Part shown: piece by piece, positions 1-64,000 of the stretch | Numbering within the stretch: position 1 is the stretch's first letter | How the letters are laid out: every line of letters begins with the position of its first letter | Assembly: GCA_003427395.1 (NCBI GenBank) | Contig: BFEA01000044.1 | Location: 1,761,974 to 1,825,973, forward strand | Direction: 5' to 3' | Origin: Chara braunii | Taxonomy: Eukaryota; Plantae; Charophyceae | DNA: 64,000 nt | The notes under the pieces: model-generated | What the model saw: the letters and a program-made list of their open reading frames with translations, nothing else | Databases searched by the model: none | Told to the model about the DNA's origin: nothing | Made by a program: the position numbers and the translations under genes

Positions 1-2009
1 GTCTCATCAAGCTTGCGTGGTGCAGTCACCGCACGCAAATATCATGACCGCTCATGCAGCCCAATCATACTACCAATCCCGTTTTCTTGCACTATTAAAT
101 CAGTCTCAATCTTAGGTCAATCCCCTCATTAGGTTTGACCTCGTGCATCATCACAATCAGGCCCAATCTTAGACCAAACCCTATCGTTAGGTTTGGCCTA
201 GCAGTCCAAGTCTCAGTCCTGGCCTGCTCATCTCAACCTCATCGGATCAGTCCATCTCATCAGCACAACATAATCCTCAGCATTATCTCAATTACAGTCC
301 AGCCACGGGTGGATATGAGACTAATCATCGAACTCAGGATCATCTGGGTCATCTTGACCAAAGGCCGCCTCACAAGGGGGAAACATACCAAACTCCTTTC
401 TCTTTGTCTGCTGGCTCTGTGCCACTTACTGTCGGGTCATACCAAACCCCGTTGTCTTCATCTGGCTGTAGGGTACCTGCAAAACAGAGATCATGTCATG
501 CCAAAAAGAAATACGAGAAAAGGGCCTCCCCTAAAGACCCTTGCCAACACCCCTTCCTCACTCACTCTCAGAGTCTTACCTTTTCGGCCTTCCAAGAGTG
601 CCCCCACTCGCCCTGGCGGGCTCCTCCGCTGACCTAACCCGGCAGGCAGAGCAAAGTCAGTGTTGATTCCCAGTCATGGCGGTCCGACCACCTTCCGAGC
701 CCTTGCTCAGAACAGCTCACGGGGAGCCGCACACCCCTTCATGAAGCCCTCACTCCGACGAGTGCAGACCCATGGTTCAGAAGCTCATCTACTCGCTTGA
801 CTTCTTGACTAACGTCCGGCTCTTTGCAATTGTGCGGGGAGCCAGCCAACACCCGACCAGACCCGGCTGGTGAGTCAAAGCGAGTCCACAATTAAGCTTT
901 GCAACAATGGGTTAGGAGGCCATAATGGCCCTGTTGCCAGCTGGGCAGTGGATACCTGGCTTGGCCCGATGCCAAGGGAATGCCCCTGGAGACACGGCTC
1001 CCAAGAGACACCCCGATCATAGTGATAGTAGGAGTCTACCACCTTGATCAGCCAAATGTCAGATTTAGACTGGGAGAGGCTCAGGATGCCTCCTCCTTTC
1101 CAGCAGGCGGACCAGGTTGCCACGTGGTGACCCGGGAACGGCTAACCACCCGAGGGTTCGAGGCTATCAGCCACTATGGCTCGGACATCCCGCCAACCCA
1201 ACTAGCCTCTTAACCTGTTAGAACCTGCTTCAGGGAATCATCTCTTGCTCAAGAGGTGCAATTGAAACTCTCTACCTCTTCATGAAGGACATAAGTGTTG
1301 ACACCGTAGGGGGCGCCACTATGGTTAGATTCTCGTCGTTGAACCGTTGCGAGAACCCGACGGCTGCAATAGGAACACTCCTTCCATCACGAAGAATGCA
1401 GCAAGCTCCAAACCGCTGCGATGCTGAGTGATTTTCGCCCCGACCACAAGATCGGACAGATCACTCCATCGACTATGACATAGGACTGACCACCTATCCC
1501 TTCAGAGCTCGGCAGTGCCTAACCGCGAAGGCCCATCTAGAGAGGAACCCCATCCCGACGATACTGAGTCCCTTGCCACAGGAATAACCAATCAACTTGT
1601 GTCAGATGATGCTAGGCAATCCTCCTTACGCTATCGTACTAGGAGGTTGCCCCATCAATTGAGCGCTGACCTATGAGAGGAAGAAAATATATTTTCACGT
1701 TATCCCACAACCATTCATTCCACAATGTCATGCAGATCAATAAAATACAGTAAGAGGCAAGAACTGAAATCCCAAGAACTGGCTCCCAATCCCCCAGGCA
1801 TATCCCAGGACTGACACGTGACAAGCCAGATACAATGCAATGAACTGGAATTTAAAATTTTAACTTACATTCATACAAAATTGGCGCCAATCTGGGCCCG
1901 GCAGACACATGAGTCTATTATTGAGCCGAGCCATCATAGGCTGCTCGTATCCAGCTCCGGCATCCGAAATCATACCATGATCATAGCGAGCCGACTATCG
2001 GCTGCAGCT

Positions 2010-2575
2010 GGCCGCATACGGGCCACGTCCCAGCGTATAATCATCATCTATAGTTGGCGGCATACTAGCCACGTCCCAGCGTATAATCATCATCTATAGC
2101 TGGCGGCTCACTGGCCACGTCCCAGCACATAACCATCATCAATAGCTGGCGGCACACTGTCCACGTCCTAGCACATCATCATCATCAGTAGCTGGCGGCA
2201 ACACTGTCAACGTTCGAGCATATAATCAACAATTGTAGTTGGCGGCAACACTGTCCACGTCCCGACATATAATCAACATCTATAGCTGGCGGTAACACTG
2301 TCCACGTCCCAGCATATCATCATTCATAGCTGGCGGCTCACTGGCCACGTCCCAGCACATAATCATCATTTGTAGCTGGCGGCAACACTGTTCACGTCCC
2401 AGCATATCGTCATCATCTGTAGCTGGCAGCAACACTGTCCACGTCCCAGCATATCGTCATTATCTATAGCTGGCGGCAACACTGTCCACGTCCCAGCATA
2501 TAATAATCCCGCGGATTGCGGCACACTGACCACGTCCCAACCAATGCTGAGGGCACACTGGCCACGACCCAACAT
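2010..2575. repeat. Tandem array, ~46-47 bp unit, ~12 copies, 3' of integrase
   Basis: Unit ccacgtcccagcatatcgtcatcatctatagctggcggcaacactgt. Confidence 0.9.
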
Positions 2576-2588
2576 GTCCAGGCTGATG

Positions 2589-5500
2589 CTAGACGGCTCT
2601 CGGGCCTCGCCCCATCATTTTGCCCGAACTCGGAATCAAATCTGCACCTTTGAGTATGAATTTTCGGATCCGGGAGCCGGATACTATACCATGGGATTTT
2701 GTTTCATCCATCTCTGCTAACTCATAGGCCTTGCCTTCAACCTCTCTAATGATCCTGAAAGGTCCCATCCACCTGGCCTCCAATCTCTTGGTCCACTGCG
2801 TCTCGAGAGATGTATCATGCAAAAGTACAATATACCCGACCTGAAGTCGTTCCCTCCTGATGTACCCCTTACTGTTCCATCGTGTCTGCTCAGATAACCT
2901 GTTGTCTGACATCCGCTTTGTGGCCTCGATTATGGCCTCGTCCACTTCCTTGATCTGCCTGACCCTCAGTCTCAGTAACTCCTCTGTGGAGTATGACTCT
3001 CTCTGTGCCTCATGGGTCAAGGTCTCAACCAGGTTCTCAATGGGAGAAGTAGCATACCGGCCGTACCAGAGTGTAACAGGTGCATAACCTGTAATCGGTT
3101 TGACAGTCACATTGTCAGCATAGACAGCCGCTCTCAAGAAGGATGACCAGCTTTTGGAATCACCTCGGCACCATTTTGATATAGCATCCTTTAGAGTCTT
3201 GTGACCTCTTTCCACTGGTGCATTAGCCTGAGGATGATATGGTGTCACAAACCTAACCCTGACTCCAAGTCTGAACATGAGTTTTTTGACCATCTCGTTC
3301 TTGAATTCCGACCCTGACTCCAAGTCTGAACATGAGCTTTCTGACCATCTTGTTCTTGAATTCCGACCTCTGATCAGCCACAAACTCACGTATGAAGGGG
3401 TACCTTAGGTAGATTTCCTCGATTCAATCTGCCACTGTTTTTGCGGTTTTCTTACGGATGGCTTTTGCTTCAACATAACCAGACATATTATCTCTCATAT
3501 TTAATATATATTTCATTCCATCCTTACAAGGTGGCATAGTAGTTAGATCAAGGTGAACAGAACTACCAGGCTCAACAAGAACAGTGGGGTATAAGGGTTC
3601 AATCGGTCTCATAGATGATCTTTTCTGGCAGGCTTCACATGACTTACAATATCTCATAACCATATCCCTCAGACCATCCAGTGATATAGTCGGGATACTT
3701 TATAGTATGTAGCATCAGCATCCCTATGACCCCCTGCTAGACCTTCATGCAGTGCGGCGATCACCTCTAGTTGTCTTTCCCTACCACACACCACTCTCAG
3801 CTGCGGTAGTCCTTCCTTAGCATCCACAAAAAGGTGACCCCTACGTAGTCTAAAGGTCCTTTTTATCCTCTCATGGTAGAACTCGTTCAAGTGATTGTTG
3901 CTCATCACCATACCGATCCTCTTATACTCTCCATCATATTCTTCCTTTCTAAACCTTCCCTCATCATCCTTACTCTGTTCTAAATCTTCTGACCCATCCT
4001 CTATCTCATTCAATAGACGCTCAGCCATTTTTTAGCTCTCAGCCAACTCATGAGCTGCAATAGCGGCCTATTCAACCATCCCATACCACCCTTCTTCCTC
4101 ATCCTCTTCAATCAAGAGGTAGTGGAGATACGGATCTTCCTTTTCACCCCAGCAGTCTTCTCTACTGGTTGTCATGGCTGAGGCCGTATAACAATTGGGA
4201 GCAGGAGGTAGCCCTTCATCATCATCCCCCATAGGGAATTCGTCAACGAAGGGTGCCTCCTCAAGAGATTCATCATCTATCGATCCCCATTCCACACGGC
4301 TTAACCCATCAGCTCGATTCTTATCAGTAGGTACCTTTTATAACACAAAATCATACGTCCATATATGAGTTATCCACCTACTAACCGTAGCATCTACTTG
4401 CTGATGTCTCTTAACAGCCCCAATTACTGTCGTGGAATCCGTTCTTAGGATGAATCTTCATTCCATAATGTAGTGTCTGAACACCCTGAGACAGTGCAGG
4501 ATTCCCAGAAGCTCCTTCCTAATATGGATATAGCCTCTCTCAACCGAATTAAGGGTGCGACACTCAAATCTAAGTGGCCTTTCTTTACCATTCTCATCTC
4601 GCTGCACGAGCACTCCTCCTAATGCTATCGGGCCGCCGTCAGCTTCAATGATGAAGGGCCTCTCCCTTTCATCGTCGAAGTAGGGTACTCCTAATACGAC
4701 CCCGCCATCTCTTAATCTATCTTGAAGTGTCCGCGCAGCCTTCTCTCTTTGGTAACACCACCCTAAGCTGGCTCCTTGTCGCACCATTTCTCTAAGAGGC
4801 TCGGCTATCTTGGCAAACCCGGGGATGAAGATCCGCCAAAAGCTGCAGACCCCTAGGAAACTCCTTACTTCCCCAACCATTTTTAGAGGCATAGGCCAGT
4901 TCAGGATTTTATCCACCTTCTTCGGATCGAGGCTCCTTCCTTCCAAGAAGCACCTAAAACCCAAGATCGTTACCTCCCTTTGAAACACGAGTGATTTCGG
5001 TCCGCTAGCTGTTAGGTTGTACTTAGCCAACCTTTCTAATACTTTCGCCACTCCCTGCGCATGTTCCCACACGAACCGCCTAACTCGACTATCCACTAAG
5101 GTCTCATCCTTTTCTTTCGGTCCTTTAACCGGATTGTCATCGATGTATGGGAATGTGACCTCTGGGCATATGTCCTCCATGACCTTCAGCATGTCTCGCT
5201 AGACGACCACAACCCCATTCGTCCACCCTTGAGGCACCACACACATTTGTATGAGGCCTCTAGGTGTGTGCATGGCGGTCATAGGTCGACTAGTAGGATC
5301 TATGGGGAACTGGTCATAGCCAGATTATAAGTCTACTAGGGAGTAAATGCTCCTTCCCGCGAAAGACTTGGCCAGTAGATCCGCGTTCAGTAAACTACTC
5401 GCATCGCGAACAGTTACCGAATTCAACTTTTGCAAGTTTTGTATCCAGCTCAGACCTCCCTCTGGCTTCCAAAAACAAAACCTGTGTTTGGCATAAGCAC

Positions 5501-8082
5501 CACCTGCTGGTTCTGCAACGTTGGAGGCGATCTTCTGGTTTATGTACTTCATTACCTCTTTTTCTTCTTTCTGAGCATATTTTGTGGGTCTATCATTCCA
5601 AGGCGTGTGAGGGACGGTCCAAATCTTGACCATCTTGATCATGGGTAATCCTTCCCCCTTTTAATACAATCTCTCTTAGCCCCTTAATTATCTTCCTTTC
5701 CTTCTCTAATGCTTCATTATAGTCCTTTTCTACCAGGACTGCCACCGGATTCTTCTTAACGCCCTTGCGTTTATACTTCCTCTTGGACCCGGTGGCTATT
5801 TTCCTAAAAAAGGCCCAGTTGCTGCATCATGCCAACTTTTGCCGCCCTCACAGCATCCTTGAATCCTTCCATCTCTCTCTTATCGCCCAGCTCCTTCTCT
5901 TTATTCAGGAGCTCGAGCATCTTCCCGATATCATTTACTTTAATCGTTGTCTTCTCGTATATTATTCCACTTTCTTTCAACTTTGCTCGGACTTCCTCAA
6001 TCAACTTGTCAAATTCTCCATGCTTGAGAGAATTAACATGTCGCTGATGGCGAGGATGATGCCTATCACTTATCACAAAAGCCTGTTCTTTACCAGTGAC
6101 AGGATCCTGAAGAGAGAGTCAGGCCGCTCCATCATGGCCAAAAAACGCACAAACCTCCATTCTATGTAGGAAAGGGGCTCTGAGAATGCAGTCATGATCC
6201 AAGTTGGAAACCACAAAACTAAGGATCTCAGCTCGTAAAGTTCCAATCCGAATAGGCAAATCATCAATAAAACCTTCCAAAGGCAGGAATCCGACTATAT
6301 TAGAAAGTTGATGATTAGCCTTCCTGTCTATTCCAAGCCCACATGATCTCATCGTGGCTGAGGACATAAGAACCATCTCGGCCCCGGAGTCCACTAGGGC
6401 TCTAACTTTCACGTCGTTTACGGAGATATTCAAGTAGCCACACGACATGTTGCCAAACCTCAACTTGGTCCCAGGCGGGGCTCTTTCCACATGCTGAGGG
6501 AAAAGTCTTTAGCTATTGATTTCTACCTTCCGCCTTTCAACCATCTTTTTTAGTTCTTCTCTAAACTTTGGCACCAAGGCTACCGCCTCCTTCCAGGATA
6601 GGGTGATCTCGGTTTCTTCAAATAGTTTCTTTACTACTACATCTATCGAGACACCCTCCTGAGCCTCAGATCTCAAGACCACCTTCCTCTTTTTCTCGGC
6701 AGCTTCCTTTCCTTTCCCTTCCTTCACTAGGTCCTTGGTCCCATCGATCAACTGGTCTAGCTCTCTTTGAGCCTTCTCCCAATTTTTCTCTTCAGCCTCC
6801 CTTTGGCTGATATGGGCTACATTCAAGTTTTGGCTTCCAGGATTGTAGTCTCGAGTCACTATCTTCGGAGGTAGCATACCGTCAAAGGTGAGAACATTAA
6901 CCCTAGCCTTCTTTTTTTTATCCTTATTAGCCTTAGCCTTTTCTAGGATTACCGCTCGCATCCCTCCTTTGACTCGGAAGTCTACCTTGTTCCAATTGGC
7001 ATCACAGATGTGCCCATTGGCGTTTTTCTTGACAATCCCTTCTTCAAGCTCTTTTTCTAACGTCGAACACCGGGTTGGAGTATAGCCTTCCTCGTCACAA
7101 TAATAACATTGGAAGGGGTCAATCTCGGCTCTTATTATCTTTCTTCCAATCCCGATCGCGCTTCTTCTTTTGTCTCTCTTTTCTCCTTCGCCTAGCGTCA
7201 TCATCATCACTACACTCACTCTCACTCTCACTCTTTCCCTTTTGCTTCTCCTTCTTTCTTTCTTCCTTACCTTCCCCAACTCCAATAAGTGTTTGAGTTG
7301 TTGGGGCAGGAAGGGTTAACTTTTCGAAGCTACCAAGCTTAACGAGAAGACCAAGGATCTCCTCGGCCTTCAAGTTTCCTCCCGTAGCTGCCTCAACATT
7401 TCTTTTTCTTGCACTAGTGATTGCTTTCATCTGTTCCAAAGACCATTTTCTGTTGGACACGGAAGGCAGCTCACGGACCATCTCAACCACTTCATCCCAT
7501 TTTAGTGGATAATGGGCAGCACGACTTACCACACTCTTCCTTTCATCCTCCGCGAAGTTAGCCAGTAGGACATGACATTTTTTAGCCTCGTCTAGGAAGG
7601 GTACTCTCCGCGCAACCCTCTCAAAATCCTCTAGGAATTAATCGAGGGTAGCTTACTTGGAGCGTCGTACATCCAACAAGGGTTGTTGGGACGTCATACT
7701 TGGCGTACTCTTCCAGCATCTTTTGCCTTACGTCCGTCCATGCTGTCAGCCCTTGTGTCGTTTTTGTTACCGACACCCTCATCTTAGGTTCAACATAGGC
7801 TAGCAGAGCTTTCAACTTCAGTTTATCCGACCAACCATAGCTCATACCGAAGACATCATAGTCTTTCAAGAATTCCCTAACCTTAGTTCCATCAAAGCAG
7901 GGTATGTTCTCTGGAGGTACCTTGGCTCTCGGAAGGTCTAGACGGACATTCATAGTGTCCATCCTGGTCTTCATGGCCTCTATTTGGTTCAACATCTCTC
8001 GAAGAACTGCGGTATTGGTCACTTCTCCATCCCCAGCAGAGGAGCTAGCACGGCCCTACCATGCATTCGGTTCTTTGACCAT
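2589..8082 (-). pseudogene. gag-pol of Gypsy element, broken by stops and frameshifts
   Basis: gag IPCFDGTKVREFL; degenerate zinc knuckle CYYCDEEGYTPTRC; protease ALVDSGAE; RT YIDD; RNase H FIIEADGG...KELLGI; integrase LHEGLAGGHR...CEACQ, TPYHPQANAPVER, WMGPF. Confidence 0.93.
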
Positions 8083-8107
8083 CCTGTCTAGTTTACTGGT
8101 TATGCTC

Positions 8108-8517
8108 CTACTTCTTCCTGAACCTTTTCTCTCTTAGGATTGCGTTTAAAATTGGTTCCCAGTTCCTGCCGTCAGTAAAACTTTATGGCAGATGGGGCTC
8201 GGGAAACCTATCAAACACAATCGGTGTTAAGTCACTAACTACTCTTTTGCCCCTTTTCTTTCTAACTCTCGCTTTTCTTGATCAAATATATTACTAATCC
8301 AGCTTCGAAAAGACTTGCGATCTGTCCCTCTCTCTCTCAATAAGGGAACATAGGGTCGGATATCGTATTCACCAGTGTGAACGAACTACGCCTTCCCAGG
8401 TGCATGCTTCTCCTCCAGGGATACACAGCGCTCAATCTTGTATGGAAAAGCTCCTCCACTGGTAAAAGGAACTACGGTATCCAGTGTTGCCGTGACTGTC
8501 GGACAGTAACCAGACAT
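8108..8517 (-). pseudogene. Accessory ORF F, paralogue of A/B/D (stops and one frameshift)
   Basis: MSGYCPTV...SGGAFPYKIERCVS...TGEYDIRPYV...FDRFPEPHLP*SFTDGRNWEPILNAILR; ends 25 nt before the gag ATG at 8082. Confidence 0.7.
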
Positions 8518-8520
8518 TGC

Positions 8521-9015
8521 CTAATTCCTAACTTCTCTTAGTATCACTCTCAACCTTCCATATTCATTATAGACTTGGTGCTCCCCCTCTACTCCATAGA
8601 CGCCGGTGTCAATATAGAGTCCACCTTCGGCCTCGTCGATGCAAGACGCGCCTCTCTTGATTTCTACTACCTCTGTTACTGGATCTCGAACCCTCCTACA
8701 AATCAAGGTCCCTAACAAGCATTGGTTCTCACGACTCCAACTGCGAATGAAGGTTCTCACCTTCTCAAATTCTTGTCTTGTCAGCTCCTTTTCTATCCCT
8801 TGTCTTACTAAGTTATCTCCAATCGGGCTTTCACGATTGCCTTTCGCCATCTCATAATTTCTTCATCTTTAGTCACCCCTGCATTCACCGAGTTTTTCCC
8901 TAAGAAGCCAACAAGTTTTCTGTCTTTGTCAAGTGATAGAAAATTCAGGAGATCCTTCGTCCTGGACTTCGAACCGACGTAAAAAGGTATCAAGAAACAT
9001 CGTCTTTGGTCGCAT
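8521..9015 (-). pseudogene. Accessory ORF E, ~164 codons, unknown (stops in N-terminal third)
   Basis: ATG at 9015, 12 nt after the D stop, is in frame with track ORF 8521-8850. Confidence 0.5.
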
Positions 9016-9027
9016 GACTAGGTTATT

Positions 9028-9453
9028 TTATCTTGCCTTGCCAACCACGGCAATAGCTTCTAGAAGAGGCGCCCAGTCTCTCCTGTCAGCGAAGCTATCT
9101 GTAGTCAGAAAACTAGGGAGTCTTTCAAATTGCCTGACTCGTTTTCCCCAAGTCACTTTTTCATGCAAACTTCGAAGTAGTCCCCTTATCCTCGAGAGGT
9201 GAATGTATACTCTCCTCAGGCACTCTAAATAACCTTCTTCCTTTTTTACTCCTTCCTGAGCATAAGCCCTCACGTCAAGCTCGTCGATCTTAAAAAATCT
9301 GACCGCTGGAACATAAAATACTAAACGCCCTTCCTTACAGACGTCGTGTCTCAATATCTCGAACGGACTGTCAGTCTCATTTACTTTATCTAACCATCCT
9401 CTACCAATGGTCACAACCGCAATTGACATAGAGTTTTCACATTCCAATATCAT
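9028..9453 (-). CDS. Accessory ORF D, 141 aa, paralogue of A/B
   Basis: Intact; RFFKIDELDVRAY...KVTWGKRVRQFERLPSFLTTDSFADRRDWAPLLEAI aligns with B. Confidence 0.7.
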   Translation of the reverse strand: MILECENSMSIAVVTIGRGWLDKVNETDSPFEILRHDVCKEGRLVFYVPAVRFFKIDELDVRAYAQEGVKKEEGYLECLRRVYIHLSRIRGLLRSLHEKVTWGKRVRQFERLPSFLTTDSFADRRDWAPLLEAIAVVGKAR

Positions 9454-9785
9454 TGTCTTGGGCTGCCTCTAGCGCCTCTAACCAGACTATCCGCAGGACA
9501 CTGTCTACATAGGATGGTCTCAACTCTCGCATGTAGCATCACTCTCTTGCCATCCGAACTCTTGCAATCCAGCAGATGTCTAGTCTTAGTCTGGTCCGTA
9601 ATTGCTCTAAAAGCAGCCGCTCGCATAAGCTCAAGGTAGTGCTCTACCATTCCAATCTCGTTGTGCCTACCTAGCCTAGTATCGCATCCTCTCACAACCC
9701 CAATGACAGTCGCTTGTTGTCCGTCTAGATAGACCTCAAAGCTGAAGCTTTCTCCATCATCAGGAGTGTAGACATCGATCGACAT
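9450..9785 (-). CDS. Accessory ORF C, 111 aa, unknown; unrelated to A/B
   Basis: Intact ATG-TGA; starts 3 nt after the B stop; its TGA overlaps the D start (ATGA). Confidence 0.6.
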   Translation of the reverse strand: MSIDVYTPDDGESFSFEVYLDGQQATVIGVVRGCDTRLGRHNEIGMVEHYLELMRAAAFRAITDQTKTRHLLDCKSSDGKRVMLHARVETILCRQCPADSLVRGARGSPRQ

Positions 9786-9788
9786 AGC

Positions 9789-10184
9789 TCACCACACTCG
9801 ATCCCTTAATACCGCGTTGAGGATCGGTCCCTAGTCCTTCCCGTCACAAAAGCTAGTGGGCACAAGCGGACTTGGAAATCTCTCAAACTCTCTTGGCAGG
9901 ACACTCCAAGTCACTTTCTTCCCTCATTGTCTCAGCAACAACCTTTCATCTAGGACATACTCAGCAACATCTATCCAACATGTCTGGTAATTGATCCCTC
10001 TCCTTGTCTTAGCAACTACGTATGGCCTCACATCATAGTCATCCGTATCAAGAAACAGAGCTACATGGACGTACAAGATCACTGAGTCGTGCTCACAAGT
10101 CACACATCTCTCAATGACGTACGGGAAGACACCCCCAGCCGTGATCCTTGTTAGTGCTTCTATCGCTTTCGTTATTGCCCACAT
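9789..10184 (-). pseudogene. Accessory ORF B, paralogue of A (two internal stops)
   Basis: MWAITKAIEALTRITAGGVFPYVIERCVTC...FLDTDDYDVRPYV...Q*GKKVTWSVLPREFERFPSPLVPTSFCDGKD*GPILNAVLRDRVW. Confidence 0.72.
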
Positions 10185-10208
10185 CGACTACTTACCAGGT
10201 TTGCCTCC

Positions 10209-10586
10209 TCAGTGCTGCATTGATTGGCTGCCCTTCCTACCGTCACAAAATCCTTTAGGTACTGGCGGGGTAGGAATTTTCTCATAAATCCTAGGCAGTA
10301 AGCTCCAACTCGCTTCTATCCCTTGCTGTCTCAACCAACCCCTCTCGGCTTTGACACATTTCACTATAACATCCCAGTTGGTAAAGAAACTAGGGTCCCG
10401 ATCAGCCCCTTATAGGACGTAGGGTCGAATATCATAATCATCAATGTCGAGGAATCTAGAGACAAACACATGCACAGTCGTCGTACTTTTTACACAAGTA
10501 ATGCATTTGACAAACATATAAGGGAACACACCACCGCAGGTGACACGAGTTAGGGCTTTTAGGACATTATACTCTTCAATTATCAT
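10209..10586 (-). pseudogene. Accessory ORF A, unknown ~130-aa domain (one internal stop)
   Basis: MIIEEYNVLKALTRVTCGGVFPYMFVKCITC...RFLDIDDYDIRPYVL*...SWSLLPRIYEKIPTPPVPKGFCDGRK. Confidence 0.7.
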
Positions 10587-10822
10587 CTGGTTTCTGACTT
10601 ATGGACTTCTCAAGCCAAGGGTCCAGAAAACATATTCCAAACCCTTGTTTGCAGGTCTGAGTCACTTCAGATAGACTTCTGCAAGAGGCCCCTCCTCTCG
10701 GGGTTCCTCTAGCCGAAAGTCTTTCTGACCTGAGCCGGACCTTGTACGAAATATGCTAGACTGCTGCCTAGTCACAGAATATTGTGACCAAGGTCCACTC
10801 CCAGGAACTCAAAATCTTTGAG

Positions 10823-10840
10823 TCCCCGGCAACGGCGCCA
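10823..10840 (-). promoter_or_regulatory. Primer binding site complementary to tRNA-Asp 3' end
   Basis: Minus strand TGGCGCCGTTGCCGGGGA, 4 nt after an LTR-type ...GCGCGACA end at 10845. Confidence 0.85.
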
Positions 10841-10844
10841 TTTT

Positions 10845-12562
10845 TGTCGCGCCCCCACCGTTTCCAGGGCCTGGCTCGATGTCCCTCCCCGGGCCGAGTA
10901 CAGTGGGTTGGTGGACTGGCAGGCTGTCACGCAGGATTTTGGAAAGTTTTAGGAAAATTAGAAGTAAATTCACAAGCAGCCTTTGTCACACAGTCGAGTA
11001 GTCAGGGTTATCCCTCCTGCCAGCGGCGACACGGCTTGGCGTTCGGTTTTATCGCCTGCACCTGGCCCTGTATAAAGGTTACACTCAAGGTCACCGGAGT
11101 CCCTATTATCCAGGAGTCCTTCAAGTAGCCTTGAGTGTAACCTGTTATGATAAGGAGTGATAAATAACTTGTTACCTCATGCATAAACATTCCATGCATT
11201 AAAGGACATGCATCATAAATCAAATGACACTAAGAGGACGAAAATACCAGAAACCAAACTCTGCAAGAGCATGACCAGAGATACGAGACTGAAGAGTAGT
11301 ACACATAGAATGCAGGAAGCAGCCATAGGAGGGGTTGCAGTCACTGATCAAACATAATAATGTCATAATGCATCTCAGTGACTAAAAGAACGAGCCTCAA
11401 TCAATAACGACAAGTGGTACCCCCTCATGAGTGGGCTCGACTGTCTGGGACTCCGTATCTGGTACACGCTGGTCCTCCTCATCATTGAGAACCTGAGTAG
11501 CCATCGACTCTGGGATCATATAGCTGATGTCAAAACATGCCGCAGGGTCGATCTTGCTAATATATGCCATACATCTCGCCATCTCCTCATCCGCGACACT
11601 CCAAAGGTACAACTCCTCGGCGAGGGAAATGTTGCCAGTGGCACCGATCAAGATCTCAATCCGTCCCTTGCCATAAATGTAATCATAAGAAACCTCCAAG
11701 AAACGGTCTCCATAGAGTGGCTTCCGAAAAGCCTGTATGACGAAGTCGGCTCCCACCAAATGACTGTAGCCATCCCCAAGATATGGGACTGGTCCCTTCC
11801 CCCTTGAAGGGCCGGCTACCTCCTATGACCTGGGTCCTCCTGACATGTAATGCTTGAATCAATCACCCTCATGCAGGTATCGTGCCAAGAGGTAAGCATC
11901 CCGTCGTACGGCTGCCTTCCGTCTGCGTCTCACTCCGGTGACCAATGTCATAAGATGCCCTGGATCTGCTCCAACTGAAGCGTACTCAATCCCTGTGGGT
12001 ATCCCAGTCAAAATAGTCCCCCAAGTCAACATCACTCACGCATCAAGGCTCTTGGTGAGACTCGTCTGTCTCTGACCTCTGTAAGCAGGTGGTGATAGGT
12101 ATCCCGGATCCGGCCAACTCGCTCCTTATCCTCCTGTCTTGCCGTCTCTTTTCCTTGCTGCCACCTCTGCTCAGTGGTTTTGGATTACAACCATCAAAGT
12201 CAAAGAGAGCGCCACCTGGTGCAAAGGGGACCTGGGGAAACACCACATGTAACCAGTGCTCCCTCCAGTAACTCTCCCTGCGGAAGATATAATCAGCAAT
12301 CCGATCACAGGTGGCTCCCTTTATTCCCTGCCCAGCATCTCTCATGTGATAAGTGATCACCAACGTGTATCGCGATGTAGGAGACTCTTTCGCCCTAATG
12401 ACGAAGCTCTGATGTCCAATGTGTCGGTAACAGAACTTCTCAACCAGCTTACCCCATGTAGGGGTTGTCTCATGTTGAGGAGCCAGCTTGACCAATCTGC
12501 AAAGTAGGGTAGAATGCTCCTGACAAGTGGTTACACCAAACAATGGTGTCCTGGTGATAAAG
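10845..12562 (-). repeat. Putative 5' LTR (U5 end at 10845; start not resolved, may lie in or beyond N gap)
   Basis: CA terminus adjacent to PBS; short motifs shared with 42300-42710. Confidence 0.55.
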
Positions 12563-12782
12563 NNNNNNNNNNNNNNNNNNNNNNNNNNNNNNNNNNNNNN
12601 NNNNNNNNNNNNNNNNNNNNNNNNNNNNNNNNNNNNNNNNNNNNNNNNNNNNNNNNNNNNNNNNNNNNNNNNNNNNNNNNNNNNNNNNNNNNNNNNNNNN
12701 NNNNNNNNNNNNNNNNNNNNNNNNNNNNNNNNNNNNNNNNNNNNNNNNNNNNNNNNNNNNNNNNNNNNNNNNNNNNNNNNNN

Positions 12783-12900
12783 AATGGGCCCGCCTGAACA
12801 GCAACAACTCGATATAGGGGCCCGCCTGAATGGGCCCGCCTGAACAGCAACGACTCGATATAGGGGCCCGCCTGAATGGGCCCGACCGAACAGCAACTCA
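12783..12900. repeat. ~46-bp tandem repeat abutting N gap
   Basis: gggcccgcctgaatgggcccgcctgaacagcaacaactcgatata repeated. Confidence 0.8.
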
Positions 12901-13319
12901 GCAGCTCAGCAGCTCAACATAGCAACGTCATATGAGTATCTTTGTAACGAGTGGACTAGAATATGAGGAATGGGACTGCCAGTATCGTCACTGTGAAGGA
13001 CTGATCATCAAGGTGTTATCTATGCAAAGGCCAGTTGCAAAATACTCCGTGTGCAAACTGGACTGCGCTGATATCATAGGTGCAGGAAAATTACCGTCCG
13101 CACAGGGACTGATATGAATATTGTCCATGCAGAGACTGATCGGCAAGAAATCAAATCAGCCGGAGTTGGGGCTAGTCTTACCATCAGAGACATCCAGTCA
13201 CGTCCTCAAGACTAATCACACTAGCAAGGCGCACGTCCCCGACCATCATACAGGTGGGACGTGCGTTCTAGAATCATCAGAACATCAGAGCGCACACGCA
13301 CATAGCCTCCCTGAGCCAG

Positions 13320-15330
13320 GGCGCACTCATGTAATGATACCGAGCGTGGGCGCGCATGGGCGCACTCTCAGTAGGCACTACTAAGCTTGGGCACGCATGG
13401 GCGCGCACTCAAATCACACTTCCAAGCTTGGGCGGCATGGGCGCGCATGGGCGCGCACTCAAATCGTAGTTCCAAGCTTGGGCACGCATGGGCGTGCACT
13501 ATAATAGCAATTTTGGGCATGGGCGCGCATGGGTGCGCACTAAAACAACAATGCCAATCGTGGGCGCGCATGGGCGCGCACTCAAATAGCAAAACCAAGC
13601 TCGGGCGCGCATGGGCGCACACTCTCACAACAATGACAAGCTTAGGCACGAATGGGCGCACACTTAAATAACACTTATCAAGCTTGGGCACGCATGGGCA
13701 TGCACTCAAATAGCCAAACCGAGACTGGGTGCGTACTCAAACCGCCAAACTGAGGCAGGGCGCGCACTCGAACAGCCAAACTGAGGCTGGGCGCACACTC
13801 CAACAGCCAAACTGAGACTGGGCGCGCACTCAAATAGCCAAACTGAGACTGGGCGTGCACTCGAACAGCCAAACTGAGACTGGGTGCGCACTCGAACAGC
13901 CAAACTGAGGCTTGGCGCGAACTCAGACAACTTGCCCGAGCCTGGGCGCGCACTCAGACAACTTGCCCGAGCCTGGGCGCGCACTCAGACAACTTGCCCG
14001 AGCCTGCGCGCGCACTCAGACAACTTGCCCGAGTGGGAATCCGCACTGGTGTATGGTCCAGAATTGGCAAGGATCGTCGATGAGACAACTCTCAATGGGG
14101 TGCACGTTGGCTCTCATAATCGACAGCGAGGTCCACAGGTTGAGTGCGCACTGGCGCGCTAGCTCAGAAATCATCACGGTAGAGTACACAGATTGAGTGC
14201 GCATGGGCGCACTGACTCGAGCTCATCAAAGCAGAGTTTACAGATTGAGTGCGCACTGTTGCACAGACTCAAATTCTTCAAAAGTTCAGTTCACAAATTG
14301 AGTGCGCCCTGTCGCACTGGCTCAAGTTCATCAAAGTCGAGTTTTTGGGATGGAGTGCGCACTGTCGCACAGACTCAAATTCATCAAAAGTTGAGTTCAC
14401 AGATTGAGTGCGCACTGTCTCAAGATCATCAATGCCGAGTTTACAGATGGAGTGCGCACTGTTGCACAGACTCAAGATCATCAATGTCGAGGTTTGCAGA
14501 TGGAGTGCGCACTGTCGCACAGTCTCAAATTCATCAAAGTCGAGTTTTGCAAATCGTACGTGCAGTGTCACCCTCAAGCTTGAGTGCGCACAGTCACACT
14601 TGCTCAAGATCATCAATGTTGAGTTTACAAATTGAGTGCGTATTGTCGTACAGGCTCAAGATCGTCATGCCGAGTTTACAGATGAAGTGCGCACCGTCGC
14701 ACATACTCAAGATCATCGATGCCGAGTTTACAGATTGAGTGCGCACTGTCGCACATACTCAAGTTCATCAAAGTCGAAGCTTGCAAATCGAGTGCGCAAC
14801 GTCTCACTTGAGTTTGAGTGTGCGCAGTCACACTTACTCAAGATTATCAATGCAATGTTCACTGGCTGAGTGCGCAGTATCGCACTTACCTAGGATCATT
14901 AAAGCCGAGTTCTACAGATCGGGTGCGCAGTGTGGCACCCACTCAAAGCTGAGTCGCAGTTATTCAACCTCGTCAATGCAGGGCTTTACTGGCTGAGTGC
15001 GCGGTATCGCGCTCACTCAAGATCACTGAGACAAGGTTTGTAAATCGACGGCGCAGTGTCGCACTCAAGTTTGAGTGTGCACAGTCGCACATACTCAAGG
15101 TTATCAGAACGGTTTGCAGATTGAGTTCCCGCTTGGAATAATGAATCGAAGCTTATGGACCAAGTGCCTTCTTGGCATGCGGATTCAAATGCAATAATAG
15201 CAAATCTGTAATTCGAGTGCCCCTTGGCATGCTGGCTCAGATGCAATAAAAGCAAATCTGTAATTTGAGTGCCCCTTGGCACGCTGGCTCAAATACAATA
15301 AAATGCGATTCACTGATCGAGTGCCTTCTG
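13320..15330. repeat. Composite minisatellite with GCGCGCACTC core: ~31-43 bp units on the left, ~50-60 bp units with the core inverted on the right
   Basis: gggcgcgcactc units to ~14030; gagtgcgcac units from ~14140. Confidence 0.85.
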
Positions 15331-16329
15331 GCACACTGCTTGAATGTGATACAGCAAAGTTCATGGATCGTGTGGCCCCTCCCCGGGGCACGGTATACGA
15401 GGGTGCACAATCCCTGGCTTACCAACAGTCTTCAGACACAGTGCACGTGGGGGCGCAGCATCATCAGCCCTCAGGTANNNNNNNNNNNNNNNNNNNNNNN
15501 NNNNNNNNNNNNNNNNNNNNNNNNNNNNNNNNNNNNNNNNNNNNNNNNNNNNNNNNNNNNNNNNNNNNNNNNNNNNNNNNNNNNNNNNNNNNNNNNNNNN
15601 NNNNNNNNNNNNNNNNNNNNNNNNNNNNNNNNNNNNNNNNNNNNNNNNNNNNNNNNNNNNNNNNNNNNNNNNNNNNNNNNNNNNNNNNNNNNNNNNNNNN
15701 NNNNNNNNNNNNNNNNNNNNNNNNNNNNNNNNNNNNNNNNNNNNNNNNNNNNNNNNNNNNNNNNNNNNNNNNNNNNNNNNNNNNNNNNNNNNNNNNNNNN
15801 NNNNNNNNNNNNNNNNNNNNNNNNNNNNNNNNNNNNNNNNNNNNNNNNNNNNNNNNNNNNNNNNNNNNNNNNNNNNNNNNNNNNNNNNNNNNNNNNNNNN
15901 NNNNNNNNNNNNNNNNNNNNNNNNNNNNNNNNNNNNNNNNNNNNNNNNNNNNNNNNNNNNNNNNNNNNNNNNNNNNNNNNNNNNNNNNNNNNNNNNNNNN
16001 NNNNNNNNNNNNNNNNNNNNNNNNNNNNNNNNNNNNNNNNNNNNNNNNNNNNNNNNNNNNNNNNNNNNNNNNNNNNNNNNNNNNNNNNNNNNNNNNNNNN
16101 NNNNNNNNNNNNNNNNNNNNNNNNNNNNNNNNNNNNNNNNNNNNNNNNNNNNNNNNNNNNNNNNNNNNNNNNNNNNNNNNNNNNNNNNNNNNNNNNNNNN
16201 NNNNNNNNNNNNNNNNNNNNNNNNNNNNNNNNCCCGCAAGTGAGGGCCTCCCTCTCCAAGTGGCACGGCCTCTCTTTTATAGTGAAGAGGCCGGGTGGTC
16301 GGGCGAAGTGCAGCAGTCCTTGGGCTACA

Positions 16330-16760
16330 AATAGCACAGGCTTGTGCTAAAATTAGCACAGGCCTGTACTAAAATTAGCGTGGGACTGGGACAGTCCCGA
16401 CTTTGGGACACGATCAGTCAGTCCCGTGCTATGCCTGTGCTAAATATAGCACGGGCCTATGCTAAAATTAGCGCGGGACTGCTCTAAAATTAGCGCGGGA
16501 CTGGGACAGTCTCGACTTTGGGACGCGAACAGTCAGTCCTGTGTTAAAAATAGCATGGGCCTGCGCTAAATATAGCGCAGGGCTGTGCTAAAATTAGCGC
16601 GGGACAGGGCTAAAATTAGCGCAGGGCTTGGGATAAAAATAGCGCGGGCCTGCACTAAAAATAACCCAGGCCTGTGCTAAAAATAGCGTGGCCTACGCTA
16701 AAAATAGTTCAGACCAGTACTAAAATTAGTGTCGGGCTTAAACTGGCCCGACTTTGGAAT
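16330..16760. repeat. ~21-22 bp tandem repeat (gcctgtgctaaaattagcgcgg)
   Basis: Directly visible. Confidence 0.85.
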
Positions 16761-17419
16761 ACTAAGGGTCGGCCTTGTTTTTGAAAACAAAACACCCCTC
16801 TTAATGTTAACAAGGGGCCAATCCCGTATTCCCTTTGACCATTTCGGGCTGTACTCTTCCCGACGCGGTAAGTCCGGTCCCAAGTGGTCAATTCTCACTA
16901 ACCCTTGGTCCATTTTCAGTGCCATTCGGACCGGGTCCTACTAATTTAGCCCTTGTAGACGCGGCGGCTCAGCCCAAAAGCCGTGATTCGATCTCCATGG
17001 GGCTGGACCGTCGTGCCGTCTTGCCCGTTTACTCGACCCAAGGGACCAACCAGCGCATTAACATTTTGCTGATCGTGACCACAAGCAACCCTGCATCACG
17101 GAGGCGGAGCGCGACGAGTCAACTATACGTTGACGCGGCGCGCCGCTCTCCGACAGCGCGACGAAGGAGGAGACAGCCATAGCCTTGGCTGGAGCACTCT
17201 GCTCCACCTTGGCAGGCTGGTCTCTAGGGGGACTCTGCGGCAGCGTGGTGAGGAGCGGCAGCGGAGCGTGGCAAGGAGCAACGGGGAACACCACAAGTGG
17301 TGGGGTTATGCTGCCGAAATACCGCGGCGTCGGCGCGACACCTTTATTCTGAGGGGTGACGCTGCCGTTTTCACGGCACGTCAGCGGCACTTTGTTTTGA
17401 AGAGTGAGATTGTCGTTTT

Positions 17420-17950
17420 CACGGCACGGTAGTACATCGCGGTGGAGCGCCGCCGTCTTTTTGCGGTGGTACTGCGTGGCGAAGCGCCGCCGTTTTTTTA
17501 CGGTGGTACGGCACGGCGAAGCGCCGCCGTCTTTTTGCGGTGGTACAACACGGCGAAGCGCTGCCGTTTTTCTTACGGTGGTACGGCACGGCGAAGCGCC
17601 GCCGTCTTTTTGCGGTGGTACAGCACGGCGAAGCGCTGCCGTTTTTTTACGGTGGTACGACACAGCGAAGCGCCGCCATCTTTTTGCGGTGGTACGGCAC
17701 GACGAAGCGCTGCCTTTTTTTTTACTGTGGTACGACACAGTGAAGCGCCGCCGTCTTTTTGCGGTGGTACGGCACGGTGAAGCGCTGCCGTTTTTTTATG
17801 CGGCACGACGAAGCGCCGCCGTCTTTTTATGGTGGTACGGCACGGCAAAGCGCTGCCGTTTTTTTTATGCTGGTACGGCACGACGAAGCGCCGCCGTCTT
17901 TTTACGGTGGTACGACACGGCGGAGCGCTGCCGTTTTTTTTTTTTACGGG
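17420..17950. repeat. Tandem repeat (cggtggtacggcacggcgaagcgccgccgtctttttg), two alternating variants
   Basis: Directly visible; accounts for the spurious repetitive ORFs on both strands. Confidence 0.9.
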
Positions 17951-20879
17951 GCAGGGCGCGACGACGTGCTGCCATTTTCCGACGAAAGTTCGGCGTGGCA
18001 GTGGAGTTGCGGCACAACAGTGGGACATGCGGCGCGGCAGTGAAGGTTTTTTTTACGGCGCTGAAAGTTTTTTTGTTGTAGCGCGACATCTGCTTTTCTT
18101 GGTGAAGGTCTGCTACCATTGGTGTGTACGGCAGCAGCAGCGTGACATGGTGGCCGTTGATGGCATGCTATGGTACGAAATCTGAGCACGACTGACGGGT
18201 TTATTTTTTTATGCGGCACATGAGATAAATGTTTTGTAGTTTGGACTACCCAACACTTGCGGCAGTGGGACTGGACTACTTGGGACTACCTGGGTTAAGT
18301 TGGGACTGACGTGGGACGCGGACGGCCATTTGCAGCAGTCTCGACGCATGCGGTTTTCAAATTCGACACCGGTTTTATTTTTTTGAGAAGTCTGGCGAAA
18401 GCGGTTTTTGACTCAAAGTGTTTGACAGCATGGGACCACCTAGAACCGAGTGGAACCATCTGGGACCGCTTAGGACCAGTTGGGACTTACATGGTACCTG
18501 ATTGAGTGTTTTTTTATGGGACGCAAGCGGCTCGCCGCTTTCACGTTTGGGTTACCGCGGATGAGGCGTGCGAGTGAGAGGTGGTTTGATCAGGATTTTC
18601 CTTAAGACTACAGCTTTTGGCGGCACACACGGCTTGTTGGTTGGCTTTCTTGAGTGAGCCAGGATGCTTCTTCGGCACCACTTCACTCAAGGCCAATGGA
18701 CGACTCAGACTCCCTTCACACCTGTGTGCACCCACACATTGCTTGACCCTTTTGCTTCGAATGTTCAAGAGAAAAGGTTGAGTTGGGTTGTGGGCGTCAT
18801 GCGTGAGTGAAAAGGTGGGTCTAACGTGAGTAGTGGGACTTTGCTTGTCTTCTTTTGATTGTGTTGTCTGCCTGGTGTGCAGGTGAGTAAAAAGACTATG
18901 TATAAAAGTGGGACAAAATGCTATTTGATAAAATGGCGAAGAATTTTTGCCTCCTTACCATTTTCCTTTCGTCAGTGAGTTGGGTGAACTTGCTTGCTAT
19001 TTCTGAAGGATAATTGATGGGTGCCGTGAGAAAAGGAATTTTGAAAACAAAAAGAGAATCAAAGCATAATGAATTTAACTTTTCTCAAGGATTGACCGCC
19101 TCTATTCTGAATGACCTTATCTGCCTATACCTGTCCAAATGATTCCCATTATTTATCCCTTTTGATTTCCCTTTGCTTAAGTTACCCTGAGCTTAGGAAA
19201 AATTGGAACAATTGAAAGTTACTTGTAGTGGACACATGTTCTCTCTCCAGGAAGCATCTGGGGCGAAGGTTCGTTGCTTTCGGAGCCGACCCTGTAATCG
19301 ACCCGGAGTGGACCGTTCTACGGGGGGGTACTTTGCCGACTCGGTGGAGACGGCCCGACTTCTGAGGTCCGAGTCTTGTGCTCGGGCGAGGAGGAGGAGT
19401 ACCCCAGACCACTTCCTAGAGGGTGAGGCATGCAACACCTCAAGCAATGCACCTGATAAAGAATCATCCGCAAAGCAGTCTGTCATCGAAAAGATTAGGA
19501 ACGGAAGGCAACAAGTGTATGCATGTCGAATCTTAGGTCGACGGTAGGTTGGAATGAATGACTTTGGCACCACATCTCATCAAGTCAAAACTAAGGCAGT
19601 GCGACTACCTTGTCGGCTGCATCAATATTATTGTCGATAGTCAACTTCTTGTTGGTGGTTGTCTGATTGTTTTGTGATGTTCGACCTGAGATGGTGGGAT
19701 TGTATTTCGATCCTATGTTATTGGATGTATCTAATGATGATTTGGATTCTATCTGTCATTATTTCATATTGAAAATATTTTCCTATTGACCACGGTCGAT
19801 TTTTTTTTTTATATAATTATTATATGTGGTCGTTTAACTTTCTCTTGACTGGTGTCTAAAGGGACTGGGATATTGTGGGTTTCACACTTGCTTGAGACCG
19901 TCCTAGTCGGCCGGCGTACGCTTCTTTTCTTAGGAAATCAGCGCCCTAATGGACGAGAGACGTCCGAGTTCAATTGGCGTTTTAATTGCGCGTACCTATA
20001 CTACAGCGAGCGAGCAAACGCCCTCGACTGACCCACCTCTGCAACTGCATGTAAAAGCTTTCGCATGTGGGTCAGTAGCTCGGTAGGGATACGCCCCTAA
20101 GGGTGGTGACAGCCCCTTAGGGAAGCAAGCTAATGGCCCGCGGGAACCTGTCCTGTCGTTGGGGACCGCGGGATCTACAGCTGGCGCACCCGGCTAGAGC
20201 AGCGAAGGGATGTTGCAACCGCGACCGTCTCGGCGGTTCGCAGAATGTTTTGCGTCATCCCCAAGTTGTCTCTAAAGTTTTTGTTTAAACTCCTGCGTGA
20301 CATGGCCGGGAGGGCCCTCGCTCGCGCGGGGGCCGATGCGCTCGACACCGGAAGTCAAGTTAACCAGTTTACCTCGACCAAAGGAAGTGCGGGTTGAGAA
20401 GCCGGAGGTGGGTCTCGAGATCCCCGATGTTTTGCAACTTATTAAGGCCATCAGATATCACAAGGTAGGGGTGGACCCAGCTGCACTCACAAAGTTTGAA
20501 GGAGAGGTCCGAAAAGGTTGTTGCCTGAACGGGAAACTCGTAAGTATCCAGCCACGAGTTGCCGAGACGCCAAGGGCAGTCTCCACCATTCATTTTTCTG
20601 GAGAAAGATCCCGAAAGGAAGTGTTTGCAAGTATAAGCCAATAGGAAAGAAGGCTAAGCCGGTCTCGACCTTGTTGGAGACAACTAAGGAAGAGGTTATG
20701 GATAAAGAGGAAGAGGTCCTCCGGGTAATCAACAAAAGGCGGCCGACTGAAGGGCATTAGATACCGGACGAAGTAGCGGATATCATGAAAATAGGAGTGG
20801 AAGGGTTCCTTACGGAGCAAGAAACACGTTTGATCAAGGAAACCTATCAAGAGTGTGATACTCGATGCTTGGCTCACTA

Positions 20880-21985
20880 ACCATCAAGTTCTTGATGTTT
20901 GTGGTAAAACATCTTAGATACATGGTAACCAGGACCTGTGGATCATAGCGAACACCAAGAACGATTGTAAGTTTTTTCGTGGCGGTGGTGAGCTCTCGCG
21001 CGGACTTGTACTTTCGAGCATCAAGTCAGGCCAACACATCAGTGGCCTGCTGGCCCTGCTGAGGGTTGTGCCATCGGGTTTCAGCCAACTCCATGAAACT
21101 CTCTGAGGTATGGGTCTTTGCCAGTAATTCATCCGTCAGTCGAAACCCTTGGATGCCACTAATTCATCTAGCCATCTTGTTGTCGATCCCTCAAGATATG
21201 AGGCGACGGTGATCACCTCTTCTTCTAGCGACACCCTCTTTGCCCTTACCAACACTGGAACCGTCCTCAACCAAGTGTCGAGTGCCTCATCCTTCTTATC
21301 ACGAGAGGTCTGAGGTGGTTTCAGTGGGGTTTTGAGGTACAAAGGTTGTTGTGGTCCCATTGGTGGGCCCGGCTGCGGCCTCGTAGCGGCAACAGAAGGA
21401 TGAAAAAGCATCAGTTTGTGCTGCTGCTGCTGACGTTCCACTTGGTGGAATACCAAATTGTGGGACAAATAGGCTTCTCATCGCCGGTGTAAAGTTTCGC
21501 AATGGAAGTGCTACTTGAGACCGGACACTGGGCCGACCAATTAAGGAGGGATGCGGTTCTCTTGCCTGCATGGCATTCAGTATCTGGTCAAGGGTATCCT
21601 GGATGTCATCGAATTTGCTGTCTACGTATGCATACAAGCTCAACATACCCAACTTGAGGATCTTGCTAGTGCCGTTAGGGGTCGGGTCATCTAACCCTTC
21701 TATTGCAACCTTGCTTGCCCTTCTATTCTCTAGTTTGGATTTCCTATTTCTAATCTTCATTTCTCTTTCGGTAGCTTCTCTAAGTTCCTTTTCTAACAGT
21801 AAGCGGATCAACTCCACCTATTGGAGTTAAATGGCCTCTCGTGTGCGCGGAGGTGGCGAGTTGTACTGCGAGCCCGCCATCTGACTTGAAAAAGTGCCTG
21901 CACTAATCCCGCTGGACGTAGCCTGCGAACTGGACGATGTGCCTAACGTTTGCTAACCCTGAGCCGTAGCAGCAGAGGTAGCCAT
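20880..21985 (-). pseudogene. Gypsy gag fragment
   Basis: RDKKDEALDTWLRTVPVLVRAK...VASYLEGSTTRWLD and SLFVPQFGIPP are homologous to the gag at 46.7-47.3 kb, which is linked to PR and RT. Confidence 0.75.
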
Positions 21986-24639
21986 AGTTTTAGAAATGGC
22001 TACTGCCACTGCTACTACTTCCCTAGCCCTTTGCGAACGTTCAAAATTTGCCTCCCGTCTTATAGCTCTCTCGCCCTCAGGTGGCAAGGCCTGGTGCACG
22101 ACAGGGATCCTAAGTGACTCCAATCATGTCACCGTTCTCCCTTCAGATCTATCCTCCGCACTACCCGATCCACTCATCACCGTTCTCCCTTCAGATCTAT
22201 CCTCCGCACTACCCGATCCACTCATAAACTATGCAACTCATTGCCTGCACTAGCGCCCTCATTGGGGCCTACCACAACATGTGTAATAATAAAAAATAAA
22301 TAAATATTCGGCAAGTCACCTAGACTACCGATCAAGTGGTGTCAACAACATTTACACAAACTGAGCAAATGATAGATTCCTCCTTTGATCAGTTCTCTAA
22401 CTTCTCTTACATGAGCATCACACGAAACTGGCAATGGTAGACTACTATAGTTCTAATCTAAAGTTGTTTGTTAGATGTTAGCAGTCTGTCCACCATAACT
22501 AATCAAAAATAAAAGTAAATAAAGTGCGCAGATGTATGCAAGAAATGGGAATAATTTTGTTTTGTGTACAAGCACCGATTGGAACCTTCCCTTCCCTGTA
22601 TCCAACGAACCTGATTGCATCATCGATCAGCGGTGTCTAGGGTGTGCACATCGGCCTGCCCCTGTGCCTAGGAAACTGCCCTTTATTTATCATCGCGTGC
22701 AATGAGCCTTATGTCCGATGATCTGGCTGATCAAAAGGCAATTTAAGGACAGCCCCCAAAGTCCTAAGGAATTATTTAACATCGCAGACATGACGACAAT
22801 CACAACTAGATATCAGATCCCCACCAGAGGTTCTTTATAGACCTTCTGATACACGTCTCGCACAGGAGTGGCCAGTCCACGTTCCCTCTGTAGCGAAGCA
22901 AGAGCTCAAAGGACAAAGCAGCAAAGCAAGCGTGCTCTACCCCCATGGCATGGTGACTGTGACCCGTGCTTCGACCAGGCCCCTTCGAAGGCACCGCCCT
23001 GTCCTGCCAGATGCGCCACCAGGAAGAATGTCGACTTTCGAGGTAGAGTGCTCACTTCCTCGCGGTAAGAAGAGACTGAGATGGGAAGATAAGGTAAACG
23101 AACAACATACCTGAAGATAGCTGCCTCCAACCACAATGTTTTCACCAATTGAGCGAACGTGGATTTCGATGACCGGTCATAGCCTCGGTACCACTCACAA
23201 TGCAATGTAGTGCCACCTCAGCCAAAATGTCATGTCAGCATGCTCTCATCATCCCACATACATCCGCTATCGCCACAGCCTACCGGCGACACTCCCCCGT
23301 ACCCGGGAGTCCCCCAATCAAGCCAGCGCCAATGTATCCTCATTGCGTAGAAGGTTCATCAGTGCTAATGCCGGCACTTCCTGGTCACACCAACACTGTA
23401 CCCAATGTCGCTCCTATTGTCTAGCGCCCAGCGCTTACTACTCAGCCTATCTATCGTATCTACGTTCATGCGACTGGATCACATCGAAGTCGAAGACCAA
23501 AGTACGTGACGTCAACACCAGTGCTGACCACCAGCATAGACCAGGTACATTCTCTCTCCTCCACTCATCACACCTTGATCCCCTCTGTATGCCCCCCCTA
23601 CCCGAAGACGACCATCGTCATCACCTGCCTGCACCCCTGCAGCCCGACTATGGCTGCTGTGTGCCCACTGCCTCAGCAGCGCCCCTCACCTCAACATCCG
23701 TGTGCGCGTTCGACCAGCAGCGCCCGTGCAGACACTAGCGCAGCAACGCAGCAGCGTGTCCGCACTGCCTGCGAAGGCCGGAATGAGGCTGCCTTCGTGA
23801 GGTAGTTTCCTTTATGGAAAGTGTTGCCCTTCCTCTGGCCGTGTGGGCTTGGCCTGGGAGGTTTACAGTAGCTTCCAGTCGGGCCGCAGTGTCTGTGCCC
23901 AGACCCCACACTGCTGTTATGGGCCTGGGCCCTTTTCAGTTGGGCACGTCCAAGCAGCCACCCAGCCTCCAAGTGTTTGCAGCATTCGCATTGGCTAGCG
24001 GTGCCTGTGTGACGACAATGCTGCTTTCTCACTGGCCCGCGGCCAGTCCGTGATGTGTCGGCCTCACACGACATGTTCCCAGGGCGCAACCACCTGAGCC
24101 CTAGGCTCAACTGTACAGCGCAGCCCTTGCTTCTGGAAGGAGCCCGAAGGCTCACATTGCTCTGTAACCAACTGGCGTGCTGCAACCGTCTGATCCCCAC
24201 ATGTGGAAAAATGTCATAAAGAGGCCTCTCGTGGATATTCAGGCCCGCCTTCACTTAGGACGCGCGTGGGGTTACTAGGGCCGTAGCCCAGAACACTTGC
24301 ATGTCCGCTATGGGCCCCGCGAGTGCTCATTCCTCACACGGGCCTTACAAGTTCTTCATTTTTTCAGTTATTTTCTTCTTTTCTGTTCTGTTAGTAATGT
24401 TCTTCTCTCTTTTGTGAACCCGTCTGGAAGCAGCTGCCGTTTTCACATCTGGGGCCCGCCCATCCATTGCACCTTGTGGGCTGGCGACTCTATTTTTTTA
24501 GGCCCACCAGTCCTTTGCCCCAAAGCGCTACCTGCCCTCTGCCGAGGGGCCCAGGCCCAGGTGCAGTTTACTGCAATAGCAGGGACAGTGCGGGGGCGTG
24601 AACTGGTGGTTTGCGTGCACACCGAACAAACTGTGTAAG

Positions 24640-25260
24640 GGCTGGCGTCCCACACATCCTAGTGACTGCCCGTACCCAGACCAGATTCAGGGACTACCAC
24701 CGGATACAAGGGGATCTTCTGTTCAATACGAGACAGATCTTCAGCAAGTAAAGGAGAACGTGCGGAGAGCCCAGCACCAAATCGTAGAGCAAGCCAATAA
24801 ACACCGCAGACCATCACAATTTGCTGCAGGTGATTTGGTATGGTTTAAGTCCAAGGAGTTCGTTCCCAAGGAGGAGATATCGCGAAAGTTGTTGCTCACA
24901 TATACAGGACCATGGCAGATTCTCGATATCATTGGCGATGTAGATGGTCCCTCCTACACAGTTGAGATCCCAACGCATCTGCACACTTACCTGGTCTTCC
25001 ATGCTTCTAAGTTGCTTCCCTGTCTCACTAACGATCAATTCCCCTCGCGAAGGTCCATGATACCACCCGACATGGACGACAAATACGATGGAGACCGCAT
25101 TGTTGCAGAAGACACATATAGGATGCAAAGGGAGACCCCCGAGACAGTACAATGTCAGATTTGCTTACCAAGAACCTTAAGAAGACCGCAGGTTTACAAG
25201 GGATAAACTAATAGAGACTGCCCCGCATATAGTTTCCTATTACGAGAGGGCATGCAGAGG
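24640..25260 (+). pseudogene. Gypsy integrase C-terminus (GPY/F region) plus degenerate chromodomain-like tail
   Basis: ANKHRRPSQFAAGDLVW...YTGPWQIL...VFHASKL, then YDGDRIVAE. Confidence 0.8.
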
Positions 25261-25304
25261 AATTAACCTTGTAGATCGGTAAAGTTAGCAGCTTTCTCAG
25301 AGGA

Positions 25305-26003
25305 TGATACATGCTCGATCGAAGGATGTGTATGGAGCCAAAGGAAATGCAGCATCAGCGAAGCATCAACAAGCAATGTACATCCAGATACATACAAAAA
25401 TAGCACAACGTAGCGCAGCGGAAGACTCGAAGATATGACACGACCTGTCAGATACTGACATGACTCAACCCATCACACACCACACATGTGAGAGAGGTGG
25501 AGGGACCACACACATAGAAGAAGGGTCCCTCCTTGGACACGCACATGGAGGAGATACCACGGATGACGTGACGGAGGAGGAGCACGACGAAGATGGAGTT
25601 GAGGGAGAAGATCAAGATCGTGATAGCGAAGTCCAAAAATAGTCTCCCTGCCAAATGTCCAGTCAATGTCTGCCGTTACAATGTCGACTCAGATCCTGGG
25701 CCTCATAGCCCAACATAACCTCTGCCTGTAACCTCTCTCTCTCTTTCTGGAAGAAGAAGAAGAAAACGATGAGGAAGAGGAAGAAGGAGGAGAGGAAGAC
25801 GAAGAAGAAGAAGAAGTGGAGGGCGAGAACAAAAGAAGATGAACATGCCATCCTGGCGGCTGTCTCACCTGCAGGTAACTGCCGCCATGTGCTAACGAAC
25901 CGGCGTGTCCCTCTGTGCTGCAGGTCGCTGGCGAGAAGACCAACTATGGCACCCAGGTAGGTCCTCTGTCGCTGCAGGTATAGCCATCGCCTCAACCCCC
26001 CCC

Positions 26004-26072
<69 letters not shown>

Positions 26073-26082
26073 NNNNNNNNNN

Positions 26083-26137
<55 letters not shown>

Positions 26138-28459
26138 GCCTCTACCTCTAGTCCTAGCGCAGAGCTGTATCACGCGCTGCTCCAGCAGCAAGTCACTCAG
26201 GAAGTGAGCTACTCCAACTTCGCGTGTGTGGGACTGGATCCCGCTATCTATAGTGCTGGGCCTGGCTGATGTGTCCATGGCCTGCAATCTGGGTCGCGAG
26301 GTCGTGAGTGCAATCCACGGACCAGGTTGCAGGAAGAAGTCCTGCTCCTCTGGTCCTGGCCTAAAACGGCCTGCCTGGGTCCCTACCGGACGTCCAGGGC
26401 TTCCCTGCAGCAGGGAATCCTGTCCGGACGAACCCCGACCTGGCCTAGAAAGGCCTAGCCACGAATGGAGGCCCAAAACGTGGCCTTGGTCCGAGCAGAG
26501 TGTAAGCCTGTTCGGACATACTGCACTCCAAAACGACATCCTGAAGGAGACAAAAATAGAACAGACAACGAGTCAAATGCTGGCTCAAATCTGAACCTGC
26601 AGCCTGAGAAATGGCTGTGGGCCTCCAGGTCGCGTGCCTTGAATGGGTGTGCGGCCTAGGGGCCCTCAGCAACCGTCGGGCCCCCAAAATGGGGCCCGTG
26701 TGCAGGCGCAGCATGCAACAGAGGACCTCGAAATTAAGTCGGCGAGACTGAAAGGATTCCACGCTGCAGACACCCGAGTCCTGGTTCCAAGGCCCCAAAT
26801 TGTCCTAGTTCCAGTTGGGCCCAGTCCCAGATGGTCCTGCTCCAACCTGTCCCAGTAGGTGAGTCCCAAGTAGGGTCGTTAGGGTCCTTAGGTCCGTAGG
26901 AGGCTGAAACATCGTAAGTCGGTGCCGGGCCAGTACCGAATCAGACCGGCAAATGTCCGACCGGTACCCAACGAGAAAGTTCAGGCCCAAAGTCCAATTT
27001 CGCAGCAGCATCCCAGGAACAGTCCGGAAGGTACCGGGCCACCAAAACTCATGCAGCAGACGGACAGCGGGCAACCGGTACGGGTCAGAAGCCAACCAAG
27101 TGTAGCATTCTATGGGCTCCTACACGGGCCCTTCAGGCCCGACATTTTCCTTCTCAGCCCTTAGGCGGCACAGCCCCTTTGGCTGGGCAACTTGGCGGGC
27201 CATGGCCACATTTTCGGCCTAGGCTCATAGCCTCCGTCCCATTCTCTTTCCTTTTCCAGCATTTATTCATTTATTTTTGCTGAGTGAGTTTGGGGCTGGG
27301 TTTTCGCTGGACTACTTTTGTCTGTTTCAGATGTGTTGGGCCAGACTTTTCCTTTTGATCTGCCTGTTCGGACCAGTGGATTTCAGTTTCAGTCATTGTA
27401 GGCCAGGTTCAGATTTGTCGGTATCTGGGACTGGACCAGGCATTTGTCTGTTTGTGCCTGGCCCAGTCCTCAGGACCCTGCTGCATCAGCAGGGTTGCCT
27501 GGACGTCTGATAGGGACCCAGGCAGGCCGTTTATGGCCAGGCATAGGACCAGGACTTGGGCCTGCGATCAGGACCATCGATCGGACATCAGATCCGATGG
27601 TCCTGATTGCAGACCGACTGCGCAGCCAGGGCCTGCGGTATATAGATGGGCCAGTCCTGCACTTTGAGGACATTCGCGCTGGAGCCTCAGTTGGGCATCA
27701 CGCTGCTGGAGCAGCGCCTGTTTGGGGAGAGCTGTGATAGAGCAGCGCTGGAGGAGTAGACGAGTAGGCTGGAGTGGAGATGTTGGTAGAGGCCATGTCA
27801 ACGAGGGAGAGAGAGACTTACCTGGGTGCCATAGCCGGGACTTCGTACCGGTCATGAGACTGGCCTTCAGCAGCGACCTGCATCAGCAGTCATCACCTTC
27901 GCTGGTCAGTATTCGTGGCATCGTCATCAGGAGCGCGCGAGACAGAGCAGAGTTCTACCTCAGGATGCTTCTTGGAAGAGTTCTTCTTCTTCTCCTTCTC
28001 CTGATTGTTCTCCGCTCCTCCATAGCCACTATTCTTCTTCTTCTTCTCCTCCCTCTTTTCTTCTTCTTCTTCAGAGAGAGAGAGAAATTCCAGACAGGAC
28101 TGTTTCAGGCCTATGTGCGCCCAGGATCTTATTCTACATTTTTGAGGACAGACACTAGCTGGACAATCAACAGAGAGACTATTTCTTGGATGACTACGAG
28201 TTCCACTCGTGTCCTCTCTCCCCTCTCCATCTTCGTCTCTCCTCCCCCCTTCATCATATGTGGTTTCTTCCCCATGTGTGCGCGTAAGCAGGGACCTTTC
28301 TTCTGTGTATGATTCCCCTCCTTGCTGTGTTGACATGTGTGACAATGATTGTGTGAGACGTGTGACATTGTGCATTATCTCCTTTTGTTCCAAGTCCTGT
28401 TCATCACACCGGCGCTCCTTGGACATGCGCATTGCTCATCTTCAGATGAGCATTCATCA
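25305..28459 (+). repeat. Putative 3' LTR, TG...CA, with ~1.1-1.3 kb imperfect inverted arms
   Basis: Starts TGATACATGCTC just after the integrase tail, ends GCATTCATCA; 25440-26400 is reverse-complementary to ~27450-28420. Confidence 0.6.
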
Positions 28460-28802
28460 CCAAGTCAAGCAACTATTAATAGCTGCTACAGTGCAGCCTG
28501 GGATATCTTTTGCCTTGTGGGAGATACGGAAGCGCTGCTGGTTGCTTGTCCGACCACACAGCTTGGACTGTGCGCCAGAGGGCCTGCTGGCGAGCACACC
28601 AGTTAGGGTTAAGGAAGGAGAAGGCGGCCATAGCTGCCATAGCTGAACTCGCAGTTGGAGAAGAGCGGATGTATCCAGGGTTACGATCCAAGTAGTAACA
28701 GATAGGGAGCGGGAGCGGAAGAGAAGAGAGAGAGACAGAGGGATACAAGGGTTGAGAGAGAAGTCAAGTCTTGAGAGGGCTATCACGGGGGGAAAGAGGG
28801 GG

Positions 28803-28869
<67 letters not shown>

Positions 28870-29074
28870 NNNNNNNNNNNNNNNNNNNNNNNNNNNNNNN
28901 NNNNNNNNNNNNNNNNNNNNNNNNNNNNNNNNNNNNNNNNNNNNNNNNNNNNNNNNNNNNNNNNNNNNNNNNNNNNNNNNNNNNNNNNNNNNNNNNNNNN
29001 NNNNNNNNNNNNNNNNNNNNNNNNNNNNNNNNNNNNNNNNNNNNNNNNNNNNNNNNNNNNNNNNNNNNNNNNNN

Positions 29075-29150
<76 letters not shown>

Positions 29151-29568
29151 CACAGGGGAGGATACTTGGTTACATACCTGATTGAGGATTGTTGTTGCAT
29201 GCGCTGATGAGCGCTGGTTACTGTTGTTGATTGCGCTGATGAGCGCTGGCTATCTGAACCACGAATTTGTAGAATATGAGTATTCGTTGAAGTTTCTGAG
29301 CTGCGCTGATTTGGTGTTCTTTATCTGGCTTTGGTTGTGCATGTTTCGTGGAGAGAGAATCTGAGCGGTTCATTGCAGAGAAATGAAAAAGAAATAAAAG
29401 ACAAATCAAAGACAGGGGAGGAGAAAGGCAAGAGAGAAAAAGGGAGAGAGAGAGAGACAGAGAGTTAGTTACCTGGTACAGAGTCTCTGTCATGCAGCAT
29501 AAACGAATGTCCGATTCATGGTCAATTGGACCAATTTTTTAAAATAGCAGCAGGGTTCCAGCTTTGAG

Positions 29569-29670
29569 ATACCTTTCTCAACCTTTTGGCTAAGATCAAG
29601 TGTCGTATCTGTTCTAAACTTCTCATCAGTTTAACATCTGACATGCGGTCCATCGGACCAATTAAAAAAA
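29569..29670 (+). pseudogene. U2: 3'-truncated U2 snRNA pseudogene
   Basis: ATACCTTTCTCaaCCTTTTGGCTAAGATCAAGTGTcGTATCTGTTCT...ATCAGTTTAAcATCTG matches the plant U2 5' half; branch-pairing GTAGTA mutated to GTCGTA; followed by an A tract. Confidence 0.85.
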
Positions 29671-29899
29671 GATGAGTACAGGTGGGAAGAACATATGGGA
29701 TGCGCTCCAATGTGAGAAATACAGAGAAGAGAAAAGAAGAGGGGGGAGAAGGAGACAGAAAAACAGGCGGGTGTCTGTTTTTCTTATTGTTTTATGATTC
29801 TTTAGATGGAATCGAAGCAAGGCTAGAAAGAAATAAAACGGGCAGGCTTGACAGAAGCGACAAAGCAACGAACACACAGACCTTTCCAAAAAACAAAAC

Positions 29900-29968
29900 A
29901 ATTAGCTCAGTTGATTGAGCACGTAAGTGGTATTCAGGAGGTCATCGGTTCGATTCCTTATGACGTCT
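29900..29968 (+). pseudogene. tRNA-like pseudogene or SINE head
   Basis: A box TAGCTCAGTTGATTGAGC, B box GGTTCGATTCC, variable loop AGGTC; acceptor and anticodon stems broken. Confidence 0.55.
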
Positions 29969-30510
29969 ATTCAATCCCCCGTCGGTCCCCTGTGATACGC
30001 TTCAGGTTCACCAGTGGAGATGATTGGCTTGGGCCTCCTGGCTGGTTGCAGAAGCAGCTGCATGCTTTCCAGCTCGTGCCAGGTGTTAGGAGCCGGAGTA
30101 CTGCTCCCCGCATGGAGCAGAGTTGAGCACAGTAGGACCGGGAATCCAACCCATAACCCTTAGTAGGTAACGGGTACTCTTTGACCTTAAACCCTGTGGT
30201 TGACTTTCGAAACATGGAACGGGGTTCCTTGCTGGTTGGGTTGCCGTGCCCCTTGCAGGTCCGGAAGGTGGGTAGATCAGTTTGAGTACACAGCCTGAGG
30301 TAGGTAGTGCGAGATGGGAAAATATTGAGAAAAGAAAATAGCATAGCAAATGCAGTTGTCCCCCCATACGAGGAGCAGGCAGCCTACATTATGAAAAAAG
30401 AAAATAGAAAAAAAGAGACAGGGAGAGAGAGAGAGGACGCTCAACAGACCTTTATCGCATCATCATACCTCACAGATACTACCAAATTGTGCTAGGCGTA
30501 CCATTTAGAG

Positions 30511-30548
30511 CTGTCTCTTATACACATCTAGATGTGTATAAGAGACAG
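30511..30548. other. Nextera mate-pair junction adaptor (two Tn5 mosaic ends); assembly artefact
   Basis: Exact CTGTCTCTTATACACATCT+AGATGTGTATAAGAGACAG between apparently identical 212-bp copies (30299-30510, 30549-30760). Confidence 0.97.
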
Positions 30549-30825
30549 GGTAGGTAGTGCGAGATGGGAAAATATTGAGAAAAGAAAATAGCATAGCAAA
30601 TGCAGTTGTCCCCCCATACGAGGAGCAGGCAGCCTACATTATGAAAAAAGAAAATAGAAAAAAAGAGACAGGGAGAGAGAGAGAGGACGCTCAACAGACC
30701 TTTATCGCATCATCATACCTCACAGATACTACCAAATTGTGCTAGGCGTACCATTTAGAGAGAGTGAGAGAAGGACACAGAGAGAGAGAGAGACAGAGAG
30801 ACTGAGAGAGGGAGGCTCAACAGAC

Positions 30826-31044
30826 CTTTATCGTATCGTCGTAGCTCGCGGATACTACCAAGTCGTGTTTGGGGTGCCATTTAACCATCTTCACGTCTTG
30901 AGTGTGACCATAGAGGACAGATATGAAGGCAAAGTCATCCTCTTCCTGTCTCTCCCAGATCCAGACACTCTTATCCCGACTACATGTGGCCAAATACTGG
31001 CCAGACCTGCTCCAGGCAACACTTTTCACTTCGTTTTCATGACC
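30826..31044 (-). CDS. CIA1: CIA1 coding exon 3 (73 codons); later exons not found in window
   Basis: ctgcag| acceptor; [31 protein letters not shown]...[13 protein letters not shown]...SASYDDTIK contains the CIA1 signature motifs; AAG|GTCTG donor. Confidence 0.93.
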
Positions 31045-31229
31045 CTGCAGGTGGGAATAACGAGCGCACAAAACAAAAGGATTTAGTTTTTTGTTAAATG
31101 GACCATTTATCGATTTCTGTGTTTCTGTTACGGACTCAGCCAGGGCTCGATCCCTGGTCCACGGGTTACCACCCGCCAGGCTGCTATTTTATTCCGAGTT
31201 CCTGATTTCCGGTTTCTGGACTGCTGGTG

Positions 31230-32550
31230 CCCTCTGCAGTTGGCGCCAGAGAGCACAAATGGGTAACCGTTGCCCGTACCCGGCTGTACCCAACTGTAAC
31301 CGCCTGGTTATGGGCGGGTATGGGTACCCTTTCCGAAGGGGGAGTTAGGTATGGGCAGGCACAAACAAAAGGTGGTGGTTGTTAGGGGGGCCACAATTGC
31401 CCTTTTTGGAGATCAAGGGTGGGTAGGGGCAGGTAGGGGTAGGGGTAAGCAAAATAAAAACGGGTATGGGCAGCCGGAAAAAAAAAAATAGACAGGTATG
31501 GCAGGTACGGGTGGCCAAAAAAATGAAGGGGTGGGTACGGGCGGGTAGAGGTTCCCATCGGGTAACCATGGTATACCCGATGTGAGTTTTGTAGCTTTGC
31601 AGGCTTTGTATTTTTGCTCAAGCATAACACTCTTCTCATATTCGAAATTTCTTGCTTTCCCATGAAGCAACGTTTTTCCTCGCAAGGGTGAATTTTATAT
31701 CTCTTTGTTTATTTATCTTTTGTTTTTCAAAATTTAAGACAATTTTCATATGTGTGTAACCCTGTGTATGTAACATTTATGTGTGTGTGTCGCAGGTGTG
31801 TATGCGTGTTTGTGTGTGTCAGAGTGTATGCGTGTGCGACAGACCGAGGGTTGTTGCATTTGCAGATGCTATACATGTTGCATAGGCTGCTGTAGCACCA
31901 GATGCATCCATAACAGCATCAGAGTGACCAGATGTAACAACTGTTGCTGTTGCGGCGGTAGCTGAAGCAGCTGCCACATCTCGAAAAAAAAAATAATAAT
32001 AATAATATTAACAATAACAAAAACAACCACGTCAATCCTGTGACGTCCAGGGGGTTGGGGACAGTTGGGGGCTGTTAAGGACAACCAGGGGTTAGGCGCA
32101 GTTAGGGACAGTTAGGGACAATTAGGGGCGGTTAGGGACAGTTAGGAGCAGGTAGGGACAATAAGGGGCGGTTATGGGCGGTTAGGGGATGGTGCGTGAT
32201 GAGCATGGGTGGTTGTGGGTGGGTGCCTATAATTATGGGTAGGTACGGGTGGGTACTGGTAAAGAAACTTGGGTAGGGCCTATGGGTGGTAAACAAACAG
32301 TTTGGGTTCAGGTGGCCATGGGCGGTTTTGAAAAAAAATGTTCATGGGCAGATATGGCCAGTTACATGCTGAAGAGGTTCAGGTAGGGTAGGTCTGGGTA
32401 TACTTTTTTTTTTTTTTTAGCAGGTGGAGATGGGTAAGGGTCCAGCATGCTAGGTATAAAGTGGGTATGGGTGGTTGGTTCTCAAAGAGGGTGTGGTTAG
32501 GTCAGGTACAAGTATTCCTAAAAATAGCAGTTGCAAACTTTGATGGATGC
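31230..32550. mobile_element. GGGTA-rich non-autonomous DNA-transposon-like repeat containing a 10-bp gttagggaca array (32050-32190)
   Basis: Dense gggta/taccc motifs at both ends; TIR and TSD not resolved. Confidence 0.35.
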
Positions 32551-32912
32551 TGCAGAGAGAATGGCAACCAGCAGATTATCAGATCAAGAGAGATGGAACA
32601 AGAAGAGATACGTAAGGAAACAGAAACTAAAGGTTTGGTGACGTTGTCCTCCTATTCAAAATTTCCCTTGAGACTCAGTGGACCAAACAATTGGAGCCCA
32701 GATGGCTCGGTCCTTACAAAATTACAGGTGAAGCAGAAGGCAAAGTCTATGAGATATCAGAGATGGATGGCTCGAGAGTTCATGATATGGTAACAGGGTC
32801 AAGACTTCGTAAGTTTATCTTCAGAGACCCTGACCTGGTCCCTACAACGATCACAGGAAAAGGAAAGAAAAGTCAATCATCCAGTAAGACAGCAGTTTCA
32901 GAAAGTTGAGAG

Positions 32913-33521
32913 CTACGTAGCACCGTGTTCGCATTCGAAGGCGAACGCGAACATGTTCGCCCGAACGTGAACAAGCGCCCAAAACCCTCCGAACGCGAAC
33001 ATAAAAAAAAGAAAAAAACAGTTCTCTGAAAAATCTGAAACAAATATATGTTATGTAAAATAATAATACAAGCAACTTTTGCCCTGGAGTCATGTTCAAA
33101 TTTGTAGCCCATCACGAGTTAAAAATAAAAAACCGAAAAAATATATATATACCGACAGTCTGTAGAGTTTTCCATCTGGTGTGGGTGAGTGATAGTCTAC
33201 TTTGATTTTGGTTAAGGTAGATTATCATTTACAGTGTAATCAGTGAGGGGATTCTGCAGACTGATGAGGGTTCAGCCTCCTGATGAGTCGGTGAAACTCT
33301 GACGAAACAGTTTGTCACAGCCCCTCATTTGTTGTCCTCTTCTCTCTCTCTGCCTACGGTTTACCGGGCAGTTCTGTTTGTGACGATATATTTACATATA
33401 TTTTACGAAAAAAAATACGTTCGCCCGAACATGTTCGCAAGCTGTTCGCGCGAACACGTTCGCGCGAACGTGAAGGAGCGCGAACGTGAAGGAGCGCGAA
33501 CACGTTCGCCGTGCTACGCAG
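32913..33521. mobile_element. hAT-like MITE, 609 bp
   Basis: TIR ctacgtagcac / gtgctacgcag; 8-bp TSD gttgagag/gctaagag (6 of 8 match); subterminal gttcgc/gcgaac repeats. Confidence 0.7.
33261..33330 (+). ncRNA. Type I hammerhead ribozyme motif, probably degenerate
   Basis: CUGAUGA (33280-86), stem II GUCGG/CUGAC with 7-nt loop, GAAA, 3-bp stem III, GUC (33314-16); distal stem I AUGAGGG/CCCUCAU, proximal stem I mispaired. Confidence 0.65.
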
Positions 33522-36500
33522 GCTAAGAGAGTATAGTGAGGCAGTGAGGTACTGTAAAGATAAGGGTTTCGGCAGACATTGACTACTCTTGCATTGTGAA
33601 TTCAGCATGTCAGACTTTATCACAAGGGACTTGGGAGAGACTTTTCCGATGATCCGTATTTGTTTCTGCATCTGAACTGATTTTACTATTTTTTATAAGC
33701 GACAGAATCAATGAGATCAAAGTGTCATGAATGATAGGCCACAGTCGATCCATGAATATCAAATCCCTAAGTGGGTAACTAACTGTGAAGTGCAATTGCA
33801 GTAATATCGAGTTCGGAGAACTCGTGGCTGCGGCACATCAAAGAGTAACTAGTATTAATCTCAAGAGAAAATATGATCGGCATAAAGAAATTCAGCCTTG
33901 CTTGACGAGAGAGTTGTCAGCCTGGGGACTAGATGTTTCTTGACTAAGTTGCCTATCTTTCGTCCCAGATGAGGGAAGGGACCTCTCTGGGGCCAGTATC
34001 TCTATGTTTCCTTGAGGCTGATGGGAGGTCTATTGGGAGTATTCTCAGATGAGGAAAGGGACCTCTCTGGGATCAGCACTTTGTATTTCCTGAGGCTGAA
34101 GGGAAGTCTCTAGGAAGTGCATTGTCGGTTGTCGCTTGTTGTTGTTCAGTGCCTTTTGAGACCGAAGGGAAGTCTTTTGAGAAATGTTTGTTCTGATATC
34201 TGGGGCATGGACTGTTTGACTGCGGGCTTGAGATGTTTGTTTGGCTGTCTGTGCCTGGGATTTTCTTCTCTAACCTAAAGATGCATTGATTGTCGGGGCT
34301 AGCGAGAGCCTTACCGTAGTAGGTTGCAATCTGGTGGGGTCAGCAGGTCTCCGACGCGAGTGTCGAATTCCGTAGTTGACTGAGGCTAAGACTCCGGGAG
34401 TCTGGCCTGTGAGGTCAAAAGGGGTCAGCACCGCATTTAGAGGATGCAATCCAGTAAGGTTCGCCAGAGCCTGGACTCGTGGTTAGACCGGGTCCCACGT
34501 TCGAAAATTTAGGCAGGGCACCCAGCGCCCTAGGCCAAAAACTGGTGGGTGAGCCGGTCCCCGATCGCAGTGGTCGAATCCGGGTACGGGACAGTTGGGC
34601 TGAATGAAGGTTTACTGTCATAGGGTGACCAGACCCGCTATAGTCTGGGTGTCCTGGCGAGAGTGCCAAAGGGTCACCATACTCGAGTAGTGGGTATGGT
34701 GGTCTTGACCTGGAGGCAGGTTAAAGGGGTCGTCAAGACAGATAGTCTGATTGGTCCTGGCCTAAGGCGGGCCGAATGAGGTATGTCAGACTGACGAGAG
34801 GCCTGTCATTCCTGGCCAGTGGTGGGCCAAAACCAAGGCAATCAATAACTCTTGGGTATGAAGAACTGTTTGTATTACTTATTATTTTATTTTGGGTTTA
34901 TCTTATTTTGTTCTATTTAATTATTGTTTGATGATTGTTTGTTCTATTTAATTATTGTTTGATGATTGTTTGTCAGTAAGCCTGTATGTTGGGACTGTGG
35001 AACTTGCTGTTTTGCAGGATCATGCAGACACATCAAAAGCTTCAAGGCCAGGGAAAAGAAAAGGGGTTTGGTATCCCCCTTTATTTGTCTGAGAAGTGAG
35101 GATATGCCTCGCTCAGACCAAAGAAAAATAACAGGGTTTGGTATCCCCAGAGTTGCTTGAGAAGTTGAGAAGACGTCTCACTCAAGTCAGAGAACAAGAA
35201 AAGGGTTTGGTATACCCTATCCCCAGTATGGCAGACAGAAGGAGTGTCCTCAATGTTAAAGTCAATTGGACAAATATCCCTGGCACCACCGTCAAAACAA
35301 GGAACAAGGTAACTTCATAGCTGAAAAAGTTCAGCGACAAGTCAAGCCAGCAGCAGATGAGAAATCCTTCCTAAATTCATTTGGTGGCCGACAAGCGGCC
35401 TGGTTCACAAGGAACCTGCATCCCCGACCTCGAGGTATTCAAACTCATAAGCCAGGGGCGCTATGGAATGGACTGAAGAGTCAAGAAAAGAAAAGGATTC
35501 AGAAGTTCAAGGAAAAATCACGCTTATACAGGATATAGAGGATAGCCATGAACTCGAGCTGAAGAAGTGTGAGGAGAAAGATAAGGCAGAAAATAGTACA
35601 ATCACTAAGATGAGAAGAGGGAGAAATTGTACATGGGACAGAGGTTGATGGAATAGGCATTAGGGCTCTACTTGCCGCGGGGATAGTAGGTGCTCTAGGT
35701 GAGTATGGAGGAGAAGAAGTGTCGGGCATGCTCCTCAAACTTCTTCTAGAAGTACTTCATCCTCGTAGGGGATGGAGTCCTTTCGTACCAGCCGGTAAAA
35801 GGCTGGCGCGGGTATGGCCTCATGTGGGAGCCGTAACCTCGCACTTCCTCGTCCTCCTCTGAGCTATATTCATGCCGTGTGCGAGTTGCCAGCTCTTCAC
35901 GAGTTTTTCCTCCCCTGCCACCTCTTCCTCTTCCCTGTCCTCGACGTGCCTTCGGCATGGCGCGTGCGTAGTAATGAGGACGCGAGAAGATACCGTAGGA
36001 GTAAAGAGAACAACGCTATTAAAAAAGGGAAAAGGGAGGTGACCGCACAAGTCGCCCAAGACGGCAACGCAATGGACAAAGGGAGAGTGTGCCGCAAAAG
36101 ACATAAGGAAGACACAGATCCGTGGCGAGAAACCCTGCCTTAAGCTGCTGTGAAAATGATCGAGTGCAGCACTGATCCTTGTTGCTTTTATACTGTTGTT
36201 TACTTTATTTTGGCCCAGTGGGGACGCTGGGCGTGGGTTTGGTATCATGTCCGAGGGCACGGTGTCCCGACCCTCCGCTTTGTGCCAGATGACAATTCAA
36301 GGAGTCCCACTATGTACCAGCTCCCTGCTCGGACTTCACAGCAAACCACCTTCTTGCCGACAGACCTCCACAGGTATTAGGCACACTCTATTTCTCGGCC
36401 CCATATCGTGCCAGGCGCTCCGCTTCTCAGTAATATACCAAACTTGCATGTGGTCGTTGTCGTCCAAGGACGCGTGGGTAGCGGGTCGGCGCACTGTTTC

Positions 36501-39500
36501 CTACTACACATCAATCCCCCTTTTTTTGTCGGATTAGGGGTAGTGTGTATAGACCGGGCGGTTACAGTCGAGTAAGGAGCGAAAATAAGGGAAAGAAAAG
36601 AGAAAAATTAAAGAAAAGGGAAGGAAAAATGAGAAAGAGTCATGTAGCGAGTCCACACCCTGACTCGAATCGTTTCTTCCATTCGAGTCATCTAAGTGGA
36701 GCCAGGTTGCAGCGGCGCTACGTTTCTTTTTAATTTCCCTTTCTAACTATTATTATTAATCTTACTACTACTATTATTATCATTACTACTATTGCCATTG
36801 GGAATTTCATCTTTTGTTTTTCGTTGCTTCATAGGGGAGCGGACAGTCGATGCTGAAATTTTGCATGAGTAGAACCTGATTGTTCGACTTCTCGCGTTCC
36901 GGTTGCTCTCAGCCTGTTGTAAAGTAGACCCCAAAAGAGGGGTAACTCGCGGCCGCATTGGTAGGAGGTTTATCACCTTCCGCGGAAGGTCATAAGCCCA
37001 CTCCTTGCCATCGGAGACGGGTACCCATTAGTGGTAGCCCGTAAGCGCCTTATGAAAGAAGTGGAGTGTCGGGCGATATTATGGGACCGTTGAGCGCCGG
37101 ACTGTCTGTCTTTTCAAACAAAGTTGACAAGACAGATAGATGCAGACTGAGGAGTCGTGTTCGCGCAGTGACCGTTAATGTCCTACTCTATTCCGTTTTG
37201 AATTATTTTATTAACTTATGAACTACAAATTATTAGAATATCGAATTTTGAAAAGTCATTAAAGTCTCTCATTAGGAACGCAAGCATCGCGGCGTGTAGT
37301 GATCCTATAAGAGTTGAAAGGGGCTAGTTGTTGGCTACTGACTAATAGAAACTCGTAGGCAGCCCCGCTCTGGTAACGTTGGTAGCCTAAGGGAGGCGGG
37401 CAGAACGGTGTGGTGCCCCGTTGGTGAATTCTTTGGGTGCACGTGAGCCAGGTATTTGGCTATTCTGAATGCGGCTATGGCATACCGAAATGGCCTGCGC
37501 GGCTATAGGCAGCTCGAGGATGAGAAGGGTACTTTGGTTGAGACCATACTATCCTACTGAAAGTCGATGTGAGAAGTAAGGCTGACGATTAACGTTTGTG
37601 GGCACCGGGAGCAGGAAATGAGGAGAGACGAGAAACTACAGGCGAGGCGCGCAACAGGGCTAAGCGGAGGTGTAGGTGAGACGGATTGACTGCAGGAATG
37701 CGAGTGACAGTCACTTACCATGCGAATGATTCTTCGACTGGGACTACGACCATGGAGGTGCAGCGTGTCGACCGGGACTCCGAAGGGAAACCTGAAATGA
37801 GTGACGTTGAGGCGGCTCAATCCTAGCACGGGAGGGACCAGTGGCATATGGACCACCCGCCGGCCGGGCCTGTGGAGAGTGGTCCTGAGGACAACTCGCG
37901 ACGACGAGACTAAGCCCACAGGGCAGTTGCGGAGAAAGAGAGAGAGACGTATTTTTGAAAGTGAGAGGAGAGAGGAGCACGACTCCCTGGGCTTCACAAG
38001 TGTTGGTCTACCGAAGAGAGCCGTGAAGAAAAAGAAAGTGGTGTGCATTGGGAGTCACGTCGCGTGACCCATGTATGCTAAGGTGACAGACTGACTCGGT
38101 CGATGCCAGCTGCTCCCCTACTCGATTTGCACTCGTTGTTTCGATGGTCTTCATCTCTAATCTTGGTGGTTCGTATGAGGTCAGCGTGACAATGCTCTAG
38201 CCATAGCGTGGAGATGGAAGGGGGAGGAGCTTGAACGAACAATCTGTGATTAAGGAGCACGCTCTTCTGCAATAGTCGGGGTAGACACACGCCGCAGGGT
38301 GGTGGCCCCTACTATTGTCATCTCGAATCTGCAGGAGGAAGAAAAGCGGAGTGCGCGCGTGCACTGGCCAGGCAAGAGGTGGCCAGAGAGGGAAGAGGCG
38401 AGAGCGCTAAATGGTGACACGCAAAGGTCAACAGGGATCAGAGAGAGGAGTTGGGCGCCTCATGTGTGATCGGTGCGACATCGCACGTTACTGGATGTAG
38501 TTAATGGTTGAACTCAATTCCCCCCTCTATCTGGACTTAGTCGCGAGTTAGCGGGCTATGTATAGAACGTGGCATGTGGTGACCTGCGGTTGCCAAGAGG
38601 GACGAGCAGGGTGTGAGCCCGATCATCGCCGTTGACGTCACCCTCCTCTTCAAGCATGGCACCGTGTGCAGCAGTGAGTAGTGCTGATTTCTGCGGGTTG
38701 CAAATGGCGAAAGTAGTGGAAGACTGCCATATGTATGCAGGTGAGGACGAATTAGGGGGAGAGGTAAGGCGATGGGAGATCCTCTGAGACAGAGAGGGCC
38801 TTCGTGAAGGAGCGGAGTAGCATGCATGAGGATGATGTTGCTGACGTCACCTCTCTTGCTCAAGTCACTGCATAACCGACAGGGGTCAGTCCCCTGGGGC
38901 GAGCTGAGAAACACGCAGTCTCTTAAGAATTTGACGATTGGAGATCTCCCACTCGACTTCTCATCCGAACTCGTTGACTTGGTCTATGTCATGGACGTCG
39001 CGCGTTCATGTGCGCTTGGGATAACTACTAAGGACTTGGTAGTCTGAAAGCGACTCGAGAATTGTCATCAGTGGGCGTACTAAGCGGGAAATAATCTTTG
39101 ATTGATGCTATCTCATTTGCTCGAGTCGTCATGTCATTAAAGGGGCTGTGAATTGGACCCTCACTGAGAGAATAGCAAACACCCACCCTCATCAGGGAGC
39201 AAGTCTGAGACTCTATAGGTGAACTCCGATCCTGAACATGTATTGTATATCGATCTCTCAGTTACACGGTTCGGGTTAAGAGTTGCTTGGGGCTATCGAG
39301 CAGGGTCAACCCGTGATCTTACGCATGCTCCAGAAAACAGTTAGCTAAAATGTGATATTAAATGAGTTGAGGCGGGGAGAGGTGACAGCTGCCCGACTCG
39401 ACAAGTAATCGAGATCTGATGGAAGAACGCAACGTGCAAGGCAGACTATGGGTGTTAGTTGAGATCTCATGTGCTCTGAACCACTCTTGATGAGATGACA

Positions 39501-41590
39501 TTGTGACTGAGAACAGGCTGGAATGTTGAAAGAGTAAAGACAAGTAACAGCTAAGTATATTCTGAGAGTTAAGCGGTTATAAACGTTGTCGGAATTTGAT
39601 GGGCTATGAACTAAGGGGGTTGCTAATTGGTTGTCATGTCTATGAGTGACGAAAAGGTCTGGATAAGTTGCCTTGTCATTTTCCTTTATGGGATTATTAG
39701 TAAAAGAAAAATGATATGCCAGAAATATGAAGGTATGATTGTGAGTATCTGATGGATTGAGTCTCTATGAATTGTCGCTTTATCTAGGTGCTTGATTGCT
39801 GCTCACTCATTTTGCACCCCGTCGCATGTTTCCTCGCCCTTGGTCGTGTAGTGGGCCAAATTGGGTGCTCATTTATATTGTGTTTCCTTTTTTTTTCAGA
39901 CTGGGGGAAAACTCGGCAACGCTTCCTCGATTACTAGAGAGAGTTGAGTAAGTTTTTCCCTATTAAAGTAAAACGGTTGAGTAAGCTTTTCCCTATTAAA
40001 GTAAAACGGCCATGCTTCGCTGCAAAAGCTCCCTCCCTTGATTGATGAATGGGAAAAAGGGTGAATTTAAAGGAGGTTGATTACCTTCTAGTTAAGTATA
40101 TACTCGACGGAGACTAACGAAATCTTTGTCTGTGTGCGTTCTTAACTAGAGGAGCAGATAGGAGACGTGAATTTGACTAACCCTGCACGATGATACAAAT
40201 GAGCTTGTTTTAGAAGTTAGCGTTAATTATAGCCTGATTGTCAAGGATCTGACAGGACTGGGCCCTTTCCCCTATGGAAAGGCCGCTCCTGGTATCAGGC
40301 TGATTACTTTAACTGTGAAAAGTGGAACGTTGTATATGAGAACTGATGCATGCCTAAGCACACAATTCTTAATCCCAAGTTACTGATGGCACGCGCAATT
40401 TGCTTCTCCCTAAGGACTATCTGAGGGGGCACGAGTCTGTTCTCACGAATCTGTGGCGCGGACAAACCAGTCTCCCCTGGCCTTTTTAGGCAGGCCCACC
40501 AGCTCCTAAAAGAGGTGAAGGAACTACCGCCGACTGTCTGTGTGCTTAGCCCAGAGATACTAGTGACCTCGTGAACAACACTAATTAGAGGGTTGTCCAG
40601 ACACGCTTGCGATCAGGCAAGTTCTGTTGGCTATCATACACAGTACACCGCGTAAGGACACCCGGTCTCCCACGTTGGTTATTTAAAGTAGACAAGCCTT
40701 TGCCGCACAGTGCGGCTTTAGCTGGGGTCGCCACTCGCTGTAGTAGCAGACTATCACCAATTGCTTCAAACCCTAGCCAATCGTAGTGTATTTGTCCGTG
40801 ACCAAAGATTGGTATTGTTGGACACTAGTCAAGCTCCCTCAGTACATTTCTTATGATCTCTACTTGGAGCTGTGGCTGAGAACCCTTGCAAAAACAGGTG
40901 AAGCATCAGAGGTGAGAATGCTTTATCGATAACCTATGCACTTCACCAGGATAAGTTGAAAGTTTGGGAAGAGGACACACCTGAGGACTTTCGGTGCCAC
41001 GTAAGGTTAATGAGGGACCTTGCACTAAAAGTGTCGAAAACCCAGAAAAACATCGAATACATCATTTACTCCTATGGGCCTAGCGAAAAACTGTACACTG
41101 CATACTCGTCTCTTGAGACGATTGAAGAGGCCATGACGGAGTCTGAGAGAGTGTGAGAGTGTTGAGATCCCTCTCCTCAAGGACTCCACCAGCATACCCG
41201 ATTAGTAGGCAACACTCAACCCTCTGTGTCCCAGTACTCAGTGTTGCTACCAAGCGGACAGTACTCAGCGTCACTATCAAGTGAATAGAACAGTGACCTG
41301 CAATTAGGTTAACTATATCCAGTGCCTTGACAAGTAACCAGTACTTCGTGACCTATCAGTTTCAGCAACATCAAGCCAGTGGAAAGGGGTTATCAAGAAC
41401 CTCAATCAAGATCAATCAGCATTTAATCAACATTCAAACAGTACATAACTAGTATTTAATCATCAGAGATACTCGAGACTTCCCGTCAGAATCAGTCAAC
41501 CATTGGTCAAACTCGTCACCTTCATCACATATATAGGTGTTACTCTCATCAAAGAGTGGAGAGAACAGTTTCAATAACCAGCTTCGGCCC

Positions 41591-42248
41591 ATGAGCGCTA
41601 TTCAGTCATTCCCCGTCAGTGAGTCGGTTTTGGCCAGCCTCAACAAGATAGCCCTCAAAGATGCAGTCCAACATCGGTACATCAGTGTTGTTGGCTTCAG
41701 ACAGTGAGACCTATCCATTTTTGTTGTTCTCACCAGTTTTGCAGCAGATACCATCCTTAACCTGAGACCCTACGTGAAGAAAGGCAAGGAGACTCATCAA
41801 TGCTTTGACTCAAGTCTGGATTTCAGCAGCCGGATACCTTGAGAAGAGAGAGAGGGAGCTTGATGAAAGTGGTACTAAGCTGATCCGTAGCTTTGGACCC
41901 AAGCTCTACTCTGACTATCCCAAGCCTCCAGTACCTTTCAGTCTCACTGACGGTTCTTGTTGGGGTGACTTGGTAGATCTGGCCAAGAGGTACATCTCAC
42001 CTGCAGTGATTGATTATGAGGCGGTAACCGAGCCATCCGAGTTCTGGCATCTCAGACGAAGGATCTTCTCCCAAACGTATCTTCCTACTCTATGGGAGGA
42101 GTTTTGTGTTATGGTTGACTTCCGCATTATGGCCCTCGGATGGAAGTGCTCGGAGCTTGCAGGCTTTAGGTGGCTCTATATCCAGAAACCACAATTTCAG
42201 GGAGTACGTGGACATGGCTCAAGGCACAGGAAACACACAGCCAAGTGA
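41591..42248 (+). pseudogene. Accessory ORF G, homologue of domain A/B/D/F with C-terminal extension (one stop, one frameshift)
   Basis: LNLRPYV/KARRLINALTQVWISAAGYLEKRERELDESG...PKLYSDYPKPPVPFSLTDGSCWGDLV. Confidence 0.65.
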
Positions 42249-42712
42249 GAGATTGAGTATGTGACCCGGAGGGATAAGTGAGGACTCTTGACAAGTGCTG
42301 GTCGTGTCTCTTCATATGTACTCACTGAAATTATTATGAGCTTTCATTCTTCCCTCATTTATTTGTCATTGTTCAAGTCAGTCAGTCTTGCATCATCTAC
42401 ATTGTCTTTGCTTGATGATTATGTTCTCTGATGATCTCGTCACAGTTCTCAAAATTAGAAAATTGGCAAATTGATGTATGCATGACATGCCTGAATTTTA
42501 CGATTATTATTTGCAGGATTCTTTGCTGTTCCGAATCAAAATAAAAGATTCCTAAGACCGGGGACCGGCGAAGACCGCAATTGAAGGGTCTCGCTCGAAG
42601 AAGCCCGACTAGAAAAAATGTGACAACATTGCAAACTTCAACCAAACCCTGTGTGACAGACTGTTGGCTTTCTGGTCGCCTGAAGAAGCCCGACTAAAAA
42701 AAATGCGACAAC

Positions 42713-43811
42713 ACGCCCTGTAGGCCCACAGCGGCCCTACAAGCCGCAGGTACCAGCTAGGCAGCACTCACTTGTTTATTTATTTATTTATTTTGTGATG
42801 TGCTGACCTACATTTGTCTGTTCAGATGTCATTTCGGACTGCAGGCCCCAAGGCGACGCCTTGGGCGAGGTACACAGGGACGAGGCCGTTTTCAGGCTAG
42901 GAGTGTTCTACATCAGTGGCGTGGTCTTGATACCAGGTAGGGGCCCAGACCAAGTAGGCCATTTTCAGGCCAGTACCTGAGGCGCGCCCAGCAGGCCCAA
43001 CGCTACTTATAGCTGGGCTGAGGGTGGGCAAACACAGTTGGAGTAGCTCACTTCTTCAGCGACACGCTGCTGGTTGAGCGCTGTACTGTTTAGCGCTGCG
43101 CTGCCGAGTTGGAGGGTGAACACCGGAAGACCGAGGGGCGGAGGCCATAACTGCGTTAGGGGACTTACCTGGCGCCATAGCTGGCACTCACACGACGACA
43201 ACAGGACAGCAGTCAGTTCGGCGGTAGCACCTGCAGGTGAGACAACGAGGAAGGTGACATCTTCTTCTTCTTCGCCGGTCTCCCTCTCGTCTCCCTCCTT
43301 TCTCCTCTTCCTTCTTCTTCTTCTTCTTCTTCTTCTTCTTCTTCTTCTTCTTCTTCTTCATCAGACACGAGAGAGAGAGAGGCTACAGGCAGAGGTTACT
43401 GTGGGCAGACCGCCCAAGATCTGATCCGACATTTTTGAGGCAAACATTGATTGGGCATCGGCAAGGGACTATTTTTGGACTTCGCTATTGCGATCTCGGT
43501 CTTCTCCCTCGCCTCTCCCCCCATCTCTCATATGTGGTACCTCCCCATGTGCGTGTACCAAGGAGGGACCTTTCTTCTATGTGTGCGGTCCCTCCTCCTC
43601 TCAGATGTGTGGTGTATGATGGGATGTCGAGTCAGTCCCGATCAGGTCATGACTTATCTTTGACTCTTCCACTGCGCTAGTTTGTGCTATTTTGTATGTA
43701 TCAGGGTGTACATTGCTTATTGATGTTTCACTGACATGGCATTGTCCATTCAGTCCTTTTCATCACATTGTGGATCCTTGGCTCCATATACATCGCCCAA
43801 CCGGGCATGTA

Positions 43812-43814
<3 letters not shown>
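42713..43814. repeat. Partial copy of the 25305-28459 LTR family (one arm), ending ...GGGCATGTATCA next to (CA)n
   Basis: 43160-43814 is reverse-complementary to 25305-25960. Confidence 0.75.
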
Positions 43815-43870
<56 letters not shown>

Positions 43871-45265
43871 TTGAAATTAGCAAAAAAACAAGGCAGGGCT
43901 GTGCTACTGCACGCGAAAAGCATTATAAGGTGTATAGGTGGGAGGGAGAGGGATAAGAAAGGACTTTTTCCTTTTCTTGTGCACTCACCCACAATAACCA
44001 CTCCTAGCCTTAGGGGGAGGCGGCTTTGGGAGATCTGACCAGCGCCATGCCTTAGGGGGGATAATGCAAGGGAGGGGGAGGGGAAGCAGTCTAGGAGGGT
44101 CCAAAACATAGCACCTGCTTTTTCCAACAAACAGGGGTGAAGGGTGGCATTGCAGAGGGAGAGGGGCGGTTGAGGAAGAGGGGGGGTGGGGGCGGGGGTG
44201 GGCTTGCACGTCATTCCTTGTGGCGACTCCTTGTTGCCAGCCATTCCGGCGTGTGGACAGCAAGGTGTACGAGAAGCCACAAGAGTCCTGCCTGGGGTTG
44301 GTTTGGCAACGTCTAGACCACCACCCAAAAGTCCTTCCACTGCTTTTGCGACTACGGCTTCTGGGCCCAGCCCTCCAACCAGCCTTTCTTGACCCATCTA
44401 GTTCTCACCTCCGCGGATGTGTCGTATGGTGGGAGTTGTGTCAGGTAAAGCAACTTCGTAGTGATCTGCTGCAGGGTCTATGGCCGTTGCAAGCTCGCCT
44501 GCGCCAGGAACTCCCAGTTCCCGGGATAGATCTCCAATTGCCAAGTCGGGATGGAGAGCCAGAGGATGCGATTTTTGGAATATGGTGGCGAGGGAAAGCA
44601 GCTCGGGAGGGTCCAAAACACAACTGTTTTCTCCAAAAAACAGGAAAGAAGGAGAGGAGAAGGGATGTGGGAAGTAAGTAGAATGGGTCGGATGCAATTT
44701 ACCACCATCCTCGCCCCCGTCCTTTTAACCACACTCGGCAGTTTTGCACAGCAAAAGGGCAAACGAACACATTATTACTAATTTAAATTTAAGGGCATAC
44801 TCACACTAGCATGTTGTTCAATGAATATGATCTCAATTACCATAGGACTTGGATGAATCTGATCGCAATCACGTCCAGAGCATAGTACGGCCTAAGAAAT
44901 GGTGAAGGAGATCGACAATGCGAGTGATAGGTAACAGAGACAGGTCAAAGGTGCGCTCAAAAACCAGCTTGGTCGCTCACAAGGCTTATAACCTCTGTCG
45001 TCATAGTTTCAAATCCTATCTCCGTCAATACAAAAAACTGATGAAGACTGCTCAGGTTATCTCCGGATGTGGAAGAAGACTGAAACGGAAGCACCCTGCT
45101 GATTAATGACTTCTCAAAGGACTATCGACATAATGGAGGAGGGAGTGTGTGGATACGAACCTTTGGCATGCCCGTATTGGGCCCTCGCCGCAAGCATCAT
45201 GTCTGCCCTAAGTGAAGGCGGGCCCTGCATCTCAAAGAGGCCTGAATATTGCAAATCTAAACAGT

Positions 45266-46153
45266 TGTCGCGCACCAGTCGATTACATGTGCCCTGCTCG
45301 CGAGCATCAGAATCTTCCTTGAGCCTTCTAAGCTCTTCTACTTAAGACTAGGAAGCTGGCCTCTCAGCCAATCAGGAAGCAGGGAATACCTCACTGTGTG
45401 TGTGGTGGTTGGGAGCTGGGCGCTTGTGCAAGAGAGCGCACGTGGGCCCAAGCGACTGTCCGAACGGGCCTGGGCGAAGACACTTTGGCCCAACATGATG
45501 CTACTACGCATGTGCGTGGAACAGTCCAGGCAGCCATCATGCCTGGCCACTTCCCATTTAGGAAGAGCCAGACTACGGACGAGGCATTTCGACATTTGCA
45601 AGTCTGGTGGCAGCACTGTTGCATTGTGAAGTGTAGGCCGTTGGGCGCTTGTGCAAGAGAGCGCCCGTGGGAGCAGGAAGTAGTGAGGGCGCTGCTTCCA
45701 TACCCCAGCCTCCATAGCCCGGCTTGCGCCTGGAAGAAGGTCAGCGGGGTATGGTGGGGGTCCTATGGAAGTGGAAGCTCATGGGTGGAGAGACGAGGGT
45801 GAGCATAGAGAGGGCGAGTGGGGAAGTGATGTGAGAGCACGTACATGATCGTCATGGAGGTCTGCATGAGCGACATCTGCATGTACTCTGGTTGCTGATG
45901 CTGACGTAAACTGGTTGCCTTGTCATTTAGGTTTGTAGTCTAGGCACTGAGCGCCAGTAGGAGGAAGAGCTTCGTGTACATTGTTGATGGTGGCGAGAGA
46001 GGGCTTTCATTGACATCGAGCTCGCTGCTTTGGTTCTCCTTCGGTGTGATAATAGTGCATTTCCGCTTTCTGGACAACTTACAACTATCTGGCTTTCATT
46101 GTGATTTTGCAATTCGGAATTCCGTCATTTCACTATTGCTCATTTTCCTTGCA
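45266..46153 (+). repeat. 5' LTR of Met-primed Gypsy element (TG...CA, ~890 bp)
   Basis: Ends ...TTCCTTGCA 3 nt before the PBS; diverged direct repeat at 54275-55085. Confidence 0.8.
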
Positions 46154-46156
46154 ATT

Positions 46157-46168
46157 TGGTATCAGAGC
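46157..46168 (+). promoter_or_regulatory. PBS for initiator tRNA-Met
   Basis: TGGTATCAGAGC. Confidence 0.9.
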
Positions 46169-46439
46169 TGGTTTGAGCCGCTCCGCTGGCTCCAGCGCAT
46201 TGGAGTATTGGCGCTGTCGGTATGAATACCCTTACAAGGGTATCCGCCCTGTTTTTTTGCAATTGACAGCACTCAGTAGGCCGACCACTTTCTTTGTGTT
46301 AGAACCAGGAAAGGAAAGGAGACTGCGGAGAGAAGCTGAGGGGAGAAGACGATTGCATAGGAAGCACCGGGCAACGCGGAGCGAGCATTCGCAGCTGCAG
46401 CAGCAGCACACACTAGGGCTGAAGTGAAGGCAGCACTGG

Positions 46440-49435
46440 CTACCTCCGCTGCAATGTCCCAGGCCTCTTCTTAGGCCTCTTTATCAGGTGTTAGCCCAGG
46501 TATGTCGCAGCCTTTCACTAGTCAGTTTGCTGGCTCGCAGGTCAGCCAGCAGCAAACCTTGTCACCAGAGGATTACAAGATCCAACAAACCGATGCTCTT
46601 CACGATGAGTTACAGCGCCAATTGTAGGATGTAGAGGATAGGAGAGATAGAACTAGGAGGAAAGCTAGACTAGCGGCTAGCGAATAGGAGTTAAACAGGC
46701 TAGAACAAATGGATGAGTCAACACTTGATCCTGTTGTAAGGTCCCTTTGGTCCAGCCTTTTGAGTGTGGCTGAAGTGCAGGCCGTGCAGCAGGAGATGCT
46801 GGCCTCCCTGATGGCTGGCCAGAATAAGATTTTGGCTGCGCTCCAAGAGTCTAGACCCATGGCTAGGCCAGCGCAACCTGTTCTGGCTCCTCCTGCGGTT
46901 GCAGGTCCATCGATGACGTTGTCGCCCATGAGAAGTCCCTTTGTCCCACAGTTTGGCATAAGTCCACCATGCGGTACATTAGCGGGTATTAGTGGGCAGG
47001 CTCCTGGATTCTTTGGTCCCCCGTGACACCCAAGATACCGTTGCTCACTCCTAAGCCTTTTTCCGACGATAAGAAAAAGGAGGAGAGCCTCAACACATGG
47101 TTGAGGATAGTACCAACGTATGTGAGGCACAAGCTCGCAAAGCCCGATGAGGAGGTACTCGCTGCGTCCTACTTGATCAGCAGCAAGGCCGTTAGACGCA
47201 TTAGTTCAGCAGTACGGATACAGTCAGAACTTCGATGGCTGGGCATAAGCCCGAAGTCTGGAGGAGTTCATGTCGTTACTACAAGAGAGCTGGCATGACC
47301 TTCAGGAGGCACAAAAGGCCATTGATTCACTTGTTAACCTGGGGTCTAGACGATACAGGTCCGTGCGTGAGGTGACTGACGTTGTGGAAAGGTTGATCGT
47401 TGTCCAGAGCATGCAGTACAATACAAAGGTCCTCGTGACCACTTACTTGAGATGTCTGCCTACAGACGTTAAGAACAAGTTGGTCGATGAGGCCTCCATC
47501 GAGGTACACAATTTTCCTTCCTTTAGCAAGAAGGCCTTAGAAATTGAGACCAAGCTTAGGAATGCGCAACAAGCGGTTGGGGATGGGAGGAAGGAGAAGA
47601 TCACCCGAGATTGGAAGAAGAAAGGCAACCTCATGTTCGTTGACCATAACGGCAACGCGAGTGAGGTTGAAAACTTTTCTAACCTTAGGGACGACGCAAA
47701 GGGGGAAGGGGGCTTAGATACCTCAAAGGGTGGGGGTGGTAGCTCCCTTAAAAGAAAAAGCTAAGGGGACCGGAAAACAAAATGGTCCAAAAGTCTAGGG
47801 ACAGACCAAGACCCATCTGCATGGATCAAGATGGGTTTGGAGTACGATGTGTGGCGTGACCGTTATACTCGTGATGCGTGTCTGCATTGTGGCCAGTATG
47901 GGCACACAATTTCTTGCTGCAAGAGTAAGCGTGTCAACACAAAGGTCGCATCCACAATTGTGACTGTGGGACCTTCAACCTCAGGAGGTGCTGCTGCTTC
48001 TATTCGTGTTGAAGTGGTAGACTCACCCTCTCCACTTCAAATAATGGTTGAGACTATTGACTCTATGATGGCCCCGCAAACAGATCCAGACAAATGTATA
48101 CTTTGTACGATGGATGTGTCTGAGTCGTTAAAAAAAGAGTGGTTAGAGAAAGATCCACGTGACTCCTGAGCGATGATGAATATAGGTCCCAGGGGTGAAC
48201 ATTTTATGGCAGAAGTCGATGTCTGTGGACGTAAAGTAGGAGCCTTCGCAAACATCGGCTCTATACCTAGGCTACCAGAGTGGCCCGGGGTCACTTGCCC
48301 GGCCGGGCCAAAATAATTAAAAAAAATAAAAAAAGATAAAATATTTTTGAATTTTATTTTTTATTTTAAATTTGGTGAAGAATTTCGATGTGACCCTGAG
48401 GCAAAAGTTGTTCAGTTTATTTTTCTGCATAACATAGTTATTTTTCAGAATTTTTGGATTTTTTTTTTTTTTTTTTTTTTTGCTGGGACCTTACCTGATC
48501 CTTGCACGGGCTGACCACCCGGGACCCGGGCAGCCCGGCTGGTAGCCTAGCTCTATACAGAATTTCATTAGTCGTGCTCATCTAGGTTGCACTTAGGGGA
48601 CCAAGTGCAACGACTTAGCAGATATGTGGCATCCACTTCAGCCAACAAGCACTCAATAGTTGGATGTAGTCTGCAACTTCTCGTATGGAGGAGGGGAATT
48701 AAGAGACAAGATCTCATTCCTGGTTAGTGACGAGCTGCCATTCGACATGTTGCCAGGAATGTATTGCCTCGAGGCTGCTAAGCCTCAATTTGATTTGGAT
48801 AGGAAGGTGATGCTCTACAAGTTGCCAAATGGGAGGACCACTAGTCTACAAAAGTATAGGGCTAGCAGACTAGTTGAGTCTTGTGGCTGCATGCGCACGT
48901 CCGCTTTCTACAATTACTATAGGCCGGAATCGCGAGGAAGGTATGTACCTAGTTCTTGTCTTTGTGAAAGGGGAGGCCATCAAAACATCCCTAGAGATAG
49001 AAGCAGTCGTTGCTCAATATCCAGATCTTTTCGAAGAGCCTAGGGGCGTAGTCGAGAGGGAGGTTGTCCATGCTATTGAAGTCGCTCATGGTAGTGAAAT
49101 GCCTAAAGGATGGATTTACCGATGTCTCCTACGATGTAGGATGAGCTTCGCCGACGGCTTAAAGAGCTCACAAAGAAGGGTTGGATCTGACCTAGTACCT
49201 CCCCTTATGGCACACCAATCCCATTTGTTCCTAAGAAGGGGGGTACTTTGAGGATGTGCATTGATTACAGAGGCCTCAATGTCATCACAGTTAAGATCGT
49301 TGAGCCCCTACCATGCATCGATGACCTCTTGGATCGAGTGCAAAGATGTCAGTATTTCACAAAGATAGATATGACGTCCGAACATACAATCAGATTGCTA
49401 TTAGGTTTGAAGATCAACACAAAACCGTTTTATAC
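46440..49435 (+). pseudogene. Gypsy gag-protease-5' RT, truncated
   Basis: Zinc knuckle CLHCGQYGHTISCC; degenerate protease AFANIGS; LRMCIDYRGLN...PLPCIDDLLDR...FTKID...YNQIAIRFEDQHKT. Confidence 0.9.
48267..48550. mobile_element. hAT-like MITE, 284 bp, inserted in the protease region
   Basis: Perfect 12-bp TIR CTAGGCTACCAG; perfect 8-bp TSD CTCTATAC. Confidence 0.92.
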
Positions 49436-51782
49436 TTTGGTTCACATTAGTTCACGACTCGTGACTAGGCCACCCCAAACGAGGGGCACACCCAGCCTCT
49501 GCCTTTTCTCCTTCGGAATAAAACATAGAACTGGAACCACGCAAACGAGAGTGGCCCGGGTCTGTTCAATAACAAAGAAAACAGGGATTCTCGACCACCC
49601 AAACGAGGGTCAGGCCCATCCTCAGTTGAGAAACCCCAAAGGAAACATACGACTGGACCATCCAAAAGACCTTTGTCCCTTTTTCCACCCTTCCCCCTTT
49701 CATCCTCTTTAACTTCACACAAATAAATTCATATTAAAATCCTGAAAATAAGTTCAAATAATAATAATAATAATAATCAAGTCATACTTCATGCAGAACA
49801 GAAGGTAGTACGGCTAGGGGAATACGGAAACACACGCGTAAAATTTCATTATGCCTGAGTGTTCCCTGCCTCTAGAACCCCGCATGGGTTCCGGCAGAGC
49901 TCCCGCAATGGGTGGGTAAAACTCCCACAGGACCTTCCTGCGGTCTTGTGGGTTGCAATCCCAAATGCCACCTTCCTCTCCTGAACAACAGACTAGACTT
50001 GGAATAAAAAGGATAGAGGAAGAAAGGTAAGTCTCTCAAGAAACAAGAATGACTCAACTCAAACTCGCGTGGGGAGGGCCTTGTTATATTCTAATCCCGA
50101 GGGTCCCGCAATGATGGCCAGTCAGAGAGGTCAACGCCAATGGACAGCAAGTGTTGCGTCAATCTCAAAACCTCAGCGGCCATAGAAACCCCCAACTTAC
50201 GGGGTCAATCAACCAGAATGATAAAAGGAATTCGAAGTCCAGCAATCCCCCGCAAGTTGGTAACAAAAGTGATTACCCCCAAGTCTTAGTAGCAGCATCA
50301 ACAACACCCAGTTGCAGCTCGTTGCTGCTGCAAACACCAGCAGCGCAATTTGAACACACAACAGTCCCAGAGTGATGCCAAAAAAATGTAATAACAGCAG
50401 TCCTCCAGATCAGCAGCAATCGAAGTCAAAGAGAATAGCAGTAGTGCCCCTGAAAATCGCAGTCTTCCCCTAAACAACTCTCCAACATCGACTCCGAGGC
50501 GGCAACAGCTTCAAGCGGGCTTCAGGCCCGCAATACCCACAATATCAGACTTTTCAGCAGCCCCAGTCAGAAGAAGCTGCGGGAGCCTCAGCCTAAAAAG
50601 AACAGCATACAGGTACGACTAAGCGGACCTGCAATTGTGCCAGTCTGAGGGACACAACTGCACCTTGTCCAAATAGCAGCACCTGATTCGAAACTATAAA
50701 AGTCTGCATATCACTGTAACTGTTACCTTGGATATGTGACAGAGTGGAACTCAGGCTAAGGTCGGCTCCATCGTGTGATCAGCACCATAAACACACACCA
50801 ACTTCTATACAGACCACGGCTCGCCTTGTTGTGATCAGCTAACGGCCTTCTCTAATCTGCACCTATCGGTTACTTCAACGGAACACATTTTCTCTACTAG
50901 CATGGATGGCCAAATGCCCTTACGAATCCACTCTCAACAGGTAAGTCTTCTATCACTTCTCCCCCGTTTCCCTTCTCTCACTTGTTTCTCCTCCTAACTT
51001 TCCCCAATAATCGCCTCGCCTCTCTTATTCACCTCTAGCCACGACTCTGGGCGAAAGACGAGTGGTAAGCACGACAACCCCGCTCCCGGGTATAGTGCCT
51101 TGTAGGTGAAGGAGAGGTCAATTCGGAAGTCATCTCGATTGTATGGGAGGAAACGTCTATGTGTGCGACGAAGGCAGCAGTGACCAAGTAGATATGGAGG
51201 TCACGCAGTCGATAGTCTCTCTCATCGAGGGGGATTTAACACGTCCGAAGAGAACAATGGGAATTGCATGACTAGAGGAGACGGGCAAAACTCGAAACGA
51301 ACGAACATAACCACAATCGTGACCTCCCTTCCACCACTCACCAAACATGCGAAATGAGGTTGAATCTTCCGCTAGAACATGGGAAGATACATGCACTAGA
51401 TGGGAATGAATCTTCCGCTTAAAACTGCGAAGATACATTCCCAGCAAAGCCACTTGCTACCATGCTCAATACTGGGCAAATCAAAAATGAATCTACCACT
51501 GAGTTATGGGCAGATGCATCGCACAATAGACATGACCACCATAATGGTCAAGGCAGCGCTTGGGATGACTAGCAGCGTTTGGATCTCGATGGCGACTCCA
51601 AGCAGTAGTGCAATCCCCACCAGCAGCAGCTCCCTGATGATGACCACGACAAACACAATGAGGAATACGACGTCCACGACGAACACCATGCGCAGCACCT
51701 CGTGATTACTTGTGTTGAAAACGACGACCACGATTGTCACAAAAGGCAACACAATAGCGATGAGTTACCCCCTTGATTTTCC

Positions 51783-51862
<80 letters not shown>

Positions 51863-54274
51863 CTCCACACGCACGCAGCACTCCTCCCGTGCTACTACCA
51901 GGTAAGTATCTCCTCTCCCTTCTCCTCTCCCAATCACACACTTATTCCTCTTTTGCGCCCACTACTTAATTCACCTATTGCACATAATAGGAATGTTGCA
52001 CATAATAGGAATAAACTAGGCAAACTCAAAAGTTGTAAAAAAAAACAGTTTTGGTGAATACTCGTGTATAGGACTATACGTCCTTCTCAAAAGTATATTG
52101 ACCAGTAAAGCAATTTTGAAGTTAACACTAGATCCCTTGTTAAAAAACATATAGCTATGTAAAATAATAACACAAACAACGTTTGCCTCGGAGGCATCTT
52201 TAAATTCTTTGTCAAATTGAAGTAAAAAGAAAAAAATCATTAAAAAAAAACTACCCACAAAAGGAAGAACCTGTTCGGGCGAAGGTAGTTGTGAATAAGA
52301 TAACATGTTAGTCTGTTCAGACCCCCCCCCGAACATGTCCATTGTGTACCGGGTACATGAGCTTCAATCAAAACGGGCACAGCAAGCAGGGCAGACAAGA
52401 GAAGCCCGATAATCGCTAGCCAGGTCCTGATAACAAATACGACCCTTCGCAAGACTGCCACGAGCAGCATTCCTATTCTATCACCAATTACCTCAATCCC
52501 GACAATTGCAACCACCACCATGATGGCACAGATGAGCACTACGTACACGATGATAGCGAAGAGTACTACGAACAAGATGATGAGCAAGACAGGCTCGACT
52601 TCCCAAATAAAGGCGAGCAGCAGTGACGATCACCTCGATAATCACGAGCAAACGACAACAACCACCAAGATGAAAACAAATCCGCTAATGTCCACGGCGA
52701 AGATACGCCTCCCCATGACATGCATGAAGGCAAGCACCACCAGGACCATGACGATGAAGAGCGCAACGATCAACGCAATCTCGTTGATGACTTGTGCTAT
52801 GGCCGCACAATGACAACCACCAGGAAGATGACCGTTAGGACGAGCAACACAGGCACTCCAGTGACGAAGAGGAGCAGCTCAATTACGATCGTGATGGTCT
52901 ACACCAGGATCCCGATGATGGCGATCACGATGATGATCGGGAGTATGCCACAACAGGCCATGCTCCGCTGCTCGTCAAGCGTGCAAAATGAGAATGAATC
53001 TTCCCCTAGAAGATGGGAAGATGCATCACAGTCTTGTGCAGCGAGCCGCACAACGTAGGTGAGCCCCCCTTCCTCTGATCTCAACTTCCATACCGCCTTC
53101 CCACTCGTTCTCGGTTGCGCAGCGTGCCGCCTTCAGTCACATGAATGCACCTGGCCTCTAAGCACAGCCAGGCTCGATCCAAGGAGAACATTAAATCGCC
53201 AAAGTTCAGGCCTCGAGCGTGACGAGGTCCGACTGCTATGACTATGGAGACTAAGATCACCACAACGATATCATCCACAGTCTGCTGATGAGCACGATGA
53301 ACACAAAATTAAACGCAACCGAGAGCATCAATGCCTACAGAAAAAATGGAGAGATCACATCCTCCTCGATTTATATGTGTCATTCTTACGCACGGGCCAT
53401 GCTCAACTCCTCTGCATCGTTCCAATTTTAACTGATGTCCCGAAGGACCAAGTCGAGGGTACGGCCCCGAGATATCATTATCAAATGACCGGTCCCAGGT
53501 AAATCGTAACCCCAGCACTTTACTCAACTGCTTCCAGCACACTTTGAACGCAGGCCCGTATTCCAATAGTCCATGGGTGTACCAACTGAGCTAGGCCCGT
53601 TGGCCCTATTGCCGGTTCCAAAACCGGTACCGGACCTGGATCCAAAAAAATGGGACATAAAGAAAAATAATAAATCATCATAAAATAATAAATAATAATA
53701 ATGAGAGGAGGGAAATAAAGGACGCACCTTCACGACTCGGTGGCAGAAGGCTCCGACCTTTACTTATGTCATCCCTTTTCCTATGCAATTCCTGCTAGGA
53801 TCATTGGCGGCTTCTACCGCCAACCAAAACACAATCAACCTAGGCACCCGAAACTCTCCACGGAACGCGAACTCACTCACCGTCTGAAATAGGTCAGTGG
53901 TAGCTACCTTCAACTGCGGTACTGACGGTCAGCCTTTGCATTGACTGTAACAATGTTGACTTCTATGCGCACGCACTGCGTGCGCGCAGCCATACTCAAG
54001 GGCTGACCTTTCCCCGGCCCGTATTGCTTTCAAACAATCGCTGGTCCCTGCTGCCTAAACGGGGCACTTCACACACATCTGAAGGATCAACGCACGTTCC
54101 AAAAGTGCACGCCCACACACTCTCTGACCTAATCATACGCACGCTCAAGGCTGCGGCTTCTGAGAGTCGGCTGTGGGCTGCACAAAAATGAATGTGCCAC
54201 TACACTACTGATGTGGCTCATGCGGGCCGTAAAAACATGGGCAAATACCCTTGTAAGGATATTTGCACCGACAA

Positions 54275-55085
54275 CACGCTAGTTGGTTACATGTGCGCTG
54301 CTCACGAGCATCAGAATCTTCTGTGAGCCTTCTAGGCTCTTCAACTTAAGACTTGGAAGCTGGCCTCTCGACCAATCAGGAAGCACGGGACATCTCACTG
54401 TGCGTGCGTTGGTTCCGCACCTAACTGCCGTGAGCCTACGCCACTGTCTGAATGGGCCTGGGGGCAGACACTTTGGCCCAAAGTGAAGCTACTGGGTGCG
54501 CGCGCGAGCCAGTATAGGTAGCCATTGTGCCTTGCCACTTTCCGTTTAGGAAAGCACCAGGCAACGGACGAGGCATTCGGGCACTTGCAAGTCTGGCGGC
54601 AGCACTGCTGCATCGTGAAGCATCGGCCACTGGGCGCTTGTGCAACAGAGCGCATGCGGGCGCAGGTAGTAGTGAGGGCGCTGCATGGTCCAGGGTATGG
54701 TGGGGGCCCTACGGAGGTGGAAGGTGTGGGTGGAGAGATGAGGGTGGAGCCTAGAGAGGGCGAGTGGGGAGGTGATGTGAGAGCAGGTACGTGGTCGTCA
54801 TGGAGGTCTGCATGACCGACATCTGAATGTGCTCTGGTTGCTGCTTCTGACATCAACTGGTTGCTTTGTCATTTGAATAGGCGTTCAGCGCCAGTAGAAG
54901 GAAAGAGTACTTTGTTGGTGTACATTGTTGATGGTGGCACGAGAGGGCTTTCACATTGAGTTCGCTGCTTTGGTTCTCCTTCGGTGTGATAACAGCGCAT
55001 TTCTGCTTTCTGGACAGCTTACGACTATCAATGTGATTTAGCAATTCGGAATTCCGTCATTTTGCTATCACTCATTTTCCTTGCA
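54275..55085 (+). repeat. Second copy of the 45266-46153 LTR (5' TG missing)
   Basis: Collinear along its length, same ...CATTTTCCTTGCA end; no shared TSD found. Confidence 0.8.
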
Positions 55086-55196
55086 CTTAAAAAAAAGCTT
55101 GGTAGCTCACAAGGCTCTTCGCCAATACAAAAAGTTCAATGTTTCAGTATTTGATGTTACAAAAAAAAAGGAAAGAGAGATGGAAAGTGTTCTCAC

Positions 55197-55346
55197 CTCC
55201 AAGACAGTGGTCATTTCAAACTCTGCTCCATCTGCAGACTCCCAAATTGCGGTCTTCGCATCAAACCCCGCCGTCGCCAGGTACCTGCCACAGGGGGACC
55301 ACTCGCATGCACGTATCGTCCGCTGGTGGGATTCGTCCAAAATGCA
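55197..55346 (-). CDS. CIA1: CIA1 coding exon 2 (50 codons)
   Basis: ttgcag| acceptor; [50 protein letters not shown]; GAG|GTGAGA donor; 150 nt, in phase with exons 1 and 3. Confidence 0.92.
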
Positions 55347-55537
55347 CTGCAATAAAACAACAGAACAAAATAACGGAATGGATAATGTTGGATTTTCTTT
55401 TTATTAAGCTTGTTTTGGACCAGTTCTTGAGATACGACTGGATGACACGAATGTTGGGTGTTTTCATAACTTTTCAGATATTATTACGGTATTACAAGAA
55501 TTTCCAGAAGCAGGAAAAGAAAAGAGAGACCCGCTCT

Positions 55538-56304
55538 GTCCTTCGGGACATCCGTTAAAATTGGAACGATACAGAGCACGGTTCCACTAGCAAAGGAGTA
55601 AGGTAAACTGTGTCCCACAAACACCTATGGGACATCTGCGGGACATGGTCTGACCACTGATGCAGGAGAATCCGCTGGCAGAGAAATTGCAATGGATTTA
55701 TATTCTGAAGTGGTGTTTCTTTTTTTTTTTGTGTGCTTTTTCTTTTCAGTTCCCAAGAATGGGAGGCGGAAAAGAAAATAGAAAGACTCATTTTGATTGG
55801 CAGCTCTTCAAAAAATCAAGTACTCAAAGGGCATGGTTCAATTGTAACCCCATCCAGTACTTGATTTGTCTCTCAAAATATATGAACTGCAGGCTTCAGC
55901 ATGGCAACTGTCAGAGAAGGGAGTCCCATCAGGCACACGAAGGGACTCCCTCGTGGTGGTACGCGGGACAGCAACAGTCACGTACCACTCTGTCTTGATT
56001 AGGCATTGGCTGGGTGGGGAGCAGGGGTAGGAGACGGGAGGGTTAGTGGGACGGCAGCACTTTCAAAAGTCTGCCTCCTTCCCATCTTGGGAAATGTGAC
56101 CTCCCCTTTTTTTTTTTTTTCAAGTCTTTAAAATTACTTTCTTCCTTTTCTTACAGTGCCGCACAGGTCCTAATAGGACCTGACTTGTGTGCTAGTGGAA
56201 CCGTGCCCACAGAGGAGATTTTTTTTGGCGGGGGGATACAAAGAAGATTAGCATGTCCCCTGAGCGCAAGGATGACACGCATAAATCGAGAAATGGTCCA
56301 AATT
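55538..56304 (+). pseudogene. U6: Full-length U6 snRNA pseudogene split by a MITE, in CIA1 intron 1 (antisense)
   Basis: 5' part GTCCTTCGGGACATCCGTTAAAATTGGAACGATACA (55538-55573); 3' part GATACAAAGAAGATTAGCATGTCCCCTGAGCGCAAGGATGACACGCATAAATCGAGAAATGGTCCAAATT (56235-56304); A-rich tail. Confidence 0.9.
55574..56208. mobile_element. PIF/Harbinger-like MITE, 635 bp, inside U6
   Basis: 19-bp TIR G(A/G)GCACGGTTCCACTAGCA with one mismatch; 3-bp TSD ACA. Confidence 0.85.
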
Positions 56305-58243
56305 AACAAAACGAAAAAAAAACACCCAAAAAAAAAAAACATAAAAAAAACCACCCGCTCCACTCAGCCCATTGCCTTACTTGGGGCGTACTCGCACTAC
56401 AACTTTTTCTACTGCTCTATGCACGTAATTGAGGCCCTATACATCCAGAACCAGCTGTAACTGCAGTCAGATACATCCAGGAAAGTGTTCGTGCTCGCAA
56501 ATGCGTGCTAGCAAATGCGTGCCAGCGCATTTGGTGGGTGGCAGGCAAATGGTATAACGGAGGCCTAAATTTTCAGACAATTTGTCATGCCATTTATAAT
56601 CAAAGTCAAGGGTCATTTTAACCAAACTTGCAACCAATTCATAGAGGGGAGACCACACTACCTGATTGCAAAAAATCAAAAAAAAAAAAAAAAAAAAGTA
56701 CAACAGCAAGGCAAAAGTGCACTTTCATGCAAATTCACCAACATTCCAATTTCAGAAATCTTAGGAAATTTCAGGGTGGGGATCCCTGTTAACCTGGGGG
56801 GAAAGGGGGAGCCGAAGGGGGAAGGGGCAGGGGGGAGAGGGGGAGAGGGAGAGGGGGAGAAGGTTAAACAAGCTGATTGCTACCTTTGCATTATGGATGT
56901 TCATGCTATATTGGCTGCTACCGTATTCACCCGAATGCAACGTACGGTCATTATAACTGTATTTTGGGATATCTTTCAGTCTAGATACACCAATAATGAC
57001 CATACGTTGTATTCGGGTGCAGAAGGTAGCAGATGAAGGACGGCTACGTCAGATGACAAGCCATATCCATTCCATAGCTGTATTTGGGGCAACTTTCAGT
57101 CTAAATACACAATAATGACCATACGCTGTATTCGGGTGAAGAAGGTAGCAGATGGAGGACAGCTACGTCAGTTGACGAGCCAGATCCATTGCACGTCCTA
57201 TCACCAGGATGTGATGTGATGTCCCGAAGGAAAGACTGCATGCTTTTTCACCTTTCACTACGAGTAGATTGATTGAACCTAGACTGCCCGGCGGATACAT
57301 CAACGGGTGGGACGCAGTGACCGCTAAATAATTAATTACGGTAAAAAAAAAATAGAATTAACCCAGCGAATGATTGCCATCGCCAACAGGATAGGATGAC
57401 ACCACACGGTAATTCTTCGTCCAATCAATGACATGATCTGGTCATTCTAGCTGATGTACTTGTGCAACTTCCATGCCATGATACAGACTGATTGAGCGGG
57501 CGCTGTGTTCAGAGGAAGAAGGTAGAGCTCGCTCAAACAGTACTAAGTCCACAGAACCATCTCTTCAGTTTTCTGACAACAGAAAAAAAAAAAAAAAAAA
57601 AAAAAAAAAGAGATGCAAAGGACAGGGAAGCATACTATCGTCTTCCCTCGAATGCAACTCACTCATGAACCATAAGATGCGGTGAAGATGACACTGTGTT
57701 GTGTTCGGGGAGAGAGACGCTACAGTAGAGCTGCCATCGAAAAACCAGGTACGGAGGTCGACGCCGCAAGAAGCTCGATCTTGCCGACGGAATGTTTCTG
57801 GCAAACTTTTTTCTTAAAAAAAGAGCTCACTTCTTGGTTTTTAATTATTGACAAAATTTCAAAGTGTTATTTACTGTATAATATTTTTATTTGTAAATCC
57901 TATATAAATACAAACAAGAAAAAAAATCGAGACCTTTATACTCGAGTTTTTTTCCATAGGTGAATGTTCTTCTTCCAGACCATGATTGATCAATTGGATT
58001 GCTTGATTGATTGATTGATCGATTGGATGGATTTGATTGATTGATTGATTAACTTGATTGATTGTTACCTGATTGATTGATGTGATCGTTTGTTACCTCA
58101 TTCATTCATTCATTCATTCATTCATTCATTCATTCATTCATTCATTCATTTTACCATCCCTTCGTGCAAAAACCCAATAGAGATCTCGACAGGTTTTTCA
58201 TTATTGACACGCGCAGCGCTTGATGAATTCGATCAAAGATTTA

Positions 58244-58399
58244 GGGCCTCGCATAACCACTCAGGAAAGTTCGTACATCTTCCTTCAGAACATGGCTAGA
58301 TTCACCCTTTACTATTCGTAGCAACGGATGTTTTTCGCCACCTACAGCGGAAAGATCCACTCGCAACTTTTTTTTCCCGTGAGTGGTGCGACGAGGCCC
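58244..58399. mobile_element. Tourist-like MITE, 156 bp
   Basis: TIR GGGCCTCG...ACCACTCA; TTA TSD on both sides. Confidence 0.8.
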
Positions 58400-58797
58400 T
58401 TAGTAAGTGCACATGTACGTAAAAGGCAAATATAAAAATACAAGAACACAGAATTACAAAAGTAGAAAAATACGCAAATAAGATAAAGAAAAGTAATATA
58501 TAGATAAAAACAAGAGATAATCAAATACATGTAAACTTGTGTGAAATATAAAATACGCATAAATCATACTGGATTCAGAAAATGCAAAGAAGAGTGCATA
58601 AGATACATCCGTTGCAAAAGGCAAGTACGATAAATATAGACAAATCTAGATTAAGAAGGAAAAAAAAAGGCATTATCTAATACTGGAATAATAGCCTGAA
58701 TAAGTATTATTTATATATACATATATAGATAAATGGTAAATATGAACCAGAGAACAAACAATGTAAATATGAAAACGCACACGAAAATGCAAGTATA

Positions 58798-58946
58798 GGG
58801 CCTCGCTCCACAGAACAACACTCTTCATGCATTTGGACGTCATCTGGACCCGATGCATTCAAAATGTTTTGACTCATCCGCATGCACCTGGTCCACAAAG
58901 CGTCCAAATGCATGTATAGTGTTCTTGTGTAGTGGAGCGAGGCCCC
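58798..58946. mobile_element. Tourist-like MITE, ~150 bp
   Basis: TIR GGGCCTCGCTCCAC / GTGGAGCGAGGCCC; TAA on the right flank. Confidence 0.75.
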
Positions 58947-60081
58947 TAAAGCTGAACGCAAACGCACTCACATGCTACTGATCTCTAGGCCGGTAACCTC
59001 CAGACCTCCTCTCTATCTCGATTGGGATACCGACCACTCCCATCATTCGACCGGATGTCAAAAGCCTACAATTACAACGGATAGATTCATAATTCCCATC
59101 ACCCCCAAAGAAATCAAAAAAACGTTTTTTTTGGGGAGGGGGTGTAATCGGAACATATTTATGTATCAGTTAAAATTGCGGGGTTTTCACGTACGGCCGA
59201 ATGATGGGACTGATCGGTATCCCAATCGAGAAAAGGGAGCAGGTCGAATGACGGGACTAATCGGTATCCCAATCGAGACAACGTGCACACATGATTAAAG
59301 ATGAATTAATTAGCCATAGGTAAGAATACAGATAACGCATATTTAAGTATAGATAAAGCGCGTTGATAAGAACAGACGAATATAGACAAATTATAAGGGA
59401 TTAATTAATTAGCCACACGTAAGAATACAGATATCGCAAGTGCAGCTTCCCACAAATAGAAAGGAGCAATCCTCACTCAACAAAAAAAAAAACAGAAAAG
59501 GAATACACAGAACGCAAACATAAGTGTAAAGATATAAACTGCGTACATACTAAGTGCAGAGAGGAATGAAAATAGATGAAGTGTATAGCTAAGTACACAC
59601 GAAGCGGATAGATAAGGCCAGATAACGTATAGACACTATGATGGATTAATTAATTAATGCAGATAGGTAAGAATATAGATAAAGTGTATAGACAAGTACA
59701 GATAAAGATAAAGCGCATAGATAAGAACAGATACCGTATAGACATCATTAATTAATTAGCAATAGGTACGAATACAGAAACGGCATAGATAAGAACAGAT
59801 GAGCCGTATATAGTTAGACATTATGCAAGATTAATGAATTACCCATAGATAAGAATAAAGATAACGAATAGATAAGTAGAGGTATTTATATACAGCGTAT
59901 AGATGAGAAGAGGTAACGTATAGATAGTAAGAGCATACTCGCACTCGGACTTTCCTGGATGTATATGGCCGCTTTTCCGACCCGGCACGGATGCACCCGA
60001 CCGTAATTACGTCCCCAGAGAATTGGAAAAAGGCCAAAGACAAGAAACACAGATAGTGAAACACCAGACTATATAGAGTAG

Positions 60082-60203
60082 GGGCATACTCGCATTAGCA
60101 ACTTTCTTGGATGAATCTGACTGCGATTACCGCCAGAGGTGGATGCATCTGACTCCAATCAAGTCCAGGGCTCAATAATACAAGCCCTAGTGTGAGTATG
60201 CCC
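60082..60203. mobile_element. Tourist-like MITE, 122 bp; related copies begin near 44793, 56384 and 59931
   Basis: TIR GGGCATACTCGCATTAG / CTAGTGTGAGTATGCCC; flanks TAG and TAA. Confidence 0.75.
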
Positions 60204-60276
60204 TAAGCAAGGAGAAGGGGGAAGGAAATTGGCTCCCTTTTTTTTGTCTCGAATGGAAAAGAAATGAGGTGATTAC

Positions 60277-60465
60277 CTTGCAAATCCAGTGGGGCTCTCG
60301 CTCGGTTCCATGATTAACCCATATGCGAACCGTTTTATCCCCGCCACAGGATGCCAGAGAAAGCCCGTCAGGGGACCAGGCAACATACCATACCCGGTCG
60401 GAATGCCCTTCCAGAACCTGCACCTCCTCCAGCCCAACCTCTCCATCCTCAAACGTAGTTGCCAT
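60277..60465 (-). CDS. CIA1: CIA1/CIAO1 WD40 cytosolic Fe-S assembly protein, coding exon 1 (63 codons)
   Basis: ATG at 60465; MATTFEDGEVGLEEVQVLEGHSDRVWYVAWSPDGLSLASCGGDKTVRIW...WICK is the first WD40 repeat of CIA1; ends at AAG|GTAATC donor, phase 0. Confidence 0.92.
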
Positions 60466-60490
60466 CGGTAAATCAAAACAACAAAACGAC

Positions 60491-60492
<2 letters not shown>

Positions 60493-60557
<65 letters not shown>

Positions 60558-60558
60558 N

Positions 60559-60614
<56 letters not shown>

Positions 60615-60621
60615 TGTGTGT
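60493..60621. repeat. (CT)n(GT)n microsatellite just upstream of the CIA1 ATG; others at ~26007-26134, 28808-29146, 43813-43867, 51787-51857, 63948-64000
   Basis: Directly visible. Confidence 0.95.
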
Positions 60622-63159
60622 GACACACACTGTGTCTCTCTGTGACATACGCACACGCACACGCATACGCATATGCACCCACGAGTACAGACTTCTATCG
60701 GTCTGCCTGTCAGAGGACGAGCTCTGTTTAGACCTGTGCAGCGGCCGGAGGCCGAGCTTCGACTTCTTCAAACTCGCCCCCCGACAAACGTGACGGAGGT
60801 GAACTGTCAAAAGAACTCCATCCAATCAGCCAGCGGATCGGCCGGACGCGTCGGCAAGCGGATCAAATGAAGTCACTGATCATCGGCTGAATGTGCTCAC
60901 AGGTGGTGGCAACGTACTTTCGCTGCAACCCATAGTAGATGAATCTTTCCAGCCTCTGTACTCTTTTGGTGCCGTACGTATGGCGAGGCCTTTAGGGCCG
61001 AGCCCCGCGGTAAAAAAGAACCGGGTAAGGCTAAGGGCGATGCTCCACTACTCAGCAACTGTCCTGTTTCAGTTGCCCGGGTTGGTCACTTCATGGTCGG
61101 CCAAGGCGTCTCGTACGGTTATCAACGGTTCTCTTTGTTGGGACTTTCTGTCCTTGTGACGGGACTCTTGGGACTTTCGGTTGTTGGGACTTTCTGTCGT
61201 TGTGACGGGACTCTTGGGACTTTCTGTTCAGCCGTGGATCCTCTGCAGCGGCAGCGACTTTTTGATCCAGTATCCAGTATCCAGAGTGCAGTAGCATGTA
61301 TCTTCGTTCGGTGTATGCAAACCTGCACCTACAGCCACAGCAAGTTGGGATCCGTCCCATGCCGTGCCTTCTGGAGTCCGTATGCAAACCTGCACCTACA
61401 GCAATGGCAGTCAGCATCACTGAAGGGGAGGCAGTCAGCATCACTGAAGGGGAGGAGTCTTTCTCCTCACCTAAGTTTTGGCGAGGGGCTGCTCCTTCCA
61501 TCGCAGCGTAATGGATCACTTTCAGTCTCCATCTCTACCTTCTTTCTTCTGCTCAAGGTCATCTACTCCGTGGTCGGCGTCGCGCATTCATCCGTTGCTC
61601 TTCGCTCAAGGTCAACTATTTTCAGGCCATCAGTCTGTCTGGTCGCACATCTGGTCTGTCAATCCGGTAAGACCATCTCCATGAGATCCCATTCTGTAAA
61701 TGATGGTGAAGGTTCTCTCTCTCATATCTGTCCCCATCATGTCCCCAGCCCTCCCTCCTTCCCGTCGCACTCTCATTCATTTAGAACATGTTCCTCCCCC
61801 CTTTCCGTTGTTCCTTGCAGTCCTCCTCCTTCTTCCCCTCATCCTTCAACTCCTCCTTCATCCCCTGCAGGTCTGCCATCCCCAACCAGGCGCCCCCCTC
61901 TTCGATTGGTATCCCCGGATCCTTCTTTCCAGTCTCCACGAAGACTGGATTTGCCCCTCTACGATCCCCTCTTAGAATCCAACTTTCTTCGCCAGCATCA
62001 ACCTTCGTTCTCTGGATACCCCCGCCCACAGAGGAACTCCTTGGTCAGTTCAAGGATCACATAACACCACAGTTTCATGACATCTTCACTCCTTTTTTTT
62101 TCTGATTCACGTCTTGAGAGTATCTTTGTTCTTGATTCCCCTACTGCATCTCTTCTTCCTCTCCATCTTGCTCTTCTTCCTCTCATCACACCTCGTTCCT
62201 TCTCTAAACTGCAGCAGGCTTTGGTGAAGATTTGTTACTCTGCTCCTACTACTATCGACAACCTGTTGGACTTCGCTTCTTCCCTGGCGGGTTTCACTTT
62301 TCTAAACAGCAGCAGGACTCTGCTAGTACTCCGGAGGAAACGTGCGGCAGAATCGTTGTCCCATCCTTTCTTCGTCCCAATCATCTTTGGCCTTCTCTCT
62401 GTCGACAGCAGGAGACTTGTTGATCTTTCCTCCAAGGGACTCATCAAAGTGAAGATTGATCTTCACGTCTTCAAGGAAGGATTCACTAACGATATGGCCC
62501 TACTGTTTTTCTGTTTCTGCGTCTGACAAACGCTAGATCTAAGATTCCACTCTAATTAGGTCAATAATGGTCTACACAATTTGCCAGAAAATATACCTAA
62601 CTTAGCCTCTTCCTCTCTTTTCGTCGTCCCTATTTCCTCACTCTTCATTGATTTCTTCAACTCCCTATCTCTGTCTGCAATCGAATCCATGCATCTGCCC
62701 GAATTATTCGCCTGGGGTCCAGGTTCCTGGTATAGATTTATGAGGAAGAGAGCCTATGGTTTCATCCCTGATTATCTCTTCAGACCTGGTCAGCCTTTCA
62801 GCACTCGTCCTTCCTACGCGAGATTCATTCTCTCTTCTGATTACCATGGTACTCTCGTTTTCTGCTACGAGGATACTCTGCCGTCCGAAGATGAAGCGAG
62901 TTCTTAAGCAGCCCCCCCTTCCTTTTCTAGGAGAAGACGTCTGAAACTTCTCCTGAACCTTCTCCTCCAACCCAACCCGTTCCTCTCCAACCTCTGCTTC
63001 TCGTTCCACCCAATCCCTCTTCTCGACCCCACCCCCAGAATTTGCCGAAACCTTTCTCATGCCTCTTCCTCCTCTTTATCATGCATCACTTCACCTTTTA
63101 TCTCTTGTTTCCCCACTTTTTCTGCCATCCTTCTATCCCTCATCAGTTTTTATTCTGGG

Positions 63160-63900
63160 ATGAATATTGTCGAATTCACAGTGTTCCCTCGACTGCTGAA
63201 GAAGTTGCTTAATGCTTGCTTCTATGCATATTTTTTCTTAGGGGTCACTAAAGAGTATTTGTGGATCACTGAGAAAGTTATTCAAGTTTTTTTCGGGGTC
63301 CGGTTCCTTCTCTTCGAGCCTTGGTATGTGCGCTGTTATTCAACGCAACACATAGGAAAATGTTGTCTCTTTCCTGACCAAAAAAGTTTAGTTCCTAATC
63401 CCACTTGCACCTCATGTTCACCAACCCATTCAACTGCGTCTCGTAGACATGGTTGGGGGTTAACCAAGGGTTGGTCCTTTCACAGTGACCCCCTTTCACG
63501 ACAGCGATGGTCCCAATCTTCAGTTCATCAATTTGGGTGTCTCCAACCACGCAGTTGGATAAATCAAACCAAGCGTGTCCATCTCATTGCGCGGACTACT
63601 ACAACGTCTCCTTTGCTATCCCGCCTAAAAGAACAAACAGTGCAAAAGAGCAATTCATTTGGTTGTGTCGCGGTCGCCCATAAAATTAAGAAAGTCATCA
63701 TTACGGTGAATAAAGCATTAGAATCAATTAAAGCAAAACCTAAAATGGGTAGGGGTCAGAGGTGGGTCTCTGGCATGATAGTTTCTCGTCATACAACTCT
63801 CCATCAGCGTTCCGTCTCGAACGCATAACACTCCTAGACGGGCCATGTTTCTGTCGGGCCAGCAACACAGGTTGAGTGCCCCCTTCACGTGAACACCAAA
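63160..63900 (+). pseudogene. Possible degenerate GIY-YIG region of a Penelope-like element
   Basis: CFYAYFFLGVTKEYLWITEK resembles Y-x10-Y[IV]GxT; no RT in window. Confidence 0.25.
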
Positions 63901-63943
63901 TGAAATTAAATAGGCCGCAAGTTAATTAAGAAAGACATCATTA

Positions 63944-64000
<57 letters not shown>

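Follow-up and report, generated by a model that had tools for sequence, protein, structure and literature searches.

A broken paralogue of gypsy leader ORFs near the LTR end of a high-copy retrotransposon in Chara braunii

Is a small, broken open reading frame close to the end of an LTR in an algal genome the remnant of a genuine protein gene, where in its retrotransposon does such a gene sit, and what may its product do? The question is raised by an ORF, here called G, at 41591-42248 on the forward strand of a 64,000-nucleotide stretch of Chara braunii DNA (the window), with its start codon at 41591 and its stop at 42246-42248. Extra ORFs are well known in plant gypsy elements, mostly without a function, and a survey of them counted ORFs of at least 250 codons, a heterogeneous set (PMC7264820; PMC6317226); their role in the LTR retrotransposons of plants is unsettled (PMC7264820). 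From the letters of the window, G had been predicted to be a fifth homologue of a domain that recurs in the leader of a neighbouring gypsy element. The reading favoured here is that G is a broken small gene near the 3' end of an LTR in a high-copy retrotransposon, likely a Ty3/gypsy element of C. braunii, that it probably lies inside a long gene-bearing LTR, and that intact copies probably make a soluble accessory protein, which may help the element against host control.

G and the leader ORFs of a neighbouring element

The neighbour, element 1 (2.6-12.5 kb, reverse strand), is of the Ty3/gypsy kind, with protease, RT, RNase H and integrase following gag in that order by Pfam. Its decayed gag-protease-RT-RNase H-integrase region (2589-8080, reverse strand) is also matched by protein P0002 in about six or seven pieces at 66-92% identity. 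Its LTR ends in GCGACA (10850-10845) and is followed by an Athila-type PBS of the tRNA-Asp/Asn kind starting at 10840 (the two spanning 10823-10850, reverse strand), which matches the published PBS of FIDEL and Athila (PMC2844528; 10.64898/2026.03.20.713144). An archaeal-type second RNase H, a feature of Tat/Ogre/Retand, had no Pfam match in P0002 or in the ORFs of element 1, both of which are partial or decayed. Between PBS and gag lie six short ORFs (A to F) with close stop-to-start coupling, four of which are paralogues: A (10209-10586, one in-frame stop), B (9792-10184, two in-frame stops, 58% identical to the open P0003), D (9028-9432, stop-free) and F (8108-8517, with stops and a frameshift, directly before gag). 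The other two, C (9785-9453) and E (9000-8520), likewise on the reverse strand, have no relation to the domain that A, B, D and F share. Tandem repeats occupy 2000-2570 and 13300-17950, in arrays with units of 46, 31, 41, 53, 22 and 37 bp, the 46-bp array sitting in the 3' region of element 1.

With tblastn, the stop-free frame of G (41778-42245) matched ORF B at E 2.7e-5 (34% over 70 aa) and ORF A at E 0.014. Against a profile of A, B, D and F, with G left out of its building, G scored 39.2 bits when the break in its frame was placed near 41812 and 34.8 bits when it was placed near 41778, in a gap-free alignment of 116 columns (profile columns 9-124), far above the top score of 12.3 among 5000 shuffled versions of G. 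In a six-frame scan of the window the C-terminal piece of G alone reached 20.5 and the top unrelated place 6.4; the reversed window gave 2.5, and none of ten locally shuffled windows exceeded 4.5. Pairwise z values against shuffles were 14-20 for G with A, B and F and about 1 for G with D, which is not significant alone, and local identities were 24/110 to A, 24/91 to B and 24/75 to F. At the DNA level no match to element 1 was found in 39.9-43.2 kb. Judged by these comparisons, G is a true homologue and a distant paralogue of the four leader ORFs, as had been predicted, and it belongs, as had also been proposed, to a different element, its family being other than that of element 1 both in the pairwise comparisons and in the tree described below.

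By its sequence, the window copy of G is a pseudogene. Its N-terminal part (41591-41812) begins with the same start Met as P0001, is 69% identical to P0001 residues 1-74 and holds an in-frame TGA at 41705-41707; the frame then changes near 41812. The C-terminal half of the shared domain (41814-41999), recognised by the A/B/D/F profile and 64% identical to P0001 residues 75-130, encodes a long helix, a strand, a Pro-rich loop and a DG..W helix. Two independent gene-model copies, P0001 and P0005, track the first frame of G to 41809-41812, and in run X1 seven contigs show a one-base difference from the window at 41812. Because these copies and contigs place the break at about 41812, the likeness of the segment KARRLINALTQ to ORF B, which the original prediction had quoted, is an off-frame coincidence. 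The predicted extension of about 80 aa held up: 42000-42248 comprises 82 codons beyond the shared core plus the stop, with a basic tail and no Pfam match, and it belongs to the G type, because about 45 of its residues are kept in P0005.

The protein family and its predicted fold

A profile search of 1.84 billion representatives with E up to 0.001 gave nine matches, eight of them credible; P0002 and P0012 were added by word searches and P0011 by cluster look-up, while P0007 (E 1e-17) was discarded as an artefact, being a tandem-repeat protein with matches in 14 stretches. In the protein libraries the family is small. All named protein relatives are C. braunii gene models. Four members are C. 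braunii gene models that splice the ORF onto other transposon pieces, and the remaining ones are stand-alone ORFs on contigs of 0.5-1.5 kb, where the stop-free relatives measure 81-161 aa. The gene models P0001 and P0005 are 64-70% identical to G with the extension included. A protein search with the stop-free frame of G retained none of 17 candidates, no pattern match to the family was found among viral contigs, and a search of metagenome contigs with P0003 gave 130 pattern matches, none of which was confirmed.

In an unrooted domain tree of 16 rows, a clade of G, P0001 and P0005 (100/99) branches off on a stem of 1.55, apart from A, B, D and F, with P0006 as its tentative sister (94/96), and A, D and F stand on long separate branches. 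P0006, on a 667-bp contig, is the most divergent stand-alone member and may come from another charophyte. Since the domain is found in several separate clades, its earlier description as a lineage-wide accessory module is fair. With codons aligned by protein, the five window paralogues agree at 34 of 136 four-fold degenerate sites, no more than expected by chance, and pairs with G at 11 of 47, while protein identity of the well-aligned window pairs is 22-47%. Because synonymous sites are saturated while the proteins stay this similar, the alignment points to long purifying selection on the protein. The original prediction had taken the position of G as independent support for a real protein; the position says little here, and a stronger case comes from the saturated synonymous sites, the open copies and the confidently predicted fold.

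AlphaFold on P0003 (17-row alignment) gave a model with pLDDT 82 and pTM 0.77, with three strands leading into a helix of 23 residues, then a fourth strand, a Pro-rich loop and a short helix, and the G-type piece showed the same elements with pLDDT 81-96 over residues 1-80 and below 50 in the extension. The intact protein is thus predicted to fold as a small alpha/beta domain, in which a three-strand sheet is followed by a long helix, a fourth strand and a closing helix. F44, R53 and Y55 are invariant in all 16 rows and D51 is present in 15 of them, G carrying N where the other rows have D51. A transmembrane segment, the mark of an env-like protein, was found in none of the ten sequences tested, whose top 19-residue Kyte-Doolittle means are 0.63-1.49. 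Pfam returned nothing above its cut-off for any family member, and in alignment A3 none of the 17 rows matched Athila ORF-1, the plant mobile domain or Transposase_28 at E up to 1.

One alternative is that the domain is a captured and eroded host fold, either a gelsolin-type actin-binding repeat or half an EEP/GNAT enzyme, which would move particles along actin or act on nucleic acid. Gelsolin/villin domains do recur in a wide VIA search, in which five chains had Z of at least 5 and none of at least 8 (a missing match does not prove a new fold), and EEP proteins turn up repeatedly among the ESM Atlas structures (TM 0.52-0.59) and among weak Foldseek matches. By the notes of the tools themselves, however, all these matches rank no higher than chance (Z below 8; "under the bar"), and three unrelated folds tie: the best VIA rows (Z 5.2-5.1; best match rmsd 4.4 over 82 aligned residues) are shared by villin, GNAT and a curli regulator. 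Nor is there any backing from Pfam or from the PDB sequence search, which returned designed helical repeats and Ni-SOD only, with E values no better than 0.004; in Foldseek searches of PDB and BFVD no match had an E below 0.001, and the best Atlas feature score for P0003 was 0.75, below chance level. The villin, GNAT and EEP likenesses of the model are probably common arrangements that assign no fold, and a host origin of this kind is very improbable.

The LTR end and the position of G

An LTR-like end had been expected at about 42710, some 460 bp past G, and an end was confirmed at 42710, 462 bp after the stop. The non-coding 3' stretch of the LTR (42249-42710, forward strand) finishes with GCGACA (42705-42710), and related copies end at 42710-42712. 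Contigs and reads related to the window were followed over 42560-42760. In run X1 (648 aligned contigs) at least 21 and at least 19 contigs continue into mixed flanks (agreement 0.42 and 0.41) and at least 14 into the PBS also present in element 1; in run X3 (618 aligned contigs), which is of the same sample as X1, the corresponding counts are at least 28, at least 18 and at least 10, and in RNA run X6 at least 13 reads run on into mixed sequence. Mixed flanks together with a PBS at 42710-42712 are what a mixture of 5' LTRs with 3' or solo LTRs gives; the LTR of the G-bearing family ends in CA, and then comes PBS or unrelated flank according to the copy, as in an LTR retrotransposon. The window copy is a 3' or solo LTR, because no PBS follows its end.

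A 20-bp motif at 42644-42663 (forward strand), 47 bp before the LTR end, has 17 of 20 positions in common with the 5' LTR end of element 1 at 10939-10920. Its score was reached in 0 of 2000 shuffles of the last 150 bp of each LTR and in 41 of 2000 for whole tails, a test that is post hoc, because the motif was first spotted in an earlier comparison. The LTR end also holds a 38-bp direct duplication (42591-42628 and 42676-42713), and most related copies part from the window after 42600 and rejoin it near 42644.

The summed depth of related contigs over 41576-42685 is 670-25,000, compared with a depth of about 10 for contigs identical to the window, and upstream of 41576 it falls to 5-130. This depth, which is no copy number, marks G and its tail as part of a high-copy repeat. 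Downstream, 42797-43100 is a different high-copy repeat with RNA reads, and a joint from 42886 to 43035 occurs in all three RNA runs and is absent from X1.

These observations bear on the possibility that G is a displaced leader fragment of the family of element 1, or a chance frame without protein function. The window copy is indeed broken, and the motif first quoted for it lay partly off-frame. Against this, 39.9-43.2 kb has no DNA match to element 1, synonymous sites are saturated with the protein conserved, and G is high-copy and tied to an LTR end; the LTR-end pattern and the separate, long-branched clade refute this reading, to which next to no probability is given.

Where G lies in its element depends in part on what precedes it. 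The C-terminal tail of an integrase from a related gypsy family (32534-32849, forward strand; weak SH3_Tf2-1 match, Pfam E 0.011) is 44-56% identical in protein to the integrase of element 1. The earlier statement that G follows a same-family integrase tail is right as to strand and order, but the tail is 8.7 kb away and only that similar to element 1's; it possibly belongs to one element with G, and nothing was found bridging 32.8 to 37.5 kb. A MITE-like insertion with short terminal inverted repeats (about 32912-33525, by eye) stands just after the tail. Closer to G, a decayed ORF at 37528-37940 (forward strand) is related to P0005 residues 24-167 (41-50% identity, E 6e-17), and P0005 joins relatives of this ORF and of G in the same order, which connects 37.5 kb with G in a copy other than that of the window. 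A further decayed ORF, U1 (40752-41156, forward strand, from translation), has no similarity to G or to A-F and likely belongs to the same cassette as G; one X1 contig joins 41158 to 41589.

Decayed ORF pieces on the same strand are seen at about 37.5-37.9, 38.6-39.0, 40.2-40.6 and 40.75-41.15 kb, and it is possible that the pieces over 37480-41156 form a multi-gene cassette upstream of G. None of the other candidate ORFs (C, E, H1, H2, U1 and a second upstream ORF, U2) nor the G extension is related to the domain (z at most about 3). When the 3' region of element 1 was compared with 32.8-43 kb for DNA colinearity, no 3' tile rose above its shuffles; a signal from a hand-picked sub-window (166 against a shuffle maximum of 134) was dropped, since 5 of 300 shuffles equalled or exceeded the score in the wider test. 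Rfam on 32-44 kb and ARAGORN gave no matches.

As regards the LTR itself, it is probable that G sits within U3 of a long gene-bearing LTR. This position is favoured because G and the LTR end are covered to a similar order of depth, and because the 5' LTR end of element 1 is likewise preceded by two decayed ORFs on its own strand. These are H1 and H2 (172 and 200 codons, 12561-11400, reverse strand), which end 552 bp upstream of that LTR end, have no Pfam match, are not homologous to G and suggest a long coding LTR in element 1; an N gap at 12563 cuts them off. A sequence scan gave no convincing candidate for the LTR start, PPT or target-site duplication of the G-bearing element, and because the LTR start was not found, we infer both the location inside the LTR and the direction of any move. 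The drop in depth upstream of 41576 does not fit a uniformly conserved long LTR, although divergence near the 80% cut-off could explain it.

Somewhat unlikely, by comparison, is a place for G in the 3' internal region, as an extra ORF in sense orientation that follows pol and precedes a short 3' LTR, which is the ordinary eORF-3'F position. G would then be the last gene of a cassette of about 37.5-42.2 kb, and its protein family would be no different. Sense ORFs between pol and the 3' LTR are the common kind (PMC7264820), and the integrase tail upstream on the same strand, the link of 37.5 kb to G in P0005 and the lack of an LTR start in the scan would all suit this arrangement. What speaks against it is the similar order of depth over G and the LTR end, the ORFs before the 5' LTR end of element 1 and the lack, by eye, of a clear polypurine tract between the stop of G and 42710; a scan ending at 42300 found none after 37671.

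A possible role and its relation to known elements

Three poly(A) RNA runs gave 95, 888 and 103 reads over the 3.3 kb of 39.8-43.1 kb. Nearly all of them stem from other copies, because only 0, 10 and 0, respectively, are at least 99% alike to the window. Over 41798-42130 the reads lean about 6:1 in run X5 and about 4:1 in run X7 toward the sense orientation of a usual stranded library and are unbiased in X6, which is weak evidence for low sense transcription from relatives of G. Accessory genes borne on retroviral LTRs are expressed from the 3' end of the RNA or through short or spliced transcripts, and G, if it lies inside the LTR as favoured above, may be expressed in one of these ways.

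In the mechanism proposed here, the protein would be non-catalytic and would contact a partner with the conserved D-x-R-x-Y face of its third strand, and the repeated duplication and divergence of its paralogues would reflect a contest with host silencing. A soluble factor that counters host silencing is put first among the specific roles because many fast-diverging small paralogues suggest such a contest, and it is advanced tentatively, as a possibility short of even chances. The two locations of the domain would most simply go back to an old duplication within the element RNA, in which each round of reverse transcription joins the 3' end to the leader across the LTR; since leader and LTR positions adjoin in this way in the replication cycle, an old duplication would put paralogues on both sides of the PBS.

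Alternatively, the protein may serve the element's own particle in a structural or RNA-handling capacity, acting in packaging, RNA transport or translation of the multi-ORF leader, rather than in counter-defence. The charge of the members ranges from neutral to mildly basic, the C-terminal tail is basic in several, one strand face bears an invariant Arg and Tyr, and the leader ORFs are tightly coupled stop-to-start, all of which would agree with such a helper. A structural role, however, would not need as many as four or five paralogues (22-47% identity) within one lineage, and no RNA-binding fold stood out; this role is considered unlikely.

Among known plant elements, the closest parallel is with the eORF/aORF of the non-chromovirus Ty3/gypsy elements (OTA: Athila, Ogre, Tat/Retand), in which conserved ORFs of unknown function stand beside gag-pol and the elements are long, with LTRs of up to about 5 kb (PMC6317226). 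A tRNA-Asp-type PBS is likewise present in Athila and FIDEL (PMC2844528). In contrast to the OTA eORFs, here one domain of about 125 aa makes up four tandem leader paralogues and occurs again at the LTR end of a sister family. The main text of the OTA paper mentions neither Klebsormidium nor charophytes (PMC6317226). The env-like sense ORFs of Athila4, Calypso and Bagy2 resemble G in orientation and in lying near the 3' end of the element (PMC7264820), but the G family has no transmembrane stretch and is small and soluble by its predicted fold. Among the papers found by literature searches, none describes the family, and a single paralogue family on both sides of the PBS appears to be new.

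Protein genes borne on LTRs are known mainly from retroviruses, HIV nef and MMTV sag being accessory genes that overlap U3. G resembles them in being a small accessory ORF that lies at the LTR end or within it and is dispensable for the core enzymes; it differs in that no relation of sequence or fold to nef or sag was found, in that the host is an alga and in that its U3 position is putative. Should G lie inside the LTR, the green lineage would have a retrotransposon with an LTR-borne protein gene, and solo LTRs would seed that gene across a large algal genome. A broader reading, which we regard as rather improbable, is that of a charophyte gypsy lineage with a virus-like array of many small accessory genes, housed in long coding LTRs and a polycistronic leader, whose core would be an expanded paralogue family of an uncatalogued alpha/beta fold countering host silencing; every solo LTR would in that case also spread a coding accessory gene genome-wide.

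Whatever its role, the G family comprises a small, soluble and well-predicted protein with natural open copies and invariant residues, which makes it expressible and testable. It also matters for annotation, since pieces of the family already stand as false exons in the host gene models CBR_g4049, CBR_g30998, CBR_g46266 and CBR_g49123. Elsewhere in the window, fragments of other gypsy families lie at 20.8-25.2 kb and 46.8-49.7 kb (P0009 matches; SH3_Tf2-1 and RVT_1 by Pfam), and a frame at 60187-60822 (reverse strand) with one WD40 repeat (Pfam E 2e-11) is probably a host gene exon.
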